NCBI GenBank assembly: GCA_964641255.1
Contig: CAZXMM010000001.1
Coordinates: 332,302-396,301 of the forward strand
Reading direction: 5' to 3'
Source: an uncultured Gammaproteobacteria bacterium
GTDB lineage: Bacteria > Patescibacteriota > Microgenomatia > JAMCZE01
Length of the DNA stretch: 64,000 nucleotides
In this document: positions 1 to 64,000 of the stretch, one piece after another
Position numbering within the stretch: the first letter of the stretch is position 1
Layout: each line of letters opens with the position of its first letter
The notes under the pieces: model-generated
What the model was told of the DNA's origin: nothing
What the model saw: the letters and a program-made list of their open reading frames with translations, nothing else
Databases searched by the model: none
Position numbers and translations under genes: made by a program

Positions 1-422
1 CAAAGAAACGAGATGTCATGGGACCCCAATTCCACTATGACTGTTTTATGATTGGACTGAGCGCTCCCCGAGCTTTGTTGGAACAGAAAATAGCCGCGCG
101 AATAGCCGCTCGTTTGTCAGGAGGTCTAGAAGCAGAGAGAGAAAAACTTTTAGCAGCGGGTTACGACCTCTCCCTGCCTAGCATGACAGCTCATGGCTAT
201 CAATCGATAAGTAATGAGGAGTGGAAAAGAGAGGAACTCGGCTATACTAAGCGCCAAATGACCTTCCTAAAGAAATTGTTTAGAGAAGCTGAGGCCAAAG
301 GCATTAAGACACTTTGGTGCGATATTACCCAAAAGCACTTCTCCAAGAAGGCTCTGACTCAGGTAGAGAAATGGTATAGTAATTCTGATGGTGCGAAAGA
401 AAATAAGTCGAGCTACCCCTAA
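1..422 (+). CDS. miaA: tRNA dimethylallyltransferase MiaA, C-terminal part (5' truncated by window edge)
   Basis: C-terminal sequence ...GYTKRQMTFLKKL... matches the conserved MiaA tail (YAKRQ.TWFR); ORF runs off the 5' edge of the window. Confidence 0.55.
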   Translation, partial: KKRDVMGPQFHYDCFMIGLSAPRALLEQKIAARIAARLSGGLEAEREKLLAAGYDLSLPSMTAHGYQSISNEEWKREELGYTKRQMTFLKKLFREAEAKGIKTLWCDITQKHFSKKALTQVEKWYSNSDGAKENKSSYP

Positions 423-897
423 AGAACAAACTCGCTACGGGCATTTCCTTGCTGAGGGAGAAGAAATTATTGCCGTCTTTGGTATTGGTAATAAGTATTT
501 TTGGCTAAATACCATTTCTCTTTTGCCCTTTGCACTGATTTTAATTGGTTTACCCTTTCTTCTTAAATTATTTCACTTGCGGCATAGTTATAAATACATT
601 TTGACCGACCGGCGGGTGCTGGTCAAAGACGGTGTTTTTTCGATCAAAATTACCTCCGCCCCTTATGACAAAATCACACACATTACTGTCAGGGAAGATT
701 TCTTTAAAAAACTGAGTTATCAGATTGGGGACATTACGATCCATACTGCTGGTCCGACTCCGGTAGAAATTGATCTGGTTAAGGTGCAAAACCCGATGCA
801 GGTAAAAAATCTCATCGAGGAACTGATTGTTAAAGAACGTACCTTGTTAGGGGTGATGCCAACAGGCAAAGGGGAGCCGTTAATTAAGCCCCTTTGA
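388..897 (+). CDS. bacterial PH-domain (bPH_2/YdbS-like) membrane protein
   Basis: Two predicted TM helices followed by the YILTDRRVLVKDG...ITHITV...GDITIHTAG pattern typical of bacterial PH domains; start overlaps miaA end, exact start uncertain. Confidence 0.5.
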   Translation: MVRKKISRATPKEQTRYGHFLAEGEEIIAVFGIGNKYFWLNTISLLPFALILIGLPFLLKLFHLRHSYKYILTDRRVLVKDGVFSIKITSAPYDKITHITVREDFFKKLSYQIGDITIHTAGPTPVEIDLVKVQNPMQVKNLIEELIVKERTLLGVMPTGKGEPLIKPL

Positions 898-939
898 TTT
901 GGGTTGTCTTTTTGTCACAGTACTGTATAGAATAGTTGT

Positions 940-1344
940 ATGGATCAAAAAATCGCCCATAGCAAAAAAGTTCTTTTAGTTGATGATGCTGCCGAGATTC
1001 ACGCCATGTACGGTGTAGAGCTTAAGGGTAAAGGCTACAGTTTGGTCGAAGCTTTTGATGGTGAAGAAGGGCTAGTCAAGGCTAAATCAGAAAAACCCAA
1101 CCTGATCCTCCTTGATATCATGATGCCCAAAATGGACGGTATTGCCCTATTGTCTAAACTGAAAGAAGACTCGGATCTTAAAGCAATCCCCGTCATCATG
1201 TTGACCAATTATGGTCAGGAGAACCTAATCCAACAGGCATTTAATCTCGGGGTCAGCGAATACCTATTAAAATACAAAGTGACTCCGGCCGAAATGGTAG
1301 ACAAGGTCAAACAAATGTTTGACGCGGCGCCGGTACAACTCTAA
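940..1344 (+). CDS. single-domain response regulator (CheY-like receiver)
   Basis: LLVDDA...D (phospho-acceptor in LILLDIMMP)...K pattern of REC domains; no output domain. Confidence 0.8.
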   Translation: MDQKIAHSKKVLLVDDAAEIHAMYGVELKGKGYSLVEAFDGEEGLVKAKSEKPNLILLDIMMPKMDGIALLSKLKEDSDLKAIPVIMLTNYGQENLIQQAFNLGVSEYLLKYKVTPAEMVDKVKQMFDAAPVQL

Positions 1345-1349
1345 TTAGC

Positions 1350-3077
1350 GTGCCAGTTATCCTGCCTAGTGAATTTTCACTTTACTTCATGATGTTTGCA
1401 GCTCTTATGCTGCTAGTGGCACTATGGCAAATTGTTGTTAATCGTCGCGACCTAAGCAGAAAACAGAAAGAAATTGAACAGCGGGTGTATGAAACCAAGA
1501 TCCTTCAAGAGATCGGCGAGCGCATTGGTTACGAACTCAACATCAGCCGGATCCTCGACACAATTATTGAGTCACTAGAGCGTCTTATTCCCTTCTCCTT
1601 CGTGGGCTATATGCTTATTCAGCCTGATGAGGAAAGTGTACTTTTCCGCATGCATATAGAAGACACAGTGAGTAAGAGTTTCATCGATACAACCAAGGCT
1701 CACATGATGGAAACTCTGGAAAAAATCAGCAATAAAACTTACGGGCAGGATCAATTGATCGAAAAAGTAACAGGCACAATTATTGACGAGACTAGTAAAG
1801 AGGGGGTGGCCTCACTGTGGGTCACTCCACTACTGATAAATAGTCGGGGAATCGGGGTAATGGCGGTAGCCAGTCGCAAGAGCGGGCTTTACCAGGGTCC
1901 AGAGATGGAGATTTTAACTAAACTTCTTAGTCAAGCCAATCACGCTGTTAATAATTTAGAAGACGTCATTGGTTCAGAACAAAGAAAGATTAAGGCCATG
2001 GTGGCCTCGATTACCGATGGGGTTATCATGCTCGATCAGGATCTAAACTTAATCGTTATCAATGCGGCGGCAGCGACATTACTGGGTCTATCAACAGAGG
2101 ATAAAATTACCATTTTTGAAGTGGCCAAAAGTCTGGCTGACCGGGTTGACTTGCGGACCAAGATCGAGGAGAGTTCCCAGACTAACAAGATAGTGACTTT
2201 TGAAAATCTAGTAATCAATAACCGAATATCTCAAATTATTTTTGCTCCCGTTCATGATTCGTCTGCCAAGTTAGTTGGTACCGTTGTTATCTTTCATGAT
2301 GTTACTGCTCAAAAGCAGCTCGACCAAGTTCGTCAGGAGTTTACTGCCATGATGGTCCACGAACTTCGAGCCCCTCTGACAGTGGTTCGGGGAACTAGCG
2401 ACATGTTCGTTAATAATCCCCAGCTGGCATTAGAGCCACAAGGAAAAGAGCTACTACAAATGATGGAGAAATCAGCCACGACCATGCTAGATTTAGTCAA
2501 CAGTCTCCTAGACGTAGCCAAGATTGAGTCTGGCAAATTTCAGATCATTAAGTCGCCAAGTAGTTTGACTGAACTAATTGGCGACCGAGTCAGGTTTTTT
2601 GAACAGGCGGCTAAAGCTAAGTCGCTACAGATAGTAGCTAAGCTGCCTAGCGATTCTCTAGAGTTTTCTTTTGATAAAGACAGAATTGCCCAAGTTTTAA
2701 ACAATTTGCTATCAAATGCTATTAAATTTAGTTCGGTAGGGGGGACTATTAGTGTGGTGGCGCAACAAATTAAGACGAGTAGTGATATTGTTTGGCGGTT
2801 TGACTCACATCCCAGTGTCAGTGTGACTAGACCCAGTGTTCTGATTGCCATTAGCGACAGTGGTTCGGGAATTGCCGATAAAGAGATGGGGGAACTTTTT
2901 TCTAAGTTCCGTCAACTTAAAGAGGGTGTCCACACTTCCTCGGGAACCGGTCTTGGATTAGTTATTGCTAAAGGTATTGTTGAATCACACGATGGCCAAA
3001 TCGCAGTCGAATCCAAAATAAACGAAGGCTCTACCTTCTATGTGATTTTGCCGACTGATTCCACTCTTGACAACTAG
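1350..3077 (+). CDS. sensor histidine kinase (TM-GAF-PAS-HisKA-HATPase_c)
   Basis: N-terminal TM segment, H-box HELRAPLTVVRG, N/G boxes (LLSNAIKFS, SDSGSGI, GTGLGL); ORF starts with GTG, first ATG at 1386 is an alternative start. Confidence 0.8.
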   Translation: MPVILPSEFSLYFMMFAALMLLVALWQIVVNRRDLSRKQKEIEQRVYETKILQEIGERIGYELNISRILDTIIESLERLIPFSFVGYMLIQPDEESVLFRMHIEDTVSKSFIDTTKAHMMETLEKISNKTYGQDQLIEKVTGTIIDETSKEGVASLWVTPLLINSRGIGVMAVASRKSGLYQGPEMEILTKLLSQANHAVNNLEDVIGSEQRKIKAMVASITDGVIMLDQDLNLIVINAAAATLLGLSTEDKITIFEVAKSLADRVDLRTKIEESSQTNKIVTFENLVINNRISQIIFAPVHDSSAKLVGTVVIFHDVTAQKQLDQVRQEFTAMMVHELRAPLTVVRGTSDMFVNNPQLALEPQGKELLQMMEKSATTMLDLVNSLLDVAKIESGKFQIIKSPSSLTELIGDRVRFFEQAAKAKSLQIVAKLPSDSLEFSFDKDRIAQVLNNLLSNAIKFSSVGGTISVVAQQIKTSSDIVWRFDSHPSVSVTRPSVLIAISDSGSGIADKEMGELFSKFRQLKEGVHTSSGTGLGLVIAKGIVESHDGQIAVESKINEGSTFYVILPTDSTLDN

Positions 3078-3104
3078 CACCTAAGATTGTAGACTGCTAA
3101 TCCA

Positions 3105-5597
3105 ATGGATAAAGTGAGCGTATTACCGGTGGCACCCCTACGAGATGGACCCGTCTTTTCTTTTACTGATGTTCCTCTATTGTTTGGTCGAAGCAAATCT
3201 GTAGCCGCCCTAAAGAGTGCGGCCGACTCTAATAGGCTCATCTTTGTGACTGCCCAGAAAAACTTTCAAGATATGGAAAGTGGTCCGGACAATCTCTATG
3301 AAGTGGGTACCATCTGCCAAATCAAACACATTTTTTATAGCGAGAACGAGATAAATGTTTTAATTTCTGGGTTGGCGCGGGCGAGGGTCTTAAAATATGA
3401 TAATAATGAAACCTTTCTAACCGCGACTATTGAGGAGGTTCCGGATAATCTTGAAGCTCTAAGTAATGACCCCGAGGTGCCAGTGTTGGTCGCTCACATC
3501 CTCTCACAATTTCAGGCAGCCATTAAAATCGGCCGGACCTTCGATTTCTTTATTCTTCTAAAAATAACTTCCGGCCTTGGGCCAGCGGAGCTTGCTAATC
3601 AGATGGCGGCGATTCTTGATTTTACCCCGGGTGAGCGGCAGGAGCTATTAGAGCAGGTCGACGTCAAAGCCCGGTTGAAAAAAATTGCCGAACAATTAGC
3701 CAAAGAGATAAAAGTGGTCGAGCTTGAGCGGAAGCTAGTCACTGCCAGTCAGGCCAAATTTGATAAAAACGTCAAGAAAAATATTTTGGAAGAGCGAAAA
3801 AAGGCTATTGAGGATGAACTCGGTGAAATCAGTGAGGACGCTCAGGAAACTAACGAGCTTAAGTCTCGGGCCAAAAAAGCCAACATGCCGGAGGAGGTTT
3901 ATAAAAAAACCCTCAAGGAGATTAAACGCCTGGAGCAAATGAGTAACATGAACCCTGAAGCTGGCTATATTCGTACTTACGTAGATTGGCTTCTGGATAT
4001 GCCCTGGGCTAGTAGAGATGACAATAAGAGTAACATTAATGAAGCTCAAAAAATTCTTGACGAGGATCATTACGGACTGAGCAAGGTTAAAGAGCGGATT
4101 CTTGAATATCTAGCAGTACTAAAACTTAAACAACTGCAAGCGGCAGTTGAAGAGCAGGTACGAGCAGACGAATCTGACAGCGACCAGCCAGCTCCTGCCC
4201 CTAGCTTGCCTCTTCCTTCTAAGAAAAAGGAATCTTCTCCCACCATTCTCTGTTTTGTAGGTCCACCGGGGGTAGGAAAAACTAGCCTTGGTAAGTCCAT
4301 CGCTCGGGCTCTAGGGCGGAAATTTGTTCGGATTTCTCTAGGGGGGGTGCGGGATGAGGCCGAAATTAGGGGCCATCGCCGAACCTACGTTGGAGCCTTA
4401 CCGGGAAGAATTATTCAAGGAATTAAGCAGGCGGGAACTACTAACCCGGTTTTTATGCTCGATGAGATTGATAAGTTAGGAGCTGATTTTCGTGGTGATC
4501 CCTCAGCTGCCTTACTTGAGGCACTTGATCCTCAGCAAAATTCGGCATTTTCTGACCACTATCTAGAAGTGCCGTTTGATTTGTCAGAAGTAGTCTTTAT
4601 TACTACCGCCAATGTTTTAGAAACTATTCCCGCCGCTCTGTTAGACCGGCTAGAAGTAATTGAATTTCCGGGCTACACTCTAGATGAGAAATTTCACATT
4701 GCCAAAAAATACCTACTTCCTAAACAGCGAGAGGTCAACGGCTTAAAAGAGAGTGAGGTAGACATCCCCGACCAGACATTAAGAACTATCGTGTCTCGTT
4801 ACACCATGGAGGCGGGAGTTCGTAATTTAGAGCGGGAACTGGCAACGGTACTGCGCAAAGTGGCCAAAATCCAGGCCAGTGCCCCCAATAAAACAAAAAT
4901 TCGAGTCACCTCAGCTATGCTGCATAAGTATTTGGGTCCGTATAAGTTTACTTCCAATATTGCTGAGCGCAATGACGAGATCGGCTTAGCGACTGGACTG
5001 GCCTGGACCCAAGTCGGTGGCCATATCTTGTTTATGGAAGTAGCTACCATGCCGGGAAAAGGCAATCTGATCTTAACTGGACATTTGGGTGAAGTTATGC
5101 AGGAGTCGGCTAAGGCGGCTCTCACTTATGTTCGCAGTCGCTGGCAAGAACTGGGAATTGAGGAAAAAATGTTTGCCAAAATTGATATTCACGTCCACGT
5201 TCCCTCCGGGGCTACTCCTAAAGATGGTCCTTCCGCTGGGCTTGCTTTAACTACCGCCCTTGCATCAGCTGTGACCAAGATACCAGTTAAAAAATATGTT
5301 GCTATTACCGGAGAGGTAACTCTTCGGGGCACAGCCAATGAAGTGGGAGGCATCAAAGAGAAGATAATTGGGGCCCATTTGGCTGGAATAAAAACGGTCG
5401 TTTTACCAAAGGCTAATAAAAAGGATTTAGAAGAGATTCCCACTAAGATCCTTAAAGAGCTCGAGTTTAGATTTGTAGAGAATATGGATGAAGTGTTAGA
5501 CATTGCGCTAGTGCGCAAACCCACTGCCGGACTTCGGGCTAGGACTAGTCAACCATCAGCGGCTTTTGCCAAACTTGATTTACCCAAGATCAATTAA
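3105..5597 (+). CDS. lon: ATP-dependent protease Lon
   Basis: Lon N-domain, AAA+ Walker A GPPGVGKTS, protease Ser motif PKDGPSAGLAL and Lys downstream; 830 aa. Confidence 0.9.
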   Translation: MDKVSVLPVAPLRDGPVFSFTDVPLLFGRSKSVAALKSAADSNRLIFVTAQKNFQDMESGPDNLYEVGTICQIKHIFYSENEINVLISGLARARVLKYDNNETFLTATIEEVPDNLEALSNDPEVPVLVAHILSQFQAAIKIGRTFDFFILLKITSGLGPAELANQMAAILDFTPGERQELLEQVDVKARLKKIAEQLAKEIKVVELERKLVTASQAKFDKNVKKNILEERKKAIEDELGEISEDAQETNELKSRAKKANMPEEVYKKTLKEIKRLEQMSNMNPEAGYIRTYVDWLLDMPWASRDDNKSNINEAQKILDEDHYGLSKVKERILEYLAVLKLKQLQAAVEEQVRADESDSDQPAPAPSLPLPSKKKESSPTILCFVGPPGVGKTSLGKSIARALGRKFVRISLGGVRDEAEIRGHRRTYVGALPGRIIQGIKQAGTTNPVFMLDEIDKLGADFRGDPSAALLEALDPQQNSAFSDHYLEVPFDLSEVVFITTANVLETIPAALLDRLEVIEFPGYTLDEKFHIAKKYLLPKQREVNGLKESEVDIPDQTLRTIVSRYTMEAGVRNLERELATVLRKVAKIQASAPNKTKIRVTSAMLHKYLGPYKFTSNIAERNDEIGLATGLAWTQVGGHILFMEVATMPGKGNLILTGHLGEVMQESAKAALTYVRSRWQELGIEEKMFAKIDIHVHVPSGATPKDGPSAGLALTTALASAVTKIPVKKYVAITGEVTLRGTANEVGGIKEKIIGAHLAGIKTVVLPKANKKDLEEIPTKILKELEFRFVENMDEVLDIALVRKPTAGLRARTSQPSAAFAKLDLPKIN

Positions 5598-6928
5598 TTG
5601 CACTGAACTTGACTTGATGGAGAGAAACTAGAGTAAGTACCACAGTTGGCACAAGTAGAATAGGCGTACTGGGCGAAAGCTGTGGTTCCTTTAGCTAGCA
5701 CAAAACTAGTAGCCATATTTTGGGCTTGAGTCGGATTGCTGGGTAGACTGGTGGCGTCCCACAATTCATTTGTTCCTACAGAATAACCAAGCGTGACGCG
5801 GTATTGCTGCGGCTTATTCAAATTCCCCTGAGTATTGTAGGCAATATTTACCTGGTACATGTTATTTTGTTCATTCCCACAACTAGCAGTAATGGTTCCT
5901 CCCGGTGGAGTTTGAGCCGGAGTTTGGGCTTGAATCGAAAGTATCTCATTGGCGGCGGGAGCAGTCACTGTCAAAACTGGTGACTGGGAGTAAGGGACAC
6001 CGCTGACCCACAAGTAGCCTTGAATATCGTAAGAAGAGCCACTGGCGGCATTGTTCCAACTCCACGTCGCTCCATTGCTAGCACTCACACCACTAAAGAC
6101 TTGGTCAAACTTGGTGGTACCACTGGGGCGAATTGCCAAACTAACCGTGCTATTTTCTGGAATGGGTCCACTAAATTGCCAGGTTCCGGAAATGGAAACG
6201 ACAGCTGGGGTTGGCGGCGTTAGAGTGGAGTTGAGTGTCAGAGTTTCATTAGTGGCCGGGGCAGTAATGGTTTGAATACCAGACGACGCTATGGTTGCAG
6301 CTCCTTGCTGGACATAAGCTTGGATGTCATAAGCTTGGCCGGCCTGAGCGTTCGTCCAACTCCAAGTAGAGTGGTCAGTGGCAGCCAGTCCGGTCAGAGC
6401 CGGACTAAAGAGAAGGTCGCCGACCTTCCTAGCCCCGATTGTAATAGTAGCTCCGGGGGGAATGTAGCCGTTAAAATTAAATTTCCCCGAGATGCTCCTC
6501 GTTAAAGGAGTAGTCGGGGGGGTAGTGGTGGTAATCTTAACAATAGCTTGGTTTGAGGGGGCCACAATGGTAACAATTTCCGATTGATCAACCTTTTTTT
6601 CTCCGGACAAAATTGTGCCCTGGATTTCATAAGCGACCCCAGCCTTAGCACTCTCCCAACTCCAGGCGGTGCCATCCACTGCTGGGATGTTTTGCGCTAC
6701 AGTCGTGAAGTCGGTCATACCCACCTCTCTGGCTCCAATGGCAACGCTCGCTCCGGCGGGAGCTATTCCATTGATATCGATCACACCCGAAAGGGCTACT
6801 AAAGAATTAGCTATTGGGGTAGACTTTTGAGGTAAGGTGGTCTGGGGATTGAGGGCGAAAAAATAGACAAGAGCGCCAAAGATGAACAGTGACAAGACAC
6901 CAATGATAATTAGTAGAAACTTGGTCAC
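5594..6928 (-). CDS. membrane-anchored secreted repeat protein (three ~100 aa tandem beta-rich repeats plus Cys-containing C-terminal domain)
   Basis: N-terminal TM anchor; three repeats sharing SG.W.F.G.IP.G.T..IGAR.VG...F....(A/T)WSW.NA.AG..YDIQ...; Thr/Pro linkers; C-terminal segment with 5 Cys. Confidence 0.5.
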   Translation of the reverse strand: MTKFLLIIIGVLSLFIFGALVYFFALNPQTTLPQKSTPIANSLVALSGVIDINGIAPAGASVAIGAREVGMTDFTTVAQNIPAVDGTAWSWESAKAGVAYEIQGTILSGEKKVDQSEIVTIVAPSNQAIVKITTTTPPTTPLTRSISGKFNFNGYIPPGATITIGARKVGDLLFSPALTGLAATDHSTWSWTNAQAGQAYDIQAYVQQGAATIASSGIQTITAPATNETLTLNSTLTPPTPAVVSISGTWQFSGPIPENSTVSLAIRPSGTTKFDQVFSGVSASNGATWSWNNAASGSSYDIQGYLWVSGVPYSQSPVLTVTAPAANEILSIQAQTPAQTPPGGTITASCGNEQNNMYQVNIAYNTQGNLNKPQQYRVTLGYSVGTNELWDATSLPSNPTQAQNMATSFVLAKGTTAFAQYAYSTCANCGTYSSFSPSSQVQCN

Positions 6929-6978
6929 CTAAACAGTGTCTCCAATTACCCAGTGAGTGTCAATAAGTTAAATAACCC

Positions 6979-8148
6979 TTAGCCCGTGTGAAGAATCTTT
7001 TCGAGGTAGGGTGTAACACTCCACATAGTTTTTAGAGCCAGATACTCCTGGCGAGTCACTTTAGTATCGGCGGTGGCATTTTTTACCGCGCGAATCATTA
7101 AATTCTTTGCCGTGTGTTCGGAGGAAACAAATTGAACAACGTCGGCGCGGTAGTGTTCCTGCCTAAGAAGAAGGGTGCGAAACGTGTCTGTAAGGATATC
7201 CCCGAGACGTTCCCTTAAGATTTTCTCCCGCAGGATAGCCCCAATCGCTGGGGTATAGGTTTTTTGTTCCATTTGCACTTGTAGTTCGTGATGGCAACAG
7301 GGCACAGCGAAAATCATTTCGCTATCCCACTGCACTGCTTTGGCGAGGGCCTCGTCAGTGGCAGTATCACAAGCGTGGAGAGATAAAACAATATCCGGCT
7401 TAGAGAGGGGTGTGAAGTCAATAATTTTAGTTTCTACAAATTTCATATTTTGCCAATCCAACTCTTTGGCATGTCGGCGGTGGGTTTTTAGCAGATCGCC
7501 CCTGACATCAAGGCCTACAAGGGTGGTGGGGAGATGTAAAATTTCGTTAAAGTAATGGTACAGGGCAAAAGTTAAGTAAGCATTGCCACAGCCACAGTCG
7601 ACAATGGTCATACTACTTTTATGAGTAAGGTTAGTTCCTATGGCCAAAGACACCTGTTTGATAAATTCGTTAATTTGCTGGAATTTGCTTTGCATATCCG
7701 CTTTAATGCGTTCGTCTCTTGTCGCTATTCCAATAGTCTGAAGCATCAGAAGCGCATTCTCTAAATTGATCGGGTAGTTTTTATTGCGGTCATGACCCAG
7801 ATCCGGCTCAAGCGCCAGAGCGTGTTCACTCTCTTTGGCTTTATACCCTTTGCCACTGAGGGAGTAGGATAGCGTTTTTGTCCGAGTAACCACCTGGACT
7901 TGAGAAAAATTAGCCCCAGACAATTTTTTTATTTGCTGGTCAGCTTCGACAAAATCAAAGTTCTTCGTCAGATCCCGGCTATCATCAAAAAAAGAAAATT
8001 GAAAATGCAGCCGATTGCGAAGCAGTACAGGACGAATAGTTACTTTCCTCCACTGACTCTTATTTACTCCACTGAGAATAATCTTAATAAGGTCATTGGG
8101 ATTTAAGAGCTGAGCGCGGGCGAGATCAAGTATTTCCGGGTAGGTCAT
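6979..8148 (-). CDS. class I SAM-dependent methyltransferase (Methyltransf_32-like)
   Basis: SAM-binding motif IVDCGCGNAYLTFAL, acidic loop GLDV, downstream HACDTATDEAL and PCCHHEL motifs. Confidence 0.55.
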   Translation of the reverse strand: MTYPEILDLARAQLLNPNDLIKIILSGVNKSQWRKVTIRPVLLRNRLHFQFSFFDDSRDLTKNFDFVEADQQIKKLSGANFSQVQVVTRTKTLSYSLSGKGYKAKESEHALALEPDLGHDRNKNYPINLENALLMLQTIGIATRDERIKADMQSKFQQINEFIKQVSLAIGTNLTHKSSMTIVDCGCGNAYLTFALYHYFNEILHLPTTLVGLDVRGDLLKTHRRHAKELDWQNMKFVETKIIDFTPLSKPDIVLSLHACDTATDEALAKAVQWDSEMIFAVPCCHHELQVQMEQKTYTPAIGAILREKILRERLGDILTDTFRTLLLRQEHYRADVVQFVSSEHTAKNLMIRAVKNATADTKVTRQEYLALKTMWSVTPYLEKILHTG

Positions 8149-8159
8149 ATGACTACTGG

Positions 8160-8795
8160 TTAAATTTCAATAATTATGTTTTCCTGGGGAACAGTAAATG
8201 CTATTCCCTGGGATTTTAGGATTGTCTCCGGAAGCGTGTGGGTTGACCCTAGTGCCCGAAGCATTCCATCATGGACAGGGAAAGCCTGTTTGGGTTTAAT
8301 TTCCAGAGCGTAATCAATGGACTCAGACAGTTTGAGCCAAGGACCAGCTACCGGCAGGGCCAGAAGTTCAAGCTCTTTCTTAGGGTTAAAAAGACAATCG
8401 CCGGGATAAAAGAACTTTTCGTTAAAGAAATAGCCAGTATTATCAACGGGGGTGATTGTTCGATAAATTTCCGCGTGTTTTTGTCCAAAACCCTCAATAC
8501 GTAGGCCATTCAAACTAACACTTTGCCCGTGTTCTAGAAGTTGAGTCTTTATTCCTAAGAGAGCGAGTTTTGCTGTGACACCCCGATTAGTTATAACTTT
8601 AGCTCGGGGATTTTTAAGAAGAATGGTTCTCAATGAGTCTTCGTGAAAATGATCGGGGTGTTCGTGGGTAAAAAGAACGTAATCAATTTGTTCCAATTCA
8701 TTTTGCCCGGTCGTAAATATACCAGGATCGGTAAGAATCCTCAGACTAGCCTCCTCAATTAGTAAGCAGCAGCGACCGATTTTAGTAATTTTCAT
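8160..8795 (-). CDS. MBL-fold metallo-hydrolase
   Basis: HxHxDH motif (FTHEHPDHF) plus downstream His/Asp ligands; 211 aa. Confidence 0.75.
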   Translation of the reverse strand: MKITKIGRCCLLIEEASLRILTDPGIFTTGQNELEQIDYVLFTHEHPDHFHEDSLRTILLKNPRAKVITNRGVTAKLALLGIKTQLLEHGQSVSLNGLRIEGFGQKHAEIYRTITPVDNTGYFFNEKFFYPGDCLFNPKKELELLALPVAGPWLKLSESIDYALEIKPKQAFPVHDGMLRALGSTHTLPETILKSQGIAFTVPQENIIIEI

Positions 8796-8797
8796 AG

Positions 8798-9256
8798 TTA
8801 CTTAGTCAAATATTTTTCTTCCCAGGCTTTGATCACTGCTAGCGCCTCTGTTTCGTATTCTGGAACATATAATCTTTGAATGGGTTCGTTAAAAGAATCG
8901 ACAAGTTCACTTGTTGGAGAATGGGTCTCGTAGTAATCACCGGAGACCCTTGATTTTGGAACCGCGTATACGATTCGTCTTAGCTCTGACCAGTACGCAA
9001 CCCCAATACACATCAGGCATGACTCTAGTCCAATATACAAAGTGGCTCCCCGCAATGGCCCGATTTTGTTAAAAGCGGTAGTGATTGCCTTAGAGTCTGC
9101 ATGAAATAGACTTGGGTACGGACTACTAACTTCTGAAGCAATTATTTCACTATCTTTAACGATAATTGCCCCCGCAGGAAATCTACCCTCCTCAAACGAT
9201 TTGTGTGAGTTGGCAACCGCCATTTTTAAATAGTCCAAGTCGCTAGTGGTTAACAT
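8798..9256 (-). CDS. CDA-fold nucleoside/nucleotide deaminase-like protein with H-A-D variant of the zinc motif
   Basis: FHADSKAI (HAE-like, Glu replaced by Asp) and ESCLMC (PCxxC) zinc-binding motifs; paralog of 10142..10642. Confidence 0.55.
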   Translation of the reverse strand: MLTTSDLDYLKMAVANSHKSFEEGRFPAGAIIVKDSEIIASEVSSPYPSLFHADSKAITTAFNKIGPLRGATLYIGLESCLMCIGVAYWSELRRIVYAVPKSRVSGDYYETHSPTSELVDSFNEPIQRLYVPEYETEALAVIKAWEEKYLTK

Positions 9257-9274
9257 ACTAAGTCATTAATCTCA

Positions 9275-9829
9275 TTACAGGGCCGTTCTCTCAAAATATT
9301 CTAGCAGGTTGTTGAGAGGTGACTCTTTGCCAAGTTCTTTAGCAATTGGTAGGTAGTATTGGGTGGTTTCATTATAGTAATCCTGTTTTGCTTTTCTGTC
9401 AGTATAAAACGACGACCCGGTTAAGTTATCCAGTCGATCGGCTAGTTTAATGGTTAGAACAGCAGAGCGAATAGTTGGATTCTTACATTGGTGCATTCTA
9501 GCAAAGTATTCCGCTGTGTCCTTGGGATCAAACCCTTTATAGCCTTTCTTCTTGGTACAAAGATCCACTATTTCGGCGACAGTATTCCCAAAATTTTCTT
9601 TGACGTCACCCAGGGTGTAGGGTGTGTCCTCAATTACGTCGTGAAGAATGGCGGAAGTGAGGACTTCGTTTGACGATTGGCCCCAGTAAATGCACGTTTT
9701 ATAGACCGAATAGAGGTGCGTCCAATAGAGTTCTTTTCCCTGGGGCAGCGGAGAAAAGATGCGATAACGTTCTGGCTCGAGTTGGTAAACTAGGTCAAAG
9801 GCCTTTTGGATGCTTGTAGTCATGATCAA
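9275..9829 (-). CDS. small alarmone hydrolase (Mesh1/SpoT-hydrolase-like HD domain)
   Basis: ILHDVIEDT ... IKLADRLDNL closely match the (p)ppGpp hydrolase HD-domain signature of RelA/SpoT and SAH proteins; no synthetase domain. Confidence 0.7.
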   Translation of the reverse strand: MIMTTSIQKAFDLVYQLEPERYRIFSPLPQGKELYWTHLYSVYKTCIYWGQSSNEVLTSAILHDVIEDTPYTLGDVKENFGNTVAEIVDLCTKKKGYKGFDPKDTAEYFARMHQCKNPTIRSAVLTIKLADRLDNLTGSSFYTDRKAKQDYYNETTQYYLPIAKELGKESPLNNLLEYFERTAL

Positions 9830-10089
9830 TTATACGCTTCGTCGATATAACACCACCTCCAGCTTTCTCCTGGTTCGAATGATTGAATGATTGGATGGCC
9901 TGTTAAGTCAAAATGCTTCGTAGCGTGTTGGTTTTTAGAACTGTCACAACAACCAACGTGACCACAAATTAGGCAGAGGCGAAGATGTACCCACTCGTCG
10001 CCACTCTTGAGACATTCCTCACACCCATTAGGTGTCTTTGGTTTACTAGTGAGTGTTATCTGGGAGAGATGAGAACAGGATTTTTCCAT
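9826..10089 (-). CDS. UBP-type zinc finger (zf-UBP) protein
   Basis: CEECL...WVHLRLCLICGHVGCCDSSKNQHATKHFDLTGHPI...WRWCYIDE matches zf-UBP; internal Met (M48 of track ORF) used as start because the longer ORF overlaps the upstream deaminase gene; stop overlaps SAH start by 4 nt. Confidence 0.65.
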   Translation of the reverse strand: MEKSCSHLSQITLTSKPKTPNGCEECLKSGDEWVHLRLCLICGHVGCCDSSKNQHATKHFDLTGHPIIQSFEPGESWRWCYIDEAYN

Positions 10090-10141
10090 AAGTACTTTTG
10101 TGTCATTGCTGTCCCCATTATTAAGTCCCGTGGACAGTGCG

Positions 10142-10642
10142 TCAAGTAGAAAGTGGCGATGATAAAAGATTGCGCATAGACTTTTCAAATATACTTGAGA
10201 ACTCTTTTTCATACTGTGACAGGTGAACAAGTTCGATGGGTTGAGTAAACGACTCAGCCACCCTTTTCTTGTTGACTGTCATGGTGTCAGACATCCAGGG
10301 AATCTGTTTAACGTATCTTTTGGCGGGGATTATATAGGCAAGTTGCGTATAGCCAGCTTGAGAACAAGCACTCAGACACATTAAACATGGCTCCACAATT
10401 GATACCATGGTTAGTCCTTTGGTTTGATTTGAACGTCTACTCTTGCACACTTGTTCCACGAGTAAACGTTCTGAATGGGCGGTGGCGTCACAATTAGACA
10501 CGACCAGGCTTTCTGAAGACGCAAGTATTTTCCCTCTATCTAATACCAAACCGGCATTAGCGAGATTACCTTTATGGGCAGACGCCCTAGAGAGGTTCTT
10601 AAGGACTTTTCGTTGTTCTCGGGTGAGTTGGACTTTTGCCAT
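10142..10642 (-). CDS. CDA-fold nucleoside/tRNA deaminase-like protein
   Basis: AHSE and EPCLMC zinc-binding motifs of cytidine/dCMP/TadA-type deaminases; 166 aa. Confidence 0.6.
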   Translation of the reverse strand: MAKVQLTREQRKVLKNLSRASAHKGNLANAGLVLDRGKILASSESLVVSNCDATAHSERLLVEQVCKSRRSNQTKGLTMVSIVEPCLMCLSACSQAGYTQLAYIIPAKRYVKQIPWMSDTMTVNKKRVAESFTQPIELVHLSQYEKEFSSIFEKSMRNLLSSPLST

Positions 10643-10643
10643 G

Positions 10644-10661
10644 GGCCAATCCTAATTGGCC
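10644..10661. promoter_or_regulatory. perfect 7-bp inverted repeat GGCCAAT-ccta-ATTGGCC abutting the start codon of the deaminase gene
   Basis: Read directly; on the coding (minus) strand the hairpin/operator ends 2 nt before ATG. Confidence 0.3.
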
Positions 10662-10739
10662 TTAGGTTTTCTCTCAAGTGAACACCCCTTCACCTAGTCT
10701 AAATTCGTGCCTAAAGTGGGGTATGGTAGGTCTTAGAAA

Positions 10740-11435
10740 TTACCGTCGCTCCCTCGGTTGTGGGTTTTTTGAAAAGAACGCGACCACGTCCTTCGTGTTG
10801 TCGTAAGCGGGTTTTGCACTCAGTAGTTCCTCAGGAGTCAGCCAAGAGAGCTTGCCTTCGTAACTCTTTGGTTTTAACTCTCCACTCGGATTAAAGCAGT
10901 AGTAGGTAAGCATGAGAGCGTGCCGAATAATCTCATCGTCCTTACTTTTGAACAACACCTCAATTATAAGAGGCAGCGCTAAATTTCCTGTAAGGCCTAA
11001 CTCATTTAGAGCGTCTTGAGCCGAGTTAAGGACATAAGTATTTTGTTAAGTAGAAAAGTAGGGCAGGCCCGTGTAGCCGAGAAATGGTTGGCTGTCCCTT
11101 TGTACTACTGCTACCTTTCCCTCCTTTTCAATGTACAACATGATTCCAGAGTGAAGAGGAAGGTTTCCCCAACTGGGAATATCAGTGAAGTAGGCAATTA
11201 GGACTTTACCCTTGTCAGTGATAGTATACGTCCCGGCAACTTTGTCATGAGTGACAAGACCGAGGTCCTGTAATTTATCTAGGTGATAGGTAAATCTTTT
11301 GGGATCCATAAGTTTTGGTTTGATTTCATTAAACCGGGAGGAAGCGCTCAGGGACATCGCTCTTAAAATTCTCCACTGGACTTGGTGAATTTTGGGTAGG
11401 GCTTCGCCAGTAGGAACCGCTATCTTACCAGTCAT
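10740..11435 (-). pseudogene. wHTH + Nudix-like (inverted NrtR-like) gene interrupted by a single in-frame TAA at 11046..11048
   Basis: Track ORFs 11046..11435 (winged helix then start of Nudix fold) and 10740..10958 (Nudix tail) are in the same frame; the 87-nt gap translates without stops (QNTYVLNSAQDALNELGLTG...) and contains the Nudix-box region. Confidence 0.45.
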
Positions 11436-11437
11436 TT

Positions 11438-12418
11438 TCAGTTATTTTTACGTTCCTGTTTTTTATGTAACAATAGGTCTTCCACTTGACTCAGGCTCTT
11501 ACACTCCATCAGTTGTTGTCTTAGTTCGTTTGCCCCCCTGAAGTCTTTAATATACATCTTAAAGAACTTTTTCATTACTTCAAAGTTCTTCTCTTTTCCC
11601 CAGGTCTTATCATACATCCTTAAGTGATCCAGAAGCACTGAGACATATTCCTCTTGGGTGTGCAAGCTTGGTACTGGAGTTTTGTCAAAAGCCCAGGGGT
11701 TCCAAAATATCCCCCTGCCGATCATTATCCCGTCAACCTGGTAGGTCTCTTGCATATCTTTGGCCATGGCAAAGCCAGTAACATCGCCGTTGCCAATTAC
11801 GATAGTCTCAGGCGCTATTTTATTCTTAATTTTTACTACTGTTCCAATTTCTTCCCAATTAGCTGGAACCTTAGAAAGTTGAGCTGCTGTTCTTCCGTGA
11901 ATAATCAGAGCCGAAAGGTGTTGTTCAAGGAGGTGGGTAGTCCAACTCTCAGTGATTATGCTGTCAAAACCAATCCTCGTTTTAACACTGACGGGGAGGG
12001 GTCCAGCTCCTTCTTTAACCGCTTGGATAATTTCTTTAGCTAGAGAGGGATTCTTGATCAAACCAGCTCCTGCCCCTTTGTTAGCTACTTCCCGGACGGG
12101 ACAGCCCATATTGATATCAACTCCGTCAAATCCCATGTCTCGCGCGAGAGCCGCGGCACTGTTCATAGTTTTTGGATTAGTACCAAATATTTGTGCCACG
12201 ATGGGGTGTTGATTTTTACTAAATTTAAATTTTCTAACCACGATCTCGTGACCTTTGGAGAAGAGCCCATCCGCGCTGGTAAATTCAGTGAAAAATACAT
12301 CGGGCTTAGGTAGTCTCGTGGCCATAATTTCCCGAAAGGCAAAATCAGTGACGTCTTCCATGGGGGCCAACACGAGAAAGGGTTTGGGAAGCGTGTTCCA
12401 GAAGGACCGCCTACTCAT
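11438..12418 (-). CDS. dus: tRNA-dihydrouridine synthase
   Basis: LAPMEDVTD...VDINMGCP...K catalytic pattern of Dus family TIM barrel; 326 aa. Confidence 0.85.
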   Translation of the reverse strand: MSRRSFWNTLPKPFLVLAPMEDVTDFAFREIMATRLPKPDVFFTEFTSADGLFSKGHEIVVRKFKFSKNQHPIVAQIFGTNPKTMNSAAALARDMGFDGVDINMGCPVREVANKGAGAGLIKNPSLAKEIIQAVKEGAGPLPVSVKTRIGFDSIITESWTTHLLEQHLSALIIHGRTAAQLSKVPANWEEIGTVVKIKNKIAPETIVIGNGDVTGFAMAKDMQETYQVDGIMIGRGIFWNPWAFDKTPVPSLHTQEEYVSVLLDHLRMYDKTWGKEKNFEVMKKFFKMYIKDFRGANELRQQLMECKSLSQVEDLLLHKKQERKNN

Positions 12419-12801
12419 TAGATATGATCGGCCGTGTCTGCTAGAGCGTCGGCCTTGGTAACGTGTCTAGTCCCATCCTTGTGGTGGGCAGGGGAGTAGA
12501 TGGTGTAAAGCTTCATTTTGGTAGCCGGGGAGGTATTAATAATATTATGTTTAGTGCCGGCGGGGACCACGATTGCTGAGCCGTCTGCAAGGGGGTGTTC
12601 TTCTCCGTTCATAACGACTTTTCCCTGGCCAGTTTCAACGCGAATGAATTGGTCGACAATGTCGTGAACTTCCTCGCCAATGTCTTCCCCCGGCAGCAGG
12701 CTCATTACCACTACTTGGCAATGCTGAGCCGTAAAGAGTACCTGACGAAAACTGTCGTTCTCAAGGGTAATTTTTTCAATGTTATCTACGTAGCCTGTCA
12801 T
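12418..12801 (-). CDS. cupin domain protein
   Basis: Two-motif cupin pattern (G.E..H.H....E...V..G / G......P.G..H...N); 127 aa. Confidence 0.55.
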   Translation of the reverse strand: MTGYVDNIEKITLENDSFRQVLFTAQHCQVVVMSLLPGEDIGEEVHDIVDQFIRVETGQGKVVMNGEEHPLADGSAIVVPAGTKHNIINTSPATKMKLYTIYSPAHHKDGTRHVTKADALADTADHI

Positions 12802-12864
12802 AGTTGATTTAGTGATCTATAAGTATTGTACTACAATAAATCTAATCTGCTAAATTGTAAGGAT

Positions 12865-13572
12865 ATGAAGCCAAAAATTTATCACGGCCAATTGGGAAAA
12901 ATTGCTTACTATGACAATGGGTTAAGTGGCCCGGCTGTCGTTTTTATTCACGGCTGGACCAGTTATCCAGTGGAATTTTCTTGGCTAACCCAACTGCTGC
13001 CCAACACAAGGATAATCTGTCCGTTTTTGCCCGGAAGTGGGGAGAGTAGCCCACTGCGCCAGTGGCATTTTGGTCAGCTGGCCCAAGTATTAGCCGACTT
13101 CATAAGTGGGTTAGAGCTAAGTGACTATATATTAGCAGGACATTCAATGGGGGGAATGAGCGCTTTGGCAATTTTCCCAAAGCTCAAAACTAAACCCCGC
13201 CATTTAGTCATTGCAGGTAGCCCCCTGGCGCCGATAAAAAATCGCTGGAAAGTCATTGGCGACGTATTAAGAGAGATTAAAGCTCGAAAGAGTTTGGGAA
13301 AAACTATCGGCAACCAGTTTCATTTCCGCTATCTCTTTAAGGGTTTTAATTTGGCCGAAACCTACTCTGTTGACTGGGAGTATCTGAGACGCCGTAAAGC
13401 CTTTATCTATTTTCTTTGGGGCAAGGATGATTTCTTTGTTCCCCTAAAAGATAACATCGAGATTATTAAGGCTTATCCCTTAAGTGAGCTAAAGGTTTTT
13501 CCGGGGAATCATGTTTTTCACTACGGTCTTAGTAATATGAGCAGACTGCTACCTTATTTGTCGGGAAGCTGA
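12865..13572 (+). CDS. alpha/beta hydrolase
   Basis: VVFIHGW oxyanion region and GHSMGG nucleophile elbow; start moved to ATG 12865 preceded by AAGGA. Confidence 0.7.
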   Translation: MKPKIYHGQLGKIAYYDNGLSGPAVVFIHGWTSYPVEFSWLTQLLPNTRIICPFLPGSGESSPLRQWHFGQLAQVLADFISGLELSDYILAGHSMGGMSALAIFPKLKTKPRHLVIAGSPLAPIKNRWKVIGDVLREIKARKSLGKTIGNQFHFRYLFKGFNLAETYSVDWEYLRRRKAFIYFLWGKDDFFVPLKDNIEIIKAYPLSELKVFPGNHVFHYGLSNMSRLLPYLSGS

Positions 13573-13880
13573 GGCCGTTTCTTCTCGTTATACTTTTTTA
13601 TTTGGGTCCAGCCCAAGAGGTCTAAATATTCTCCCTCCAGCTCTTTAGCTACTGCGGCTAAAGTGTGTCTTGGCGCCCCGTGTTCTTTAGCTCCTTTGAT
13701 CATCTTGGCAAGGAGTTTTTTTCGCAATTTACCCAGGTCGTGATGAAGCCAAGTGTTAGCTTTGGTAGTTACTTCGTCAATCAAGGCGCTAAGCTCTTTA
13801 TCATCAGCTATTGCCTCAAAACTCCACCGGATGAATTTTTGCGATTCAGAATCAACATCTTTTAACTCATTCGTATTCAC
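13554..13880 (-). CDS. hypothetical protein
   Basis: ORF only; no recognisable motif. Confidence 0.3.
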   Translation of the reverse strand: MNTNELKDVDSESQKFIRWSFEAIADDKELSALIDEVTTKANTWLHHDLGKLRKKLLAKMIKGAKEHGAPRHTLAAVAKELEGEYLDLLGWTQIKKYNEKKRPQLPDK

Positions 13881-13932
13881 GCCACTATTTTAACATTGCA
13901 GAACAACAAGCAGCCTGCCTATACTAAATTCA

Positions 13933-14580
13933 ATGATTAAAAGGGTTGCTGCTGCGGCGGCATTAGCAGGAACTGTGATTTTGGCCGGTGTTGGTTTGGT
14001 AAGTGTAGCCAGTCGGCCAATAGTTTCGGGAGAAGTCGTGGTCGAAGTGGTGGACGGTGATACCTTTTTCATCGAGAATCGCCAGCCAATTCGGATTAAA
14101 GGACTGGATGCTCCCGAAGTGACAAACTGTAACGGAAAACAGTCAAAACAGGCGCTGGCAAAGCTGATTCTAAACAAAAGAGTCGTTCTCAAAGAACCAA
14201 TTGTTGATGCTTACAAACGAATTCTAGCTTTGGTCTACATTGACGGGATTTCTGTTAATGAATATCTAATCAAAAATGGTTTTGCTCATTTTCGCTCCAC
14301 TAAGACAGCCGAACTCACTCGTTTCCAAGCGGCCAGTGACTATGCCCGAGAACATGAGGTGGGAATATTTAGTCCTAGGTGTTATCAGATTAAACCACCC
14401 GATCCGAAGTGTGTGATTAAAGGAAATTTTGATGACAATAGTGACAAAAAGGTATACTTTCTGCCGGAATGCAGTTACTACGGCGTTACGGTAATAATGA
14501 AGTTTAGAGGAGAGCAGTGGTTTTGCTCGGAAGCGGAAGCGAAGAAAGCGGGGTTTGAAAAATCAAAATATTGCCCGTAG
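13933..14580 (+). CDS. membrane-anchored thermonuclease (SNase-like) with C-terminal Cys-containing small domain
   Basis: N-terminal TM; SNase core VVDGDTF...IRIKGLDAPE...; C-terminal IKGNFDDNSDKKVYFLPEC.YY......WFCSEAEAKKAGF resembles a small domain recurrently appended to secreted nucleases. Confidence 0.7.
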   Translation: MIKRVAAAAALAGTVILAGVGLVSVASRPIVSGEVVVEVVDGDTFFIENRQPIRIKGLDAPEVTNCNGKQSKQALAKLILNKRVVLKEPIVDAYKRILALVYIDGISVNEYLIKNGFAHFRSTKTAELTRFQAASDYAREHEVGIFSPRCYQIKPPDPKCVIKGNFDDNSDKKVYFLPECSYYGVTVIMKFRGEQWFCSEAEAKKAGFEKSKYCP

Positions 14581-14584
14581 TACT

Positions 14585-15064
14585 TTAGGATTTCTTTAGG
14601 TCAACTTGAATCCGGTGGTCCACCCACAGGCCATTAAACTTGGAGGCTGTTTTAGGGGAAGAGAGATAAATTTTGGTTGGGGTGGCAAGGTAGAAACGTA
14701 AAGGGGAGGTGTTAAGGAAATCTTCGACACTCTTTTGGGGTAGGGAATAAATTTTTCGATTGAAAACTGTCATAACCCTCTCCACCTCTGTCTGAGTACT
14801 CAATTCTCTTGCGTTGGCTTCAATGTACAGCCCACCCTCCGTTTCTCCAGCCTGATAAATTGTTAGAAAAACACTCCCGTTCACTAAGATATTTTTTGAG
14901 TGCACAGCCTCTTTTGGGGAATACCAGTAAAAATTGAAATCACTATCAAATGCGAAATAAACTGGTGTGTTCCACGGTTTCCCTTCGGGAGTAATTGAGG
15001 CAATATTCAGAAAAAAATTATCCTCAATAATTTTTAAAGCTGCTTGATTATGTCCAGGGTTCAT
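14585..15064 (-). CDS. pyridoxamine 5'-phosphate oxidase-like FMN-binding split-barrel protein
   Basis: PNPOx-like fold pattern; tandem paralog of the next gene. Confidence 0.55.
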   Translation of the reverse strand: MNPGHNQAALKIIEDNFFLNIASITPEGKPWNTPVYFAFDSDFNFYWYSPKEAVHSKNILVNGSVFLTIYQAGETEGGLYIEANARELSTQTEVERVMTVFNRKIYSLPQKSVEDFLNTSPLRFYLATPTKIYLSSPKTASKFNGLWVDHRIQVDLKKS

Positions 15065-15075
15065 AGCTTTCCATT

Positions 15076-15540
15076 CTAAAGCTCCAAAATTGGTTCCATA
15101 CCGTCCTTAACTTTAAAGAGTTTGTGGTCAAAAAGTTTGATTCTTTTTGGTGTAATTTGAAACATACTACTTTTTACGGCTTGGTAGGTTAGTTGGGGAT
15201 TAACGACACGAAGATTGGTCTTCCAGAGCTTAAGGGCATACTTAATTTTATTAGTTCCGGTGACTTGCTCCGCTAGTCCTGAGATTTGTAGTCCCTGTTT
15301 GGGTTCATTTATGCCTTGATTACTATCTGCTATTGCCACCGCAACCTGGGGATTTTGGGTTATTTGTTTGGCGTGGAGCGTGTCTGGTCCACTGAGAAAA
15401 TAGAGGTTTAGATCTGTATCAAAGGCATAGTACACACTGGCAATCCAGGGAAAGTCACCATAAGTCGCTACTGCCATCAGCTTATGCTTAGAAAGAAAAG
15501 CAAGAACATGCTCTTTTTTAAGTGTCATTTGGCGACCCAT
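15076..15540 (-). CDS. pyridoxamine 5'-phosphate oxidase-like FMN-binding split-barrel protein
   Basis: LMAVATYGDFPWIASVYYAFD...LYFLSG pattern of PNPOx/general stress protein 26 family. Confidence 0.6.
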   Translation of the reverse strand: MGRQMTLKKEHVLAFLSKHKLMAVATYGDFPWIASVYYAFDTDLNLYFLSGPDTLHAKQITQNPQVAVAIADSNQGINEPKQGLQISGLAEQVTGTNKIKYALKLWKTNLRVVNPQLTYQAVKSSMFQITPKRIKLFDHKLFKVKDGMEPILEL

Positions 15541-15577
15541 AAGTTGAATTTATCTTCTTGGCTGCTATTATAAACTT

Positions 15578-16306
15578 GTGGAATTAAAAAATAAAATTGC
15601 GATTGTAACAGGAGGCAGTAGTGGAATTGGGCAAGAAGTAGCTATCGCCCTGGCTAAGGAGGGCTGCCGGGTTATTTTCACCTATAACGCTAACGAAACA
15701 GGTGCCAACAAAACCTTGAGACTACTAGGGGAACGTGGCACTAAGTTTAAGGTCAATCTCCAGTTTGAGGAGGAGATTGAAAAGTTTTTTGATTTTATCC
15801 AGTCAAAGTTTGGGGAAATAGATATTCTAGTTAATAGTGCCGGGGTTAATCGACCGCGTGATTTATTTGATACCAAGGTTTGGAAAGAAGTTTTTCAAGT
15901 CAATCTATTTGCACTGGTCTTTTGCACCGGGAGGGCAGTGGACCAAATGAAAAACGGAGGCAGGATTCTAAACATCTCCTCCATTTATTCAGACGGTAAA
16001 GCCTGCTGGAAAGGGTTACCAGCTTATGGAGCTTCAAAAGCAGCCGTAAACCACTTTACTCAAACGTTGGCCAAGAATTTAGCCCCCAAGATTTTAGTCA
16101 ACGCCATCGCCCCGGGTTATGTGAAGACACCGCTTTGGAAAGACACTTCGGAAGAGGATTTCGATAGAAGCGGTAAAGAACAATTGATAGATAGAATGAT
16201 CATGCCTGAAGAAATTGCCCAAATGGCAGTAGCTGTTATAAAAAATGACGCTATGACCGGAGAAGTAGTTACTGTGGATGGTGGGCTAAGTTTGAAAACT
16301 GTGTAA
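15578..16306 (+). CDS. SDR family oxidoreductase (FabG-like)
   Basis: TGGSSGIG cofactor motif, NSAG, catalytic Y..SK (YGASKAA). Confidence 0.85.
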   Translation: MELKNKIAIVTGGSSGIGQEVAIALAKEGCRVIFTYNANETGANKTLRLLGERGTKFKVNLQFEEEIEKFFDFIQSKFGEIDILVNSAGVNRPRDLFDTKVWKEVFQVNLFALVFCTGRAVDQMKNGGRILNISSIYSDGKACWKGLPAYGASKAAVNHFTQTLAKNLAPKILVNAIAPGYVKTPLWKDTSEEDFDRSGKEQLIDRMIMPEEIAQMAVAVIKNDAMTGEVVTVDGGLSLKTV

Positions 16307-16359
16307 TCCTTCTAAGGCCACCTCCGAATTGGTAACTTGGGATTTTGTTTGAAACAGAT

Positions 16360-17202
16360 CTATAGTTTGAAATGGTCAAAAATATCTAAAAGCCCATCAT
16401 TTTCTGTATGGCCACCAATAAAACCACCCTTTGATCTTACTAATTCTTTCATCTCGTCACTAGCATTACCCATTGTTGCTAAATAGCCGGAGCCTTCCAT
16501 AAATTTCCAATCCATTAAGGTGTCTCCAACTGCCAAAACGTTATCTAAGGAACTGTTGACATGTTTCAACATTTCCTGCACAGACGACCGTTTATCTATG
16601 TCTTTTGCAGTGATAATTAATATTTTATTTGGTAGCAATGAGGCAACATGTGTCCATTGAACAGTAATTTTATCTTCAAATTTGGCCAAGGCTCTCTTTA
16701 ACAAATCTTCAGATTCAGGCGGATAAACTAATTCTAGTTTGGTAATCTCAGCTTCTTCAACGATCTGGGGAAGATTATCAACTTCAACCCATGGCATTAT
16801 GCGTTTGTCTTCAATAGTTTTTGGATTAAATTTAGCTCGCTCAATGTATTTTGATTGCAGAGTGTATAACTGCCAAGATTCAGGAAATTCTAGTGGAATA
16901 CCTAAAATACTTTTTACAATTTGACTATCCAGAGTCTTTTTAAAAAGGAAACTGTCCACTATTGGGTTAAAGACTACAGCACCTCCGTCACTAATATGAA
17001 AATTATTCAACGGGAAATGATTCATTAAAATCCTGACTGCAAACGAAGGCTTTCCAGTACACAAGCTTATTTTGACTCCTGAATTACTTATCTCATTAAT
17101 TCGGTCTGCAACTTTTTTAGTGGGGAAGGGAAAGTTGTGTTCAAGTTTTGACCCAAGAATAACACCATCTATATCCAAAACAAGGTGTTTAATTTTTTTC
17201 AT
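16360..17202 (-). CDS. Cof-type HAD-IIB family hydrolase
   Basis: N-terminal DIDGVIL (DxD) motif, cap domain, C-terminal GD..MD motif. Confidence 0.75.
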   Translation of the reverse strand: MKKIKHLVLDIDGVILGSKLEHNFPFPTKKVADRINEISNSGVKISLCTGKPSFAVRILMNHFPLNNFHISDGGAVVFNPIVDSFLFKKTLDSQIVKSILGIPLEFPESWQLYTLQSKYIERAKFNPKTIEDKRIMPWVEVDNLPQIVEEAEITKLELVYPPESEDLLKRALAKFEDKITVQWTHVASLLPNKILIITAKDIDKRSSVQEMLKHVNSSLDNVLAVGDTLMDWKFMEGSGYLATMGNASDEMKELVRSKGGFIGGHTENDGLLDIFDHFKL

Positions 17203-17333
17203 TAAAATTTATTCTATCAAAATACTGACCTATGACGTTATTCTAACTAGAGTAGGTTGTCAGAAGACGTCTAAGCAAACTTGAGGCTTATTTGCTGGCT
17301 ACTTGGGACTGTGTTCGGAAGACACCAATCAAA

Positions 17334-17906
17334 TTAATCCTTACTCCTATTCCTAGTTCTCTCTTGCTGAAGCTCTCGAAAATACCCTTCTAAATTTGTG
17401 CCATTAAGATATTTCTCTGCGTTTGTCCAAAATTCATCAAACAATTCAGGAGGATTTCCTTGCTGTTCATACTCCAACGCCTGCATAGCCATCTCCAGCT
17501 TGTCCAGCCCTTTAACAAATTTCGCCTCTGGAGTTATTTTATCGTTAAATTCAGAATAAAGATCAACATATTGCTGCAAATTTGGATCATCCTTGAAAAG
17601 TGTCTTTACTGCATCGAGTTCGTCATCGTGTTTCCGCTCCTTATTTCCAATCACTTCTTTTCCTTGCTCCCAACGAATATCTCCAATACTAGCCTCACCG
17701 ATGTCATGGAAAATACTCATTATGGTAACCTTAGTCTTATCTAAGCCAAATTCGTCTGCAAGGAGCGTCGCAAGAAAAGAGACACGCCAGCAATGATCGG
17801 CCACCGATTCAACGTTTGAAACACCTTTTATTGCCCAGCCCGTTCGAGCCGTTGTTTTTAATTTGCCAGCTTTGTGAACCACGTCTAATAAGTTAGCTTT
17901 GTCCAT
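17334..17906 (-). CDS. HD domain phosphohydrolase (YfbR-like 5'-deoxynucleotidase family)
   Basis: HCWRVSFLA ... IFHDIGEASIGDI HD-domain motifs. Confidence 0.7.
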   Translation of the reverse strand: MDKANLLDVVHKAGKLKTTARTGWAIKGVSNVESVADHCWRVSFLATLLADEFGLDKTKVTIMSIFHDIGEASIGDIRWEQGKEVIGNKERKHDDELDAVKTLFKDDPNLQQYVDLYSEFNDKITPEAKFVKGLDKLEMAMQALEYEQQGNPPELFDEFWTNAEKYLNGTNLEGYFRELQQERTRNRSKD

Positions 17907-17973
17907 GAAAAGATTCTATCAGAAGTCCGAACATTGTACAGACCTTATCAAATTTCGTACCTAAACTCTCAGG

Positions 17974-18044
17974 CTGCGGGACTTGGATTCGAACCAAGAT
18001 AAACGGATTCAGAGTCCGTTGTCCTACCATTAGACGATCCCGCA
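17974..18044 (-). tRNA. tRNA-Gln (anticodon CUG), CCA not encoded
   Basis: Manually folded: 7-bp acceptor (TGCGGGA/TCCCGCA), D arm GTCT/GGAC, anticodon stem ACGGA/TCCGT with loop CTCTGAA, T arm CTTGG-TTCGAAT-CCAAG; discriminator G. Confidence 0.8.
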
Positions 18045-18082
18045 TTCTAGCGCTAATTTTAGCACTCTGTTAAAATTGGTGC

Positions 18083-18481
18083 ATGGCTCATGTAGTTGCT
18101 GCTGTTATTTACAGAGAAGGTGCTAATGGGCAGAAGGAATACCTGCTCGTGAGTACCAAAAAAAATTGGGGCAAACAAACGGGATTCCTTCAACCGACCG
18201 CCGGTCATATGGAGACAGGGGAGACCGAGGAAGAAGCTTTAAAACGGGAGGTACAGGAAGAATTAGGAGTGGGAATAAAATCTTTCCGGAAACTACTCGA
18301 CCTGCCCGGAGATGTTCCCAATTACACTGTCCATTGGTGGGAATGCGAATTGGCGCATTTTGATTTTACAATTAAGGAAGATGAAATCAGTAAAACTTAT
18401 TGGCTAACAAAAAGTGAACTTACTTATCGTAGCGACGTGTGGCCTGCCACTAAAAAGTTTTTTTTGAAATTTCTTAGCTGA
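18083..18481 (+). CDS. NUDIX hydrolase
   Basis: Nudix box GHMETGETEEEALKREVQEELGV. Confidence 0.8.
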   Translation: MAHVVAAVIYREGANGQKEYLLVSTKKNWGKQTGFLQPTAGHMETGETEEEALKREVQEELGVGIKSFRKLLDLPGDVPNYTVHWWECELAHFDFTIKEDEISKTYWLTKSELTYRSDVWPATKKFFLKFLS

Positions 18482-18647
18482 TAAAAGCTTCTGCCTTTTC
18501 GTCTTTAATCTTTTCTTCAATAGCCGACCGGGCAATAAGAGTAAGGTAATTTTACCAGAGCCTAATTAGAATAGGTATATGCATAGGTTCTCACCGGTTT
18601 GGGAGGTGCCAAAGAAAGCCGTTAAACTAGTCTTAGTAAATACTATC

Positions 18648-18675
18648 TTGACAATTGTACATAACTATGTACAAT
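18648..18675 (+). promoter_or_regulatory. sigma70-like promoter (TTGACA-N16-TACAAT) with embedded perfect palindrome TTGTACATA-ac-TATGTACAA (putative TA operator)
   Basis: Read directly; -10 ends 6 nt before the antitoxin ATG (18682), implying a leaderless or near-leaderless transcript. Confidence 0.5.
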
Positions 18676-18681
18676 AAAAAT

Positions 18682-18936
18682 ATGTCTAACACTCTCTCTA
18701 TTTCTGATGCTCGAGCAATACTGCCAGATCTTGTTTCTAAGGTTAGTGATGGTCTGTCTCGTTTTACCATCACTGTCAGTGGCCAACCCAAAGCCATGCT
18801 CATTAGTGCTGAGGAATTGGAATCTCTGGAAGAAACGGCAGAGATTTTGGCTATTCCGGGGATGAAAAAGAGCATTCTTCGGGGACTGAAGGAAGCAAAA
18901 AAGGGTAAAGGCGTGCCACTATCAGATTTGAGTTAA
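18682..18936 (+). CDS. type II toxin-antitoxin system Phd/YefM family antitoxin
   Basis: Phd/YefM-like N-terminus (SISDARAILPDLVSKV) and acidic C-terminal tail; immediately upstream of RelE-like gene; upstream in-frame start codons lie inside the promoter so the M at 18682 is used. Confidence 0.7.
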   Translation: MSNTLSISDARAILPDLVSKVSDGLSRFTITVSGQPKAMLISAEELESLEETAEILAIPGMKKSILRGLKEAKKGKGVPLSDLS

Positions 18937-18943
18937 TTTACTC

Positions 18944-19192
18944 ATGGAAGTACTACTTTTCCCCACGGCAAAAAAACAGTACGACAAACTTTCAAAATTT
19001 GACCGGGAAAAGATTAAGAAAAAACTCCAGTTCATTGCGCAATTTCCATTGGACGGGAAAAAACTTTCTGGAGAATTTGCAGAAACCAGGTCGGTCAGAG
19101 CTTGGCCGTACAGGATAATTTACCAGATTGATTCAAAAGGAAAAAGGATCCTAGTCGTCACAATTGGCCACAGACAAGGAGTGTATAAATGA
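18944..19192 (+). CDS. type II toxin-antitoxin system RelE/ParE family toxin
   Basis: 82 aa, RelE/ParE-like pattern (K..KK....P..G..L.G......R...YRIIY.ID....I.V..IGHR); 7 nt after antitoxin. Confidence 0.7.
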   Translation: MEVLLFPTAKKQYDKLSKFDREKIKKKLQFIAQFPLDGKKLSGEFAETRSVRAWPYRIIYQIDSKGKRILVVTIGHRQGVYK

Positions 19193-20037
19193 CATGGTTT
19201 CTGTTTGCCATTTTTTCCTTAATTTGCTTTACTGCTTACGATCTCCTCAGTCGCAAGCTCAGTGTTGATAGTGCTAACCCACGAGCTCTAGCGGTCCTGT
19301 TTAATTTTTTGGTCGCTATCATGAGTCCTATGCTTCTGCTTCTAGAACCATTGCATGCCATTTCTTTGCCTCCGATGGTCATTCTTTTTTCCCTGGGTAG
19401 TTTTGTTGCCTGGACACTATTCAGTCGCGCAGAATTTTATGCTCATAAATATGTTGAGGCTTCAACACTGAGCATAATTCTCAAGTTAGCTCCAGCGCTG
19501 ACACTAATTTACGGAGTGATTTTCTTCGGTGAATCTTTTGGCGCAGCTAAGCTTTTTGGTATTACCCTCATTATCTTATCCAATATCTATCTTATCTGGG
19601 TAACGGAGGGGAGAGGGTTTAAGATTAATAAGGGACTCATATTTGCTCTCGTTGTAGCTGTCTGTCTAAGTGTGGGCTGGACCTTTGATAAGATCGTATC
19701 ACCCTATTTTGGTTTAGTTGCCTTTACTTTTATCAGTTTTAGCATTCCCACGGTTGTAAACTGTTCCATCCCACCACTATCAATAAAAGTACTACTTGCC
19801 GAGCTCAGTCGAACTTCTTGGAGACTGATTGTTCTCGCTTTTGTTTTAACCCTGGCGTACGCATTTCTTATTAAAAGTCTTATGCTTGGAGAGACATCTC
19901 GGGTAACACCAATGGCAACCTCAACGACACCTTTAGTGGTTCTTCTATCCATGGTTTTTCTGCAAGAACGAGATCACCTGTGGACGAAGCTGACCGTTGC
20001 TGCGGTAACAGTGGTGGGAATTTTTCTTCTCAGTTAA
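19189..20037 (+). CDS. EamA/DMT family transporter
   Basis: 10 predicted TM helices in two EamA-like halves. Confidence 0.7.
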   Translation: MTWFLFAIFSLICFTAYDLLSRKLSVDSANPRALAVLFNFLVAIMSPMLLLLEPLHAISLPPMVILFSLGSFVAWTLFSRAEFYAHKYVEASTLSIILKLAPALTLIYGVIFFGESFGAAKLFGITLIILSNIYLIWVTEGRGFKINKGLIFALVVAVCLSVGWTFDKIVSPYFGLVAFTFISFSIPTVVNCSIPPLSIKVLLAELSRTSWRLIVLAFVLTLAYAFLIKSLMLGETSRVTPMATSTTPLVVLLSMVFLQERDHLWTKLTVAAVTVVGIFLLS

Positions 20038-20038
20038 A

Positions 20039-20377
20039 CTACCTTTTTTCCGACCGTTTAATTTCTGCTAGTATTTCCCGTTTCACTTTTTCTGACTCAT
20101 CTGTGATCTTTTGCTCAATATCTTCTTTGTGTTTCTTTAAATAGTGAAGGTGCTTTTCGTGGCCCGGCTCGGCATAGAAGGCTTCTAAAAATTCTAAGTG
20201 TTTATCACTTGGCAAATGCTTAAGGATAATCTCCAGTGTCCGGTGGTGATATATTTGGTCTGCCAGCCCAATTATTTCCTCTTTTTCTATTTCATCCAGT
20301 TCGTAGGATTCAATAACCCGCACGACTTCATGAAAGGAGATTAGGTGATCGTAAAAAACTTTCCCTTTAGTTTTCAT
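20039..20377 (-). CDS. hypothetical protein
   Basis: ORF only. Confidence 0.3.
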   Translation of the reverse strand: MKTKGKVFYDHLISFHEVVRVIESYELDEIEKEEIIGLADQIYHHRTLEIILKHLPSDKHLEFLEAFYAEPGHEKHLHYLKKHKEDIEQKITDESEKVKREILAEIKRSEKR

Positions 20378-21308
20378 TGCTATCTGCTAAATACTCACTT
20401 TTCTTAGCCACATTATATTCTACTGGTCCGAGAGATACCTTTTTCTCTGGGTCGTCCAAGAAAAAGAGAATTACCGGGTGATTTTGTTTGCCATAGTTAA
20501 TTCCTAGGTACTGCATTACTTCTGGAGATCCCCCAAAATGTTTGCCCGTGAACCTAGCTGGTCCTGCATCGGCAATGGCCGCCACGACTAGTTTTCCGTT
20601 AGCGGGATTAACAACGACTACCCGGCGATATTTATACCACTGGGCCAACTCTTTAGTATTTGTATTCCAGTCGGGAAGATAGAGAGTTTGCACTGCGACG
20701 TACCATTTTTCCGTGTCAATTAATTCCTGTGTCAGGTTGTCTTTAGAATCTGCGAAATAGCCCCAGGCCCCTCGCCCTGGAGTGATCCCTTTCTCCACTA
20801 GTGCACTGTGCTGCTCAGCACTATCTCCCGGAAAGCGGGGAAGATGTTGTTCGGCCCCCATTCGACCTACGGAGTGGTTTAATTTCTGGCCATCAAGGGT
20901 GGCGCGAACCTGGAGACCATAGGCGTCAAAGATAGCGGCACTAATTCTCTGCTCCTGCTCGGTAGTTATTTGCCAGTCATCCTGCGTCTGTAAATTATCC
21001 GCTAGGGCACTAATTAACTTTTGGTCGGGATTAAGGTTAAAGGCCTCGGAGGAAATATAAGTTTTAGGGTGAGTGGCTTCTACTTTAAGGGGTAGTTGAC
21101 TGGAGAACAATAGGCTGCCGGCGAGCACTCCCGAAGTAAAAATTCGGCCGGCGTGGTCTCTGATTTTACCTGGTCTTAAGCCAAACCTAGTAAAAAAGTC
21201 GGCTGCGGCCGGATTATTTTTAATTAGGGTGGCTTCAGAGACCAGACTTCTAATTTTGAGTCGGGAATGAAGGGCCTCGGGGTTTAGTTTTGGTTTAGTC
21301 TTTGCCAT
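20367..21308 (-). CDS. hypothetical secreted protein with possible RlpA-like double-psi beta-barrel C-terminal domain
   Basis: C-terminal YRRVVVVNPANGKLVVAAIADAGP...GKHFGGSPEVMQYLG loosely resembles DPBB (RlpA/3D) domains; start set to internal Met to avoid overlap with divergent gene. Confidence 0.3.
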   Translation of the reverse strand: MAKTKPKLNPEALHSRLKIRSLVSEATLIKNNPAAADFFTRFGLRPGKIRDHAGRIFTSGVLAGSLLFSSQLPLKVEATHPKTYISSEAFNLNPDQKLISALADNLQTQDDWQITTEQEQRISAAIFDAYGLQVRATLDGQKLNHSVGRMGAEQHLPRFPGDSAEQHSALVEKGITPGRGAWGYFADSKDNLTQELIDTEKWYVAVQTLYLPDWNTNTKELAQWYKYRRVVVVNPANGKLVVAAIADAGPARFTGKHFGGSPEVMQYLGINYGKQNHPVILFFLDDPEKKVSLGPVEYNVAKKSEYLADSNEN

Positions 21309-21376
21309 TGTCACCATTGTGCAGAAATATTGTTGGTTTGACAAGTTCTGGGAAAACTGGTTTAACTAGATTAGTA

Positions 21377-23656
21377 ATGAGCCGCTCTTATCACCAATCG
21401 GGAAATCTACTTATTGTTCTAAGTCTTGGGATTCTTCTGGCCGTAGTTGCTATTACCACCTTTCTGGTTTTAAAACAAACTGGTTTTGTCAATCGAGCTG
21501 CCGATAATAGTAAACTTGACAACCAGTCTTTATCAGCGGGACTGCTAGCGATCAGTGCTACAGACCAAACAAAAGAGTTGCTTAAGTCTAGTAGTAGCGT
21601 CTTGGCCTCAACTCGAAAAAAGACATTGCTAGCTCTGATTGAAAAGAATCCGCGCGCCTTCTTACAAGTGGCTATACCCAAGACGGTAAAAGAAAAATTG
21701 CCTGAGGGGCAAAAGCCAAACATAGAGGATGAAGTAGCACTAGACGGAGTAATTAGTGTTGTTTATGGGGACGACTTTAAAAATAAAACCACCACCACTA
21801 ACTATTTTCTCAGGACTGATAAAAAGCATTACCGGCTCTTCTTCCCTAGTGATGAGTTAGAAAATATAACGACTGGGACAAAAGTTAAAGTGACCGGTTA
21901 CCGCCTTGACGACTATGTAGTGGCCAAATCGTCCAGTCAGATTAATAGCCAGGCTACTAGTGATAATACTGCCTCTCAGTTTAGTGGGACCGATAAAGTG
22001 GAGAAGCGTCTGGCTGTTATCATGATCAACTTTATCAGCGACCCGGTAACCCCCTGGACTAGTGATCAAGTAACGAACTGGATGTTTCACGATGTCTACT
22101 CCCTGGCTGCTTATTACAAAGAAACATCGTTTGGTAGATGGGAGATTACTGGTAAGGTCTTTGGTTGGTACACGCTGAATACCTCCAAAGACCCTTGTAA
22201 TTATTACTCCTGGGGGGAAACGGCCAAATCCTTAGCGGCTGCCGATGGGTTCGTTGATAGTGAGTATACCAATGTGCTGTTTGCTTTTGGGCCCTATCTA
22301 AACTGTGGTGCTGGGGGGTGGGCAGAAATTAATGGTAGGCATAGCTGGATTTTTGGCGACCAGAACTTGCACTATCCCTACTATCCTGATAGCGATTTCT
22401 ATCGCCAAAACGCTATTCCCATCCACGAGCTGGGTCACAATTTTGGGGCAGATCACGCAAATTCCCTAAACTGTGTTGATGACAACGGCAGGCAAATCTC
22501 TTTTGGACCCGTCTGTCAGGGTGGGGAGTACGGTGACCCGTTCGAGGTTATGGGCACTGATGCCAGGCAAATGAATAATTTCCATAAGGGACGACTGGGA
22601 ATGCTTAATCGCCGCGACACTGTGACAATCACCAAAAGCGGTGTGTACGATATTACCCCAATAGAAAAGGATACCGATAAGAAGGAGGCCCTTAGGATAC
22701 CGGTGATTTTTAAGCTGGGGGAGGGGCCGGACTATTCCTATTACTTAGAGTATCGCCAACCCACTGGCGTATTTGACAGTTTTCTCCCAGATGCCCCAGC
22801 TGTAAACGGTGTTATTCTTCGGTTAGCTACCAGCTACAATTATCCTAGAGCCTATCCTTCATATCTGATAGATACTCATCCAGTCGCGCCCTTCACTTTC
22901 CAAGACGCTCCGCTAAAGCTCAATGAAACTTTCTTAGATAGACAAAATGGAGTTAAAATAAAAGTCTTAGCCCTAAATAAGCGTCGTGCTCAGGTAGAAG
23001 TTACCCTGTCTGAGCCCAAATGCGTAAGAAGAAAACCTAGCCTACAGCTCTATCCGGTCGGACAATGGGGTCGTGCGGGAAGCCAGTTGACCTATCATTT
23101 ATCTATTAAGAATAACAATTCTACGGCTTGTGGAGAGACCAAGTTTACTTTAACTCCAACGCTTTTTTCTGGGTGGACACAATCGTTGGATCGGCCGAAT
23201 CCCGTACCCATTGCCTCTGGGGCTTATGGACATATAAACATTTCTGTTCGATCTTCCGAAACCTCCCCGGTAGGAACCTATACCTTTACTGAATCGGTGA
23301 CCCAAGCCGGCGACTCTAAAAGTAATAGTAGTATCAACGCGAATTTCAATATTTACAACGTAGATACTGAAGTACCAGTGGTATCAATTATCCAACCGGC
23401 TAGTGATGGTGAGATACTTAGTGGAGAGAGCTACATTGCTGCCCAAGCGACAGATAATTTTGGGGTTAGCTCGGTCACCTTTTTCATTAACAACCAGCCT
23501 TTTTATACAACCCTTACTGGCTCCCCGACCTTTTATGCGCCGTTAGTTACTACCAATTACCCAAATAACCAGCCCTATCTAATTAGGGCAGAGGCCTACG
23601 ATCTGGATAACAACCGAGGAGTGTCTGCTGACCGCAGAGTAATTATTAGGAATTAG
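21377..23656 (+). CDS. membrane-anchored extracellular metzincin-type zinc metalloprotease with C-terminal beta-rich (Ig-like) domains
   Basis: TM anchor; HELGHNFGADH (HExxHxxGxxH) zinc-binding motif; long Ser/Thr-rich C-terminal domains; start set to Met just before the TM. Confidence 0.6.
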   Translation: MSRSYHQSGNLLIVLSLGILLAVVAITTFLVLKQTGFVNRAADNSKLDNQSLSAGLLAISATDQTKELLKSSSSVLASTRKKTLLALIEKNPRAFLQVAIPKTVKEKLPEGQKPNIEDEVALDGVISVVYGDDFKNKTTTTNYFLRTDKKHYRLFFPSDELENITTGTKVKVTGYRLDDYVVAKSSSQINSQATSDNTASQFSGTDKVEKRLAVIMINFISDPVTPWTSDQVTNWMFHDVYSLAAYYKETSFGRWEITGKVFGWYTLNTSKDPCNYYSWGETAKSLAAADGFVDSEYTNVLFAFGPYLNCGAGGWAEINGRHSWIFGDQNLHYPYYPDSDFYRQNAIPIHELGHNFGADHANSLNCVDDNGRQISFGPVCQGGEYGDPFEVMGTDARQMNNFHKGRLGMLNRRDTVTITKSGVYDITPIEKDTDKKEALRIPVIFKLGEGPDYSYYLEYRQPTGVFDSFLPDAPAVNGVILRLATSYNYPRAYPSYLIDTHPVAPFTFQDAPLKLNETFLDRQNGVKIKVLALNKRRAQVEVTLSEPKCVRRKPSLQLYPVGQWGRAGSQLTYHLSIKNNNSTACGETKFTLTPTLFSGWTQSLDRPNPVPIASGAYGHINISVRSSETSPVGTYTFTESVTQAGDSKSNSSINANFNIYNVDTEVPVVSIIQPASDGEILSGESYIAAQATDNFGVSSVTFFINNQPFYTTLTGSPTFYAPLVTTNYPNNQPYLIRAEAYDLDNNRGVSADRRVIIRN

Positions 23657-25086
23657 CTGACCAAGTTGCAAGCGGCCGCCAGCCTTTGTAGTGTGGTCTC
23701 TTTACCAATTACTTCCATTACCTCCCAGAGCGGGGGGGTAGCGGTTCTACCTGTCAGTCCTACCCGAAGGTTCATGAAATAGTCACCTACCTTAATATTT
23801 TTCTCTTCACAGAACTTTCTCGCTGCCTCCTCAAGAACTTTTCCATCCCAGTCTTTTTCCAGTACTGACAGAGCATGAGTAATGACACTTTTCGCGCTAT
23901 CCTTTTTAAACAGTCCTAGATCCAGTGTGGGTTCGGTAAAGAAAAAATCAGTAAGAGAGTCAAAGTCTTTCAGGGTGACTAGCCGGTCTTTGACAAGGGG
24001 AAGGACTTTGGCAATGTCAGATTCACTGTGGGTGGTAAATTCTGCCAGTCTTTTGGCAAGCGTAACATTATCCAGTGCCCGCAGATACTGCTGGTTAAAC
24101 CAGTCTAGTTTTTTGGGGTCAAACGTCGGGTTGGACCTTTGAGTACCGGCTTGGTCAAAAGCCTCCACAAATTCACTTAAAGTGAACAGTTCCCGATTAT
24201 CCTTAGGTGCCCAACCCAAAAGCATGAGAAAGTTTAAAATTGCCTCTTTTAAATAACCTTTATCCAGCCAGCTTTTAACCCCGAACATAGCGGACATGTC
24301 TCGTTTACTAAACTTTTTACCAGTTCGGGGATCAAGGATAACTGTAAAGTGGCCAATTTCTGGTACGAAGTAGCCAAGACCTTCGTAAATATAGAGGTGA
24401 ATTGGGGTAGTTGATATCCACTCCTGGCCCCTAAGGACGTGCGATATTTTCATATCCACGTCATCCACCACTACCGCCAAATGATAAGTGGGGAAGCCGT
24501 CCGATTTTAAAATAATGAGATCCGGAACCTCTTTTCCCAGCACGCGAATTTTTTTACGCAAGATCCAATCGTTAAACTCAAAGATTTTATCTTCAGGAAT
24601 TTTGATACGAACCACATGGGGTTCTCCGGCGTCTACCCTTCTTTGGGCTTCTGCGGGATCCATATCCCGGGCCTTGGGGCGATCTTTTAGTGTCTCTCTT
24701 TGGTCCTCGTCTTCGTAGGCGGCCTTGATCTCAGCTTTCTCGCGTTTTTCCGCATCAAAATCATAGTAGGCGTAGCCTTTGTTTACAAGAATTTTTGCTG
24801 CCGCTTGATATCTTTCCAGACGCTCCGATTGCCGGTAGGGACCGTAGGGCCCACCAATATCTGGCCCTTCGTCCCAACTAATACCAAAGTCGTGGAGAGT
24901 GGTAAAAATTGCCTGTTCGGTATCACTTCTGGACCGGTCTTTATCCGTGTCCTCAATTCTTAATATAAACTGTCCGTTATTTTTTTTAGCCAGAGCATAG
25001 CACCACAGAGCTCGAATGACAAAACCAAGATGAACACTTTCTGGCGAGCCAGTTGGTGAAGGAGCAAACCTGGTGCGTACTACCAT
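23653..25086 (-). CDS. gltX: glutamate--tRNA ligase
   Basis: Class I aaRS: PSPTG...HLG (HIGH-like) and KFSKR (KMSKS) motifs, 477 aa GluRS architecture. Confidence 0.85.
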   Translation of the reverse strand: MVVRTRFAPSPTGSPESVHLGFVIRALWCYALAKKNNGQFILRIEDTDKDRSRSDTEQAIFTTLHDFGISWDEGPDIGGPYGPYRQSERLERYQAAAKILVNKGYAYYDFDAEKREKAEIKAAYEDEDQRETLKDRPKARDMDPAEAQRRVDAGEPHVVRIKIPEDKIFEFNDWILRKKIRVLGKEVPDLIILKSDGFPTYHLAVVVDDVDMKISHVLRGQEWISTTPIHLYIYEGLGYFVPEIGHFTVILDPRTGKKFSKRDMSAMFGVKSWLDKGYLKEAILNFLMLLGWAPKDNRELFTLSEFVEAFDQAGTQRSNPTFDPKKLDWFNQQYLRALDNVTLAKRLAEFTTHSESDIAKVLPLVKDRLVTLKDFDSLTDFFFTEPTLDLGLFKKDSAKSVITHALSVLEKDWDGKVLEEAARKFCEEKNIKVGDYFMNLRVGLTGRTATPPLWEVMEVIGKETTLQRLAAACNLVS

Positions 25087-25149
25087 ACTCTGGATTGTAA
25101 CAAACTTCGTTGCCCCTTGCCGGCGGATCGTCTATTATAGTTATGTTCT

Positions 25150-26208
25150 ATGACTAGTCTTACCCAAATTGCTTACATTGCTCGTAAAAGTATCAATCTG
25201 GGGATACTGATAATTGTCCTTATCACCATTATTCGCATTGTGGTTGGCTTTGCTTATAGCCTGTGGCAAGAGCGCTTTCCCCCGCCTCCCCCGGCCGCCA
25301 CGGTGGCGTTTGGCAAGCTCCCTTATCCTAGGGGCGAAAACTCTCTAGCTACACCGTCAGCTCTTAGCTACACAGTGGAGACCATCGATGGTACATTGCC
25401 AGTGTTGCCACCAAATTTGGAGGTTTACTTTGTTCCTCAACCCACCGCCAGTTTTGGTACTTTCCAACGAATGACTAGTAAGGCGGGACTATTTGGGTTT
25501 TCGGGAGTTCCCGTAAAGCTTGGTCAAAATGTTTGGAAATTTACTGATCAGACCAATCCCCTGCGGACCATGAATATTGACGAAATAAGCGGTGATTTTC
25601 GGATCGTCTATAACTATGTGGCCGACCCTACTTTGTTTCAAACTAAGGCGTTTATCTCCGACGATCAGGCTATTGGACTGGCACGAAGGGCCTTTAATGA
25701 ACTGTTGGAGGGTTCGGGATACGAGAAATCTGCACCCACTCTGACTTACTACCGTTATGACGCGGGGATCCTGGTTGAGACCACTTCTTTGTCTCAAGCC
25801 GACGCAGTAGCAGTAAGCTTTGTCCATGATCCGATTGGGGAAACCCCCGTGGTGTCACCGGATTTCAAACAAGGACTAGTTTCAGTAATTGTCACTAGCT
25901 CCACTGATCCTAAGCGGCAAGTGTTGGAACTGCGCTATTTCCACGACGCTATTGATTTGGGGAATTTTGCCACTTATCCGGTTATTACCAGTCAGCAAGC
26001 TCTAGAAAAACTCGAATCCCAAGAAGCGATCTTTGCCAGCTTGCCCTCCCAAATCTCCGGACAGGTTACCATTCGGGAAGTGAGCCTGGTCTATATGCTT
26101 TCCTATCCCGCCCAAAGTTACCTACAGCCCATGCTGGCTTTTAGCGACCAACAGGGCTTTATTGCTTATGTCCCTCTGGTCACGCCGGAGTGGCTTGAGG
26201 CACCCTAA
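25150..26208 (+). CDS. hypothetical membrane-anchored extracytoplasmic protein
   Basis: N-terminal TM helix, poly-Pro linker; no recognisable catalytic motif. Confidence 0.4.
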   Translation: MTSLTQIAYIARKSINLGILIIVLITIIRIVVGFAYSLWQERFPPPPPAATVAFGKLPYPRGENSLATPSALSYTVETIDGTLPVLPPNLEVYFVPQPTASFGTFQRMTSKAGLFGFSGVPVKLGQNVWKFTDQTNPLRTMNIDEISGDFRIVYNYVADPTLFQTKAFISDDQAIGLARRAFNELLEGSGYEKSAPTLTYYRYDAGILVETTSLSQADAVAVSFVHDPIGETPVVSPDFKQGLVSVIVTSSTDPKRQVLELRYFHDAIDLGNFATYPVITSQQALEKLESQEAIFASLPSQISGQVTIREVSLVYMLSYPAQSYLQPMLAFSDQQGFIAYVPLVTPEWLEAP

Positions 26209-27241
26209 CCGTTTCGAGCGTTTGTTCCTCCTGGAAGCGTTCTATTGCAAGCTCAATCAGTTTATCGATAAGTTCAGAGTAAGATAGCCCACTCGCCTCC
26301 CAAAGTTTCGGATACATACTACTGTTAGTGAAGCCGGGAATTGTATTGATCTCGTTTACAAGAATTTCACCTCTCGGAGTAAGAAACATATCTACTCTCG
26401 CCATTCCTTCTGCACAGAGCGTAGTAAAGGCTTTAATTGCAACTCCTTGGACTTTCTTAGTTTGTTCTTGTGTCAATTTCGCGGGGATTACTAAAGAGGC
26501 AGCATTCTTGTCCTGGTACTTTGCTTCATAATCATAAAACTCATGATGGGCAATTATTTCTCCAGGAAGGGAAGCTATCGGGCTTTTATTACCCAGTACT
26601 GAACACTCAATCTCCCTCCCCTCAATCATTTGTTCGATGATAATCTTGCGGTCAAAACTGAAAGCTAGCTCAACTCCCTGGTTAAGTTCACTTTCTTTGT
26701 GAGCCTTAGTGATCCCGACCGATGAACCGAGATTTGCAGGTTTGATAAAACAAGGAAAACCTAGGTGTTCTCTAATCTCTTTGTTGTCGATGGACTCTTT
26801 TGAAGAAAACACAAGAAACTTACCGATTGGAATGCCGGCTTGTTGTAATAATCTTTTCATCACGTCCTTATCCATACCAATCGCTGAGCCCAGAACGCCA
26901 GCTCCAACAAAAGGGATACGAAGAAGTTTTAAAAGACCCTGGATCGTTCCATCTTCGCCGTTCGGGCCATGAAGTACAGGGAAAACAATATCAACCCGCT
27001 CGGGAGTCAGTAGTGAGGTGGGCGTCAGAGTTTTTAACTGATTTTCTGGTTCAAGATCAATTGGTCTGTCAGCGAGGAGCCACTTACCGTGTCGTGTTAT
27101 ACCAATGAAGCTGACCTCATATTTGTTAGGGTCCAAAGCCAAGGCAATATTTCTCGCGGAACTGATTGAAACTGTGTGCTCTGCCGACTGGCCGCCAAAG
27201 ATAATAACAAGCTTTAGCCTACGCTTAGCCGTTCTTTGCAT
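26180..27241 (-). CDS. ddl: D-alanine--D-alanine ligase
   Basis: KLVIIFGGQSAEHTVS..., HGPNGEDGT.QG, C-terminal ATP-grasp motifs (ARVDMFL...NEINTIPGFT). Confidence 0.9.
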   Translation of the reverse strand: MQRTAKRRLKLVIIFGGQSAEHTVSISSARNIALALDPNKYEVSFIGITRHGKWLLADRPIDLEPENQLKTLTPTSLLTPERVDIVFPVLHGPNGEDGTIQGLLKLLRIPFVGAGVLGSAIGMDKDVMKRLLQQAGIPIGKFLVFSSKESIDNKEIREHLGFPCFIKPANLGSSVGITKAHKESELNQGVELAFSFDRKIIIEQMIEGREIECSVLGNKSPIASLPGEIIAHHEFYDYEAKYQDKNAASLVIPAKLTQEQTKKVQGVAIKAFTTLCAEGMARVDMFLTPRGEILVNEINTIPGFTNSSMYPKLWEASGLSYSELIDKLIELAIERFQEEQTLETVRVPQATPA

Positions 27242-27382
27242 TTAGAGATTATAGATTGGCCGCTGAGGATTTCAACCCATCCTCCAAAAAGATGTTTTAT
27301 GTCGTGCTTGGGTGTGCCTTCGTACAAACATGTCTACTTATAGTGGATATTACTTGTGAACTAGCTTATAATACTATATTAT

Positions 27383-28147
27383 ATGATGGGGCCAGACCAC
27401 ACCCTTGAATCTGCGCTAACTATCTTGGGATTAACAGCAAAAGAAAGGCGTTTCTTTTTAAGTAACTTTAATCTCGGCCCAGCAACCATTGATGAAGTGG
27501 CAATTTCAGCACGTCTTCAGCGTTCTGGAGCGTATTTGATTGCCAAGAACCTCTTACAAAAGGGGTTTCTTCGTGAAGATCTCCACTCTTACCGCAAGAA
27601 TGTCTATACTGTGCCTCCAGAAGATATTCTTCGTCGCCTAGCCGGAAAGCAACGTTTTTTAAGGCGGGAAGAGGTAAGTTTTACAGAGGCGCTTCCTCAA
27701 TTACATAATATGTATGCTAATAATGATATTCGGCCGAAGGTTCAAGTATTTGAGGGTAGTTTCGGACTTCGTTCTGTGTGGCAAGATGTCCTTACCCTCA
27801 AACAAGAGGTCCTTTTGTGGTCTAACCAGGAAACTGAAAGCAGTTTTTTTACTCCCGAATTTCATGCAGCATTTATAAGCGAGCGTCAAAAAAAGGGAAT
27901 TACCATCAGGGTATTGGCAGTAAACAACGAAAAGGGACAGAGTTTGCAAAAAAATGACCAGACAAGTTTGCGACAGACCCTTCTTCTCCCTAATAACGTT
28001 GATTTCAGTGCCGAGACTTACATTTATGGCCATAAGATTGCCATTATTGATCATAAAAAGGACATAATCGGGGTAATTATTGAGAGTGAGCCTATTGCTG
28101 CGGCCCAGAGAGCTATCTTTGAACTAAATTGGAGTCAATTAGTTTAA
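27383..28147 (+). CDS. TrmB-like transcriptional regulator (wHTH + C-terminal domain)
   Basis: N-terminal wHTH resembling TrmB family; weak. Confidence 0.45.
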   Translation: MMGPDHTLESALTILGLTAKERRFFLSNFNLGPATIDEVAISARLQRSGAYLIAKNLLQKGFLREDLHSYRKNVYTVPPEDILRRLAGKQRFLRREEVSFTEALPQLHNMYANNDIRPKVQVFEGSFGLRSVWQDVLTLKQEVLLWSNQETESSFFTPEFHAAFISERQKKGITIRVLAVNNEKGQSLQKNDQTSLRQTLLLPNNVDFSAETYIYGHKIAIIDHKKDIIGVIIESEPIAAAQRAIFELNWSQLV

Positions 28148-28867
28148 TCTGGTTGGGGTAGTGCCACGTACAACCACTCGGGTCGATTGTGAAGGGTCAA
28201 TATTAAAAAGGGCACTCTTATTTTCACTGAGAACTGGATTGGTCCAGGCAAATAAAGTGCCAGCATCGCTGACGCTGAGATTGACACAACCATGTGAGCG
28301 GGGGAAGCCAAAGTCGTTATGCCAATAGGCTCCGTGAATTCCATAACCGCCGTGGAAGTATTGGACGTAAGGAACGTTGGGTAAATTGTAGTAGCTCCCG
28401 TCACTTATTGAACCACCGCTCATTCGTTGGGACAGTAGTTTTGCCCAGATTCTAAATTCTCCAGTAACTGTGGGGGTCCAAGGATTTCCCGAACTAATGG
28501 GGAAGTGATAAATTAGTTTATTGCCCTCATAGGCCGAGAGAGTTTGGGTAGTTAGGTCAACATAAATCCACTTTTCCTCAGTGTATTCACCCAAGACTGC
28601 TCCAGAAAACCCTTTGAGCAGTGCCCCCCAATCAGTAATTGGTGAAGCAACTTCTTGATTGTGCCACAGGCCCTTTTTAGCTTCGGTATCGACTTCTCCA
28701 CTGGAGTTTAAAATTTGGGCTAAATAGGTCTCGCTAAGGAGCTCGTCCTGTTGAACTTCGTGTCTTTGCTGCCACGAGGTAGCCAGGTTGGTTAGCCCGG
28801 GCTTAAATGCGGCTAGCACTAAGCCCACAACTGCTGTAAGAGTCAAAATGGTGACGAGTCGTAACAT
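28139..28867 (-). CDS. L,D-transpeptidase (YkuD domain)
   Basis: TM anchor; catalytic H...GC motif (IHGAYWHN...SHGCVNL). Confidence 0.8.
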   Translation of the reverse strand: MLRLVTILTLTAVVGLVLAAFKPGLTNLATSWQQRHEVQQDELLSETYLAQILNSSGEVDTEAKKGLWHNQEVASPITDWGALLKGFSGAVLGEYTEEKWIYVDLTTQTLSAYEGNKLIYHFPISSGNPWTPTVTGEFRIWAKLLSQRMSGGSISDGSYYNLPNVPYVQYFHGGYGIHGAYWHNDFGFPRSHGCVNLSVSDAGTLFAWTNPVLSENKSALFNIDPSQSTRVVVRGTTPTRLN

Positions 28868-28919
28868 ACTATGAAGATAAAAGATTTGGAAATAAAATAC
28901 TAGGTCTTGGTCAGACTAT

Positions 28920-28994
28920 TGGTACCGCATAGGGGAATCGGACCCCTGTTGCCAGAATGAGAATCTGACGTCCTAGCCACTAGACGAATGCGGC
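28920..28994 (-). tRNA. tRNA-Glu (anticodon CUC), CCA encoded
   Basis: Manually folded: acceptor GCCGCAT/ATGCGGT, D arm GTCT-AGTGGCTA-GGAC, anticodon stem-loop TCAGA-TTCTCAT-TCTGG, T arm, 3' ACCA. Confidence 0.8.
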
Positions 28995-29016
28995 AACTTT
29001 GTTGATTTTACTAAAC

Positions 29017-29044
29017 TTGACAAGAAAAGGGCAGGTGGTACAAT
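29017..29044 (+). promoter_or_regulatory. sigma70-like promoter TTGACA-N16-TACAAT upstream of greA leader
   Basis: Read directly; followed by IR GTTGTC-agcta-GACAAC at predicted 5' end. Confidence 0.45.
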
Positions 29045-29102
29045 ACACCAGTTGTCAGCTAGACAACCCGGCTCGGAAGTAGAAAGATCAACTCTCGCGA
29101 GG

Positions 29103-29133
29103 CTTTCTGAATATCAGAAAGTCTTCTTTTTTT
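29103..29133 (+). terminator. intrinsic terminator-like hairpin (CTTTCTGA-ata-TCAGAAAG + U-run) in greA leader, ~40 nt before greA ATG
   Basis: Perfect 8-bp stem followed by TCTTCTTTTTTT. Confidence 0.45.
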
Positions 29134-29174
29134 CTGGGAAGCTACCCAAAATTAGAACTTAATAACTAATTAAT

Positions 29175-29663
29175 ATGACAAAGACAATTCATAAATCCAC
29201 AATCATGCTGACGGCCGAGGGACTGGCTAACTTGCAACAAGAGTTGCGTGAGCTTAAAGAAGTAAAGCTACCGCAAATTGTCGAGCGAGTAGCTACGGCT
29301 CGGGCGGACGGAGATCTGTCAGAAAACAGTGCTTATCAATTTGGTCGTCAGGAGCAAGAATTTATCCAGGGCCGCATTGACGAACTAGAGGGTATTTTAA
29401 AAAACTCCACTCTTATTCAAAAAACTGCGGTGGCTAGTAACGGCACTAAAACAGTGGACGTGGGACGTAAAGTGACAGTGGCCATTGGGGGTAAAAAGCA
29501 GATTTTTCATATCGTCGGTGATTGGGAAGCTAAACCTTTGGAGAAAAAGATTTCTGGCAGCTCTCCCCTCGGCAAAGCCTTAATGGGCAAAAAAGTGGGC
29601 GACAAAGCCGAATTTGACGCCCCAGCAGGCAAGATCCAATATACAATTGTAGAAATAGAGTAG
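29175..29663 (+). CDS. greA: transcription elongation factor GreA
   Basis: N-terminal coiled-coil with ...DLSENSAYQF... and C-terminal FKBP-like domain; 162 aa. Confidence 0.9.
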   Translation: MTKTIHKSTIMLTAEGLANLQQELRELKEVKLPQIVERVATARADGDLSENSAYQFGRQEQEFIQGRIDELEGILKNSTLIQKTAVASNGTKTVDVGRKVTVAIGGKKQIFHIVGDWEAKPLEKKISGSSPLGKALMGKKVGDKAEFDAPAGKIQYTIVEIE

Positions 29664-29667
29664 TTTG

Positions 29668-29735
29668 AAATGACAGGAGGGAAACTGAGTGATTAGATGA
29701 TACTAATCCATTTCCTACAGTCCTGTCATTTTTGG
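29668..29735 (+). terminator. long imperfect stem-loop plus U-run after greA (AAATGACAGGA ... TCCTGTCATTTTT)
   Basis: 11-bp outer stem with nested inner hairpins, followed by TTTTT. Confidence 0.5.
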
Positions 29736-29784
29736 GTTTTCGTGCGTATTGCTAAATAGCAGGTCATCCGTGATAATTGTTCTT

Positions 29785-31866
29785 ATGGCCCAAGCAATTG
29801 ACGAAATCATTAAAAATAGGAAAGAAAAATTGGAAAAACTTGAGGCTGTGGGCCTGTCAGGATTTCCCGCTTGGGAAGGGGTGCGCGAGCCCATCGCCGT
29901 AGTCAGAGAGAAGAAACAAGCCGCAGCGGCTAGTGTGGTGGGCAGGATCAGCGCAATAAGGGGACACGGAAAATTAGTTTTTCTTGATTTAATTGATGAA
30001 AGTGGGAAAATCCAGATCTCCTTTAAGCCCGATAACTTAGGCAAAGCCTTTACTAACATCTCTCTCCTTGATATGGGCGATTTTATCAGTGCTTCGGGAT
30101 CACTTTATACCACGGAAGCAGGAGAACTGACGATCGAAGCCGCCAAATTTTCACTGTTAACCAAAGCGCTGCGGCCCCTACCCTCTAGTTGGTACGGATT
30201 TAATGATGTAGAAGAACGGTACCGGCAACGGTATGTAGATCTGCTCGTTAACCCCGAAGTTAAAGAAGTTTTCTTGGTGCGGACGAAAATCACTAAGCTT
30301 CTTAGGCAAAAACTTGACGCTGCCGGCTTTACTGAGGTAGAGACACCAGTGTTACAGCCGCTCTATGGTGGAGCTACCGCCAAGCCATTTATAACCCATC
30401 ATAACGCCCTAGACATCGATCTCTACTTGCGTATCTCTGACGAACTTTATTTGAAACGTTTAATTGTTGCTGGCTTTGAAAAAGTCTATGAGATTGCCAA
30501 AGATTTTCGTAACGAAGGCATCGATCGTCAACACAACCCCGAGTTTACTATGCTCGAGTTTTATTGGGCCTACGCTAACTATGAGGACTTAATGAAATTT
30601 ACTGAAGAGATGCTGTCAGCTATTGTTAAGGAGATAAAAGGAAGTTATAAATTTGTCTATCAAGGGCAGGAATACGACTTTACTCCACCGTGGCCAAGAG
30701 TTAGCTTCCGAGATCTTATTAAGGCAGATACCGGTATCGATATAAATGTTGCAAATACAGAGGGAAAGCTACTTGCTGCCATAAAAAAGACCGAGACTAA
30801 GCTGGATTTGGAAGGTGTAGTGGGCTATGCCGCACTTCTAGACACTTTTTATAAAGTGGTTAGTCGTCCCAAAATTATTGGGCCACTTTTTCTTTATGAC
30901 CACCCGGTCGAATCCAAGCCACTGGCCAAGAAAAAAGCAACCGACCCATCCAAAGCCGCCAGCTTCCAACTGTTAGTAGGTGGATTTGAATGGCTCAATG
31001 CTTATAACGAACTCAATGATCCTATTGATCAGCGGGCCAGATGGGAAGAGGAACTAAAACTAGCAGAACTGGGGTCTGAGGAGTTTCAGATGATTGACGA
31101 GGATTACATTCGGGCGCTGGAATATGGGATGCCACCAACTGCTGGTTGGGGAATGGGAATTGATCGGATGACCGCTTTTCTTACTGATCAACATACCATT
31201 AAAGATACGATTTTGTTCCCCACTATGAAGCCAGAACACCCCCCTGGTACTAGGCCGGCTAGTGTGGTGGTAACCCCGCAAGTAAAAGGGACGCCTTTAT
31301 CATTGACGAGAGAGCGGGCCATAAAACTTCTTCATGACAAGGTGCAAAATGAAAATTTGCGGCGCCACTCCTATAGCGTGGAAGCAGTAATGAGAGCTCT
31401 AGCTAGAAAGCTGGGGGGAGACGAGGACAAGTGGGGGCTACTTGGCCTCCTTCATGACGGCGATTATGAACTAACCAAGGACGCGATCCAAAAACATACT
31501 ATTCTCATGATGGACTGGCTCAAAGAATTGGGGGAAACGGATAGGGAGTTTATTCAAGCGTTTGAATCGCACAATCATGAGCGAACTGGATTTAACGAGC
31601 CAGTCACACTAATGGAGTGGGCCTTATTTTGCTGTGACGAGTTAACCGGACTCATTGTGGCAGTAACCTTAATTCAACCCTCAAAGAAGATTGCTGATGT
31701 AACAGTGGAAGGAGTCTTAAAGAAATGGAAACAAAAGGGTTTTGCTGCTGGAGCTAATCGAAAAGATATTGAGCAGTGCGAAGTGCGATTGAGAATCCCA
31801 CTGCCTGAGTTTATTGCTCTTACTCTTTCGGCTATGCAAGCAATTGGACCCCAAATTGGGTTATGA
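29785..31866 (+). CDS. lysS: lysine--tRNA ligase (class II) fused to C-terminal YqeK-like HD phosphohydrolase domain
   Basis: LysRS anticodon-binding and class II core (motif 2/3; ...GIDRMTAFLTDQHTIKDTILFP) through ~residue 495, then ~195 aa with HD-domain ligands RRHS, LLHDGDYE, HNHE, CCDEL arranged as in YqeK-type HD hydrolases. Confidence 0.75.
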   Translation: MAQAIDEIIKNRKEKLEKLEAVGLSGFPAWEGVREPIAVVREKKQAAAASVVGRISAIRGHGKLVFLDLIDESGKIQISFKPDNLGKAFTNISLLDMGDFISASGSLYTTEAGELTIEAAKFSLLTKALRPLPSSWYGFNDVEERYRQRYVDLLVNPEVKEVFLVRTKITKLLRQKLDAAGFTEVETPVLQPLYGGATAKPFITHHNALDIDLYLRISDELYLKRLIVAGFEKVYEIAKDFRNEGIDRQHNPEFTMLEFYWAYANYEDLMKFTEEMLSAIVKEIKGSYKFVYQGQEYDFTPPWPRVSFRDLIKADTGIDINVANTEGKLLAAIKKTETKLDLEGVVGYAALLDTFYKVVSRPKIIGPLFLYDHPVESKPLAKKKATDPSKAASFQLLVGGFEWLNAYNELNDPIDQRARWEEELKLAELGSEEFQMIDEDYIRALEYGMPPTAGWGMGIDRMTAFLTDQHTIKDTILFPTMKPEHPPGTRPASVVVTPQVKGTPLSLTRERAIKLLHDKVQNENLRRHSYSVEAVMRALARKLGGDEDKWGLLGLLHDGDYELTKDAIQKHTILMMDWLKELGETDREFIQAFESHNHERTGFNEPVTLMEWALFCCDELTGLIVAVTLIQPSKKIADVTVEGVLKKWKQKGFAAGANRKDIEQCEVRLRIPLPEFIALTLSAMQAIGPQIGL

Positions 31867-32471
31867 TAAGGAAGAAAAATGATATGACCAGAGACGAACT
31901 ACTAAAAGCTCTAAACGCCCTTGTCAAAAATGACAACCTCAAACGCCACCATCTGGCAGCAGCAGCTTGTATGAAAGGTATCGCCCTGTACCTAAAAGAT
32001 CAGGATAAGAAAAAATATAAGGGTATTGATGAGGCAATGTGGGAAGCCGTAGGTCTCCTCCACGATGCCGATTACGAACGTACCAAGGATCGTCCGGTTG
32101 AACATGGCATGATTGTAATTGACGAAGTTAGATCTTTTGGTATTGAGCTTCCAAGTGACGTAGCTCAAGCGATTAAATTTCATAATTTTGAAAATACCCA
32201 TGCGACCGAATCACCAATGGGTTGGGCCATCTATACATGTGACCCCCTGACCGGGTTGATCGTTGCCTGCGCTCAAACCACACCCGATCACAAACTGGCA
32301 GGAGTAAGTTTGGAAATGCTTTCGGAAAAATTTAACGATACCAGTTTTGCCAAAGAAGTCTCTCGTGACAAAATTAAACTGTGCGAAGAGAAGCTGGCAA
32401 TAAAGCTGGAAGATTTCCAAAAAATTTGTCTTACGGCAATGCTGACAGTTGCTGAGGAAATTGGGTTGTGA
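31863..32471 (+). CDS. standalone YqeK-like HD domain phosphohydrolase (paralog of lysS C-terminal domain)
   Basis: Collinear similarity to the LysRS C-terminal extension (NLKRHH, GLLHDADYE, FHNFENTHA, YTCDPLTGLIVA, ...EEIGL); start overlaps lysS stop (ATGA). Confidence 0.6.
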   Translation: MIRKKNDMTRDELLKALNALVKNDNLKRHHLAAAACMKGIALYLKDQDKKKYKGIDEAMWEAVGLLHDADYERTKDRPVEHGMIVIDEVRSFGIELPSDVAQAIKFHNFENTHATESPMGWAIYTCDPLTGLIVACAQTTPDHKLAGVSLEMLSEKFNDTSFAKEVSRDKIKLCEEKLAIKLEDFQKICLTAMLTVAEEIGL

Positions 32472-32627
32472 TATCATCACCTTACAAGCGTTGAGTCTAG
32501 CTTTCCACTAGATGAGCTGCCGGGAGGAAATGCCCGAGCCGGGGATGCCCGTTATAGCAAAATTGAGAAGCAAGCTTAGGTGGCACCACGGTAGTTACCG
32601 TCCTAGCAAAAGAGGGGCGGTTTTTTT

Positions 32628-33251
32628 ATGGCAAAAATTTATCTTATTCGCCACGGCGAGTCTGTTGCTAACACTGAGGGTAAGTATCAAGGGCAAACCT
32701 ACGATACCCCCTTATCCATCTTGGGAGAAAAACAAGTGGCAGCACTTAGTAATCGATTTTCCACTGTTTTGGTTGACGCAGTCTTTGCCAGTCCGCTTAA
32801 AAGAACTGTCCAAACAGGAAGGGCAGTGAGTAGCGCCCTAACTCTAGTGCCCGATCTTATCGAAACGAATCACGGTTTGTGGGAGGGGTTGTCAAAAGAA
32901 GCCATTAAAAAGCGGTGGCCCGACTTATACGACCTGTGGCTGGTTAAGCCCTCTAGAGTGCAATTTCCCGAAGGTGAACATTTTGCCCAAACGGCTCAAA
33001 GAGCGATCACTTTTGTCACCCCGTTGTTAGCAAGGTCCGGTACGTACGCGGTAGTAACTCATTCAAATATTATTTCAATACTGCTTATGCACTTTCTGGG
33101 GAGACCCTTGGATGCGATGTGGGAGTTCGCCATTCAGCCTACCAGTGTAAGCTTAATTGAAACTCAGAGCGACGGAGCGATAGTTAGGTATTATAATGAT
33201 GTTACGCATTTGGAGGGGCTCGAGTCAGACCTTTCAGTGCACGCTATCTAA
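32628..33251 (+). CDS. histidine phosphatase family protein (phosphoglycerate mutase-like)
   Basis: LIRHGES catalytic RHG motif; 207 aa. Confidence 0.8.
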   Translation: MAKIYLIRHGESVANTEGKYQGQTYDTPLSILGEKQVAALSNRFSTVLVDAVFASPLKRTVQTGRAVSSALTLVPDLIETNHGLWEGLSKEAIKKRWPDLYDLWLVKPSRVQFPEGEHFAQTAQRAITFVTPLLARSGTYAVVTHSNIISILLMHFLGRPLDAMWEFAIQPTSVSLIETQSDGAIVRYYNDVTHLEGLESDLSVHAI

Positions 33252-33263
33252 TTTGTTATTCCT

Positions 33264-34541
33264 ATGCTTGATATTAAATTCATCAGAGACAACCGAGACA
33301 AAGTTAAATTAGGAACAAAAAATAAGAATGGTGACCCGAGTAAGGTCGACGAGGTTATTGCTTTAGATGAAGCCTATCGTAAACTGCTTGGGCAAGTGGA
33401 AATACTGAGAAGTGAGCGCAATAAGGCAAGCAAAGAGGACCGAGAAAAGGGTAAGGAAATAAAGGCCAAACTAAAGGAAATCGAACCCCAGCTTAAAAAA
33501 GTCGAAGACGAACTAGCCACCACGATGAGACATATTCCCAATATGCCTTTTGACGAAGTTCCGGTGGGTAAAGATGATTCCCAAAATGTTGTAGTTCGCA
33601 AATGGGGCGAACCTAAAAAGTTTAGTTTTACTCCTAAAGATCACGTCGAATTAGGAGAGAAATTGGGAATCCTTAACCTGGAAACTGCAGGCAAAGTTTC
33701 TGGCACTAGATTCGGCTACCTAATGGGTGATTTAGCAAGAATGGAAATGGCTTTAGTCCAGTTTGCCTTTGATGTTCTTACAAACGAAGAGGTCCTGACC
33801 AGACTTGCTAGTGGGTACAATTCTAAGCCGTTTGTCCCTGTGATCCCGCCCGTCATGATTAAGCCTGAGGTTTACATTCGGATGGCCAGACTTGACCCTG
33901 GTCAGGAGGTGGAGCGCTATTATATGCCAAAAGATGACATCTATCTGATTGGTAGTGCCGAACACACCCTGGGTCCACTCCATATTGACCAAACCCTAGA
34001 AGAGCCAATTCTGCCCATAAGATATGTTGGATTCTCCACTGCTTTTAGACGAGAAGCTGGGTCTTACGGAAAAGATACCAAGGGAATCCTTAGAGTTCAC
34101 CAATTCGATAAGGTGGAAATGGAGACATTTACTGTTGAAGAAGACTGCGTTAAAGAACAAGACTTCTTGGTAGCTATTCAAGAATACATTATGCAAGCTC
34201 TGGAATTACCTTACCAGGTTGTTATGGTTTGCACTGGTGATATGGGGACTCCCGATGCTAGACAAATTGATGTTGAGACCTGGCTTCCGGGACAAAATAG
34301 ATATCGTGAGACTCATTCCGCTGATTTAGTGACTGACTACCAGTCTCGTCGACTAAATATCAAGGTGAAAAGGAAAAATGGCCAAACCCAACTGGTTCAT
34401 ATGAATGATGCCACGGCAATAGCCATCGGAAGAACCCTGATCGCAATTATTGAGAACTATCAAAACGAAGATGGGAGCATCACTATTCCCAAAGTTTTAC
34501 AAAAATATTTAGGCAAAGAGAAAATTCTTCCCAAATCTTAA
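33264..34541 (+). CDS. serS: serine--tRNA ligase
   Basis: N-terminal coiled-coil tRNA-binding arm plus class II core motifs; 425 aa. Confidence 0.9.
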   Translation: MLDIKFIRDNRDKVKLGTKNKNGDPSKVDEVIALDEAYRKLLGQVEILRSERNKASKEDREKGKEIKAKLKEIEPQLKKVEDELATTMRHIPNMPFDEVPVGKDDSQNVVVRKWGEPKKFSFTPKDHVELGEKLGILNLETAGKVSGTRFGYLMGDLARMEMALVQFAFDVLTNEEVLTRLASGYNSKPFVPVIPPVMIKPEVYIRMARLDPGQEVERYYMPKDDIYLIGSAEHTLGPLHIDQTLEEPILPIRYVGFSTAFRREAGSYGKDTKGILRVHQFDKVEMETFTVEEDCVKEQDFLVAIQEYIMQALELPYQVVMVCTGDMGTPDARQIDVETWLPGQNRYRETHSADLVTDYQSRRLNIKVKRKNGQTQLVHMNDATAIAIGRTLIAIIENYQNEDGSITIPKVLQKYLGKEKILPKS

Positions 34542-34664
34542 TTTCATTCTAGCCTACTCCAAAGGGATGTCTCCTTTTTCAGAAAAGTTTGTCATTGACA
34601 TTCCGAGTTTGTTTGTTACTCTTTAAAAGTTATTAAAAATTTCAGCTTAATCTGAAGCAAAATT

Positions 34665-35693
34665 GTGGAGCAAAATAAATTAGTAAAAGTCACGGTTCTT
34701 TACAACGAAATCCAAGCGCTTCCTTACCAAGATTCTTCTGCTAATCTGACAGTTGACGGTGCCAAGGACGACGCCGTACTGATCGCCAAATCCTTAGCTG
34801 AGAAGGGTTATACCACTGACCTCTTTCAATTAACTAATCAGAATCAAACAGAACTAAAGGATTATCCAACGACAATTTTTTTTAATTTATGTGACGGCAT
34901 TGGTGACGTACCCAATTCTGAAGCCGAGGTGCCCAGATTACTAGAGTCTTATGGCCGTTTTTATACTGGGGCGGGACAGGAGGGAATGATTAAAACCACC
35001 CAAAAAGCCCAAACTAAGGCTATCTTTAGTTCTTTGGGGGCCCTGACTCCCGAATTTGCCGTCGTAAACCAGGTTCCTACGGTCCTACCCAGTGGACTTA
35101 GCTTCCCTCTATTTGTTAAGCCTCAAGGTCAAGACTGTAGTATTGGTATTACCCAAGAGTCAGTAGTTGAGGATCTCATTAGTTTGCAGCGAGAAGTAAA
35201 GCGTATTTTAGATTCCTACGCCGGGTCAGTTTTGATCGAACGCTATATTGAGGGTCGGGAAGTGAACCTAACGCTGGTTGATAATGGTTTGGATGTTACT
35301 ATGCTGCCAATTTCAGAAATTGTCTTTGGCGATGAAATTACGGCTTACGGGGAAAGAAAGTTTGTTGACTTTAACGCCAAGTGGGAGGAGAACTCCATTA
35401 CCTACAAAAACACAGTCGGTAAGTGTCCAGCGGATTTGCCAAAAGAAGTTCATGACAAGATTAAAGCACTGGCGCTTAAAATCTATCCGGCCGTGGGGGC
35501 ACGCGATTACGCTCGTATCGATATCCGTTTGTCAGCGGATCTTACGCCCTACTTTTTAGAAGTAAATGTTAATCCTGATTTATCACTCGAAGCCGGAGCC
35601 TTTCGTTCGGCGACGGCAGCTGGCTGGGACTATCCGACTTTTATGGAAAAAATTGTTAAGTTTGCTCTCAAGCGCTATTCACTGTCCCAATGA
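34665..35693 (+). CDS. ATP-grasp ligase, D-Ala-D-Ala ligase-like (paralog 1)
   Basis: C-terminal ATP-grasp motifs (IERYIEGREVNLTLV, ARIDIRL...YFLEVNVNP); N-terminal Ddl-like domain lacking canonical Ddl substrate motifs. Confidence 0.6.
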   Translation: MEQNKLVKVTVLYNEIQALPYQDSSANLTVDGAKDDAVLIAKSLAEKGYTTDLFQLTNQNQTELKDYPTTIFFNLCDGIGDVPNSEAEVPRLLESYGRFYTGAGQEGMIKTTQKAQTKAIFSSLGALTPEFAVVNQVPTVLPSGLSFPLFVKPQGQDCSIGITQESVVEDLISLQREVKRILDSYAGSVLIERYIEGREVNLTLVDNGLDVTMLPISEIVFGDEITAYGERKFVDFNAKWEENSITYKNTVGKCPADLPKEVHDKIKALALKIYPAVGARDYARIDIRLSADLTPYFLEVNVNPDLSLEAGAFRSATAAGWDYPTFMEKIVKFALKRYSLSQ

Positions 35694-36742
35694 AGAAAAA
35701 ATCCTTAACAAGTGTCATCATCCTTTACAACCGGGTTAGTGGCGAGACTACTGCACCAGCGTCTCTAGCCGATGAGGATACTATCTGGACTGCCGTTGAG
35801 GCCCAAAAGGCGCTGGTATCTTTAGGCTACCGGGCAGAGCTGTTGGAAGTCACGGTGGATAATATAACTCGTCTTAACGAAGCTAGGGGTGATGTGTTTC
35901 TGAATTTAGCTGAGGGGATCGGCAGTCTCCCAAAGAGCGACTATCTAGTTGCTCGGGAGCTAGAAAATCTTAACCGACCATTTACTGGCTGTTCTTCCGA
36001 GGCGCTTCATTTTACTAACGATAAGATCGCTACTAAAGATTTACTGGTGGCACACCAGCTTCCCACCGCTGCCTACCAAGTGTTTAGTAGTGGTGACGTA
36101 TCCGATTTTAGTTTAACCCTCCCAGTAATTGCTAAACCTAGCCGGGAGGATTCTAGCCTGGGAATATCACTCGATTCTGTCGCTACTAATCGGGTTCAGT
36201 TGAAACAAAAAGTGGCGACCCTTAACAAACTTTACTCCGATCCTATTTTAGTCGAAGAGTACATTGACGGCAGGGAACTCAATGTAACGGTGATTGGCTA
36301 CGGCGATCAAGCACTTGCCCTGCCGATTTCAGAAGTGGTTTTTGGAGACTGGTTTAGCGGCAAATACAAAGTGGTCGATTTCTCGGCCAAATGGGAAGAG
36401 GGTACTCCCGCTTTTCAAAATTCCTGGGGAGTTGCACCAGCACAAATTGATGAGCCGACTCGACAGAAAGTTGTAGACTACGCTCTCCTTGCTTACAAAC
36501 TGACTAACTGTCAGGGCTATGCGCGAATAGATTTCCGGTTGGGCACAGACAATGTGCCCTATATTCTTGAGGTTAACGCTAATCCTGGAGTGGCTCCAGA
36601 TTCGGGAGCGGTGCGATCTGCTAAGGCAGCCGGTTATTCTTATGAGAAATTTTTAGAACTGATCATTACTTTAGCTAGGAATCATTATGACCAAGAAGAG
36701 GTCCGTTTATCCCGGTTTGCCAGCACGTTCGCTTTTTCCTAA
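35690..36742 (+). CDS. ATP-grasp ligase, D-Ala-D-Ala ligase-like (paralog 2)
   Basis: Same architecture (VEEYIDGRELNVTVI, ARIDFRL...YILEVNANP); start overlaps previous stop (ATGA). Confidence 0.6.
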   Translation: MKKKSLTSVIILYNRVSGETTAPASLADEDTIWTAVEAQKALVSLGYRAELLEVTVDNITRLNEARGDVFLNLAEGIGSLPKSDYLVARELENLNRPFTGCSSEALHFTNDKIATKDLLVAHQLPTAAYQVFSSGDVSDFSLTLPVIAKPSREDSSLGISLDSVATNRVQLKQKVATLNKLYSDPILVEEYIDGRELNVTVIGYGDQALALPISEVVFGDWFSGKYKVVDFSAKWEEGTPAFQNSWGVAPAQIDEPTRQKVVDYALLAYKLTNCQGYARIDFRLGTDNVPYILEVNANPGVAPDSGAVRSAKAAGYSYEKFLELIITLARNHYDQEEVRLSRFASTFAFS

Positions 36743-36788
36743 GAAACTAGCTTCTCTTCTTTCACCCCATAACAACGAGCTGGTGGTC

Positions 36789-37319
36789 ATGTCCTATTTT
36801 AATGGTCCCTGCCTTTGGGCTAGTGGTATTCAGCAGTCGGGACCCTACATCGAAAAAATGTGGGAGATGGTATTAAAAACCACAGGAGTAAAAAATAGCC
36901 CCTCGGTGCTAGTGATTGGATTTGGCGCCGGGAGTGTTTATAAAGTATTAACAAAGCACTATGCCCCCCAAAGGGTGATTGGTATAGAAATCGACCCACT
37001 CATAATTGAGATCGGTAAAGCTTATTTTGCTATCAAACCTAGCCCAAAGTTGCGCCTTATTTGTGGCGATGCCCAGGAAGAAATTGCTAAACTCCAAGAC
37101 AAGTTTGATCTGATTATTATCGATTTATACAAAGGCGGTCAAAACCAGCTGCGGGCTGGCGTTATGGAGTTGTTGCCCCCTCGTCTAACAGCAGCTGGAG
37201 TGATACTGAGTAATCTGTATGACGATCCCACACCCCATGGCCTTCCCAAGAATCTAAAACTTAATAAAACACTGAGATACAAAAAAAACTATCTTGCTAG
37301 TATTGGTCACGCAAGTTAA
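36789..37319 (+). CDS. spermidine synthase-fold (PABS-like) class I methyltransferase-like protein
   Basis: VLVIGFGAGSV...VIGIEIDP...DLIIIDLY resembles aminopropyltransferase/SAM-MTase Rossmann fold; internal Met chosen because track ORF start overlaps upstream gene by 56 nt in another frame. Confidence 0.45.
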   Translation: MSYFNGPCLWASGIQQSGPYIEKMWEMVLKTTGVKNSPSVLVIGFGAGSVYKVLTKHYAPQRVIGIEIDPLIIEIGKAYFAIKPSPKLRLICGDAQEEIAKLQDKFDLIIIDLYKGGQNQLRAGVMELLPPRLTAAGVILSNLYDDPTPHGLPKNLKLNKTLRYKKNYLASIGHAS

Positions 37320-37345
37320 TCAAAGATGCTACAATATCCCAGCTT

Positions 37346-40105
37346 ATGTTGTCTGTTTTTTCAAGACTACTTAACAGTAATGACCGCGAGATAAACTCTT
37401 TTCGTCCTGTGGTCGAAAAGATAAATTTTTTAGAGACTGAAACTAAAAAACTAAAAGCCCAAGATTTTCCTCAGAAGACCGCGGAATTTGGACTCGAGTT
37501 GGAACGGGGTAAGAGTTTGGATGAACTACTTCCGCAAGCCTATGCATTGGTGAGAGAGGCGGCTTTTAGGTCAAATAACACTCGTCCATTTGACGTCCAG
37601 ATTATGGCCGCCATTGCTCTTCATCAAGGTAAGATTGCGGAGCAAAAAACTGGTGAGGGGAAAACTCTGACGGCGGTCTTGGCTCTTTATCTTAACGCTC
37701 TAAGTAAAAGAGGAGTTCATCTGGTCACCGTCAATGACTATTTAGCCAAGGTCGGAGTGGGTTGGATGGGACCGGTGTTTCACTACCTGGGAATGAGCGC
37801 AGCTGCTATTGTCCACGATGCCTCGTTTATCTACGATCCTAATTTTACTGACGATACGGTTTCTGATTCAAGACTAAGACACCTTCGTCCAGTGAGTCGG
37901 AAAGAGGCTTATGCTGCCGATGTTACCTATGGTATCAATAGTGAATTTGGCTTTGATTATCTAAGGGATAATATGGCGCGGACTCTTTCAGAAATGAGTC
38001 AGCGTGATTTCCACTTTGCCATTGTTGACGAGGTCGATTCTGTGCTGATTGATGAAGCCAGGACGCCTCATATTATCTCCGCTCCGGAGGGAGAGGCTAC
38101 TAATAAATACTACGACTATGCCAAAATGGTTGATAAATTAACTCCTACTCTGGACTATGTCATTGATGAAAAACTGCGAACCGCTCATTTGACCGATCAC
38201 GGGGTAGGGAAAATTGAAAGCCTACTGGGGGTAAAGGATATTTATGAAAAAGATTTTGCTACTGTCCATCATATCGAGGCGGCTCTTAAGGCGCGGACAC
38301 TATTTATTAGGGAAAAAGACTACATTGTTAGAGACAATCAGGTGATCATTGTTGACGAGTTTACCGGCCGACTTATGCCCGGTCGAAGATGGAGTGAGGG
38401 GATTCACCAGGCAGTCGAGGCTAAAGAAGGGGTAGCCATTCAGCAGGAAAGTAAAACTCTGGCGACTATTTCGTTGCAGAACTACTTTAGGAAATACGAG
38501 AAATTGGCCGGTATGACAGGAACTGCGGCTACCGAGTCGGAAGAATTTCACAAAATCTATGGACTTGAGGTGGTAGTTATACCAACAAACAATCCCATGA
38601 TTAGGAAAGATCTGGCGGACTCGGTTTATAAAACTCAGCGGGCCAAGTATGGAGCAGTGGTTAAAGAAATCGAGGAAGCCCACCACAGGGGTCAGCCAGT
38701 ATTAGTGGGTACCACTTCAATCGATAAAAACGAAATTATTTCGCAACTTTTAAAGCACAAAGGTATTGTTCACCAAGTGTTAAACGCGAAGCAACACGAA
38801 AAAGAGGCGCTGATCATTTCTCAAGCGGGCAAGAAGGGTGCAGTGACAGTAGCAACGAATATGGCTGGTCGGGGGGTAGATATTATTCTTGGTGGTAATG
38901 CACCAACCTTTGCTGATGGTCGGCCAATGATTGACTCCCCGCAGTGGAAAAAATGGCAAAAAGATCACGACGAGGTTGTCGCTCTTGGTGGGCTCCACGT
39001 CATTGGCACCGAGCGTCATGAATCGCGCCGGATTGATAATCAGTTACGAGGGAGATCAGGTCGGCAAGGTGATCCTGGGTCAAGTCGGTTTTTTGTCGCT
39101 CTGGACGATGATATTATGAGATTGTTTGGTGGCGACCAGGTCAGTAAATTAATGACCTTCTTTAACATCCCTGAGGATCAACCCCTAGAACACAACATTG
39201 TTTCCAAAGCTATTGAGTCAGCCCAATCAAAAGTGGAGCAGTTTCACTTTGATTCCAGGAAGCACCTACTGGAATACGATGATGTTATGAACAAACAGCG
39301 AGAAATAATTTATGCCCGAAGACGAAAAATTCTTGATTTTCCCATCGATCCAAGCGTGGTGACTACTAAAGGCGCTTCTAAGATCGGTGCTGACGCTAAC
39401 AAGCTGAAAGAAGAAGTGGTGGCTAAAATTTCCCAGGAAATAGCGCTGCTGGTAGCAGCAGAATCAACGACCCCACTGGTTGACGAATTAGCGACTATTA
39501 TTCCTTTTGACGACAATTCGAAGCAGGGGTTAGCTGCCGAACTTACTAAACGACCGACAGTTGAGGCTAAAACTACCTTTTTACAAAATCTCGCCAGGGA
39601 AATTTATGATCAGCGGGAAAAACAAATTGGTGCTGCCATGGCAAGATATATTGAACAACAAGAAAGCCTGCGAGTGATCGATTCTTTGTGGATGGAGCAC
39701 TTAGAGTCAATTGACGACCTGCGTGAAGGGATTGGACTGCGGGGTTATGCCCAGCGTAACCCGCTAGTTGAGTATAAATCCGAAGCTTTTACTATGTTTG
39801 AAAAATTACTCGCGGCTATGGACTATGAAATTGTCCACCGGATCTTTAAGGTGGCAGTGGTTTCCACTAGCGATGCTGAAAAAATCAGGCAGCAAATGGT
39901 TACTAATGCAGCGCAAATTGAAAATGTACCAGCGTTGAAGCAAGAGCCAGAGGGTAAGAATCAGGGCAAAGCTGAAAAATCAATTCCCCTGACTCACCCC
40001 AAGGCTCCTGGTCGTAATGATCCCTGCCCCTGTGGCTCTGGACAAAAGTATAAAAAATGTGGTCTAGTTAACTCGGTGGAACACCAAAAACGTATAAGCG
40101 GTTAG
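37346..40105 (+). CDS. secA: preprotein translocase subunit SecA
   Basis: DEAD-like motor motifs, preprotein cross-linking domain, C-terminal zinc-binding CPCGSGQKYKKC; 919 aa. Confidence 0.95.
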   Translation: MLSVFSRLLNSNDREINSFRPVVEKINFLETETKKLKAQDFPQKTAEFGLELERGKSLDELLPQAYALVREAAFRSNNTRPFDVQIMAAIALHQGKIAEQKTGEGKTLTAVLALYLNALSKRGVHLVTVNDYLAKVGVGWMGPVFHYLGMSAAAIVHDASFIYDPNFTDDTVSDSRLRHLRPVSRKEAYAADVTYGINSEFGFDYLRDNMARTLSEMSQRDFHFAIVDEVDSVLIDEARTPHIISAPEGEATNKYYDYAKMVDKLTPTLDYVIDEKLRTAHLTDHGVGKIESLLGVKDIYEKDFATVHHIEAALKARTLFIREKDYIVRDNQVIIVDEFTGRLMPGRRWSEGIHQAVEAKEGVAIQQESKTLATISLQNYFRKYEKLAGMTGTAATESEEFHKIYGLEVVVIPTNNPMIRKDLADSVYKTQRAKYGAVVKEIEEAHHRGQPVLVGTTSIDKNEIISQLLKHKGIVHQVLNAKQHEKEALIISQAGKKGAVTVATNMAGRGVDIILGGNAPTFADGRPMIDSPQWKKWQKDHDEVVALGGLHVIGTERHESRRIDNQLRGRSGRQGDPGSSRFFVALDDDIMRLFGGDQVSKLMTFFNIPEDQPLEHNIVSKAIESAQSKVEQFHFDSRKHLLEYDDVMNKQREIIYARRRKILDFPIDPSVVTTKGASKIGADANKLKEEVVAKISQEIALLVAAESTTPLVDELATIIPFDDNSKQGLAAELTKRPTVEAKTTFLQNLAREIYDQREKQIGAAMARYIEQQESLRVIDSLWMEHLESIDDLREGIGLRGYAQRNPLVEYKSEAFTMFEKLLAAMDYEIVHRIFKVAVVSTSDAEKIRQQMVTNAAQIENVPALKQEPEGKNQGKAEKSIPLTHPKAPGRNDPCPCGSGQKYKKCGLVNSVEHQKRISG

Positions 40106-42031
40106 TCGATTCCTAAGTCTTCGTAAATCCATTTTTGAAAGTTGTAGCAATGCCACAACAAAGAAAAAACAAATAGCAAAACTTGCTTGGGGAGTTTGAA
40201 CGACAAGTTTTAAACGGTCCATTAAAATAACGAAAAGATTTTGTTTAAATGTACCGCTAAGAATATACATTGCGGTAACACTTCCTGGGGCAGTTTTGAT
40301 AGCAACCTGGTCATCTTGTCTGCCACCGATTTGCCGGAGCTTAACTGTATAACGCTGACCCTTAGAATCAGTAAGAGGGGAAAACCCGAATTGGAAATAT
40401 GGTTGGATGTCTGTCAGGTAGGCTGTGCTTTTGGAAGAAGCGAGAAGCTTGTGCTTAGATTCGTTATAAAGCTCAAAGAGAAGTTGGGCTGGCTTTAGAT
40501 TTAATTGTTGTGTCCTACCAGAGTCACCAATGTATCTCGTGTTGAAGCTGATGATACTCAAGTTCGGTGCTGTAGCTACAAAAGAAAAAGTTACCGGTGC
40601 GGTTTTCAAGGCAATTTCTGGTGGTGTTACAGACCCTTGTTTGACTTCAAATAAGTCATGAATAAAAGAGTTGGAGAAACGGGCCAAATAAACGGCACCG
40701 ACCATGGTACTTAGTAGTAGAGCTACTAAAAAAGCTTGATACCAGGGTGTCCGCTTGTTTTTTTGATTTGTCAGTACCGAAAGCTTAGTGCTTGATGATT
40801 TGTGTGAGAGAAAGTAGAGCGACTCTACAACGCGATTAAGGAAAAGGGCCACAATTATTGTTAGCAAAGCGGCAGCCGCGAAAGTAAAGGAGTTAGTAGG
40901 GCCAAGACTACTCCTGGTCCACCCGATAACATCTATGTGAATGAGATAGATCGAATAGCTGATGCTTCCAAGAAAGACCAGAAATCGGTTTGAAAACAAC
41001 CAATTGAGAAAACTCTTAGGCTGCAAAACACAAATAAGGGTCGCAGCTATAATCCAGTCAGAAATTAGATAAGTGATTTTACTGCCCAGTACTTCGTGTA
41101 GATTGATAACGCCCAAATAATTTGTTTGCATTAAAACAAAAGCCAACAAAACTATGGCTTTAATTATGGGTAGTTTTAGATTTGCTGCCCAAGCCTCTTT
41201 TGCTAAATCGTGAGTAGTAAAAATTGTTCCGATAAAAGCTCCAACCATAAATCCGGTAAATCTTGAAACTTGGATCACTCCTAATTTACCGAGCGGCAAC
41301 ATGGCATCGTCTAGGTCAAAAACTATTTTGGTTAAACAAGTTATGACAACTATTGTTCCTATTATTCCCCAGCGCTTTCCTAAACGAATGAGTGGTAGGG
41401 CGAAAACTGGGAATAGAATGTAAAACACTATTTCCGGTGTTAAACTCCAAAATTGTTCGCGCATCAAACTGGTTTGGTCGAACAGGGGGGTGGTAAGTGT
41501 GAGGTTGGCTAAAAGCTGCAGCATTGATTGAAAATTTGGGATGTGTACGGCCCAATTGGGTCGGGAGCCGAGGAGCCCAAAAAAACTGAGTACAAAAACC
41601 TGTAATCCAATAAACAACAGAAAAAATATTTGCCCACTTGGAAATAGTTTTCGTAGGCTATGCCAAATTACAAAGGTTGACAATGCCACAAGAGCAAGTA
41701 TTACTAACTGGATAGGCCATTGTAAAATTTTCAGCTGGTCAATAGTCCAAGCATAGATAACAACAACTCCTACTAAAGGGAAAATTCGAAAATAGCGTTT
41801 CTGGATGAATTCCAACGCGTCGGGGATTTTAGGATACAAGTGAGCCATGAGAAAACCACTAAGAATGAAAAAAATTTGAACGGAGTTGGTGCTGTTGGAA
41901 AAAAAAGCAAAAATAGTTGATAGTATTGGCCGATCAAGAAGTGGAACACCGAGTGTCCCAAGATGGCCTAAAACCACACTCATAGCTGCAAACCCCCGAA
42001 TTCCGTCAAGTGCTTCTAATCGACGTTTCAT
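40064..42031 (-). CDS. acyltransferase 3 family O-acyltransferase with C-terminal extracytoplasmic domain
   Basis: N-terminal LDGIRGFAA...GHL motif and ~10 TM helices typical of acyltransferase_3 (OatA-like); 3' end overlaps secA by 42 nt (convergent). Confidence 0.7.
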   Translation of the reverse strand: MKRRLEALDGIRGFAAMSVVLGHLGTLGVPLLDRPILSTIFAFFSNSTNSVQIFFILSGFLMAHLYPKIPDALEFIQKRYFRIFPLVGVVVIYAWTIDQLKILQWPIQLVILALVALSTFVIWHSLRKLFPSGQIFFLLFIGLQVFVLSFFGLLGSRPNWAVHIPNFQSMLQLLANLTLTTPLFDQTSLMREQFWSLTPEIVFYILFPVFALPLIRLGKRWGIIGTIVVITCLTKIVFDLDDAMLPLGKLGVIQVSRFTGFMVGAFIGTIFTTHDLAKEAWAANLKLPIIKAIVLLAFVLMQTNYLGVINLHEVLGSKITYLISDWIIAATLICVLQPKSFLNWLFSNRFLVFLGSISYSIYLIHIDVIGWTRSSLGPTNSFTFAAAALLTIIVALFLNRVVESLYFLSHKSSSTKLSVLTNQKNKRTPWYQAFLVALLLSTMVGAVYLARFSNSFIHDLFEVKQGSVTPPEIALKTAPVTFSFVATAPNLSIISFNTRYIGDSGRTQQLNLKPAQLLFELYNESKHKLLASSKSTAYLTDIQPYFQFGFSPLTDSKGQRYTVKLRQIGGRQDDQVAIKTAPGSVTAMYILSGTFKQNLFVILMDRLKLVVQTPQASFAICFFFVVALLQLSKMDLRRLRNRLTAYTFLVFHRVN

Positions 42032-42087
42032 GATTTTTCAAATTGTAGCGTATTTGTTTGACCATATGCTATAGTTTAATTCTATCT

Positions 42088-42477
42088 ATGACTATTCAGC
42101 CAGTCTCTATCAAATTTTTAATTGCTCTGTCAATTACCACCCTTCTGGCAGTTTTTGGAGTGCTAGGCATTGTTTTTATAGGAGCAAATTCAACAACCAC
42201 CCTTCCGGTTGCACCATTTTTAGTCGCAAGATGTGGAGTTGAGAATTGTCATGGAACCGATATTAAATGTGGCCCAAACATACCCCAAGCTTGCACGGAA
42301 ATGTATCAGGCAGGGGATAGATGTCGTCAGTATGTTTCATGCAGACTGCAAAATGGTGTTTGTGGGATGGCTCCTAACTCTCAGTTTACCGAATGTGTAG
42401 CGTGTGTTGACTTGTGTCAAAAAAACTTTTCCCATGACTCACTGGCGCTGTTTGAGTGCGAAAGTCGTTGTGAGTAA
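42088..42477 (+). CDS. small membrane-anchored cysteine-rich protein (14 Cys in ~90 aa ectodomain)
   Basis: TM helix then CGVENCHG.DIKCG....C......CR.YVSC....GVCG.......C..C...C......LFECESRC. Confidence 0.4.
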   Translation: MTIQPVSIKFLIALSITTLLAVFGVLGIVFIGANSTTTLPVAPFLVARCGVENCHGTDIKCGPNIPQACTEMYQAGDRCRQYVSCRLQNGVCGMAPNSQFTECVACVDLCQKNFSHDSLALFECESRCE

Positions 42478-42500
42478 GTAGAAACGGCGTAAGTTTATTC

Positions 42501-43103
42501 ATGCTTGACCTGAAAAAAGCCCTCGACCATTTGGCAAAAGACCCTATTATGGCAGTCCTTATTAAAACTTACCCCATCAATGTCTGGGACGAAACGCCGC
42601 GGGATTTTTTCCCTGACATGGTAGAAAATATCATTGGCCAGCAACTTTCCCTTAAAGCCGCCGACACTATAACCAATCGGTTTAAAGAACTGTTTGGTGG
42701 TAGATTCCCGACTCCGGATCAAATTGTTGCTACGCCAGACGACGTGATCAGAAGTTGTGGTGTTTCCTGGGCCAAGGCGAAGTATTTAAAAAATCTTTCC
42801 CAGGCGGTAATTGACAACACCCTACCCATCGATAAATTCTCGGAAATGAGTGACGAAGCAATTAAAACTAGTCTTGTTAAAATAAAGGGAATCGGTAACT
42901 GGACGGCAGAAATGATGCTGATGTTTACCCTAAGACGAGTCGATGTCTTTTCCCCAGGCGATGGGGGACTGCAAAACGCTATGGCCAAACATTATAAAGT
43001 TAAGCCAGGGGATCTTAAGGTAATGACTCAGTTGGCGATTGCATGGAGTCCTTACCGCTCCATCGCCTGTAAGATTTTATGGAAAAGCCTAGATATTAAA
43101 TAA
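42501..43103 (+). CDS. HhH-GPD family DNA glycosylase (AlkA-like 3-methyladenine glycosylase II)
   Basis: HhH motif LVKIKGIGNWTAEMMLMF followed by catalytic Asp (VDVFSPGD). Confidence 0.75.
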   Translation: MLDLKKALDHLAKDPIMAVLIKTYPINVWDETPRDFFPDMVENIIGQQLSLKAADTITNRFKELFGGRFPTPDQIVATPDDVIRSCGVSWAKAKYLKNLSQAVIDNTLPIDKFSEMSDEAIKTSLVKIKGIGNWTAEMMLMFTLRRVDVFSPGDGGLQNAMAKHYKVKPGDLKVMTQLAIAWSPYRSIACKILWKSLDIK

Positions 43104-43110
43104 CGTAATT

Positions 43111-44937
43111 ATGAAATTCGAGTTTAACCGCAAAGAAAAACTGGCAGAAGTAAGCAAAACTATAACAACGTCACTGCGGCTACTAGGTCTGTTTTGGCAG
43201 TCTGACAGGGTCTTGTTTTTGCTTTTTTTCTTTTCTCGGGGGGTGTTCTCGGCACTCTTCCCCTTTGCTAACGCCTATATTTATAAACTGATCATCGACC
43301 AAATAGTCCAGTCGGTGCAAAGCGGTAACCTAGATTTATCTCAGATCTATTGGCTACTAGCGGCGCGAATAATTTCTTTTGTCATGCAGTCTCTTTCCTA
43401 CTCAATCGAGGAATATGCCAGTAATGCCGTGTGGACAAAATTCGCCATGACTATTCATCAGTTAGTTCTAGGGAGAATTTCGCATCTGGACTTAGCGATT
43501 TTTGAAGACAGTAAATTCAAGGACCAGCTGGAGAAAGTGGAAGACAGTTATGCCTGGCGACCAATGGAAATGATTTCCGCTCTTTTTAGTATGCTGAGAA
43601 ACGTAATTCAGGTGGGGGCGGCCTTCGTAGCGATAATGCTATTTAATCCGATTTTGGCTCTAGTAGTACTACTTATTGCCGTGCCAATTTTTCTAGTCGA
43701 AGCAAAATTTGCTAAAGTCTCGTTTGCTATTTGGGATAATAATTCCCCACACCGGAAAAAATTCTGGTATATTGGCTGGTTACTTCAGCACGCCCCTAGT
43801 GTTAAAGAACTAAAGCTGTTCAAAACGGGAGAATGGTTCCTTAAAGAAATGAAAGTCATTCAAGACAAATTTGTCGGAGACAATATGAAACTGCTTAAGC
43901 AACAGATGGTTGCTAGGTATGGAGTTGACCTCATTGGAACGACTGTTTATGTTCTTATTGAAATCTCTATTTTTCTGTCCGCCCTCCGTAGGCAAATAAG
44001 TATTGGAGATATTGCTTACTACCTTACAGTAGTCGAGAATTTTAAAACTGGTATTGAAGGATTGATCAGGCAGTTTTCTCATGTCTTTAGAAATAGTCTT
44101 TTTGTCCAGGAAGTGTTCTCGGTTATCGATCGGCAGTCTTTTCTGAGTGAAAGTTCCCACCCTGTTAAGTTGGAACTGGACAAAGCTCCCAAAATCGAGT
44201 TTCGCAATGTCAGCTTTCACTACCCGGGAACAGAGAAAAAAATCTTTGACCACTTTTCGTTTGTCATAAGGCCCGGAGAAAAAGTGGCTTTTGTGGGTGA
44301 AAATGGAGCTGGTAAAACGACCATGGTTAAGTTGCTAGCTCGGTTTTACGATGTCACTGCCGGGGAGATCCTAATTAATGATGTTAACGTAAAAGATCTG
44401 GATTTAAATGATTGGTACGAGCATTTAGGGGTGCTGTTCCAAGATTTTATTCGCTACGAATATCCGCTAAAAGACAATATTTCTCTTGGTAGAGTGGGGA
44501 CGGATTCGGAAATGGAGAAAATTGTTGAGGCGGCCAAAATGGCGGGGGCGGACGAAGTCGCTACTACTCTGGATCACGGGTATGAGCAAATGTTGGGCAA
44601 GACTTTTGATGGCGGGGTGGAGCTGTCCGCCGGACAGTGGCAAAAGGTAGCTTTGGGGAGAGCTTTTCTTCGCAACGCCCCTGTGTTAATTCTGGATGAA
44701 CCTACCGCCTCAATCGATGCTAAAGCCGAGAGTGAGATTTTTGCCCGTGTGGAGAAGTTGTCAAAGGACAAAACCGTTATTATTATTTCTCATCGTTTTT
44801 CCACAGTGCGTAATGCCGACAAAATTTACGTCGTTAATGAAGGCAAAATCATTGAATCCGGCACTCACCAGACTCTGATTAAGCAAGCCGGGACATATGC
44901 CACACTTTTTAACTTGCAGGCTGAAGGCTATAAATAA
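43111..44937 (+). CDS. ABC transporter ATP-binding/permease protein (exporter, MsbA-like)
   Basis: 6-TM domain plus NBD with Walker A GENGAGKTT, signature LSAGQ, Walker B ILDEPT. Confidence 0.85.
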   Translation: MKFEFNRKEKLAEVSKTITTSLRLLGLFWQSDRVLFLLFFFSRGVFSALFPFANAYIYKLIIDQIVQSVQSGNLDLSQIYWLLAARIISFVMQSLSYSIEEYASNAVWTKFAMTIHQLVLGRISHLDLAIFEDSKFKDQLEKVEDSYAWRPMEMISALFSMLRNVIQVGAAFVAIMLFNPILALVVLLIAVPIFLVEAKFAKVSFAIWDNNSPHRKKFWYIGWLLQHAPSVKELKLFKTGEWFLKEMKVIQDKFVGDNMKLLKQQMVARYGVDLIGTTVYVLIEISIFLSALRRQISIGDIAYYLTVVENFKTGIEGLIRQFSHVFRNSLFVQEVFSVIDRQSFLSESSHPVKLELDKAPKIEFRNVSFHYPGTEKKIFDHFSFVIRPGEKVAFVGENGAGKTTMVKLLARFYDVTAGEILINDVNVKDLDLNDWYEHLGVLFQDFIRYEYPLKDNISLGRVGTDSEMEKIVEAAKMAGADEVATTLDHGYEQMLGKTFDGGVELSAGQWQKVALGRAFLRNAPVLILDEPTASIDAKAESEIFARVEKLSKDKTVIIISHRFSTVRNADKIYVVNEGKIIESGTHQTLIKQAGTYATLFNLQAEGYK

Positions 44938-44966
44938 CTGATATCCGATATAATGTAGAGCAAATT

Positions 44967-45494
44967 ATGAACTTAATTTTACTTTCTGGTCAAAGCCTCA
45001 AAAATAAAGAGTGGATCGAAGGAGTAGGGTGTGAGCTCAGAGACCTGTTTGGGAAAACTCAGATCCAGTATTACGACCATTGGGCAAGTGGAGCAGAGTT
45101 TATCGATTTAGAAAAAGAACAGCAAAAATTGATAGTAATGGCCGAACCACTCGAGCCTTACGTGATTTTTGCCAAATCAGCGGGGACGTGGCTAGCTAGT
45201 CGGGCAATGACTGAAGGTAAAATTGATCCCGAAGCGTGCGTTTTTGTTGGTACTGCCATTGAATACGGACGAGAAAATAATTTTCCGATCGAGGCTTGGT
45301 TTAAAAATTTGTTTACCCCCACTCTTTTTATCCAAAAAGAGAAAGATCCGGCTATTTTTGGGGCACACTTGCAAGATTTTCTAGACGAGGAGCAAGTAGA
45401 AAATTATCAGCTGGAAGTTATCCCTGGTAATGATCACACCTATGACGACTTAGCTCTTATCAAAACCAAAGTCAAAGCCTTTTTAGAGCGGTAA
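44967..45494 (+). CDS. hypothetical protein, possible alpha/beta-hydrolase-like esterase
   Basis: AKSAG nucleophile-elbow-like pentapeptide; weak. Confidence 0.3.
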   Translation: MNLILLSGQSLKNKEWIEGVGCELRDLFGKTQIQYYDHWASGAEFIDLEKEQQKLIVMAEPLEPYVIFAKSAGTWLASRAMTEGKIDPEACVFVGTAIEYGRENNFPIEAWFKNLFTPTLFIQKEKDPAIFGAHLQDFLDEEQVENYQLEVIPGNDHTYDDLALIKTKVKAFLER

Positions 45495-45514
45495 AGTTTG
45501 CTATCATAAAACTC

Positions 45515-46198
45515 ATGACCAGGCGCTACCTGTCCTTTTTTTTGCCACGGCGAGTCCACCTAAATTGGCCACTACTTTGGATAGGCAGCACGACACTGGC
45601 ACTGTTCCTGTTAATAACCGGACTAGCCTATCTCAGGCGACTAATGTGGCCCGATTACTTGGCTACTGAATTTTTGCAGACGGTTGTTAACAGGCAATTG
45701 GACATTCCGCTATCATTTTTTTCCCTTTTGGGCAGCGGTGAGGTGATTGGGAGTTTTTGTTTGTTGGTTGGCTACTTGATTTTCCTTAAAACTAAGCGCT
45801 TCCCCTCGGTTTTTTTTGCCTGTTTTGTTCTCTTTCACATAGTGGAGCTGGTGGGTAAACTCTATCTTTTCCATCCCGGGCCACCAGAATTTTTCTTCCG
45901 TTATAACTTCCCTTTCGTTTTTCCTAGTGCTCTCACTCACAGTGTGTACAATTTACCTTATAGTTTCCCATCGGGGCATGTTGGCCGGACGGTATTTGTT
46001 GCGGTAGTGATTAGCTACTGGTTGCCAAAATTTTTTGTCGCCAGATTGTCGCGATTTATTATTTGGGGACTACTTCTGGTTATTTGTCTTTTGATGATTG
46101 TGTCTCGAGTTTATCTGGGAGAACATTGGTTTTCTGATGTTTTAGGTGGAGCTTTTCTGGGATTATTTTTTGGTACCCTTACACTAGTTTTTTGGTAA
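45515..46198 (+). CDS. PAP2 family membrane phosphatase
   Basis: PAP2 motifs PSGH (SFPSGHVG) and SRVYLGEHWFSDVLGG. Confidence 0.75.
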   Translation: MTRRYLSFFLPRRVHLNWPLLWIGSTTLALFLLITGLAYLRRLMWPDYLATEFLQTVVNRQLDIPLSFFSLLGSGEVIGSFCLLVGYLIFLKTKRFPSVFFACFVLFHIVELVGKLYLFHPGPPEFFFRYNFPFVFPSALTHSVYNLPYSFPSGHVGRTVFVAVVISYWLPKFFVARLSRFIIWGLLLVICLLMIVSRVYLGEHWFSDVLGGAFLGLFFGTLTLVFW

Positions 46199-46211
46199 TT
46201 AAGTCTATAAA

Positions 46212-46859
46212 ATGAGTTTTATGTCCAAAGAGTTGATGTTTGTTATCGGTATCGCAGTCACGACACTAGCCATTGTCATCGGAGCCGCACTATTTATGGG
46301 TGGTAAGGACAAGCCGGGAGCAAGAGCTACCGAAGAGCCGGTCGCGCAAGAAATTCTTGTTAGGCCTGATTCCTTCACTGAAGGGTCAGAAAGCGCCAAG
46401 GTAACGGTGGTGGAGTTTTCTGATTTTGAGTGCCCGGCATGTAAAGCAGCTGAGCCGATTTTAAAACAGATCAGAGAAAAGTATCGTGGTCAGATCCGCT
46501 TTGTTTATCGGTTTTTTCCGCTACCGGCTCATGAGTATGGTCTGATCAGTGCTCAGGCAGCTGAAGCGGCCGGGCGACAGGGAAAGTTTTGGGAAATGCA
46601 CGAAAAGCTTTTTGCCAATCAGCCCAATTTTCAAAAAGATCAGCTGAAGCAATACGCTCTGGAAATTGGCCTGGATCCAGAAAGATTTGCCCAGGATTTA
46701 GAATCTGACAGTGTCTTACAAAAGGTTCTAAACGATCGTTCTGATGGCGGTCGAGCTGGGGTCCAAGCCACCCCCACCTTCTTTATTAATGGCACTCGTC
46801 AGACTGGCATCCTGCCACTCGTCCAGTTTGAGCAAGAAATCACAGCGAGACTACAGTAG
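46212..46859 (+). CDS. DsbA-like thiol:disulfide oxidoreductase, membrane-anchored
   Basis: TM anchor; thioredoxin CPAC active site (FSDFECPACKAAEP). Confidence 0.7.
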   Translation: MSFMSKELMFVIGIAVTTLAIVIGAALFMGGKDKPGARATEEPVAQEILVRPDSFTEGSESAKVTVVEFSDFECPACKAAEPILKQIREKYRGQIRFVYRFFPLPAHEYGLISAQAAEAAGRQGKFWEMHEKLFANQPNFQKDQLKQYALEIGLDPERFAQDLESDSVLQKVLNDRSDGGRAGVQATPTFFINGTRQTGILPLVQFEQEITARLQ

Positions 46860-46871
46860 CTACCGATAGAG

Positions 46872-47918
46872 ATGGAGCATTTAGTTGATCGGGTCAAAAA
46901 AATTCTAGCCATTAATCCCTCGGCGGTTAAAAAACAGGCGATTATGAGGCTCGAGGCAGAGACGGCCCGCCCCTATTTTTGGCAGGAGCCCAAAGTGGCT
47001 GGGGCGAAAATGCAGCAGCTCGCCCTTCTCCAGACTGAATTGAAACAAATCACTCAATTGGAAGATTTTTTGGTGGCCCTAGAAATAGGTGACACCCCCG
47101 AAACTGCTGAAATTGAGGCAATTTGTGAGCAAATTGAATTTACCCTCTATTTTTCCGGTCTCCACGACAGTTCTAGCGCTATTGTGTCAATCCATTCGGG
47201 TCAGGGAGGGGTTGAGGCAATGGATTGGGCTGATATGCTCTACCGAATGTACTCCCGGTTTTTTACCATCCAAAAGTGGTCCGTGGAGGAACTGGAATAC
47301 GATAAAGGGGGCGAGGCGGGTATAAAGACTGTGACCTTAAGTGTTACGGGAACTTATGCGTACGGCTTTCTTAAGTATGAAGCGGGGGTGCACCGACTAG
47401 TAAGACTATCTCCCTTCAACGCTGATCATTTGCGCCAAACCTCATTTGCTTTGGTAGAAGTGATGCCGGAAGTTAGTGGCAGTAGCGAGTTAATTATCAG
47501 TGACGAGGAAATTGAGTGGGATTTTTTTAGGGCTGGGGGACACGGCGGCCAAAACGTCAACAAAGTGTCGTCAGCAGTGCGACTCACTCATATCCCCAGC
47601 GGATTAGTGGTGACCTCCCAAAAAGAGCGCGATCAAAGTCGTAATCGCGAGATCGCCCTGCGTTTACTAAGAGCTAAGTTGTTGGCACAGGAAGAAGAAA
47701 AACGCCGAGCCGAGGAGCTTAAGCTTAAAGGAGCCTACGTTACTCCAGGCTGGGGCAACCAAATCCGTTCCTACATCCTTCATCCTTACCATTTAGTTAA
47801 AGATCTCCGGACTAGTTATGAGGAAACTAATACTGAGTCAGTTTTGGACGGTAATATCAAAGGATTTTTAGAGGCTGAACTCCGGTTTTTCGCCAACTTG
47901 CAAAAAGAAAATATTTAG
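46872..47918 (+). CDS. prfB: peptide chain release factor 2 (no programmed frameshift apparent)
   Basis: SPF tripeptide (RLSPFNADHLRQTSFA) and GGQ motif (AGGHGGQNVNKV); continuous 348-aa ORF. Confidence 0.85.
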   Translation: MEHLVDRVKKILAINPSAVKKQAIMRLEAETARPYFWQEPKVAGAKMQQLALLQTELKQITQLEDFLVALEIGDTPETAEIEAICEQIEFTLYFSGLHDSSSAIVSIHSGQGGVEAMDWADMLYRMYSRFFTIQKWSVEELEYDKGGEAGIKTVTLSVTGTYAYGFLKYEAGVHRLVRLSPFNADHLRQTSFALVEVMPEVSGSSELIISDEEIEWDFFRAGGHGGQNVNKVSSAVRLTHIPSGLVVTSQKERDQSRNREIALRLLRAKLLAQEEEKRRAEELKLKGAYVTPGWGNQIRSYILHPYHLVKDLRTSYEETNTESVLDGNIKGFLEAELRFFANLQKENI

Positions 47919-47924
47919 GGAATA

Positions 47925-48416
47925 ATGACACTACCTATGGAAGAGTTAGTGCCGGTTAAAGAACCAGTGGTGTCTACTGAGGCAAAGGAAATTCATCCCC
48001 TAGAAGAGTCAAAGAAGCCACCAGTAAAGATTTTAGTGCTTCTGTCTGTTTTAGTTGTAGTTGTTTTGGTCGGAGTGGGCACCGGCTATATGGTGGCGCA
48101 AAAAAGTGGTGGGGTTAATAGAAGTGGTACATCAGGCGATGTTGAGGTGATTAAAACCGCGAACGAGGAGGGGGTCAGAGACGTCTCGACTTTTAAAGAC
48201 ACCGCTACAGGACAGCTTGAGTTAAACGATGGTAAACTAACCAAGGAGGGGGAGTACGTCCTTATCAGGGGTGATGTTTCTCAAAATGTCTATTTGACTT
48301 CTTCGGTGGTTGATTTAACAAAATACACCGGCAAGAAAGTTCAGGTCTGGGGGGAAACATTTCAAGGTCAGTCAGCTGGATGGCTTATGGATGTAGGCCG
48401 AGTTAAGGTACTTTAG
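47925..48416 (+). CDS. hypothetical membrane-anchored protein
   Basis: ORF with one TM helix; upstream of ftsE. Confidence 0.35.
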   Translation: MTLPMEELVPVKEPVVSTEAKEIHPLEESKKPPVKILVLLSVLVVVVLVGVGTGYMVAQKSGGVNRSGTSGDVEVIKTANEEGVRDVSTFKDTATGQLELNDGKLTKEGEYVLIRGDVSQNVYLTSSVVDLTKYTGKKVQVWGETFQGQSAGWLMDVGRVKVL

Positions 48417-48423
48417 ATTCCTC

Positions 48424-49098
48424 TTGATCAAATTTGTTGATGTCACCAAAAAATTCCCCGATGGGACTACGTCAGTTAGCGACGTGAGTTTTGAAGTTGG
48501 TGACGGTGAGTTCGTTTTCTTGGTCGGACCATCTGGAGCCGGCAAAACGACTATTTTACGTTTGATACTCCATGACATTGTCCCCAGCAGCGGTGAAATT
48601 ACAGTCGATGAACACGATTTGGGGAAAATTACTACCCAGAAAGTGACTCAGCTACGAAAAAAAATTGGTTTTGTTTTCCAGGATCTTAAACTTCTTATGG
48701 ACCGGAGTGTTTATGAAAATGTTGCCTTGTCTTTATGGATTCTTGGAAAAAGCAAAAAGGAGATAGACACTGAGGTTAAAGAGAAGCTTTCTTTAGTAGG
48801 ACTAGCAGATTCGGGAAGTTTTTTTCCAGCTCAGCTTTCGGGTGGGGAGCTACAACGGGCCGCAATTGCTCGGGCTTTGGTAGGTGACCCCAAATACTTA
48901 ATTGCCGACGAACCAACAGGAAATGTTGATAACGCTAACGCCTGGAAAATTATGAAAATTTTAGATAAGGTTAATAAAGCGGGGACCACGATAATTATGG
49001 CGACCCACAACAGTGAAATAGTCGACACTATGGGGAAACGGGTGATCAGGATTGATGGTGGGAGTGTTATCTCTGATAAAAAAGGGAAATACCGTTAA
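48424..49098 (+). CDS. ftsE: cell division ATP-binding protein FtsE
   Basis: ABC NBD with Walker A GPSGAGKTT, LSGGE signature, Walker B; followed by ftsX. Confidence 0.9.
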   Translation: MIKFVDVTKKFPDGTTSVSDVSFEVGDGEFVFLVGPSGAGKTTILRLILHDIVPSSGEITVDEHDLGKITTQKVTQLRKKIGFVFQDLKLLMDRSVYENVALSLWILGKSKKEIDTEVKEKLSLVGLADSGSFFPAQLSGGELQRAAIARALVGDPKYLIADEPTGNVDNANAWKIMKILDKVNKAGTTIIMATHNSEIVDTMGKRVIRIDGGSVISDKKGKYR

Positions 49099-49102
49099 AA
49101 TT

Positions 49103-49984
49103 ATGGGACACCAATTGGCCATTACTTGGCAACATATCAGGCGCAGTCCTTATCAGGCAGCCGCAGCGATTATGATTATGTCGCTGACCATTTTTGCCGG
49201 CTTGGTGTTTTTTATGCTCTCAATAGGGTCTTACCGGGTGTTAACCTATGTCGAGCAACGTCCCCAGGTCATTGCCTTCTTCGACGACAGCATTACCAGT
49301 GTTGACCAGGTCGCGGATTTAGCAAAAGAACTAAAAAATACCGGTAAAACTAAAGAAGTCCGCTTTGTTTCCAAAGAAGAAGCCCTGGAGATTTACCGGG
49401 AAAGAAACAAAGAAGACCCACTGTTACTTGAATTGGTGAGTGCTAACACCTTACCTGCCAGTTTAGAGGTTTCAGCTAAAAACGCCAGCGATCTTCCTAC
49501 TCTGTTTGGTATCTTAAATGGAGCGGCCAATATTGAAGATGTGTCATACCAAAAAGACGTAGTTAACACCTTAATAACCGTAATGGACCGGGTGCGAAAG
49601 TTCGGAATAGGGTTGATTGTATTTTTGTTGCTAACCTCTGTATTTACTGTTTTGACCATTATTGGTATGAAGATTGCTCTAAGGCGTAAGGAAATTGAAG
49701 TAGAACGCTTAATAGGAGCTTCAGACTGGTATATCCGTATGCCATTTCTTTTTGAGGGGTTGTTCTACGGAATTTTTGCGGCGGTGTTTTCTTGGGCGAT
49801 TCTTTATCTAATTGTTCTAGCTAGCACCCAGTATGTTGCCTCGTTCTTAGCTGGTCTGAATTTACTGCCGATTCCTCCCCTAATCATGCTAGAAATTTTG
49901 GGAGTAACCATTGTAACTGGCGCGCTAGTGGGGGTGACGGGTAGCTTTATTGCCGTTTGGCACTACCTAAGGGCGCAAAATTGA
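49103..49984 (+). CDS. ftsX: cell division permease FtsX
   Basis: N-terminal TM, large periplasmic loop, 3 C-terminal TMs; start set at ATG 49103. Confidence 0.8.
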   Translation: MGHQLAITWQHIRRSPYQAAAAIMIMSLTIFAGLVFFMLSIGSYRVLTYVEQRPQVIAFFDDSITSVDQVADLAKELKNTGKTKEVRFVSKEEALEIYRERNKEDPLLLELVSANTLPASLEVSAKNASDLPTLFGILNGAANIEDVSYQKDVVNTLITVMDRVRKFGIGLIVFLLLTSVFTVLTIIGMKIALRRKEIEVERLIGASDWYIRMPFLFEGLFYGIFAAVFSWAILYLIVLASTQYVASFLAGLNLLPIPPLIMLEILGVTIVTGALVGVTGSFIAVWHYLRAQN

Positions 49985-51153
49985 TGAAGAAATTAGTCCT
50001 TGCTACCCTACTTTTTAGTTGCCTTTTTTTGGGCCAGCCACCAGCAGTGGTAATTAGTGAAGATTGTGACGCGATTTGTGCGAAGCAAAAGCAAATTAAT
50101 GATCTCCAGCAAAAAATTGCTAGCACTCAAAATCAGGAAAGAACCCTCTCTTCGCAGATAGACAAAATAAATAATGATATTGACCTAACGACACTTAGGA
50201 TCGAATCTACCGAAGAGAAGCTCGGACGACTAACTAGTGATATTGCCTCAGTCTCAGGCAAAATCGATCGGATCGAAGATTCACTCGCTCATGTATCTAC
50301 AGTTCTTGCTAACCGGATTGCAGCAACCTATATCGCGGGACGGGTTGACCCCCTTTACTATTTACTATCAGCTCAGGACTTTGACGATTTGATGAGACGG
50401 TTTGATTATTTCCGGATTGTGCAAAAACACGACAAAAATCTGATGTTACAAATGGCTACTACGAGAAAGAACTATCGTGATCAAAAAGACCTACTAGAAG
50501 ATAAAAAGAGCGAGGTAGAAGAGCTATCCAGTCAGTTGAAAATCTATCAAAAAGACCTTGATCGGCAGAATGCGGAAAAGCAAACCCTACTTCGAATCAC
50601 GCAAAATGACGAACGACGCTATCAACAACTGTTATCACAGGCGCAGGCAGAGTTTAACGCTTTTCGGACATCACAATTTTCCGGTCAACGCAAAGTAAAG
50701 CGAGGTGAAGTGATTGGCTTGATGGGCAGTACTGGTTTTTCGACCGGTCCCCATCTGCACTTTGGTGTTTACAATCTTAGTGAAGACCAATTGGCTAATT
50801 GGAATTACTCATCTGGATCAACTAATCCGCTTGATTATCTGCAGTCGCGGTCGATTCGGGTAGACTCTGGAGCCTGTCATGACAAGTCAGGAATTACTAC
50901 TATAGGTAATGGTGGCTGGGAGTGGCCAATGAGCGGACCCAATGTTTCCCAGTGTTATGGCAAAACTCCGTACTCCTTTGTTTATTATAGTGGGATTCAT
51001 GATGGACTAGATTTATATGATCGGGGAGATATTCAGGTGCGCGCTGTTGATGATGGTAACGCCTACTTTTATCGTGGTTCATCATCACTGGGTAACAATG
51101 TGCGTATTTTTCACTCCAGTGGTAAAATGACAGTTTATCTCCATCTTCAGTAA
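49984..51153 (+). CDS. EnvC-like coiled-coil M23/LytM peptidase with apparently circularly permuted M23 domain
   Basis: Signal peptide, ~200 aa coiled coil, then M23 C-terminal segment (GEVIGLMGSTGFSTGPHLHF...NPLDYLQSR) located before the M23 N-terminal segment (GWEWPMSGP...YSGIHDGLDL...DDG...GNNVRIFHSSGKMTVYLHL); start overlaps ftsX stop (TGATG). Confidence 0.7.
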   Translation: MKKLVLATLLFSCLFLGQPPAVVISEDCDAICAKQKQINDLQQKIASTQNQERTLSSQIDKINNDIDLTTLRIESTEEKLGRLTSDIASVSGKIDRIEDSLAHVSTVLANRIAATYIAGRVDPLYYLLSAQDFDDLMRRFDYFRIVQKHDKNLMLQMATTRKNYRDQKDLLEDKKSEVEELSSQLKIYQKDLDRQNAEKQTLLRITQNDERRYQQLLSQAQAEFNAFRTSQFSGQRKVKRGEVIGLMGSTGFSTGPHLHFGVYNLSEDQLANWNYSSGSTNPLDYLQSRSIRVDSGACHDKSGITTIGNGGWEWPMSGPNVSQCYGKTPYSFVYYSGIHDGLDLYDRGDIQVRAVDDGNAYFYRGSSSLGNNVRIFHSSGKMTVYLHLQ

Positions 51154-51207
51154 AGCCAAAATCACTAATCTTGACAGGGTTTATCTCTAGCATAATACTA
51201 ATTACTG

Positions 51208-52890
51208 ATGGTCATTTTTGGCAGGTTAACGCTGCCAACAGTGTTGGCTGGTGTTTTCTTTATTCTCGCTGCTATTTCGAGTCGTTCCACTTTCGCTTCA
51301 GAGCCGCTATTAAATAGTGATTTCGAAGACTATCACGATGACTCATTTTCTCCCTGGTTAAAAAATGTCTCCACGCTGACCCTGTCAGCTACTACTAGTA
51401 GTGGGCTAGTTTACTCGGGCTCTCAAGCTGCAGTTTTAGGTAGTAGTACTAACTCAACTAAATATCTCTATCAGGTACTGGCAGCCAGCCCCTCTGCAAG
51501 TTACCGTCTGTCGGGTTGGACCAAATTGCTCTCTGGCCAGGGATCGGCTTATCTGCGAATTACTCAGTGCAAAACGGAAGCATGCAGTAATAGCAGCGAG
51601 GAGATAAAATCGTCAGACTCAAGTAAACTAACGAACCCTACAGGAGAGGAGCTAGCGCTTCAGGTAACTACGGCGACCGATACGGTCAGCCTAAAAGTCA
51701 AACTTAGTCTGGATCCTTTGTCTGCCACGCCTACGGCTCTTGTGTGGGATGCCATTCACTGGGAGATGCAAGATTCGTCTTCCTCGGGGGAAAGGGTAGC
51801 CACCCAAGCAGCTAGTTCTAGCTCTGACCAACTATTTAGTCTCAGCTATGATCTATTGCCAGTTGTTACTGCTGATACCCCTTTTTTGGTAGCCATCACT
51901 ATTAGTGGTGCGGCACCCAACACTAGTTATTTTGTCAAAACTGTAGGGGGGGTCTCGACTGGTTCGGCAGATCTTCGAGCGGTTTCTACTCTAAATGCCT
52001 CTGGGAGTGGTTTTCTAGCCTGGAATGGAAGCTGGGCTAGTATGCCAAGTGTTACTACTGACGCCTCCGGTAGTGCTAGTCTTGTGGTTGAATCACGGTT
52101 TAACTCTGCCGCAACGGTTATAGGCAATAATCTATTTTTCGTCAGGATTAGAAAAACGGATAGTGAGACGAATTTGGACGGGCCACTGGTAGCTGTTGGA
52201 GTGTTAACTAACCAAGCGACAAGCAGCGGCACCAGTGCTGAGTCTCCAGAGACTGCGGAGGCGGTTGGGCCGGCGGTAACTTTCGAAACTAGTGGCACTG
52301 CTTTTGTTGGTAGTCCAATAGTAATCAAGCTTAAAGTTACTGGTTTGTCTGGCAGAGCCAGCTATAGCTATAAAGTGCGGTTGGGTAGTAGTGAGACTAA
52401 CCTGATAAAAGGGGCTACCGCTCATGATGATGTTTATTTAACCGATAGCTCACCTTGGTCCAAATTTCCAAGTTTCACTACTGATGATGGGGGGACGTGG
52501 CTTAGTGAAGTTAAAGGACTAGTCCGAAGCGAGTTTGGGGCCGGAGACTACTATCTGAAAATTCGAATCCGTGACCTTAGTTCGGGCAAAATTATTGATT
52601 CGGCCGTTTCTAAAATAACCTTAGCTACTAAGAGTGAAGAATCCACCGAGTCTGAGAGTGCTACTTTGTCGGGGGTGGTATTGGGTAGTACTACGACACC
52701 TCTTGTCCCGCCTCTTGTTACTGTACCGCCCGGTATGCCTGCGGAGGTTATGTCTTTGCCACTAGAGTTAGTGGTCCCTACCGAAGTGCCCAGTAATGAC
52801 TTGGGTACCCATCTTCTATCAATGGGACTTTTTCTTCTAGGATCCAGCTTCTTGTGGAGCGTGAAACTTTTGGCATATAGCCCAAGCTGA
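51208..52890 (+). CDS. Ser/Thr-rich cell-surface protein with N-terminal signal and C-terminal TM anchor
   Basis: Signal/TM at N-terminus, long low-complexity S/T-rich beta regions, C-terminal hydrophobic helix. Confidence 0.4.
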   Translation: MVIFGRLTLPTVLAGVFFILAAISSRSTFASEPLLNSDFEDYHDDSFSPWLKNVSTLTLSATTSSGLVYSGSQAAVLGSSTNSTKYLYQVLAASPSASYRLSGWTKLLSGQGSAYLRITQCKTEACSNSSEEIKSSDSSKLTNPTGEELALQVTTATDTVSLKVKLSLDPLSATPTALVWDAIHWEMQDSSSSGERVATQAASSSSDQLFSLSYDLLPVVTADTPFLVAITISGAAPNTSYFVKTVGGVSTGSADLRAVSTLNASGSGFLAWNGSWASMPSVTTDASGSASLVVESRFNSAATVIGNNLFFVRIRKTDSETNLDGPLVAVGVLTNQATSSGTSAESPETAEAVGPAVTFETSGTAFVGSPIVIKLKVTGLSGRASYSYKVRLGSSETNLIKGATAHDDVYLTDSSPWSKFPSFTTDDGGTWLSEVKGLVRSEFGAGDYYLKIRIRDLSSGKIIDSAVSKITLATKSEESTESESATLSGVVLGSTTTPLVPPLVTVPPGMPAEVMSLPLELVVPTEVPSNDLGTHLLSMGLFLLGSSFLWSVKLLAYSPS

Positions 52891-52917
52891 GTTTTTGCTA
52901 AAATCAAAGTATCGGTT

Positions 52918-54600
52918 ATGAAATCCACTATCTCTATCATTCTCATTATTTTATTAGCCACCCTTCTGCGTTTGTGGCAACTAGGAAATCTTCCTTACGG
53001 CATTCACAACGACGAGACACTTAACGGCTATGTTGGCCGCTTTATCCTAGAAACTGGCAGAGATCCTTATGGTAATCCGTGGCCGCTGTTGTATGTCGAT
53101 CACTTTGGTGACTTCCCCAATGTCATTCCCATGTACCTTTCGGGAATTTTTACTTATATCTTTGGAGTTAATCCGTTTGGAGTAAGATTTCCTATTGCAG
53201 TGGTGGGAATTTTAACGGTGCCACTAATTTATCTGATTAGCAAAATACTGTTTCGCTCGATAAAAGTTGCTTTCATGGCGGCTTTTCTGCTGACCATTCT
53301 GCCCTGGCATTTGGTACTATCGCGCGGTACCGCTGAGGGAATTTTGGCTTCTTTTGTTTTTCTCCTCGGTTTTTTGGCTCTTGTCCTAGGTCTGGAGAGA
53401 GGAAAGTTTTTACTTCTATTGGGGTCTGTTTGCTTATTTCTAAGTACTTATTTGCTGTATCCCGGTTTTCGAGTTATGATTCCACTTGTCTTAATCCCCA
53501 CATTTTTACTAACTACAGTTAAACGCTACAAGATTTTTCTTGTTGTTGCCTGTCTTGTCGCCTTTAGTATCACTACTATTATCAGTACTACGGTATGGGG
53601 TAAGGGGCGTTATCTGGAAACATCAGTTTTCACCTTCAATGATTTGATAGCTCTTCGTTCTTGGGAATACTCTAGTTCGATTGGTCCCAATAAAGTTCTG
53701 GACGCCAGGATTTTCCACAATAAATATTTGCTTGCTGGCCAAGAAGTAATGAGACAGTACTTTTCTTATTTTTCCCCGGGATTTTTGGCTGGAACCGACG
53801 GGTTACCGGGGCGTTATCACGTTCCGGAAAATGGGGTGACCAATTGGTCAATTATCCTTATCTTTGTTTCGCTGGCTGTAATTTGTTGTTTTCCCGCCCG
53901 AAGACCAGTTGCCGCCATGGCTTTTTTTAAGATTGGGAAGCAAAAGTATTTTTGGTGGTTACTCTGGATTTTAGCCATGGCTCCTATCCCCGCTGCCTTA
54001 ACTATTAATGAGGTTCCCAATGTTCATCGGACCATACTTGTTGGGGTGGTTTTAATGATACTAGCGGCGGCCGCCTGGCAGCGGTTGGCTGCTTATAATC
54101 GTTTTGGGTTATGGCTGAGCCGTTTGTTGGCAGCTCTCTTAATAATTGAGTCGATCCTTTTTTGGCACCACTACGCTAAGGTGAGTCCAAAAGTAACGGC
54201 TAAATTCCGTACTTATAATAATCTGGTAGTGGGGCGTTTTTTAGCAGAACACCATAGAAATTATCCGCTAATTTATGTCACTCAGGGTGGAGACAACGCA
54301 CTGTACTTTCTTTTTGAAACTAAAAATTTTGACAAAAGTCTTGCCGGGCAATTCCATGGTAAACTGGCGGTAGACCAGGTGGATAATATTCACTTTTTGC
54401 ACTCAGATTGCTATGACCCAGACCGACAGGATCTGCCCGACAGGCCTGACTTTATCCTTATTCAGCCGGAGAAGTGTAAGCTAAACGGCACCGGTTTAGT
54501 TATTGGCGAGACTATCTATATTCCGGAAATGTTGGGCTACAACTACTACGTACTTCGACCCGACCCATTAGGTTTTCCGCTCCTGAAGGTAAATTATTAA
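52918..54600 (+). CDS. ArnT/PMT-type (GT39/GT83-like) membrane glycosyltransferase
   Basis: ~12 TM helices, N-terminal DE-containing loop (HNDETLNGYVG) typical of GT-C mannosyl/arabinosyl transferases. Confidence 0.7.
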   Translation: MKSTISIILIILLATLLRLWQLGNLPYGIHNDETLNGYVGRFILETGRDPYGNPWPLLYVDHFGDFPNVIPMYLSGIFTYIFGVNPFGVRFPIAVVGILTVPLIYLISKILFRSIKVAFMAAFLLTILPWHLVLSRGTAEGILASFVFLLGFLALVLGLERGKFLLLLGSVCLFLSTYLLYPGFRVMIPLVLIPTFLLTTVKRYKIFLVVACLVAFSITTIISTTVWGKGRYLETSVFTFNDLIALRSWEYSSSIGPNKVLDARIFHNKYLLAGQEVMRQYFSYFSPGFLAGTDGLPGRYHVPENGVTNWSIILIFVSLAVICCFPARRPVAAMAFFKIGKQKYFWWLLWILAMAPIPAALTINEVPNVHRTILVGVVLMILAAAAWQRLAAYNRFGLWLSRLLAALLIIESILFWHHYAKVSPKVTAKFRTYNNLVVGRFLAEHHRNYPLIYVTQGGDNALYFLFETKNFDKSLAGQFHGKLAVDQVDNIHFLHSDCYDPDRQDLPDRPDFILIQPEKCKLNGTGLVIGETIYIPEMLGYNYYVLRPDPLGFPLLKVNY

Positions 54601-54888
54601 GTACTTCCCAAGACTCATAAGCCAGATTCTGTTTTTACGCAATCATCTATCTATGCCCAACTACTTCGGCCAATTGGGAAGCTGCATTAGGGCCAGTCGG
54701 TTGGTTGCCGCAGAGAGAATTACTGCGTTTCACTTCCTCGACTTGCGCCAAGGAACTCGTCTCTGTAGCTTCACTGTTCCCTACCTTTTGGTAGGGCCTC
54801 TCGAATTTACTCGAGACATCTTGCTTCCGACGGTCTGGACTTTCCTACCCGCCAGGGGCGGGTCGATTGCTCGGTCTTGGGAAGTGGC
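54601..54888 (-). ncRNA. rnpB: RNase P RNA (bacterial, compact)
   Basis: Minus-strand sequence contains P1 pairing ACUUCCCAAGAC/GUCUUGGGAAGU, CR-I GGAAAGUCC, AGUGAAGCUACAGAGACGAG (cf. AGUGCAACAGAGAGCAAAC), GUGAAACGCAGUAA...CUGCG (cf. GUGAAAGGGUGCGGUAAGAGCGCACC) and ACAGAAUCUGGCUUAUGAG (cf. ACAGAACCCGGCUUA); TATAAT 7 nt upstream of 5' end. Confidence 0.8.
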
Positions 54889-54915
54889 CACATTATATAA
54901 TAAAAGGGAGGGAAA

Positions 54916-55089
54916 ATGAAAAATCTAAAAAAGATTCTTGCCTGGTTTTTAATTTGTATTGCAGTCACGGTGGCTATTAAACTTGGTGGTTGGAACCTGG
55001 ATGCCACTTCTCATAAAGGAGTTGTTATGGGAACAGAAACGAAAAATCCCGGTTTTGGTCCACTTCTTGAGGCTTCTAACAAACCCTAA
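54916..55089 (+). CDS. small hypothetical membrane protein (57 aa), not in ORF track
   Basis: ATG preceded by strong SD (AAAGGGAGGG-N5-ATG); one TM helix (ILAWFLICIAVTVAI). Confidence 0.3.
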   Translation: MKNLKKILAWFLICIAVTVAIKLGGWNLDATSHKGVVMGTETKNPGFGPLLEASNKP

Positions 55090-55165
55090 AAGCAGACAAG
55101 GCTTCCATTTTTTTACTTTTCTGTTACACTACAAAAATTCTTTATATATTTACGCATTAAGGTCT

Positions 55166-55870
55166 ATGGCTACTAAAAAAACTCACCACTCTAGGAAAGT
55201 AACTACAACAACCCCACTTGTTGCTCCCACGAAAAATCCATTACTAGACAATTTTACTTTACCCAAGTCGATGGTTCGTCTTCCACTGGTGAATCGGGAT
55301 GTCTCAGTACGGGTGCTGGTTGTAGGTGGAGTTCTTCTGTTAGCAATTGGTTTTTTTGGTTGGACCAATAAAGGTCTTTTTATTGCAGGCACAGTCAATA
55401 ACCAACCCATTTGGCGCTTCCAGCTAGAAAATAAAATGCTGTCTCGGTATGGCGATCAAACCATGGAGGAGCTAGTTAACGAGCGATTAATTGGAGGTGA
55501 GGCAGCCAAGAGAAATATAGTGATCAGCGCTGCTGAGGTTGATACCAAAATAGCGGAAATAGAAAAAACACTTGATGGTAAGATTTCTTTGACCGAAGCT
55601 CTGTCACAGCAAGGGATGACCTTGGCTGAATTCAAAGAGCAGGTGAAGTTGCAGCTAATCGTCGAGAAGATGACGGCGGATGTTAACGAAGTGTCGGATG
55701 AGGAGATAGCTGCGTATTTGGAGCAAAACAAGGAATTGCTCATCGCTACCGACGAAGCTACTTTGAGAGCCAATGCCAAAGACACTATCCTTAGAGATAA
55801 GAAAAACAATGCCTTTCGGAAAATTTTTGATAACCTAAAAGGGCAAGCTAAAGTAATGAAATTTTTCTAA
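55166..55870 (+). CDS. membrane-anchored SurA N-domain-like chaperone protein (no PPIase domain)
   Basis: TM anchor then helical SurA_N/PpiD-like segment; start moved to ATG 55166 because the upstream part of the track ORF overlaps rnpB and its promoter. Confidence 0.5.
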   Translation: MATKKTHHSRKVTTTTPLVAPTKNPLLDNFTLPKSMVRLPLVNRDVSVRVLVVGGVLLLAIGFFGWTNKGLFIAGTVNNQPIWRFQLENKMLSRYGDQTMEELVNERLIGGEAAKRNIVISAAEVDTKIAEIEKTLDGKISLTEALSQQGMTLAEFKEQVKLQLIVEKMTADVNEVSDEEIAAYLEQNKELLIATDEATLRANAKDTILRDKKNNAFRKIFDNLKGQAKVMKFF

Positions 55871-55894
55871 AAGATTTTCTAGAAGCACCTAAAA

Positions 55895-55921
55895 AGGCAG
55901 CCTGTATGGCTGCCTTTTTTG
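55895..55921. terminator. intrinsic terminator, potentially bidirectional (AAAAAGGCAGCC-tgtat-GGCTGCCTTTTTT)
   Basis: 8-bp GC-rich stem flanked by A-run and T-run between convergent genes. Confidence 0.6.
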
Positions 55922-55936
55922 TTTGCAACGAGGAAT

Positions 55937-56089
55937 TTAGGCTTTTCCTAAAACGCGAGCGACCGTAGTCCCACAATTTTCGCACTTACCTTGGTAGGCT
56001 TTGCGGCCGTTAGCCCATACTTTTTCCGCTCCGTTGACGATTTTTACCTTCTTGCGGCACTTTACGCAATATCCTTGCATGTCTTGCAT
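55937..56089 (-). CDS. small zinc-ribbon protein (50 aa, CxxC...CxxC; DUF5679-like), not in ORF track
   Basis: Manual translation MQDMQGYCVKCRKKVKIVNGAEKVWANGRKAYQGKCENCGTTVARVLGKA; perfect SD AAGGAGGTG 8 nt upstream. Confidence 0.6.
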   Translation of the reverse strand: MQDMQGYCVKCRKKVKIVNGAEKVWANGRKAYQGKCENCGTTVARVLGKA

Positions 56090-56117
56090 TAACAATTCAC
56101 CTCCTTTAAGGCAGATG

Positions 56118-56378
56118 TTAGAAAAGCTTGATAGTACCTTTCTCTATCAAGTACCATAGCACACCCTGAGCACAGATTGCAATGAGGGTGAGAATGAGAA
56201 TTCGTCTCAGGTCAGAAAAGGACGATTGGGCTGACGGTGCGATCTTAACCGATGTTGGTTCTAGTGGGGCAGTGGGTTGAGCGGGGGAAAAAGAGTAAGT
56301 CGGACTAAAATTTTTTGGCTCACTAGCCACTAAGCGTTGTTGCTGACGCAGTTTCTGTTTTCTAGTTTTGCGGCTCAC
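56118..56378 (-). CDS. hypothetical small protein with C-terminal TM helix
   Basis: ORF only. Confidence 0.3.
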   Translation of the reverse strand: MSRKTRKQKLRQQQRLVASEPKNFSPTYSFSPAQPTAPLEPTSVKIAPSAQSSFSDLRRILILTLIAICAQGVLWYLIEKGTIKLF

Positions 56379-56456
56379 AATCTAACTTTTAGCATATTGA
56401 CGCATATGTGTAAAGACTATATAGTATGGATACTAAAAATACCCAATTTTATTTGT

Positions 56457-57683
56457 ATGCCAAAAAGCGAGTCTAAACTACCCCTCCTTGTTGCTGGTCT
56501 AATCCTTTATCTGTTAGCCACTGGGGCTTCATATGCTTTCTTTGCTTTCGTTAGTCCCAAAACCCAACCAGCGAATGTAAGCTCCAATCAGGATGGGAAA
56601 AAGACGGGGGAATTTACCGCTCCACAGAAAAAATATGCTAATTTGCCTCGGACAGAGCAGTGTCCCCTAAATGGGGCTAAATATTCCGTTCCGGAACGGG
56701 AGATCTGGGAAAAACGTCGTCCTTTGGGGGTAATGGTGGAGAACCCTAAAGCGGCTAGACCCCAGTCCGGGTTGTCAGCTGCAGATGTGGTCTATGAGGC
56801 AATAGCCGAGGGTGGTATTACTCGGTTTCTCGCAGTCTATTATTGCCAGGATGCTGATTTTGTTGGGCCGGTTCGCTCTGCCCGCACTTATTATCTTGAT
56901 TGGATTTCAGAATACGGCGTTTCTCCACTGTATGCTCATGTGGGGGGAGCTAATACTCCCGGGCCAGCCGATGCCTTAGGACAGATTGAGCGCTATGGCT
57001 GGGGTGGGTTTAATGATCTAAACCAATTCAGCATCGGCTTTCCTACTTTTATTCGTGACTATGATCGGTTGGGGCCAGATACTCCAACGGAGCATACTGT
57101 TTATGCAAGTACCGCCAAACTGTGGGATTTTGCAGCCAAAAAGCGTAGTCTTACTAATGTTGAGATTGATGACCGGACCAAAAAGGAAATTGCTTGGGAC
57201 CAAACATTTATTCCTTACAAATTTAAAGAAGACGCGACACTAGCAGATCGCCCGAGTGGGATCAGCGCTCAATTTGCACTATCTGGTGGACAGACTGCTT
57301 ATGCCAGTGATTACATAGTAAAATGGCAATACGACCGTGCTAGTAACTCTTACCTGCGTTTTAACGGAGGGGAAGCCCACAAAGATCTAAATACCAATCA
57401 GCAGCTGGTTGCGAAAAATATTGCCCTTCTTTTTATGCCGATGACAATAGCAGACGATGGTTATAGTGAGGAGGGACATGGGGCTCATACGTTATACAAC
57501 AACAAGGGCAGTGGCAAGGCCAAGTTTTTAATTGACGGTCAAGTTATTGATGGCACTTGGGCAAAAAAAACCCGGACCGACAAGACGAAGTTTTTTGACA
57601 GCAAGGGGATCGAGCTAGCGCTAAACAGAGGTCCGATCTGGATTGAAATTTTACCTATCAACCAAGCTGTCACTATCGAATAG
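56457..57683 (+). CDS. DUF3048-like (YerB-like) secreted/lipoprotein
   Basis: TM/signal then RPLGVMVENPKAARPQSGLSAADVVYEAIAEGGITRFLAVYY resembling DUF3048 family; start moved to internal ATG 56457. Confidence 0.5.
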   Translation: MPKSESKLPLLVAGLILYLLATGASYAFFAFVSPKTQPANVSSNQDGKKTGEFTAPQKKYANLPRTEQCPLNGAKYSVPEREIWEKRRPLGVMVENPKAARPQSGLSAADVVYEAIAEGGITRFLAVYYCQDADFVGPVRSARTYYLDWISEYGVSPLYAHVGGANTPGPADALGQIERYGWGGFNDLNQFSIGFPTFIRDYDRLGPDTPTEHTVYASTAKLWDFAAKKRSLTNVEIDDRTKKEIAWDQTFIPYKFKEDATLADRPSGISAQFALSGGQTAYASDYIVKWQYDRASNSYLRFNGGEAHKDLNTNQQLVAKNIALLFMPMTIADDGYSEEGHGAHTLYNNKGSGKAKFLIDGQVIDGTWAKKTRTDKTKFFDSKGIELALNRGPIWIEILPINQAVTIE

Positions 57684-57731
57684 TTAGTAACTAAAACCAG
57701 TTAGCATTAATTCTGTCTGCCCGAACAGTCT

Positions 57732-58313
57732 ATGTTACACGATTTAATCATCTCTCGGGTGCGAGTCAAGCTCCTCCACCTTTTTTTGGGAACGCCAGGG
57801 CAAATTATCCATGTCCGGGAGTTGGTTCGGCAGACCAAAGAGGAAATTAATGCTGTCAGACGGGAACTGCTCCACATGGAGTCGGCGGGGATGGTTAATA
57901 AAGAACGTCGCGCCAATCGGCTGTATTATTCTTTTCGTAAGGACTACCCCCTGTACTACGACTTACTCGAGCTGATCGCAAAGACCACGGGATTGGGGGG
58001 CGCCATTCTTAAAAATCGTAATAAACTGGGTCGGATTAAGTTCGCGATGCTTTCTGGCAAATATGCTCGTAACCTGGCTGGATCAGGAGAAAAGGTGGAT
58101 CTTTTAATTGTGGGAACAGTGGTGGTACCAGAAATTGCTGCTCTAGTTAGAGAAGAGGAGCTCAGGAGAGGTCGAGAGATATTTTTTACTCCAATGACCG
58201 AAGAAGAATTTGCTTTTCGAAAGATGAAAAAAGACCCTTTTACTATGGGGATTCTTGAAGGCGGACGAATTATGGTTATTGGGGATGAAGAAGAACTGAT
58301 CTCCTTAAGTTAA
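57732..58313 (+). CDS. hypothetical protein with N-terminal wHTH-like segment
   Basis: ORF; weak HTH-like pattern. Confidence 0.35.
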   Translation: MLHDLIISRVRVKLLHLFLGTPGQIIHVRELVRQTKEEINAVRRELLHMESAGMVNKERRANRLYYSFRKDYPLYYDLLELIAKTTGLGGAILKNRNKLGRIKFAMLSGKYARNLAGSGEKVDLLIVGTVVVPEIAALVREEELRRGREIFFTPMTEEEFAFRKMKKDPFTMGILEGGRIMVIGDEEELISLS

Positions 58314-58326
58314 TAGCTAACAGTTC

Positions 58327-59676
58327 ATGCGACGTTTTTTGCTTTGGTTTATAATTCTAGTGACAGTTTTAGCTGTCTATGTTGATCTGCCATCTCAACT
58401 GCCCCGCCTGAATTTTACAATCGGGAACATTACAGTAAATCAGCAGCTGACCCGACCCCCACTGGATGTCAATTTTTTAGGAGTGCGCTTTTATCGTGAC
58501 CTTGAAATTAAAGAAGGTCTCGATCTTGCTGGGGGAACCCAACTTACTTTAGAAGCTGATATGAGTAAGGTTTTGGACAAAGATAAAGACCGGGCTCTTG
58601 AATCACTGCAAAGTATCATTGAACGGCGAGTCAATCTCTACGGAGTCTCAGAGCCGGTAGTGCAAACGACAAAAGTAAGCGGGAGCTATCGAGTTATTGT
58701 CGAACTGGCAGGGGTGACAAATGTTGAGGAGGCAGTCAACTTACTGGGCCAGACAGCCGCTCTCACTTTTAGAGAAGAAATTGCCCTGGCTAGCGAAGCC
58801 GCAGAGATTTCTTCTGCCTCGGCTCAACTATTTGGTCCGTTCCAAAAAGTTACCGAACTCACCGGTAAAGATCTCCAGCGGGCAGAGCCAGCATTTGATC
58901 CTAGTAGCGGCCGACCCACCATCCAGCTCACTTTTACAAGCGAGGGGGCACAAAAGTTTGAAGCCATCACTACAAGAAATATTGGTAAACAGCTGGCAAT
59001 CTTTCTTGATAACCAGATGCTGATGGCGCCCACAGTGCAAACGGCCATTGCTGGCGGGCAAGCTGTGGTTAGTGGGGGGTTTACCGCTCTTCAAACCAAA
59101 GAAATGGCAATACTTCTTAATTCCGGGGCGCTTCCAGCCCCCGTGCATATTTTAGAACAACGCACCATTGGAGCTACTCTGGGACAGGACTCTGTGAATA
59201 GAAGTCTTGTGGCAGGATTCGTGGGGTTACTTATTGTAGCCCTTTTTATGATTGGTAATTATGGGAAGTTAGGGATAGTTGCTGATTTAGCACTTATTCT
59301 CTATGCCCTTCTAGTTTTAGCTATCTTTAAGCTGCTTCCGGTAACGTTAACACTCTCCGGCATTGCCGGGTTTATTCTTTCCATTGGTATGGCTGTGGAT
59401 GCAAATATTCTAATTTTTGAGCGGATGAAGGAGGAGATTCGCTGGGGAAGAAGCAGAAAGTCAGCGATCGATCTTGGCTTCTCAAGAGCTTTTCCGTCAA
59501 TTAGAGATTCCAACGCCAGTAGTCTCATCACCTGCGCCATTCTCTACTGGTTTGGGACCGGACCGGTCAGGGGGTTTGCTGTTACACTAGCTATTGGTAT
59601 CTTAGTATCGCTCTTTACAGCTATTACTGTTACAAGAATGTTACTTCGTCTTATGGAAAGGACAAATCATGATTAA
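58327..59676 (+). CDS. secD: protein translocase subunit SecD
   Basis: N-terminal TM, large periplasmic domain, C-terminal 5 TM with conserved SecD motifs; followed by secF with overlap. Confidence 0.9.
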   Translation: MRRFLLWFIILVTVLAVYVDLPSQLPRLNFTIGNITVNQQLTRPPLDVNFLGVRFYRDLEIKEGLDLAGGTQLTLEADMSKVLDKDKDRALESLQSIIERRVNLYGVSEPVVQTTKVSGSYRVIVELAGVTNVEEAVNLLGQTAALTFREEIALASEAAEISSASAQLFGPFQKVTELTGKDLQRAEPAFDPSSGRPTIQLTFTSEGAQKFEAITTRNIGKQLAIFLDNQMLMAPTVQTAIAGGQAVVSGGFTALQTKEMAILLNSGALPAPVHILEQRTIGATLGQDSVNRSLVAGFVGLLIVALFMIGNYGKLGIVADLALILYALLVLAIFKLLPVTLTLSGIAGFILSIGMAVDANILIFERMKEEIRWGRSRKSAIDLGFSRAFPSIRDSNASSLITCAILYWFGTGPVRGFAVTLAIGILVSLFTAITVTRMLLRLMERTNHD

Positions 59677-60586
59677 TGTACTGAAATACAAATGGGTTTT
59701 CTTTGCTATCTCGTTATTGGTGATCCTGCCCGGTATCGCGTCTCTCGCACTGTTTGGTCTCCGTTTGTCAATTGATTTTACCGGAGGAACTCTACTGGAG
59801 ATCCAAAACGTGGCGATTAAGGAAAGTAGTGACATTGACAGGATAAAAGCAGTAATGAAGGAGTCCGACGTGACAGTAGCGAGTGTGGTATTTGCTGGGA
59901 ATAATACCTATGTGTTTCGGATTAGTGAAATGAATACGGAAAAGAAAAACATAGTTTTTACCAAGATAAACGCCTTGTATCCTAGTACAAAAGAACTGAG
60001 ATTTGAAAATGTGGGTCCAGTAATCGGAAAAGAGCTTACAATTAAAGCGATTCAGTCAGTAGCTGTAGCCTCGGTTGCCATTATCCTTTATATAGCTTAT
60101 GCCTTCCGACAAATACCTAAGCCGTATTCGGCCTGGAAATTTGGCATTGTCGCGCTCGTTGCCTTAGTGCACGATGTTATCGTGGTAATTGGACTGTTCT
60201 CTCTTCTGGGGCATTTCTTTGGAGTCGAAATTGACGCCCTCTTTGTTACGGCGCTTCTTACAGTTATTGGCTTTAGTGTTCACGATACTATCGTGGTCTT
60301 TGATCGGATCAGAGAAAATCTACAAAAGTCTGTGGGAAAAATCTCTTTCTCTAATGTTGTTAATGAGTCGATCGTTCAGACCCTGGACCGGTCGCTCATG
60401 ACCTCGCTTACAGTACTCTTCACTCTTCTGGCCCTGATTCTTTTTGGAGGGGAATCAATCCGCTACTTTGTGGTAGCTCTGTTTGTAGGCGTCTTTTCGG
60501 GAACCTATTCCTCAATCTTTAACGCCGCCCCCCTTCTTGCTATTTGGGAAGAGAGATCAGTACGGAAAAACCATTCGGAAATCTAG
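59669..60586 (+). CDS. secF: protein translocase subunit SecF
   Basis: SecF architecture and motifs (LSIDFTGGT...). Confidence 0.9.
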   Translation: MINVLKYKWVFFAISLLVILPGIASLALFGLRLSIDFTGGTLLEIQNVAIKESSDIDRIKAVMKESDVTVASVVFAGNNTYVFRISEMNTEKKNIVFTKINALYPSTKELRFENVGPVIGKELTIKAIQSVAVASVAIILYIAYAFRQIPKPYSAWKFGIVALVALVHDVIVVIGLFSLLGHFFGVEIDALFVTALLTVIGFSVHDTIVVFDRIRENLQKSVGKISFSNVVNESIVQTLDRSLMTSLTVLFTLLALILFGGESIRYFVVALFVGVFSGTYSSIFNAAPLLAIWEERSVRKNHSEI

Positions 60587-60633
60587 TTAGTTCTAGCGAA
60601 GAAGAGAATGCCTCCAATTAGAAGAGCCTAGTC

Positions 60634-61230
60634 TTAATTCTGGTTAAGAAATTTTTCGGGAATCTCACCATTTTGTTCAAGAATCAGCTTGTGTCTTGCC
60701 TCAAAGGCCCTTTTTACTTCGGGTAACACTATTTTTCTCTCCCAGTCGGTAATTGCTTTATGAATATTTCCTGCCATTAAGTCAGCAAGGGGTTTCTCGT
60801 GAAATTCTTGAAGATATACCGCGAAAAAAGGTCCTACTAGGTGAGCAGCCCCATCGGCTGATGATACAATTTTGACTTCTATGGGCGCTTTTTTTAGGTC
60901 TAGTGTAAGTTTACTGTCCACCATTTGGATATACTCCAAGGCTTTAATAGCAAATTTTTCATCAAATCCTAATTTCAGAAGAAATTCCAGGCCACTTTTT
61001 TGAGTCATTTCATATTGTTTGTCATAATTTAGTATTTTGCCATAATCATGTAGCCAGACCATCGTTTGGACGAGGTCTTTGTCCGAGTCGGCATAAATTT
61101 CGCAAAGCTCCGAAGAAATTTTTTCGACTATTGCTAGATGATATTTTACAAACCAGGGATGATGAATAAAGCGAATATCTTTGGAAAGTTCTATGATCTG
61201 TGATTTTAGGCTGTCAATGGGACTTTTCAT
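60634..61230 (-). CDS. HD domain phosphohydrolase
   Basis: H...HD (VWLHDYGKI) ... D motifs; start set to ATG overlapping cupin stop (ATGA). Confidence 0.6.
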   Translation of the reverse strand: MKSPIDSLKSQIIELSKDIRFIHHPWFVKYHLAIVEKISSELCEIYADSDKDLVQTMVWLHDYGKILNYDKQYEMTQKSGLEFLLKLGFDEKFAIKALEYIQMVDSKLTLDLKKAPIEVKIVSSADGAAHLVGPFFAVYLQEFHEKPLADLMAGNIHKAITDWERKIVLPEVKRAFEARHKLILEQNGEIPEKFLNQN

Positions 61231-61601
61231 GATAGGAAATGATCTTCTATCGTCCATCCAGGTTTTGATACACATTTTATCCAGGCTGACTTTGCTTCGA
61301 CCCAATGGACGATGTTTGGTCCAATCGTGATTTTATCACCAGTTCTGAGAATTTGCTTTCCATTCCCAAGGTGCATTACAAGTTCTCCCTTTAGCACTTC
61401 GTACTCCTCTTTGATAACTTTGTGATAGTGGGGAATGGAATTTTCTATCACAGCAATGGCAAGGCTGTAGTTTGGGTGTTTTGATGTCGGTTCAACTTCG
61501 CAAATTATTTCTCTCGTGATACCACCACTGTCCTTGTTTTCAAAGATTGATTTTTCCGGATACAATCTCTTCAGATTATTGATAATAAGATTCACCTTCA
61601 T
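61227..61601 (-). CDS. cupin domain protein
   Basis: cupin two-motif pattern (H.H....E.Y.VL.G ... G..I...P...H); start overlaps cca stop (ATGA). Confidence 0.5.
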   Translation of the reverse strand: MKVNLIINNLKRLYPEKSIFENKDSGGITREIICEVEPTSKHPNYSLAIAVIENSIPHYHKVIKEEYEVLKGELVMHLGNGKQILRTGDKITIGPNIVHWVEAKSAWIKCVSKPGWTIEDHFLS

Positions 61602-62950
61602 AATGAGCCAAGTTGTTTAATGCGATCAACAAGATACTCTCGATCATTTTTGGCGGGATCTTCGGTGATTTCTTCAAAAAGTTTATTAAGAATTTCTCCA
61701 ATTTTTGGCCCTGGAGCTATGCCTAAGACTTCCATTATGTCCTTTCCGTTGACCTTTAAGTCTCTAACCGAGGGGGTGTGTTTTTGCACCTCAATGATGC
61801 GCTCCTTAAATCTTTCCAGTCTCCAGCTACTAGCTTTTGCTCCGGACCCCAGTCTGTCTCCAATCCGGATATCAAGCATGTCACCCGTGTTTTCGGGTCC
61901 AATTCTTCGAATAAAACGTCTGACCGCTGCGTCACTGATTAACTCAGAAACACTAAACATGTGCCACCTCACGAGGATAAATAGTTTGTCTCTTTGTTCC
62001 TTAGAAAAGTGCAGTCTGTTGGCAATATCTTTAGCAATGCGCGACCCCACTACCTCGTGATTGTAAAAGGTTGGTTTGCCCCCTCGGATAACATAGGTAG
62101 TGGGCTTTCCAATATCATGAATGAGTGCGGCAAAGCGCACGAGCCAATTAGGGTTTTTACAAAACCTCAAGGAATTTACACTGTGGGTGTAAACATCACT
62201 AATGTGATGCCCTGGTTGTTTCATTCCTACTCCCGCAGTAAGTTCGGGGATGATAAGATCGAGGAGGCCAGTATTGTAAAGGAGTTGGATGCCGTCAGCG
62301 GGATAGTTAGAAGCCAGAATTTTAATCAGTTCGTCGCGGATCCGCTCTGAGGAAATATTTTTTAGCCCGTCAACACTTCTTTTCATTGCTGTCCAGGTGT
62401 CTTCTTCAATTTGGAAGGCAAGTTGACTAGCCAAACGCACCGCTCTCATAAGACGAAGGGCATCCTCGCTAAACCGGTCGTTGGGATTGCCCACCGCTCT
62501 AATAAGTTTGGCATTAATATCTTTCTGCCCATCGTACAAATCAAGCAGAACCGGCTTGTTGCCATCAAGAGTGAGTGCGAGAGCATTAATAGTAAAATCT
62601 CGTCTAGCTAGATCCTCTTCCACAGTTTTTGCCCATTTCACGCTACTGGGGTGGCGTCCATCAAAATAGCTGCTTTCTTTGCGAAAAGGAGTAACTTCGT
62701 AAATTTCCTCGGTCTCTCCTAAGTCATTTTTAATCTTAATCCCAACGGTACCATAGTCATTTTCGTAAAAGCTTTCGGGAAAAATTTTTTGAATCTCTTC
62801 TGGGGTAGCGTTCGTGGTAAAATCCCAATCAGGAGACTCTCTGCCAAGGATTAAGTCGCGCACAGACCCTCCTACCACGTAAGCACTAAAACCAGCGTTT
62901 TGCAGCTCTTGGATTATTTTCTTAGGACGATCAGGAATGCGGATCATCAT
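61598..62950 (-). CDS. cca: CCA-adding tRNA nucleotidyltransferase (polbeta NTase + HD domain)
   Basis: GGSVRD NTase motif, head/neck/body domains, C-terminal HD domain (LIHDIGK). Confidence 0.85.
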   Translation of the reverse strand: MMIRIPDRPKKIIQELQNAGFSAYVVGGSVRDLILGRESPDWDFTTNATPEEIQKIFPESFYENDYGTVGIKIKNDLGETEEIYEVTPFRKESSYFDGRHPSSVKWAKTVEEDLARRDFTINALALTLDGNKPVLLDLYDGQKDINAKLIRAVGNPNDRFSEDALRLMRAVRLASQLAFQIEEDTWTAMKRSVDGLKNISSERIRDELIKILASNYPADGIQLLYNTGLLDLIIPELTAGVGMKQPGHHISDVYTHSVNSLRFCKNPNWLVRFAALIHDIGKPTTYVIRGGKPTFYNHEVVGSRIAKDIANRLHFSKEQRDKLFILVRWHMFSVSELISDAAVRRFIRRIGPENTGDMLDIRIGDRLGSGAKASSWRLERFKERIIEVQKHTPSVRDLKVNGKDIMEVLGIAPGPKIGEILNKLFEEITEDPAKNDREYLVDRIKQLGSL

Positions 62951-62961
62951 AGCTCGATTTT

Positions 62962-64000
62962 AACATGAAATGGAATCTCCTAACTGACCCATCGGCCCAA
63001 ATCAAATCAAGTGAGGAGCTTGTTACCGCTCTTCTTAAAAATCGCGGACTTATTACTGAGAATACAAAAAATGAGTTCCTCACTCCCACTAACCCGCACT
63101 CTATTACCCTTCGTGATATAGGTATCGCTAAACTACCACTAGGAAAGGCGCTTAAAAGGGTACGTGGGGCGATTAAAGTGAGCGAACCCATTGTTGTTTA
63201 CGGTGATTATGATGCCGATGGGATCTGTGCCACGACTATTCTTTATGAATCACTTCGTGATTTGGGAGCTACGGTTATGCCCTTTATTCCTTTAAGAGAG
63301 AAAGAGGGCTACGGATTGTCAAAAGAGGGGATAGACACCATTGTAGCTGAGGAAAAATATAAATTTACTACCGGTAAAGGAGCAAATGGGCTTCTAATAG
63401 TTGTTGACAGTGGGATTGTGGCAAATGAGGCAATAAGTTATGCGAACAAACTGGGATTTGATGTTTTGGTTCTTGATCATCATGAGAAGGGAAAAAAGGT
63501 TCCTAAGGCATTGGCCATAGTGCACACTAAAGAATTATGCGCCGCGGGAATTAGCTTTTTCTTTGTCAAAGAGCTTTTGGGGGTAGATCATCCACGGGTG
63601 CGTCAGTATCTGGAACTGGCAGCAATAGCCACGATTACAGACTTGATGCCCCTACTTGGAGTCAATCGGTCAATAGTTAAGTGGGGGCTAGAACTACTCA
63701 ACAAAACGGAGCGCTTGGGCCTTCGGGCTCTTTTATCAGTAGCCGGAATAGAGCGGGTGGGTACTTATGAAGTGGGTTATCTTATTGGCCCGAGACTAAA
63801 TGCTTCCGGAAGAATCGAAAGCGCCTTAACAGCCCTGCGGATGCTGTGTACGTCGGACTTTAACAAAGCCCTTGAGTATGCGAGGCAGCTTAATGATACT
63901 AATAAGCAGCGCCAAGGAATGACTGAGGAGATGACATTTCATGCCTTCTCTGAATTAGCCGAAGGTGAAATCTATACGAGAAAAATTATCGTCATTGATC
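62962..64000 (+). CDS. recJ: single-stranded-DNA-specific exonuclease RecJ (3' truncated by window edge), not in ORF track
   Basis: Manual translation MKWNLLTDP...; DHH motifs VVYGDYDADGI, VVDSG, VLDHHE; runs off window end. Confidence 0.8.

Follow-up and report, generated by a model that had tools for sequence, protein, structure and literature searches.

NrtR proteins are Nudix-related transcriptional regulators in which a Nudix domain is followed by a winged helix-turn-helix (wHTH) domain (PMC2330246; structures 3gz5, 3gz6 and 3gz8), and the AraR branch of the same group is represented by BtAraR (PMC4666351; 5bs6). This order, Nudix then wHTH, is the only one that we found described in the literature. 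To our knowledge, transcriptional regulation in the CPR/Patescibacteria is almost unstudied.

Here we describe a locus on the minus strand of the window, that is, the whole 64-kb stretch of DNA that was analysed. A first-pass annotation of the window reported two ORFs, 11435..11046 and 10958..10740, in a common frame and separated by a single in-frame TAA. The ORF list confirms the common frame: the upstream ORF (11046..11435) runs from an ATG start to a TAA stop and encodes 129 aa, and the downstream one (10740..10958) has a GTG start and encodes 72 aa. Translated from 11435 to 10740, the sequence comprises 231 codons and a single internal stop, the TAA at 11048..11046, and the 87-nt gap between the ORFs translates, as had been claimed, as QNTYVLNSAQDALNELGLTGNLALPLIIE. 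The TAA is therefore present where it was placed; what the annotation missed is a second disabling lesion, a frameshift near 10770..10764. The features of the gene remnant are as follows.

10711..11435, minus strand: whole remnant of a wHTH-Nudix-like regulator gene with two lesions, showing full-length collinear homology to proteins of 235-246 aa
11435..11433 and 10713..10711, minus strand: ATG of the remnant and its ancestral stop, TAG
11046..11048, minus strand: premature stop TAA at codon 130, a sense codon in homologues; the stop is also in the Logan assembly (L005)
10764..10770, minus strand: probable 1-nt deletion, an A6 run plus C, with the shift bounded by ~10772 and 10750
10740..10742, minus strand: out-of-frame TAA reached through the frameshift, the end of the ORF in the first-pass annotation

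This second lesion shifts the frame by 1 nt in or close to the A6 run 10770..10765 and cuts off the conserved C-terminus. The last codons of frame 0, ..FFSKNPQPRERR, depart from the family C-terminus GxTxISKxYHTPM; in the -1 frame one reads KKPTTEGATVISKTYHTPL, which runs to the TAG 10713..10711 and agrees with that C-terminus (...ISKTYHTPL), being equal in length to the SKKQARSGVTIISKVYHTPM of the closest orthologue. Agreement with the family lasts through FFSK in frame 0 and resumes at KK in the -1 frame, and the A6 run is the simplest site for the swap of frames. Positions 10770..10764 also have the form of an A_AAA_AAC heptamer. Because the -1 frame restores the family C-terminus, the gene remnant extends over 11435..10711 and not 11435..10740. 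The locus is one ancestral gene with two lesions.

In a sequence search the joined product matched 12 full-length relatives of 235-246 aa (E = 1e-93 to 2e-61; identity 44-66%; query coverage 90-97%), whose source names are Candidatus Shapirobacteria, Microgenomates-group bacterium and Patescibacteria. Also among the matches was the 129-aa ORF of the window (P0007), present on a 950,062-bp NCBI contig and in the Logan assembly. In the 12 CPR relatives the gene encodes one continuous protein with a sense codon at the position of the TAA: the stop column holds Q, K, E, R, V or S in the homologues, and the codon of the closest orthologue is CAG. The earlier proposal of one gene split by an in-frame TAA is thus upheld, the orthologues being continuous across both ORFs, and the split is not a product of chance, because the joined product matches full-length proteins across the TAA. 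No intact allele above 66% identity was found in the genome contigs and metagenome contigs searched; since no close strain with an intact allele is at hand, we infer the timing and the reality of the lesions from the evidence weighed below.

As modelled and compared, the intact protein (~240 aa) shows two domains, located in the window as follows.

11190..11384, minus strand: winged helix-turn-helix, window residues about 18-82 (AF2 model, weak Pfam matches, QsrR profile match)
10714..11156, minus strand: Nudix-fold domain, box degenerate, from about residue 94 to the C-terminus, both lesions inside (Foldseek, profiles)

The structure used is an AF2 model of the orthologue P0001 (pLDDT 78.7), in which a winged helix at residues 16-80 is followed by a flexible linker and then by an alpha/beta domain. 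The modelled wHTH has the topology H-H-H-beta-beta (H16-26, H33-36, H43-55, E59-62, E67-70, H72-80). An N-terminal winged helix had been recognized in the first reading, and it is borne out by this topology, by weak matches to HTH_45, HxlR and DUF7347, and by a match to QsrR in the PDB. In Pfam the joined product matches HTH_45 at 6e-4 and HxlR at 5e-3, all below curated thresholds; the family profile reaches QsrR (4hqm) at 0.013; and among 56 sampled relatives DUF7347 is found in 30 (best 5e-9) and HTH_45 in 25.

The C-terminal Nudix fold, claimed from sequence motifs, also stands. A Foldseek search of the PDB with the P0001 model gave 301 matches at E<=1e-3, of which the best 50 are all Nudix proteins, the top matches including the MutT protein 3fk9 (E=2e-8; TM 0.75 on target) and the Nudix domain of NrtR, 3gz8 (5e-7). 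By profile against the PDB, 3fk9 is matched at 1.5e-4 with the close family and at 4e-16 with the broad family, and PF00293 is found in 41 of the 56 distant relatives. The joined product itself, which had been expected to match PF00293, has no such match even at E<=10, and P0001 likewise has none; nor does the joined product match, even at E<=10 in Pfam, a C-terminal wHTH of the NrtR type. When the joined product was scanned directly against Pfam and NCBIfam, it showed weak wHTH matches and no Nudix match. Because the joined product misses PF00293, it is profiles and structure that carry the Nudix assignment, and membership in the Nudix superfamily holds by fold and by transitive homology. No solved structure covering both domains was found by profile search against the PDB. 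The domain order, wHTH at ~18-82 and then Nudix from ~94 to the end, is the reverse of that of NrtR, as had been proposed.

An exhaustive profile search places the protein in a wider family of 875 clusters at 50% identity (E<=1e-3), or 322 at E<=1e-10. Nearly all listed members have 220-240 aa and span both domains, and those that were looked up are named 'hypothetical protein' in their sources. Distant members carry a canonical box, GKxxxGEx7REUxEETGL, and match PF00293 down to 4.6e-20. In the alignment the window clade instead reads G-LPYfxT-xxx-(E/T)-FVxxSAxxxL-xELGL: the R and the EE pair of REUxEE are lost, the first E varies and one residue is missing, such that the catalytic pattern GX5EX7REUXEEXGU is absent from this clade. 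Hydrolase activity is unlikely in the window clade, because the box is degenerate and there is no PF00293 match. Aligned with canonical-box relatives, the TAA falls at x3 of Gx5E, which agrees with the earlier placement of the stop inside the Nudix box.

The first-pass annotation had tied the gene to dus, its upstream neighbour. That link does not hold across lineages: each has a different upstream neighbour (dus in the window; elsewhere DUF3175, TrmB-like, PMT_2, MFS, Asp/Glu racemase-like and pyruvate kinase genes), with the start of the regulator abutting or overlapping the upstream gene, whereas a deaminase gene downstream is conserved. The features between the regulator remnant and the end of the deaminase gene are listed here.

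10678..10693, no strand assigned: candidate operator, palindrome GTGAA-N6-TTCAC (minus strand GTGAAGGGGTGTTCAC), unique in the window and conserved
10649..10677, minus strand: promoter-like element of the deaminase, TTGAGA-17-TAGGAT, with 9/12 matches, alone not significant
10644..10661, minus strand: hairpin GGCCAAT-TAGG-ATTGGCC around the -10-like hexamer, ending 1 nt before the ATG
10142..10642, minus strand: zinc deaminase of the cytidine/dCMP-deaminase fold, intact, the presumed target (PF00383 6e-11; HSE and PCLMC motifs)

A deaminase of 144-166 aa lies downstream on the same strand in the window and at the related loci L001, L011, L012, L013, L014, L016 and L019; L016 is from the Dojkabacteria, and its regulator is 29% identical. 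Over its full length the window deaminase shares 62% identity with its counterpart at L001, and its closest PDB matches are TadA (1wwr, 2e-7) and guanine/guanosine deaminases (3e-5). The Dojkabacteria 'deaminase' has lost its zinc ligands, so the regulated function is perhaps not deamination everywhere, and at L018 the palindrome precedes a gene for an EamA-like transporter and not a deaminase. A reading of the regulator/deaminase pair as a defence system was considered and rejected, there being no PADLOC matches.

The palindrome GTGAA-N6-TTCAC, present between the two genes in every lineage, has a single copy in the 64-kb window even if one mismatch is tolerated, and 17 of 18 related loci likewise contain exactly one copy, in each case just beyond the 3' end of the regulator gene. 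Its arms are invariant in about 10 lineages, and the N6 spacer and the flanks vary; variant forms are an N5 spacer in Dojkabacteria and GTG-N10-CAC at L019. A role as terminator was rejected, the stem being of 5 bp, A/T-rich and without a T-run. Immediately after the palindrome comes TTGAGA or TTGAAT, with 16-18 nt between it and a TAnnAT-like hexamer, from which only 6-7 nt lead to the ATG in Microgenomates-type lineages. In the window the distance between the -10-like hexamer and the ATG is 6 nt, a leaderless geometry, and the same promoter geometry is found at L001 (TTGAGA-17-TATAAT-7-ATG), L007, L008, L011, L013 and L014. The candidate operator is centred near -43.5 and abuts the -35-like hexamer. 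Hairpins with different stems lie at the same place before the ATG in 6 lineages (z = -1.9 to -3.6); these are hairpins of individual sequences, and RNAalifold gave no in-register consensus structure for them.

From these features we propose that in the relatives a dimer of the regulator binds the palindrome GTGAA-N6-TTCAC abutting the -35 of the deaminase promoter, that the degenerate Nudix domain is probably a sensor for a small nucleotide-like ligand, and that the level of this ligand would set expression of the deaminase through binding of the regulator. The regulator presumably binds the palindrome, a link suggested by co-location and co-conservation. By analogy with NrtR, a repressor that is released by its ligand is somewhat favoured over an activator, because the -35 and -10 elements are good and the footprint of a wHTH dimer would cover the -35; an operator centred at ~-43.5 could possibly also suit an activator of the class-II type. 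We infer both which way the regulation runs and what kind of ligand is sensed. In the genome of the window the two mutations would have destroyed the sensor domain. Operator, promoter and deaminase are intact while the sensor is broken, so the deaminase is presumably expressed without control by the regulator; the 129-aa remnant would keep its wHTH, and would probably be unable to fold or dimerise properly. We give a probability of about 0.65 to the model as a whole, in which the locus is a recent pseudogene of a CPR regulator that controls the downstream deaminase via the palindrome. Chances seem even that the wider group (at least 875 clusters at 50% identity) is an undescribed one-component family with an N-terminal winged helix and a C-terminal Nudix sensor, which in CPR bacteria of the Microgenomates and Dojkabacteria types has lost catalysis and become a switch for the adjacent deaminase through an invariant GTGAA-N6-TTCAC operator abutting the -35 of a leaderless promoter.

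Three origins had been offered for the in-frame stop; among these a pseudogene is now favoured, a sequencing error disfavoured and readthrough unlikely. The best reading of the sequence is that 11435..10711 would be a very recent pseudogene, formed by ordinary gene decay. Both lesions are of common types: codon 130 became TAA by a change of the C-to-T type, and 1 nt was lost in or close to an A-run. The locus resembles ordinary bacterial pseudogenes in having a nonsense change at a Gln/Lys/Glu position, a 1-nt indel in an A-run and intact orthologues elsewhere, and it differs only in the absence of detectable further decay. After the stop all 19 of 19 family-invariant columns are retained, before it there are 3 conservative changes among 27 invariant columns, and the C/N identity ratio is 0.97, compared with 0.85-1.01 in intact homologues. 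With no further decay detectable, either the event is very young or the lesions are not real; indeed the absence of decay after the stop is predicted equally by sequencing error or by recoding. That the gene is intact in the organism, with the TAA and the missing A being sequencing or consensus errors of the deposited assembly, is one alternative: the sequence past the stop and the frameshift is as conserved as in intact homologues, and one of the lesions lies in or beside a homopolymer. We nevertheless consider it unlikely. The Logan assembly of SRR14932608, a metagenome-derived dataset mentioned in a study of genomic and metagenomic data from South America, contains the locus on a 78-kb contig (L005) that has 0 mismatches over 6390 nt, both lesions included, although the two assemblies may share reads, which makes a systematic read error possible; a contig of 78 kb itself implies accurate reads. 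A C/T substitution is untypical of assembly error. No other broken gene was seen among the ~60 window ORFs examined, and two random errors in one 0.7-kb gene of 64 kb would be, by our estimate, a coincidence of roughly 1%. A general problem of assembly quality was rejected, for long ORFs lie close together throughout the window, and the short ORFs examined proved to be whole small genes (Phd/ParE, GreA and a stand-alone Nudix). Two lesions in one gene, with none in the other ORFs checked, would be the pattern of a real pseudogene and not of scattered errors, and the lesions are presumably real in the DNA of the organism.

The remaining alternatives keep some product of the locus alive. Two separate genuine genes, one for a small wHTH protein and one for a small C-terminal protein, might be read from the ORF list, which holds both ORFs, the second with its GTG start. 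This is refuted, with next to no residual chance, by the orthologues, every one of which is a single protein collinear over the junction; moreover the 87-nt 'spacer' is conserved coding sequence holding the family-invariant residues A139, G147, L148, G150, L154, I157 and E159, and the 72-aa ORF was not found in the protein collection. Alternatively the gene could be expressed by recoding, with readthrough of TAA-C and a -1 frameshift on A_AAA_AAC (10770..10764) supplying small amounts of the full-length protein. Restoring the frame takes a shift of exactly -1, the site has the form of an X_XXY_YYZ heptamer in the right frame (zero-frame codons tcA AAA AAC), and coding potential past both lesions is fully preserved, yet any deletion within an A-run automatically leaves a slippery-looking run, and neither a stop nor a shift occurs at either site in the 12 close or ~150 distant homologues listed. 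No stimulatory structure was found 3' of the heptamer (MFE -5.5 kcal/mol, z = +1.33), and a programmed -1 frameshift was rejected as unsupported, the shift having no downstream structure and not being conserved. TAA is the commonest stop in the window, terminating 36 of 62 long ORFs, on which ground reassignment of TAA or an alternative code was also rejected; no suppressor tRNA was found in the window (64 kb of about 950 kb), where the sole tRNAs are Gln-CTG and Glu-CTC. Readthrough of UAA in bacteria has a frequency of about 1e-4 to 1e-3, and AAC is a poor partner for -1 frameshifting. As two inefficient events would multiply, we hold recoding to be highly improbable. Less far-fetched, if still improbable, is a remodelled regulator, in which the 129-aa product, a complete wHTH with two orphan beta-strands, is still made and acts as a ligand-blind DNA binder. 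Neither the ATG nor the operator is damaged, the wHTH is complete, and public collections list the ORF as a protein (P0007). A palindrome as operator, however, calls for a dimer, and in the solved Nudix regulators (NrtR) dimerisation is via the Nudix domain, of which the truncated strands would here be unfolded. No natural short form among those listed is shown to be complete, P0029 of the L019 lineage being a second, independently frameshifted copy of the regulator. We therefore retain the recent pseudogene as the reading of this locus.

On that reading the in-frame stop is a matter of ordinary decay, without need of a special mechanism, and the value of the locus lies in its intact relatives, which point to a regulator-operator-deaminase unit so far undescribed in CPR bacteria. 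Regulator, probable operator, promoter and target gene are all legible from comparative sequence, and this would be, if true, among the few regulator-operator-target units readable directly from CPR genomes. It would also mean that a Nudix enzyme domain has for a second time turned into a sensor without catalysis, in the order opposite to that of NrtR, with still-catalytic-looking relatives existing for comparison. Should the model be confirmed, the ligand and the substrate of the deaminase would point to a nucleotide-salvage step that these reduced genomes must control, and the natural knock-out in the present genome would provide a ready-made comparison.

Among known systems, canonical Nudix hydrolases (PF00293; for example the MutT-like 3fk9, and MTH1) share the fold, and their box is canonical in distant members of the family described here, whereas in the window clade it is degenerate. 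The N-terminal 90 residues are like HxlR/QsrR-type and other MarR-like regulators in wHTH topology and in weak profile similarity. HxlR/QsrR and MarR-like families sense via the wHTH dimer itself (e.g. through cysteines) and not via an appended Nudix domain. With NrtR and AraR the family shares a one-component design that joins a winged helix to an often non-catalytic Nudix effector domain; the P0001 Nudix domain superposes on 3gz8 (E=5e-7), and the family profile matches 3gz8/3gz5 and 5bs6. Alike too is a palindromic operator, here a candidate one, beside a metabolic target gene. In NrtR the effector, ADP-ribose or a related molecule, sits in the Nudix pocket and frees the protein from its DNA. 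The order of domains is reversed with respect to NrtR, the wHTH coming first and the Nudix domain last, and the wHTH resembles HxlR/HTH_45/DUF7347 and not the NrtR type. The target here is a PF00383 deaminase in place of NAD or arabinose genes, and, unlike in NrtR, the operator is the family-specific GTGAA-N6-TTCAC and the hosts seen here are CPR bacteria. Because the order is reversed, the wHTH is of another type and both operator and target differ, the family is not a member of NrtR; by analogy it looks like an NrtR-style ligand-sensing regulator.

The wHTH-Nudix-like regulator gene, broken in the window, begins 0–3 nt past the end of its upstream neighbour or overlaps it, and that neighbour is another gene in each lineage. 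The junctions of the regulator start with the upstream gene are:

window 11433..11440
related locus L001, 6001..6004
related locus L014, 3501..3504
related locus L011, 3498..3501

No copy of the palindrome GTGAA-N6-TTCAC, the candidate operator between the regulator and deaminase genes, is found 5′ of the regulator. Judged from this arrangement, the regulator seems to lack a promoter of its own, and it shows no sign of autoregulation through the palindrome.

The start of the deaminase gene is preceded by a hairpin:

window 10644..10661, minus strand, hairpin before the deaminase AUG, with equivalents in L001, L007, L008/L013, L011 and L014

It encloses a −10-like hexamer and ends 0–3 nt 5′ of the AUG. 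Its stem sequence differs from lineage to lineage across the window and these loci, with MFE z-scores of −1.9 to −3.6 for individual lineages, and RNAalifold found no in-register consensus structure. On read-through transcripts the hairpin might block translation from the deaminase AUG, which has no SD, leaving only the leaderless transcript to be used.

Two loci bear on the gene in the partner position:

L016 3744..4235, partner ‘deaminase’ of the Dojkabacteria orthologue, on a Dojkabacteria-type contig
L018 3433..3530, palindrome with TTGAAT-18-TAGAAT, in the lineage of the regulator-family protein P0016

The Dojkabacteria partner no longer has either of the PCxxC cysteines (EPSLMTLS), and HAD stands where HxE would be; going by its sequence, catalytic activity as a deaminase is improbable there. 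The gene pair and palindrome are retained in that lineage, the latter with N5 spacing. At L018 the palindrome and TTGAAT-18-TAGAAT lie upstream of an EamA-like transporter gene, with no deaminase in that place. L011 and L013 have EamA genes close to the regulator/deaminase pair as well, and the window has one at 19189..20037.

In the window, small genes follow in a row 3′ of the deaminase on the same strand (8160..10230, minus):

10230..9826, minus, zf-UBP zinc-finger protein
9829..9275, minus, stand-alone RelA/SpoT-type HD_4 hydrolase
9256..8798, minus, second, better TadA-like deaminase
8795..8160, minus, MBL-fold hydrolase

None of these four is kept beside the regulator in other lineages. 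Elsewhere the window carries:

17972..18044, minus, tRNA-Gln(CTG)
18083..18481, plus, canonical stand-alone Nudix hydrolase
18655..19192, plus, Phd/YefM-ParE toxin-antitoxin pair

Two further members of the regulator family are:

L019 862..1541 (Logan SRR7802038_479), broken copy
L015 2331..3771, P0030, distant member whose Nudix box is close to canonical

Against P0001, an intact orthologue, the L019 copy aligns in frame 1 over residues 14–146 and in frame 3 over residues 144–234, a switch that points to a frameshift close to the LGLKG motif. It is a second broken member of the family, independent of the window lesions, and hints at recurrent regulator loss or else at an assembly error in the L019 contig. 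The deaminase gene comes next, preceded by a variant palindrome, AAAGTGTATAGATATACACTTT.

The palindrome is absent at the L015 locus of P0030, which directly follows a YfbR-like HD-domain gene (PF12917/HD_3), a member of a family of nucleotide phosphohydrolases. Other nucleotide-metabolism genes may be companions of the wider regulator family.

Follow-up and report, generated by a model that had tools for sequence, protein, structure and literature searches.

A class II lysyl-tRNA synthetase fused to an HD domain from a LysRS-linked family of predicted phosphohydrolases

In the 64,000-nucleotide stretch of DNA analysed here (the window), the lysS open reading frame runs on past the end of lysyl-tRNA synthetase (LysRS), as an earlier note on this DNA had stated: a complete class II LysRS occupies residues 7-484 and is followed in frame by a 22-residue linker and a 187-residue HD domain (Table 1). 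The family of this domain, a large one of ~188-residue proteins, is an uncharacterised and very common group of predicted hydrolases that is tied to LysRS by gene adjacency in 73 of 80 species, by repeated fusion and by fusion in both domain orders. The most likely reading, which we put forward tentatively, is that the HD domain is a LysRS-tethered hydrolase for adenylyl nucleotides made by LysRS, such as Ap4A.

The synthetase portion matches NF001756 at 584.1 bits (cutoff 468; 488-position model) and TIGR00499 at 536.8 bits (cutoff 427.6), is full length, and has the PF01336 OB domain and PF00152 core of a class II enzyme; its last residue is E484 (..FPTMKPE, 31236). The HD assignment proposed for the extension is borne out by PF01966 (28.7-31.5 bits; cutoff 22), and TIGR00277 (HDIG) also matches above its cutoff (33.3 bits; cutoff 27.6), with the H..HD..D ligands of the HD superfamily present. 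Alternative starts for the open reading frame are GTG 29770 (698 aa) and TTG 29749 (705 aa). As public gene calls use the GTG start and give a product of 698 aa, an exact database look-up of the 693-residue form returned no match.

Table 1 Coordinates of the fused gene, its domains and the surrounding gene array
Feature	Coordinates	Strand	Details
Promoter-like site TTGACA-16-TACAAT, TG-extended	29017..29044	+	Upstream of greA; 11/12 matches, consensus match only
greA, transcript cleavage factor	29175..29663	+	PF03449/PF01272; first gene of conserved array
Fused lysS-HD ORF	29785..31866	+	693 aa from ATG 29785; PF/HMM domain matches
LysRS anticodon-binding OB domain	29932..30156	+	Residues 50-124; PF01336 48.2 bits
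Class II LysRS catalytic core	30208..31236	+	Residues 142-484; PF00152 294.9 bits
Linker, 22 aa, HPPGTRPASVVVTPQVKGTPLS	31237..31302	+	H485-S506
HD domain	31303..31863	+	Residues 507-693 (L507-L693, 187 aa); PF01966, TIGR00277
Second, free-standing HD gene	31884..32471	+	195 aa; alternative ATG 31863 = 202 aa
Histidine-phosphatase gene (PGM-like, His_Phos_1)	32628..33251	+	Optional array member
serS, seryl-tRNA synthetase	33264..34541	+	Conserved downstream end of array

That lysS and HD are separate genes in most relatives, and that the linker resembles a former intergenic spacer, could suggest an artefact, either a chimeric assembly or a lysS stop codon lost to sequencing error. Such an artefact is extremely improbable, and a chimera is rejected, because a contig from a separate assembly (L085) matches all 2,723 bp (29749-32471) without a difference, there is no obvious shift in composition at the LysRS/HD junction, and two of the loci nearest in GreA and YkuD similarity, L005 and L006, likewise carry in-frame, stop-free fusions, with differing linkers. 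Dozens of full-length fusions also occur elsewhere: 58 LysRS+HD proteins were collected from metagenomes, of which 32 are close to full length (671-1072 aa). The assembly chimera that the earlier note had named as a possible refutation is thus set aside. Nor is the architecture a one-off: the idea that it is unique to the source genome is rejected, since it recurs many times in metagenomes of candidate-phyla (CPR) bacteria.

The linker most likely represents the old lysS-HD intergenic spacer, now translated. Within it, a Shine-Dalgarno-like AAAAGGGA (31284-31291) lies 11 nt 5' of TTG 31303, the position at which stand-alone HD homologues start, and the AlphaFold model gives pLDDT values below 50 for the residues that open the extension. 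Gaps between lysS and HD range from -15 to about 90 nt in unfused relatives and are 67 and 49 nt in the L005 and L006 fusions, respectively. The fusion probably arose through loss of the lysS stop codon and read-through of a short spacer, of which the Shine-Dalgarno-like sequence and the TTG would be what the linker has kept. A neighbour-joining tree of 496 HD domains contains 28 separate all-fusion clades, which, on a simple tree of 187 columns, are not a reliable count of events; together with the differing linkers and one fusion of reversed order, HD-LysRS (P0220), these clades make a single origin of all fusions unlikely.

Judged by its residues, the fused HD domain is a catalytically intact di-metal phosphohydrolase domain of predicted activity. 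The di-metal ligands are H528, H557/D558, H571, H596 and D618 (H33, H62/D63, H76, H101 and D123 in the numbering of the 198-residue extension). The earlier proposal that the ligands are intact stands for both HD copies at the locus, with the correction that it had missed H571 (QKHT) and that the second His of the SHNHE it had listed is not conserved. Across 496 HD sequences the six ligands are kept at 93-100%, all substitutions at the last position being Glu; in the fused domains, five His/Asp ligands are kept in 54 of 54 and the sixth is Asp or Glu in all 54. That all six are essentially invariant argues for a catalytic role over one in binding alone. An Asp at +2 after the HD dyad (HDxD[YW]E) is found in 494 of the 496 sequences, and the family-specific conserved residues of the fused domain are D560-Y561-E562, K647, F653 and R659. 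The domain is modelled by AlphaFold as all-helical with a mean pLDDT of 93.5.

The free-standing HD gene immediately downstream is collinear with the extension over its whole length (38% identity, E 9e-42), confirming that the two are paralogous. Its start is more likely ATG 31884, which has a Shine-Dalgarno-like AAGGAAG 8 nt upstream and is the start in public gene calls (P0341), than ATG 31863, whose ATGA overlap with lysS had been taken as translational coupling; the two genes nevertheless remain close, with only about 18 nt between the lysS stop and ATG 31884. The paralogue lies just under the cutoffs for PF01966 (21.5 bits; cutoff 22) and TIGR00277 (15.9 bits; cutoff 27.6) with all ligands present (H29, H67, D68, H81, H107 and D127 in 202-residue numbering). 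In its divergent subfamily, an ortholog group of its own at 54-70% identity, the ligands are kept in 24 of 24 members, the last one being Asp in 22 and Glu in 2, and in L086 and L087/L088 an unfused lysS is followed by just one HD gene, an ortholog of this one. Given this separate ortholog group, the low identity to the extension and those single-HD loci, a recent tandem duplication is rejected. What had been described as a free second copy of the fused domain is, by these comparisons, the lineage's resident, divergent positional ortholog, and the locus carries two HD units because a fused lysS-HD stands ahead of this resident gene.

Both HD units sit in a conserved array. The promoter-like site upstream of greA is likely the start of a greA-lysS/HD-HD-PGM-serS transcription unit; the same scan listed no terminator-like sites on the + strand in the spaces between genes from greA through serS, and an Rfam scan of 27000-36000 returned a tRNA gene only, with no leader RNA. 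In related loci, greA is upstream of lysS in most cases, serS follows on the same strand in 61 of 80 species, and a His-phosphatase gene lies between HD and serS in about 14. The usual order in Microgenomates-group (CPR) bacteria is normally greA-lysS-HD-(PGM)-serS, and all informatively named genomes among the species representatives belong to Microgenomates-group candidate-phyla bacteria.

Within this array the link between lysS and HD is tight. In the 73 species-representative genomes, lysS lies upstream on the same strand, usually directly, with a gap of 100 nt or less in 35 loci and of 20 nt or less, or an overlap, in 24; overlaps of 6-15 nt are seen in several. The HD gene is preceded by a class II LysRS in 46 of the 80 species and by a class I LysRS in 27, and HD sequences from the two contexts are intermixed, with mean identities of 0.65 and 0.60 within class and 0.62 between classes. 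Class I and class II LysRS are seen to swap at one conserved genomic slot. Where genes are inserted between lysS and HD, they are heterogeneous (NIF3, 23S_rRNA_IVP, HD_3, DUF2000, Band7/NfeD, Bro-N, a radical SAM enzyme and a toxin), and the set gives no single functional clue. Neighbours of HD genes in the lysS-serS interval include Ham1/RdgB, YfbR-like HD_3 (twice), Nudix and His-phosphatase genes. The sole relative examined outside the CPR-type array, P0427 (185 aa), does not adjoin lysS.

Fusions extend beyond the simple LysRS-HD arrangement. Further architectures include LysRS-NUDIX-HD, LysRS-HAD-HD, an active-looking GGDEF fused to HD, and HD-Ham1 (P0224), as well as LysRS-tRNA_bind-B3_4-HD, LysRS-B3_4-HD and LysRS-DUF2000-HD; DUF2000, which we take to be PTH2-like, is also found unfused, as a gene of its own placed between lysS and HD. 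LysRS acquires candidate editing domains in the surveyed loci. The NUDIX, HAD, GGDEF and Ham1 combinations, along with the Ham1, YfbR-like HD_3 and Nudix neighbours, were counted on the side of an Ap4A-type reading. In these lineages LysRS has also been joined to other domains from downstream (DUF2000, tRNA_bind and an enolase fragment), so some fusions may be neutral mergers of operon neighbours. Among 459 collected proteins there was no class I LysRS-HD fusion, in a collection whose junction query was biased toward class II, and class I lysS and HD genes that overlap or nearly abut lie in different frames. Literature searches on LysRS-HD fusions, COG2316, TIGR00295 and aminoacyl-tRNA synthetase/HD combinations in CPR bacteria returned nothing relevant.

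The earlier note had placed the extension nearest the YqeK branch of HD proteins, and this holds in part. A profile of the family searched against the whole PDB matched only YqeK chains, with E values from 6.8e-5 to 0.019 (8jja at 6.8e-5; 8wmy, 2o08, 2ogi and 3ccg), and the six YqeK ligands (H29/H58/D59/H91/H117/D135 in Streptococcus pyogenes) align with H33/H62/D63/H76/H101/D123 of the extension. The complete H..HD..H..H..D set of YqeK is therefore present, and such an extended motif of six residues is the signature of a dinuclear site, YqeK included (PMC8177086). Against a place within the branch, neither the extension nor the downstream gene matches TIGR00488 (YqeK) at E<=1. That model is matched weakly by 32 of 42 family members (best E 5.4e-6) and the NadD-YqeK model PRK07152 by 36 of 42, but other HD models score about as well: RNase Y is matched by 40 of 42, the archaeal Trm56-HD model PRK12703 by 31 of 42 (best E 1e-7), and TIGR00295 at a best E of 6e-5. 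In fold searches, the GlyRS-beta HD domain, PgpH and YqeK come out with about equal rank. YqeK Lys62 (HDYAK/HDxxK), which contacts the nucleotide phosphates and is required for activity (PMC11857287), is replaced here by an aromatic residue within HDxD[YW]E, and the C-terminal half gives no HMM alignment in which L172, F180 and T183 of YqeK could be placed. The gene neighbourhood also differs, with greA, lysS and serS in place of nadD, a CTP_transf_like gene lying two genes downstream in L004. At the level of sequence profiles, YqeK is thus supported as the closest biochemically and structurally characterised relative, and on the same comparisons the HD family is not a member of the YqeK family.

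Ap4A is made by aminoacyl-tRNA synthetases, of which LysRS is the best-known source, and must be removed. To our knowledge, the known Ap4A removers (ApaH, YqeK and Nudix) are patchy in distribution and none is known for the candidate-phyla radiation. Class II LysRS in particular is among the major producers of Ap4A, which is seen bound in solved structures of LysRS/LysU (PMC10148737). In the reading that we favour, LysRS would convert lysyl-AMP and ATP or ADP into adenylyl dinucleotides (Ap4A, Ap3A and related Np4N), and the HD unit, as a YqeK-like nucleotide pyrophosphohydrolase with two metal ions held by H..HD..H..H..D, would cleave them to ADP and AMP. Tethering, or translational coupling in unfused relatives, would put the hydrolase at the source of the by-product. 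The tight lysS linkage, the YqeK profile match, the aligned ligands and the precedent of NadD-YqeK argue for such an activity; the indifference to LysRS class, the unlinked P0427, the other LysRS fusions and the miss with TIGR00488 count against it. We put it at somewhat less than an even chance. The acidic HDxD[YW]E at the Lys62 position looks unfavourable for a tetraphosphate, although in other HD phosphatases acidic residues that follow the dyad take part in catalysis. We found no report in the literature of a class I LysRS making Ap4A; as the HD gene stands behind a class I LysRS in 27 of 80 species, a reading based on Ap4A alone loses some of its force.

A possible, if doubtful, alternative is a general house-cleaning or salvage hydrolase acting on NTPs, dNTPs, damaged nucleotides or NMPs in a salvage-dependent genome, its position beside lysS being inherited and the fusions being near-neutral stop losses that need no LysRS-specific chemistry. 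The gathering of Ham1/RdgB, HD_3, Nudix and His-phosphatase genes in the lysS-serS interval fits this alternative, as do the HD-Ham1 fusion, the indifference of the HD sequence to LysRS class, the fusion of unrelated downstream genes to LysRS, and the one relative that is not linked to lysS. The acidic HDxDxE motif also recalls HDxxE, which marks the YfbR type of phosphatase. In addition, the mycoplasma YqeK domain acts on 8-oxo-GTP and has been called a versatile diphosphatase (PMC9426524). However, very tight adjacency, with 6-15 nt overlaps in several loci, has been kept across a deep clade despite many inserts elsewhere in the array, fused proteins turn up repeatedly in many HD clades with the domains in either order, and the ligands are kept in every fused copy.

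It is unlikely that the HD unit is instead directed at tRNA, binding the acceptor arm or acting on tRNA(Lys), for example in repair of a 2',3'-cyclic phosphate/3'-phosphate end, possibly as a LysRS quality-control module with B3_4 or DUF2000. This would accord with the family matches to PRK12703 and RNase Y, with the B3_4- and DUF2000-containing fusions and the DUF2000 gene between lysS and HD, and with a link that spans both LysRS classes, whose only common ground is lysine, ATP and tRNA(Lys). The HD domain of GlyRS, however, is degenerate (SK in E. coli) where six essentially invariant ligands are found here, the GGDEF, NUDIX, HAD and Ham1 partners point to small nucleotides, and an RNA-binding motif was not identified in the HD family. 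Less probable again is a hydrolase of adenylates, HINT-like in function, that would clear released lysyl-AMP, mis-activated aminoacyl-adenylates (ornithine, homocysteine and the like) or lysine-AMP adducts in a pre-transfer step common to both LysRS classes: HINT proteins hydrolyse LysRS-generated lysyl-AMP, both classes make lysyl-AMP, and the acidic HDxD[YW]E in place of the phosphate-binding lysine could recognise an amino group, but we know of no HD-domain enzyme that hydrolyses aminoacyl-adenylates, and acidic residues after the dyad are common catalytic residues in HD phosphatases.

Returning to a hydrolase for LysRS-made nucleotides, a wider and rather speculative proposal is that the HD family is a dedicated LysRS partner in candidate-phyla bacteria, translationally coupled or fused to LysRS of whichever of the two unrelated classes, which destroys adenylate-derived products (Ap4A, Ap3A, or released or mis-activated aminoacyl-adenylates) and in some lineages joins B3_4, DUF2000 or Nudix in an undescribed LysRS quality-control and alarmone-control module. 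If Ap4A is degraded by the HD domain, the fusion would be the first case of a synthetase that carries a hydrolase for the alarmone-like by-product it makes, and the Ap4A hydrolase of Microgenomates would be identified. If Ap4A is not the substrate, the link to both LysRS classes points to an unknown lysine-, adenylate- or tRNA(Lys)-related chemistry.

Several known systems resemble parts of this arrangement. The PgpH and HD-GYP phosphodiesterases, dinuclear or trinuclear enzymes acting on c-di-AMP and c-di-GMP, have 'HH' at the fifth motif position (PMC8177086) in a H..HD..H..HH..D set with HDIGK and a 7TM or REC partner, whereas the HD family lacks these features, with a single His (SHN) at that position and no GYP motif; the family profile matched no PgpH or HD-GYP entry in the PDB at E<=10, and the similarity is at the level of fold. 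The HD domain of the GlyRS beta subunit, which has lost its dyad in E. coli, bound none of the tested nucleotides and serves in recognition of the tRNA acceptor arm (PMC8464048), is likewise alike in structure only (12-16% identity), the dyad and all ligands being intact in the domain described here. Archaeal Trm56-HD (PRK12703) and TIGR00295 have HD domains about as similar in sequence as that of YqeK, and Trm56-HD is another case of this HD type joined to a tRNA enzyme; the scores against both models are far below the family cutoffs. LysX (MprF-LysRS) also combines a class II LysRS with a second catalytic domain that uses or processes the LysRS product; LysX uses Lys-tRNA to lysinylate lipid, while the partner here is a predicted phosphohydrolase.

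YqeK (COG1713/TIGR00488), the symmetrical Ap4A hydrolase of Gram-positives, is like the present domain a ~190-residue all-helical HD protein with a single His at the fifth motif position. It is tied by adjacency or fusion to NadD as the HD family is to LysRS, both partners being adenylate-forming enzymes. It differs in its gene partner, nadD and not lysS, in having HDYAK where HDxD[YW]E is found here, and in its C-terminal half, with which the conserved K..F...R half of the HD family is not alignable. By analogy, the closest functional parallel to a LysRS-HD 'producer plus cleaner' fusion would be mycoplasma NadD-YqeK (PRK07152; JCVISYN3A_0380), in which an HD diphosphatase likewise forms one protein with a nucleotidyl-transferring enzyme and clears the side products of that enzyme (PMC9426524). 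That fusion has another partner enzyme and another HD subfamily, and hydrolysis of side-product analogues has been shown in vitro for NadD-YqeK, whereas the function of the LysRS-linked domain is inferred.

The lysS open reading frame (ORF) runs on past the C-terminus of LysRS into an HD domain, as had been described from the sequence alone in an earlier note. Counted from the ATG at 29785, residues 1–484 form a complete bacterial class II LysRS carrying both the OB anticodon-binding domain and the class II core, with matches to NF001756 over residues 7–484 (584 bits, 488-position model) and to TIGR00499 (537 bits against a cutoff of 428). After ..FPTMKPE (E484, nucleotide 31236) a further 209 codons remain open, and residues 522–601 score above cutoff against Pfam HD (28.7 vs 22 bits) and the HDIG model TIGR00277 (30–33 vs 27.6 bits). 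Public gene calls start this gene at GTG 29770, yielding a product of 698 aa. The downstream ORF is collinear with the extension as proposed, aligning over its full length with 38% identity (E 9e-42). Together, the LysRS models, the HD match and the collinear downstream ORF confirm the original description, with three amendments. HD-type metal ligands are present as listed before (H528, H557/D558, H571, H596 and D618 in the fused protein), except that H571 had been overlooked and that conservation does not extend to the second His of SHNHE. The ATGA coupling suggested for the two genes is probably not right, as the free paralogue begins in public gene calls (P0341, 195 aa) at ATG 31884, 8 nt downstream of AAGGAAG and ~18 nt past the lysS stop; this is probably the start used, and the two genes therefore probably do not overlap.

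Both genes probably share transcription from a strong promoter-like site upstream of greA (near-consensus with an extended -10, TTGACA-16-TACAAT), and between greA and serS the scan listed no + strand terminator-like site in the gaps separating the genes. A hairpin with a T-run that lies between this site and greA could be a leader or attenuator, and no Rfam family matches this stretch (29017–29125). The surroundings also contain two tRNA genes and, within 11 kb, three D-Ala-D-Ala-ligase-like ATP-grasp genes, one of them ddl-like and two forming overlapping tandem paralogues right behind serS; the tandem pair is also found in the related loci L086 and L087.

Coordinates of features in the window and in related loci on other contigs (L-handles)
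Feature	Location	Position	Strand	Remark
Fused lysS-HD ORF	window	29749 (TTG) or 29785 (ATG) to 31866	+	ORF list
Second ORF	window	31863-32471	+	ORF list; directly after the fused ORF
Promoter-like site	window	29017-29044		upstream of greA
12-bp hairpin and T-run	window	29099-29125		before greA start 29175
tRNA-Glu(CTC)	window	28920-28994	-	between YkuD-like gene and greA
tRNA-Gln(CTG)	window	17972-18044	-	further upstream than tRNA-Glu(CTC)
ATP-grasp gene	window	26180-27241	-	
ATP-grasp gene	window	34665-35693	+	
ATP-grasp gene	window	35690-36742	+	
LysRS slot, example	L016	4463-6016		
LysRS slot, example	L007	4562-5995		
~100-aa conserved ORF	L001	4689-4994		between lysS and HD
DUF2000 gene	L015	4252-4632		between lysS and HD
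Region with LysRS-HD fusion gene	L004	104-2475		
Nudix-box protein gene	L005	6577-7278	-	immediately after fused lysS-HD, opposite strand
Region with HD and Ham1/RdgB (ITPase) genes	L092	3225-4432		HD gene overlaps the Ham1/RdgB gene start

L085, a separately assembled contig (Logan, SRR14932608), matches the window without a single difference over the 2,723 bases of 29749–32471, and no obvious composition break is seen at the LysRS-HD junction. Stop-free, in-frame LysRS-HD fusions with linkers different from the window's also occur in L005 and L006, two of the loci nearest to the window by GreA (68% and 64% similarity, respectively) and YkuD. A search with a junction-spanning query returned more fusions, and an exhaustive HMMER search over 1.84 billion cluster representatives many more, such that 58 of the 459 collected proteins combine a class II LysRS part with a family HD domain, 32 of these at near full length (671–1072 aa). 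With this evidence the assembly chimera considered in the earlier note can be set aside, an artefact being exceedingly improbable.

Besides plain LysRS-HD, the architectures comprise LysRS-HAD-HD, LysRS-NUDIX-HD, LysRS-DUF2000-HD, LysRS-B3_4-HD, LysRS-tRNA_bind-B3_4-HD, the reversed order HD-LysRS (P0220), HD-Ham1 (P0224) and PAS-PAS-GGDEF-HD (P0283, 656 aa). The C-terminal HD domain of P0283 scores 161 bits against the family HMM and sits where one would expect an HD-GYP or EAL domain; the cyclase motif of this protein, GGEEF, is intact and looks active. In an approximate neighbour-joining tree of 496 HD domains, 54 fused domains fell into 28 separate all-fusion clades, which, taken with the reversed order and the diversity of linkers, indicates that fusion or fission happened more than once. 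The five His/Asp ligands are kept in all 54, and the sixth is Asp or Glu in each. In the same lineages LysRS also occurs joined to just DUF2000, to just tRNA_bind and, in one case, to a fragment of an enolase, so some mergers of operon neighbours may be neutral.

Extra C-terminal domains on metagenome class II LysRS include B3_4, which has the PheRS editing-domain fold, tRNA_bind, DUF2000, NUDIX and HAD (P0204, P0244, P0228, P0234, P0262, P0272, P0193), and these are possibly editing or clean-up modules. DUF2000, represented by PDB 2gax, presumably has a PTH2-like fold, and it is a separate gene between lysS and HD in L015. The fusion gene of L004 is called at just 481 aa without an anticodon-binding domain, directly behind an IS605 OrfB (TnpB) gene; since LysRS similarity is found upstream of the called start, the insertion element may have broken the gene. 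The Nudix-box protein beside the fused gene of L005 (GGKIRLGEMAKETALRELEEETGL) has an N-terminal region resembling a DNA-binding domain, and the HD protein of L092 is source-named Roizmanbacteria.

In total, 1,740 homologues of the extension were detected, the best 120 of which are stand-alone proteins of ~187–188 aa with 56–73% identity, from Patescibacteria/CPR and Microgenomates-group genomes where source names are informative. Functional names of the homologues from all sources say nothing beyond “HD/HDIG domain protein” or “phosphohydrolase”. Conservation was assessed in an alignment of 42 family members (A1) and then in 496 domains, using extension numbering (add 495 for the fused protein). 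The metal ligands survived careful alignment, with H33, H62, D63, H76, H101 and D123 conserved at 93–100% across the 496 domains, as are G127, F158, R164 and also D65 and E67, which flank an aromatic residue in the motif HDxD[YW]E; at K152 either Lys or Arg is found. This pattern is the extended H..HD..H..H..D set, by which a review of the superfamily recognises dinuclear metal sites like that of YqeK; cyclic-dinucleotide phosphodiesterases have H..HD..H..HH..D instead (PMC8177086). A high-confidence AlphaFold2 model built from A1 is all-helical (mean pLDDT 93.5, pTM 0.90), with pLDDT below 50 at the first linker residues. At the level of sequence, this locus encodes a complete LysRS flexibly tethered to a predicted intact di-metal HD phosphohydrolase, with a second, free HD enzyme encoded 18 nt downstream.

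A one-genome-per-species scan yielded 217 encoding loci, and the best 80 were analysed; their informatively titled records are Woesebacteria, Amesbacteria, Gottesmanbacteria, Blackburnbacteria and other Microgenomates-group MAGs. Searches by tblastn with the window's neighbour proteins revealed a conserved array, greA - lysS - HD - (His-phosphatase) - serS, with lysS upstream on the same strand in 73 of these 80 loci and serS downstream on the same strand in 61. Contig ends cut two of the seven loci without upstream lysS, and greA directly precedes HD in three. The lysS-HD gap is at most 20 nt, or the genes overlap, in 24 of the 80, and larger gaps contain a mixed set of inserted genes (NIF3 three times, 23S_rRNA_IVP four times, YfbR-like HD_3 twice, DUF2000 and others). 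In at least eight species loci (L001, L032, L037, L056, L057, L065, L074, L079), lysS of either class and HD are separated by a conserved ~100-aa ORF that has no Pfam match. Within this one bacterial group the lysS slot (loci L005–L084, e.g., L016 and L007) is filled by class II LysRS in 46 species and by the class I enzyme, which is unrelated to it, in 27, an alternation that is an in-situ replacement of synthetase class. HD sequences are intermixed across the two classes (mean identity 0.65 and 0.60 within, 0.62 between), and the lysS-HD link is independent of LysRS class. P0427 (185 aa), the sole relative examined outside the CPR-type array, is not adjacent to lysS.

In the simplest history, the lysS stop codon would have been lost and a ~60-nt spacer read through to give the fused ORF. 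The 22-aa linker has no counterpart in relatives, and its DNA includes AAAAGGGA, followed 11 nt on by TTG 31303, exactly at the start of stand-alone homologues (MITRE.. vs SLTRE..); the original Met is retained within the L005 fused ORF. The downstream gene, previously described as a second copy, is indeed an HD paralogue of the extension. It belongs to its own subfamily of about 25 members (54–70% identity), with ligands intact in 24/24 (last position Asp in 22, Glu in 2), and its closest homologues are in L086 (70% identity) and L087/L088 (56%). As the subfamily supplies the only HD gene in those loci, behind an unfused lysS, the free paralogue is the ortholog resident at this position rather than a duplicate of the fused domain. 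The LysRS core of the window is closest to L028 (68%) and L015 (62%), with just 43–44% to L005 and L006, and this mismatch with the GreA/YkuD kinship suggests an exchange of lysS among Microgenomates, possibly in its fused form.

We tentatively favor a role in which the HD units would hydrolyse adenylyl nucleotides made by LysRS (Ap4A, Ap3A and related Np4N), because the metal centre is of YqeK type, YqeK is the only characterised relative detected by profile, LysRS is a classical Ap4A source (PMC10148737), the NadD-YqeK fusion offers a precedent for a producer joined to its cleaner (PMC9426524), and Nudix, HAD, Ham1 and GGDEF domains occur as partners. Somewhat less likely is the main rival, in which the enzyme would serve nucleotide house-cleaning or salvage in general and would owe its link to lysS to inherited operon structure. 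A tRNA-directed role would be in keeping with the GlyRS-beta and Trm56-HD similarities, the B3_4, tRNA_bind and DUF2000 co-fusions, and a lysS-HD link common to both LysRS classes, and appears doubtful. A HINT-like adenylate hydrolase, which fits both LysRS classes and the acidic motif, is very unlikely.

In the literature that was searched there was no description of a LysRS-HD fusion, of the HD family or of its lysS link, in line with the earlier impression that the architecture is uncharacterised. The components are of known kinds, class II LysRS and HD phosphohydrolase; what the analysis adds is the evidence tying the HD family to LysRS, namely adjacency in 73 of 80 species, 58 fusions covering both domain orders, and catalytic residues that are intact.

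Finally, searching the A1 profile against every PDB sequence returned only YqeK-family chains (8jja at 6.8e-5, 8wmy, 2o08, 2ogi, and 3ccg at 0.019) and one weak unrelated match, the fatty acid synthase 2png (E 0.23), with no other HD subfamily at E ≤ 10. The six metal ligands of Streptococcus pyogenes YqeK (H29, H58, D59, H91, H117, D135; PMC11857287) pair with the six conserved family residues. In contrast, YqeK Lys62 (HDYAK), which binds nucleotide and is required for activity (PMC11857287), gives way to the acidic motif HDxD[YW]E, the C-terminal half cannot be aligned with YqeK, and the YqeK model TIGR00488 has zero matches from window sequences, so the YqeK likeness put forward in the earlier note stands for the metal centre and the PDB matches and fails on these points. 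Scanned singly, 32/42 family members match TIGR00488 (best E 5e-6), and about equally good matches are given by RNase Y (40/42), the NadD-YqeK fusion model PRK07152 (36/42), the archaeal Trm56-HD fusion model PRK12703 (31/42, best E 1e-7) and TIGR00295 (23/42), all far below cut-off wherever a cut-off is reported. Fold comparison of the predicted model places YqeK (11.0/10.5) among the top matches with the highest identity of these (21–24%), but the GlyRS-beta HD domain (11.7/11.5), PgpH (11.5), 2pq7 (11.4) and HD-GYP (11.2) score similarly, and Foldseek gives GlyRS-beta 5e-4, YqeK 4e-3 to 7e-2 and PgpH 1.5e-2; HD subfamilies are not told apart by such a comparison. The fused HD domains keep their ligands, whereas the decayed GlyRS-beta HD domain has lost its dyad in E. 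coli, with SK in place of HD (PMC8464048). We conclude that the HD family is a distinct sister family in the HDIG group, with the catalytic metal centre of YqeK and without its known substrate contacts.

Follow-up and report, generated by a model that had tools for sequence, protein, structure and literature searches.

Two adjacent genes from an uncultured member of the Patescibacteria (CPR), which we call gA and gB, encode Ddl-fold ATP-grasp enzymes that we interpret, with moderate confidence, as sequential amide ligases of a widespread two-ligase (X+Y) system whose product would be a short, basic pseudopeptide of the (beta-)lysine type. As members of the family are fused elsewhere to a beta-lysine-making enzyme, gA and gB probably build a small lysine-derived peptide. 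The X+Y family is large, widespread and uncharacterized; we found nothing on the system in the literature, although an earlier in silico description may exist.

A serS-secA cassette of two Ddl-fold ligases and a SpeE-like protein

The cassette occupies the interval between serS and secA within the 64-kb window, by which we mean the whole stretch of DNA analyzed (Table 1). A sequence-only reading had described two ATGA-overlapping Ddl-type ATP-grasp genes with a further ORF downstream at positions 34665-37319; these coordinates and the motifs it had quoted were confirmed, and independent gene calls in a public copy of the contig gave the same three products. The ATGA shared by the gA stop and the gB start can be read directly in the sequence, and through it gB is translationally coupled to gA. 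The third gene, ORF3, shares 56 nt with gB, and an AGGA motif lies 7 nt 5' of its ATG. A terminator scan found none between gA, gB, ORF3 and secA, promoter-like and terminator-like matches near the cassette did not rise above shuffled expectation, and neither the serS-gA spacer nor the whole cassette matched an Rfam family at gathering score. The three genes are probably co-transcribed with their neighbors. The cassette has the same GC content (0.43-0.45) as the remainder of the window, and the idea that it was acquired horizontally was set aside. The genes around the CPR cassette include lysS, serS, greA and secA.

Table 1. Features of the cassette and its surroundings (positions in the 64-kb window).
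Feature	Coordinates	Strand	Remarks
gA, Ddl-fold ATP-grasp ligase	34665..35693	+	342 aa, GTG start
gB, Ddl-fold ATP-grasp ligase	35690..36742	+	350 aa
ORF3, short SpeE-like methyltransferase-fold protein	36687..37319	+	210 aa
serS	33264..34541		upstream neighbor of gA
secA	37346..40105		downstream neighbor of ORF3
orthodox ddl	26180..27241	-	scores given in the text
serS-gA intergenic spacer	34542..34664	+	123 nt

gA and gB keep the Ddl catalytic residues and differ at the substrate site

Pfam searches identified the C-terminal domain Dala_Dala_lig_C (PF07478) in both gA (101 bits, E 1e-29) and gB (107 bits, E 1e-30) and the N-terminal domain Dala_Dala_lig_N (PF01820) in neither, whereas the orthodox ddl of the window scores 254 bits and, for PF01820, 113 bits. 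The best NCBIfam Ddl model (NF002378) has a cut-off of 243 bits, of which gA reached 124 and gB 144, and both lie far under the cut-off of every Van model. The best PDB match of gA was nevertheless a Ddl (E 1.7e-20), and gB matched solved Ddl structures at E 1e-21. Consistent with this, the top Foldseek matches of an AF2 model of gB (pLDDT 89.3) were Ddl structures, with TM scores of 0.72-0.85 at 22-24% identity. The two proteins are 36% identical to each other, and gB is 27% identical to the orthodox ddl product; together with the sub-threshold scores and the absence of PF01820, this upholds the earlier view that the pair is distinct from the canonical ddl.

The three-domain ATP-grasp fold is thus common to gA, gB and Ddl (E. 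coli DdlB; PDB 2DLN, 1IOW and 4C5A). Residue roles were mapped from Ddl by alignment and are given in DdlB numbering. K97, K144, E180, E187, K215, R255, D257, E270 and N272 are kept in both proteins (in gB as K112, K149, E189, E196, K234, R279, D281, E294 and N296). Judged by these intact residues, gA and gB would be catalytically competent ATP-grasp amide ligases, and since they keep the ATP, Mg2+ and transition-state residues of Ddl, the acyl-phosphate mechanism is presumably the same.

The residues of the D-Ala site, in contrast, are changed. Y216 is replaced by a tryptophan that is invariant across the family (W240 in gA) and L282 by glycine (G311 in gA); S150 becomes alanine or cysteine in the family (C158 in gA, with serine, S155, in gB), S281 is A310 in gA and S305 in gB, and M259 gives way to an invariant arginine accompanied by an added R-S motif. 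E15 may or may not be kept: a conserved acidic residue lies within one position of it, in an N-terminal region where the alignment is good only to 1-2 residues. Acidic substitutions occur at positions 63, 149, 276 and 280, whose roles we take from known DdlB structures, and hint at a cationic substrate; in the same alignments, acidic residues are plentiful in the Y-type pocket. Both proteins carry the family signature ILYN, FNLxEG, LPISE, AKW, RxDxRL, LEVNxNP and G..RS, drawn from the columns that do not vary in alignments A1 and A3. On this evidence gA and gB are not D-Ala-D-Ala ligases, and the alternative D-Ala-D-X ligation suggested by the sequence-only reading is contradicted by the substrate-site residues.

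The ligase family is widespread and linked to lysine 2,3-aminomutase

A search with gB returned 916 relatives, the closest of which (other than itself) is 53% identical. The family comprises at least 871 clusters at 50% identity (E<=1e-30). Among GTDB species genomes it occupies no fewer than 591 loci, spread over more than 10 phyla of bacteria and archaea, and it is abundant in archaea that lack murein (Bathyarchaeia, Thermoplasmatota, Hadarchaeota and Nitrososphaerales). Neither Pfam nor NCBIfam offered a model dedicated to it. Its members usually occur as an X+Y pair. Outside the CPR, two ligases were paired at 96 of the 139 distinct loci; within the CPR, they were paired at 14 of 23.

The commonest partner of the pair is a lysine 2,3-aminomutase (LAM), encoded nearby at 106 of the 139 non-CPR loci, followed by a small GNAT N-acetyltransferase at 60; in most lineages the pair shares an operon with both. 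These associations extend to gene fusions, which join LAM to X (738 aa in locus L037 and 813 aa in L060), Y to GNAT (526 aa in L037, and also in L017, P0180 and P0185) and X to Y (P0177, P0187, P0192 and P0217). Bacteroidota have the system as a compact operon of four genes, and Thermoplasmatota have it in a fused form of two genes. The X-Y fusions fit the earlier proposal that the two ligases act sequentially. The family-linked LAMs, that of the CPR included, retain the CxxxCxxC motif and both lysine-binding aspartates; one matched PDB 2A5H at E 6.5e-121 with D293 and D330 kept. They score under the AblA cut-off and under that of EpmB. Among the GNATs that accompany the pair, the closest similarity is to N-terminal acetyltransferases of the RimI/RimJ type, and the AblB model did not match them.

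The Patescibacterial branch of the family

In a neighbor-joining tree, gA and gB form a monophyletic group inside the Y clade (bootstrap 98/100), and the family and Ddl form separate clades in 100/100 bootstraps with two Ddl outgroups only, E. coli DdlB and the Ddl of the window. On average, A and B share 42% identity, and the corresponding means are 36% with Y, 30% with X and 25% with Ddl; no X-type ligase was present in any CPR locus examined. The Patescibacterial gA and gB are, on this phylogeny, a lineage-specific duplication of Y. Because the CPR lack an X-type partner, the type that is fused to LAM elsewhere, a change of substrates may have followed the duplication.

The neighborhoods of CPR ligases vary around a conserved core. 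The tandem pair itself is conserved across related Patescibacteria. Three near-identical contigs representing one population (L098-L100), the only ones with a LAM inside a CPR cassette, have the gene order serS-LAM-gA-gB-S66-SpeE-like-secA, and other CPR cassettes have gA-gB-S66. The S66 LD-carboxypeptidase-like gene occurs at 9 of the 23 CPR loci, and its products strongly match both LD-carboxypeptidase domains. Some cassettes also encode a MurL-like protein (c69), a candidate ATP-dependent epimerase with a PP-loop-like SFGKDS motif; it reaches 24-46 bits with the MurL model against a cut-off of 700, its only PDB match was an insignificant one to the PP-loop protein MnmA (E 0.4), and no MurD2 partner was seen. 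The c69 protein (weakly) and the S66 genes thus resemble MurL and LdcA/MccF. LAM, S66 and MurL-like genes in sister cassettes suggest that the C-terminal residue of the product is free and may be D-configured. Within the window there is no LAM, GNAT, S66 or MurL-like gene, so the beta-lysine link of this genome is by homology only. Whether or not a LAM gene is adjacent, gA and gB show the same active-site signatures.

The SpeE-like neighbor and the polyamine alternative

ORF3 matches PF01564 (Spermine_synth) at 40.5 bits, over profile positions 8-101 of 186 only, and PF13649 at 30.6 bits; NCBIfam SpeE models, whose cut-off is 260 bits, give it 42. A single-sequence homologue search returned nothing beyond ORF3 itself, and a profile search recovered a family of approximately 54 members, mostly from CPR. 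Like SpeE, ORF3 has a class-I Rossmann fold with a remnant of the SpeE-like N-terminal hairpin, but it is some 70-90 residues shorter. Aligned to the human and E. coli SpeE, it reads GFGAGS in place of GGGDGG, and the dcSAM-binding aspartate of GGGDG is replaced by A, C or G throughout the CPR family. EIDP and GDA (SpeE: EID and D(G/A)) are kept. The sequence-only reading held that the catalytic aspartate of the VDSxDP motif was missing; we found the reverse, in that this first aspartate is kept and invariant (D146), and it is the second, amine-binding one that is lost (K149), along with that of GGGDG. The family also has an invariant D-x-Y-x-G, which may recall the (D/N)PPY of N-methyltransferases. 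By its motifs ORF3 is not an aminopropyltransferase, and it looks like an amine methyltransferase of the SAM type rather than the dcSAM type. A 529-aa SpeE-like ORF (L011) was suspected of carrying a FemAB-like C-terminal extension, which neither Pfam nor PDB searches supported.

It is uncertain whether ORF3 is part of the ligase pathway. The SpeE-like gene adjoins the ligases at approximately 12 of 15 informative CPR loci, and in Gottesmanbacteria it stands beside a divergent ligase encoded on the other strand. However, it also lies between serS and secA in ligase-free CPR genomes (L172 and L173), which makes the functional link uncertain, and the ligase pair occurs without it at L010, L094, L096 and L101. 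Of the three-gene co-occurrence proposed earlier, the tandem ligases stand as a conserved unit and the SpeE-like gene is separable both ways, so that the "three-gene cassette" may in part reflect synteny.

This bears on the possibility that the ligases acylate a di- or polyamine which the SpeE-like protein makes or modifies, giving an amino-acid-polyamine conjugate, as the sequence-only reading had also proposed. The acidic Y-type pocket and the frequent adjacency of the SpeE-like gene are compatible with such a product, and part of the proposal finds support in one CPR genome (L006), where AdoMetDC is encoded within the cassette, and in a small group of Desulfobacterota operons (L007, L008, L014, L016 and L020) in which the X-Y pair follows genes for a DHS-like protein, agmatinase and PvlArgDC and precedes methyltransferases. 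(A small conserved ORF of the Desulfobacterota operons, c49, was considered as a LysW-like carrier or a precursor peptide, but it is a membrane peptide with two TM segments and was rejected on that ground.) On the other hand, polyamine genes adjoin the X+Y pair at only about 5 of the 139 non-CPR loci, the main partners being LAM and GNAT; AdoMetDC, ADC, agmatinase and DHS genes are absent from the window; and ORF3 combines a sub-threshold SpeE score with loss of the dcSAM-binding aspartate and an occurrence uncoupled from the ligases. We consider a polyamine conjugate possible, though rather unlikely.

Alternative roles for the ligases

Of the other roles, one in peptidoglycan would have gA and gB extend the stem peptide or cross-bridge, or rebuild trimmed stems, in Patescibacteria. 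ATP-grasp ligases can add D-Asp to stem peptides, as Aslfm does in E. faecium, and a wall-related setting is provided by the S66 and MurL-like genes of sister cassettes and by an L,D-transpeptidase gene and ddl that lie near gA and gB in the window. We nonetheless regard this role as unlikely, as the family abounds in murein-free archaea, mur, mraY and fem genes were linked to the ligases at no locus surveyed, the similarity to MurL is weak, and the window itself has neither an S66 nor a MurL-like gene.

It is improbable, in our estimation, that gA and gB modify proteins in the manner of RimK or TTL, attaching amino acids at the C-terminal end, or on an acidic side chain, of a target such as a component of translation. 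There are weak matches to the TTL and RimK Pfam models, the associated GNATs are closest to the RimI/RimJ type, the CPR cassette sits among lysS, serS, greA and secA, and the LAM (compare EpmB) and DHS-like partners recall the modification of EF-P and eIF5A. Yet the best matches in both sequence and fold are to the small-molecule ligase Ddl and not to RimK or TTL, the ligase neighborhoods surveyed hold no conserved gene for a candidate target protein, the LAMs do not reach the EpmB cut-off, and aIF5A is already hypusinated in archaea. Finally, although Ddl is the closest characterized family in sequence and fold, a Van-like D-Ala-D-X ligase or a redundant Ddl paralogue is very improbable given the sub-threshold Ddl and Van scores, the missing PF01820, the altered D-Ala site with its family-specific arginine and acidic residues, the separate clade (two Ddl outgroups), an orthodox ddl in the same window, and the presence of the family in wall-less archaea.

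Proposed pathway and comparison with known systems

We return to the lysine-derived pseudopeptide, for which the substrates, order of steps and product are inferred. By analogy with Ddl, each ligase would activate a carboxylate with ATP as an acyl-phosphate and couple it to an amine, and gA and gB, working in succession, would form two amide bonds. The resulting pseudopeptide would consist of three units, centered on a basic one of the lysine type, probably beta-lysine. The SpeE-like protein is a candidate participant that could fill the N-capping role played by the GNAT elsewhere. Against this reading stand the absence of LAM and GNAT from the window, the restriction of LAM to one population among the CPR cassettes, the lack of an X-type partner in the CPR and the atypical specificity-loop signature of gA in the window, which reads D..EAG at DdlB positions 276/280-282 against the D..GMG usual for gA. 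More tentatively, we propose for the family as a whole a pathway from LAM through X and Y to an N-acetyltransferase, its steps chained by the LAM-X, X-Y and Y-GNAT fusions, yielding an N-capped beta-lysine pseudopeptide in more than 10 phyla, of which gA and gB would be a Patescibacterial offshoot; this reading takes in the reduced genomes of CPR and DPANN.

One related known system is the AblA/AblB pathway for N-epsilon-acetyl-beta-lysine, which consists of a LAM and a GNAT, the two enzyme types that share operons or are fused with relatives of gA and gB. It differs in that the X+Y system adds two ligases as obligatory partners, has RimI/RimJ-like GNATs and LAMs under the AblA cut-off, and, in the case of gA and gB, has neither a LAM nor a GNAT in the window. 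Ddl, for its part, shares the fold and the catalytic residues of gA and gB at 22-27% identity, and differs in its PF01820 domain, its D-Ala site and its partners, which for the gA/gB family are LAM and GNAT.

Successive ATP-dependent amide bonds are made by glutathione synthetase, carnosine synthase, which activates a beta-amino acid, NAAG synthetase with NAT8L, and Ngg (NAGGN), and two-step ATP-grasp peptide systems sometimes include an N-acetylation step and GNAT-ligase fusions. The assembly that we propose would follow a logic like that of glutathione, carnosine or N-acetyl-aspartyl-glutamate synthesis, although the ATP-grasp subfamilies differ and none of the glutathione, carnosine, NAAG or NAGGN ligases has a significant sequence match to gA or gB. 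Were the nucleophile a polyamine, as the operons of Desulfobacterota suggest, glutathionylspermidine synthetase and MfnD (tyramine-glutamate ligase) would be amine-accepting precedents; no sequence relationship of either to gA or gB was detected.

Implications

Automatic annotation labels gA and gB "D-alanine--D-alanine ligase" or "ATP-grasp protein" and ORF3 "spermidine synthase", and such labels mislead the metabolic reconstruction of CPR, the former with regard to the cell wall and the latter with regard to polyamine capacity. The ligase family is retained in episymbiont genomes of approximately 1 Mb, and its fusions tie it to beta-lysine synthesis. Identification of the product could reveal a new and widespread small molecule, be it an osmolyte, a polycation or an envelope constituent, as well as a new substrate class for Ddl-fold enzymes. 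If the four-step pathway is true, microbes would commonly make a metabolite or cell component that has so far been overlooked.

Organization of the cassette between serS and secA

The three ORFs that the sequence-only reading had placed between serS and secA were borne out, coordinates included, and publicly available gene predictions for another copy of the contig list the same three products. By its neighbouring genes and best homologues, the organism is a bacterium of the Patescibacteria/Microgenomates type, with a contig of about 950 kb. The genes gA and gB, which encode tandem Ddl-fold ATP-grasp ligases, have in common an ATGA that holds the gA stop and the gB start; gB in turn overlaps ORF3, the SpeE-like gene just downstream, by 56 nt, with an AGGA motif 7 nt 5' of the ORF3 ATG. 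The GC content of the cassette equals that of the remaining window. Between the cassette genes we found no Rfam families and no promoter or terminator signals exceeding background.

On the serS side of the cassette, lysS (29749..31866) carries a fused C-terminal HD domain (PF00152 + PF01336 + PF01966). The next gene (31863..32471) overlaps lysS by 4 nt and encodes the HD module alone, as a paralogue of the fused one (38% identity, E 2e-41); in other loci of Patescibacteria (CPR), lysS is not fused and the HD protein has its own gene. On the secA side, the 3' end of a gene for a 655-aa Acyl_transf_3 membrane protein (40064..42031, minus strand) overlaps the secA 3' end by 42 nt. This gene, the orthodox ddl and a gene for a YkuD L,D-transpeptidase (28139..28867, minus strand) are cell-envelope genes near the cassette. 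The 784-aa protein encoded at 21302..23656 has one Big_7 Ig-like domain only, and two ORFs had no family match in Pfam: 20367..21344 (minus strand, 325 aa) and 25150..26208 (352 aa), the latter convergent with the orthodox ddl and overlapping its 3' end by 29 nt.

Features of the window and of related loci (L-numbers, fetched loci of relatives; P-numbers, fusion proteins; SpeEl, SpeE-like gene; g, ligase gene)
Feature	Location	Strand	Remarks
gA	34665..35693	+	342 aa, GTG start
gB	35690..36742	+	350 aa
ORF3	36687..37319	+	210 aa
serS	33264..34541		flanks cassette, gA side
secA	37346..40105		flanks cassette, ORF3 side
Orthodox ddl	26180..27241	-	254 + 113 bits, PF01820 domain present
Gottesmanbacteria divergent ligase	L175:3498-4595; also L176, L177	-	365 aa
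LAM-X fusion	L037:437-2653		738 aa
LAM-X fusion	L060:845-3286		813 aa
Y-GNAT fusion	L037:2678-4258; also P0180, P0185		about 505-550 aa
X-Y fusion	P0177, P0187, P0192, P0217		608-789 aa, two PF07478 modules
Desulfobacterota/Thermodesulfobacteriota operon	L007, L008, L014, L016, L020, L070
serS-gA-gB-SpeEl-secA	the window, L001, L002, L005, L011
serS-LAM-gA-gB-S66-SpeEl-secA	L098-L100		three near-identical contigs
serS-gA-[AdoMetDC]-c69-gB-S66-SpeEl-secA	L006
serS-c69-g-(S66)-SpeEl-secA	L092, L095
Lone ligase ahead of secA	L096, L101
gA-gB-S66, elsewhere in genome	L010, L094
c69	L006:5634-7004, L092:4507-5868, L095:4655-5998, L088:9548-10897, L152:8497-9888

gA and gB are predicted ligases distinct from Ddl

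Both ligases match PF07478 (101 and 107 bits) as well as solved Ddl structures (E about 1e-20), and the AF2 model of gB (pLDDT 89.3) fits Ddl structures over its full length with TM 0.72-0.85 at 22-24% identity. Because K97, K144, E180, E187, K215, R255, D257, E270 and N272 are kept in both proteins when aligned to E. coli DdlB, gA and gB should be active, acyl-phosphate-forming ligases, which counts against a heterodimer of one catalytic and one dead partner.

The claim that they are distinct from the canonical ddl of the window also held: neither protein matches the PF01820 N-domain, their NCBIfam Ddl scores (124 and 144 bits) fall below the cut-off of 243, and residues of the D-Ala site are altered. 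All NCBIfam Van models scored far under cut-off. In DdlB numbering, Y216 is invariantly replaced by W and L282 by G, and gA alone of the pair carries S150->C and S281->A. Arginines (positions 259 and 285) and acidic side chains (positions 63, 149, 276 and 280) further mark the gA/gB family. For all these positions the roles are assumed from DdlB-phosphinate structures. The E15 region aligns only to within a residue of a conserved Asp/Glu. Ddl and gA/gB have a common fold and ATP-grasp chemistry, but gA and gB are not members of Ddl.

The ligases belong to a widespread family

Relatives of gB number 916 in a clustered protein database, the nearest non-self one at 53% identity; a full HMMER scan (E<=1e-30) gave 871 clusters at the 50%-identity level, and scanning the GTDB species genomes with a sequence pattern gave at least 591 confirmed loci. 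Among the loci listed, bacteria are represented by Patescibacteria, Bacteroidota, Ignavibacteriota, Desulfobacterota, Aminicenantes and Planctomycetota, and archaea by Bathyarchaeia, Thermoplasmatota, Hadarchaeota, Nitrososphaerales, Nanoarchaeota and Aenigmarchaeota. The family lacks a dedicated model in Pfam and in NCBIfam (June 2026), and its two further ligase types, X and Y, match only Ddl models, below cut-off.

A neighbour-joining tree of 61 sequences, with E. coli DdlB and the window's own Ddl as outgroups, placed gA and gB outside Ddl (bootstrap 100/100 for the split of family and Ddl). Types A and B together are monophyletic (98/100), as are A, B and Y (98/100) and X (99/100). Mean identity is 42% between A and B, and falls to 36% with Y, 30% with X and 25% with Ddl. 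The tree and these identities indicate that gA and gB arose when Y was duplicated within the CPR; the CPR loci sampled held no X-type gene.

Relatives outside the CPR are linked to lysine 2,3-aminomutase and an N-acetyltransferase

We fetched 170 loci, called their ORFs and labelled these with marker profiles. Outside the CPR the ligases as a rule come in twos, a divergent X first and then a Y, and the usual companions of this pair are a ~160-aa N-acetyltransferase (GNAT) and a ~380-aa KamA-family radical-SAM gene, lysine 2,3-aminomutase (LAM). In 139 distinct non-CPR loci, many of them on incomplete contigs, LAM lay near the ligases 106 times and GNAT 60 times. The LAM of L004 matches PDB 2A5H at E 6.5e-121, and every LAM examined keeps CxxxCxxC along with D293 and D330, two residues that hold the epsilon-ammonium of lysine and that glutamate 2,3-aminomutase has lost. 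Judged by sequence, the linked proteins are true enzymes of the lysine 2,3-aminomutase type. In archaea and others, a chain of LAM-X, X-Y and Y-GNAT fusions joins the four activities and makes a strong genomic case for a pathway that runs linearly from Lys to beta-Lys, through X and then Y, to N-acetylation.

Two minority contexts were seen. An M24 peptidase gene lies 3' of the X-Y operon in Ignavibacteriota, and in Desulfobacterota the order is DHS-like/agmatinase/PvlArgDC-X-Y-methyltransferase-2TM peptide-GT4-GT4-methyltransferase, in which the small two-TM protein ahead of the two GT4 glycosyltransferases is conserved and the DHS-like protein scores 424 bits against a deoxyhypusine synthase cut-off of 434.

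The content of the slot varies across CPR genomes

Across CPR genomes, the slot between serS and secA differs in content. Its partners include S66, an LD-carboxypeptidase-like gene whose product matches both LD-carboxypeptidase domains, and c69, a family of ~450-aa proteins in which SFGKDS, reminiscent of a PP-loop, and WCGxCxKC are the recognizable motifs. The c69 proteins have no Pfam match, and their hits to the NCBIfam MurL model are weak, at 46 and 24 bits (cut-off 700). MurL is an ATP-to-AMP, L-to-D epimerase acting on the terminal residue of a peptide (PMC8788868). In some CPR cassettes c69 appears to take the place of gA; it may have displaced gA non-orthologously, or it may be an epimerase of a terminal residue. 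That sister genomes have S66 and MurL-like partners suggests a product with a free, possibly D-configured, C-terminal residue. Signatures at the specificity positions, D..GMG in gA and G..xDG in gB, are unchanged with or without LAM in the cassette; that of the window's gA is atypical (D..EAG). Within the 64-kb window we found no homologues of LAM, GNAT, S66, c69, AdoMetDC, ADC, agmatinase or DHS. Contigs L010-L012 are titled 'uncultured Gammaproteobacteria bacterium', yet their greA-lysS-HD-serS-gA-gB-...-secA content is that of CPR loci, so the taxonomy labels of those records look unreliable.

ORF3 resembles a methyltransferase

We aligned ORF3 to human SpeE, E. coli SpeE and members of its own family. 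It matches only the first half of PF01564 (40.5 bits), also matches generic methyltransferase models, and scores 42 bits against the NCBIfam SpeE models (cut-off 260). The ORF3 family has GxG(A/C/G)G(S/T) in place of GGGDG, the Asp of which gives aminopropyltransferases their preference for dcSAM over SAM; because this Asp is replaced, ORF3 looks like a SAM-dependent amine methyltransferase and not a polyamine synthase. EIDP and DA are retained. The catalytic Asp that had been reported missing from ORF3 is in fact present, as the first Asp of DSxDP (D146); it is the second that is gone, and D-x-Y-x-G is invariant.

A profile search found about 54 members of the ORF3 family, mostly in CPR; a Bacteroidetes member has an unrelated gene context. 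For the proposed linkage of the three genes the picture was mixed: the SpeE-like gene lies beside the ligases in about 12 of the 15 informative CPR ligase loci, and in one Microgenomates genome (L172) and one WWE3 genome (L173) it occupies the serS...secA/bacA slot without a ligase. In Gottesmanbacteria its neighbour is a divergent ligase that is encoded on the other strand and belongs to this superfamily too; the divergent ligase fills the serS/SpeE-like/secA slot, scores 96 bits with Y versus 52 bits with Ddl and has altered motifs (e.g. LDSNSNP for LEVNxNP). The adjacency is frequent and obligatory in neither direction. A functional link of ORF3 to the ligases falls somewhat short of an even chance, the adjacency being inseparable from strong housekeeping-block synteny.

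A candidate pathway to a basic pseudopeptide

We favor, at about an even chance, a reading in which gA and gB act in sequence as amide ligases of the LAM-linked X/Y family, and their successive ligations would yield a pseudopeptide that is short, basic and of (beta-)lysine type. An amine would be capped by GNAT in other lineages, by a methyltransferase in Desulfobacterota and possibly by ORF3 in the window. A cationic building block would fit the acidic substitutions round the Ddl nucleophile site. The partners of gA/gB relatives recall the AblA/AblB N-epsilon-acetyl-beta-lysine pathway, to which these relatives add two ligases, with a different GNAT; the overall logic is like that of glutathione, carnosine, NAAG and NAGGN synthesis.

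Synthesis of an amino-acid-polyamine conjugate, to which the Desulfobacterota operons and one AdoMetDC point, is unlikely, as the motifs of ORF3 weigh against it and a polyamine context is rare. A CPR-specific peptidoglycan modification would suit the S66, MurL-like and YkuD neighbours, but the abundance of the family in wall-less archaea and its lack of mur linkage make this quite unlikely too. Protein modification of the RimK/TTL kind we consider improbable, and a Van-like or redundant Ddl, contradicted by the substrate-site residues and the HMM cut-offs, is scarcely credible.

A system of LAM, two Ddl-like ligases and GNAT is undescribed in the literature searched; an earlier in-silico mention is possible, for example in the amidoligase survey of Iyer et al. 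2009. New here are Ddl-fold ligases with a predicted new substrate set and their CPR-specific duplicated form. The window's cassette, modest when taken alone, is a gateway to a large, conserved and experimentally tractable putative pathway.
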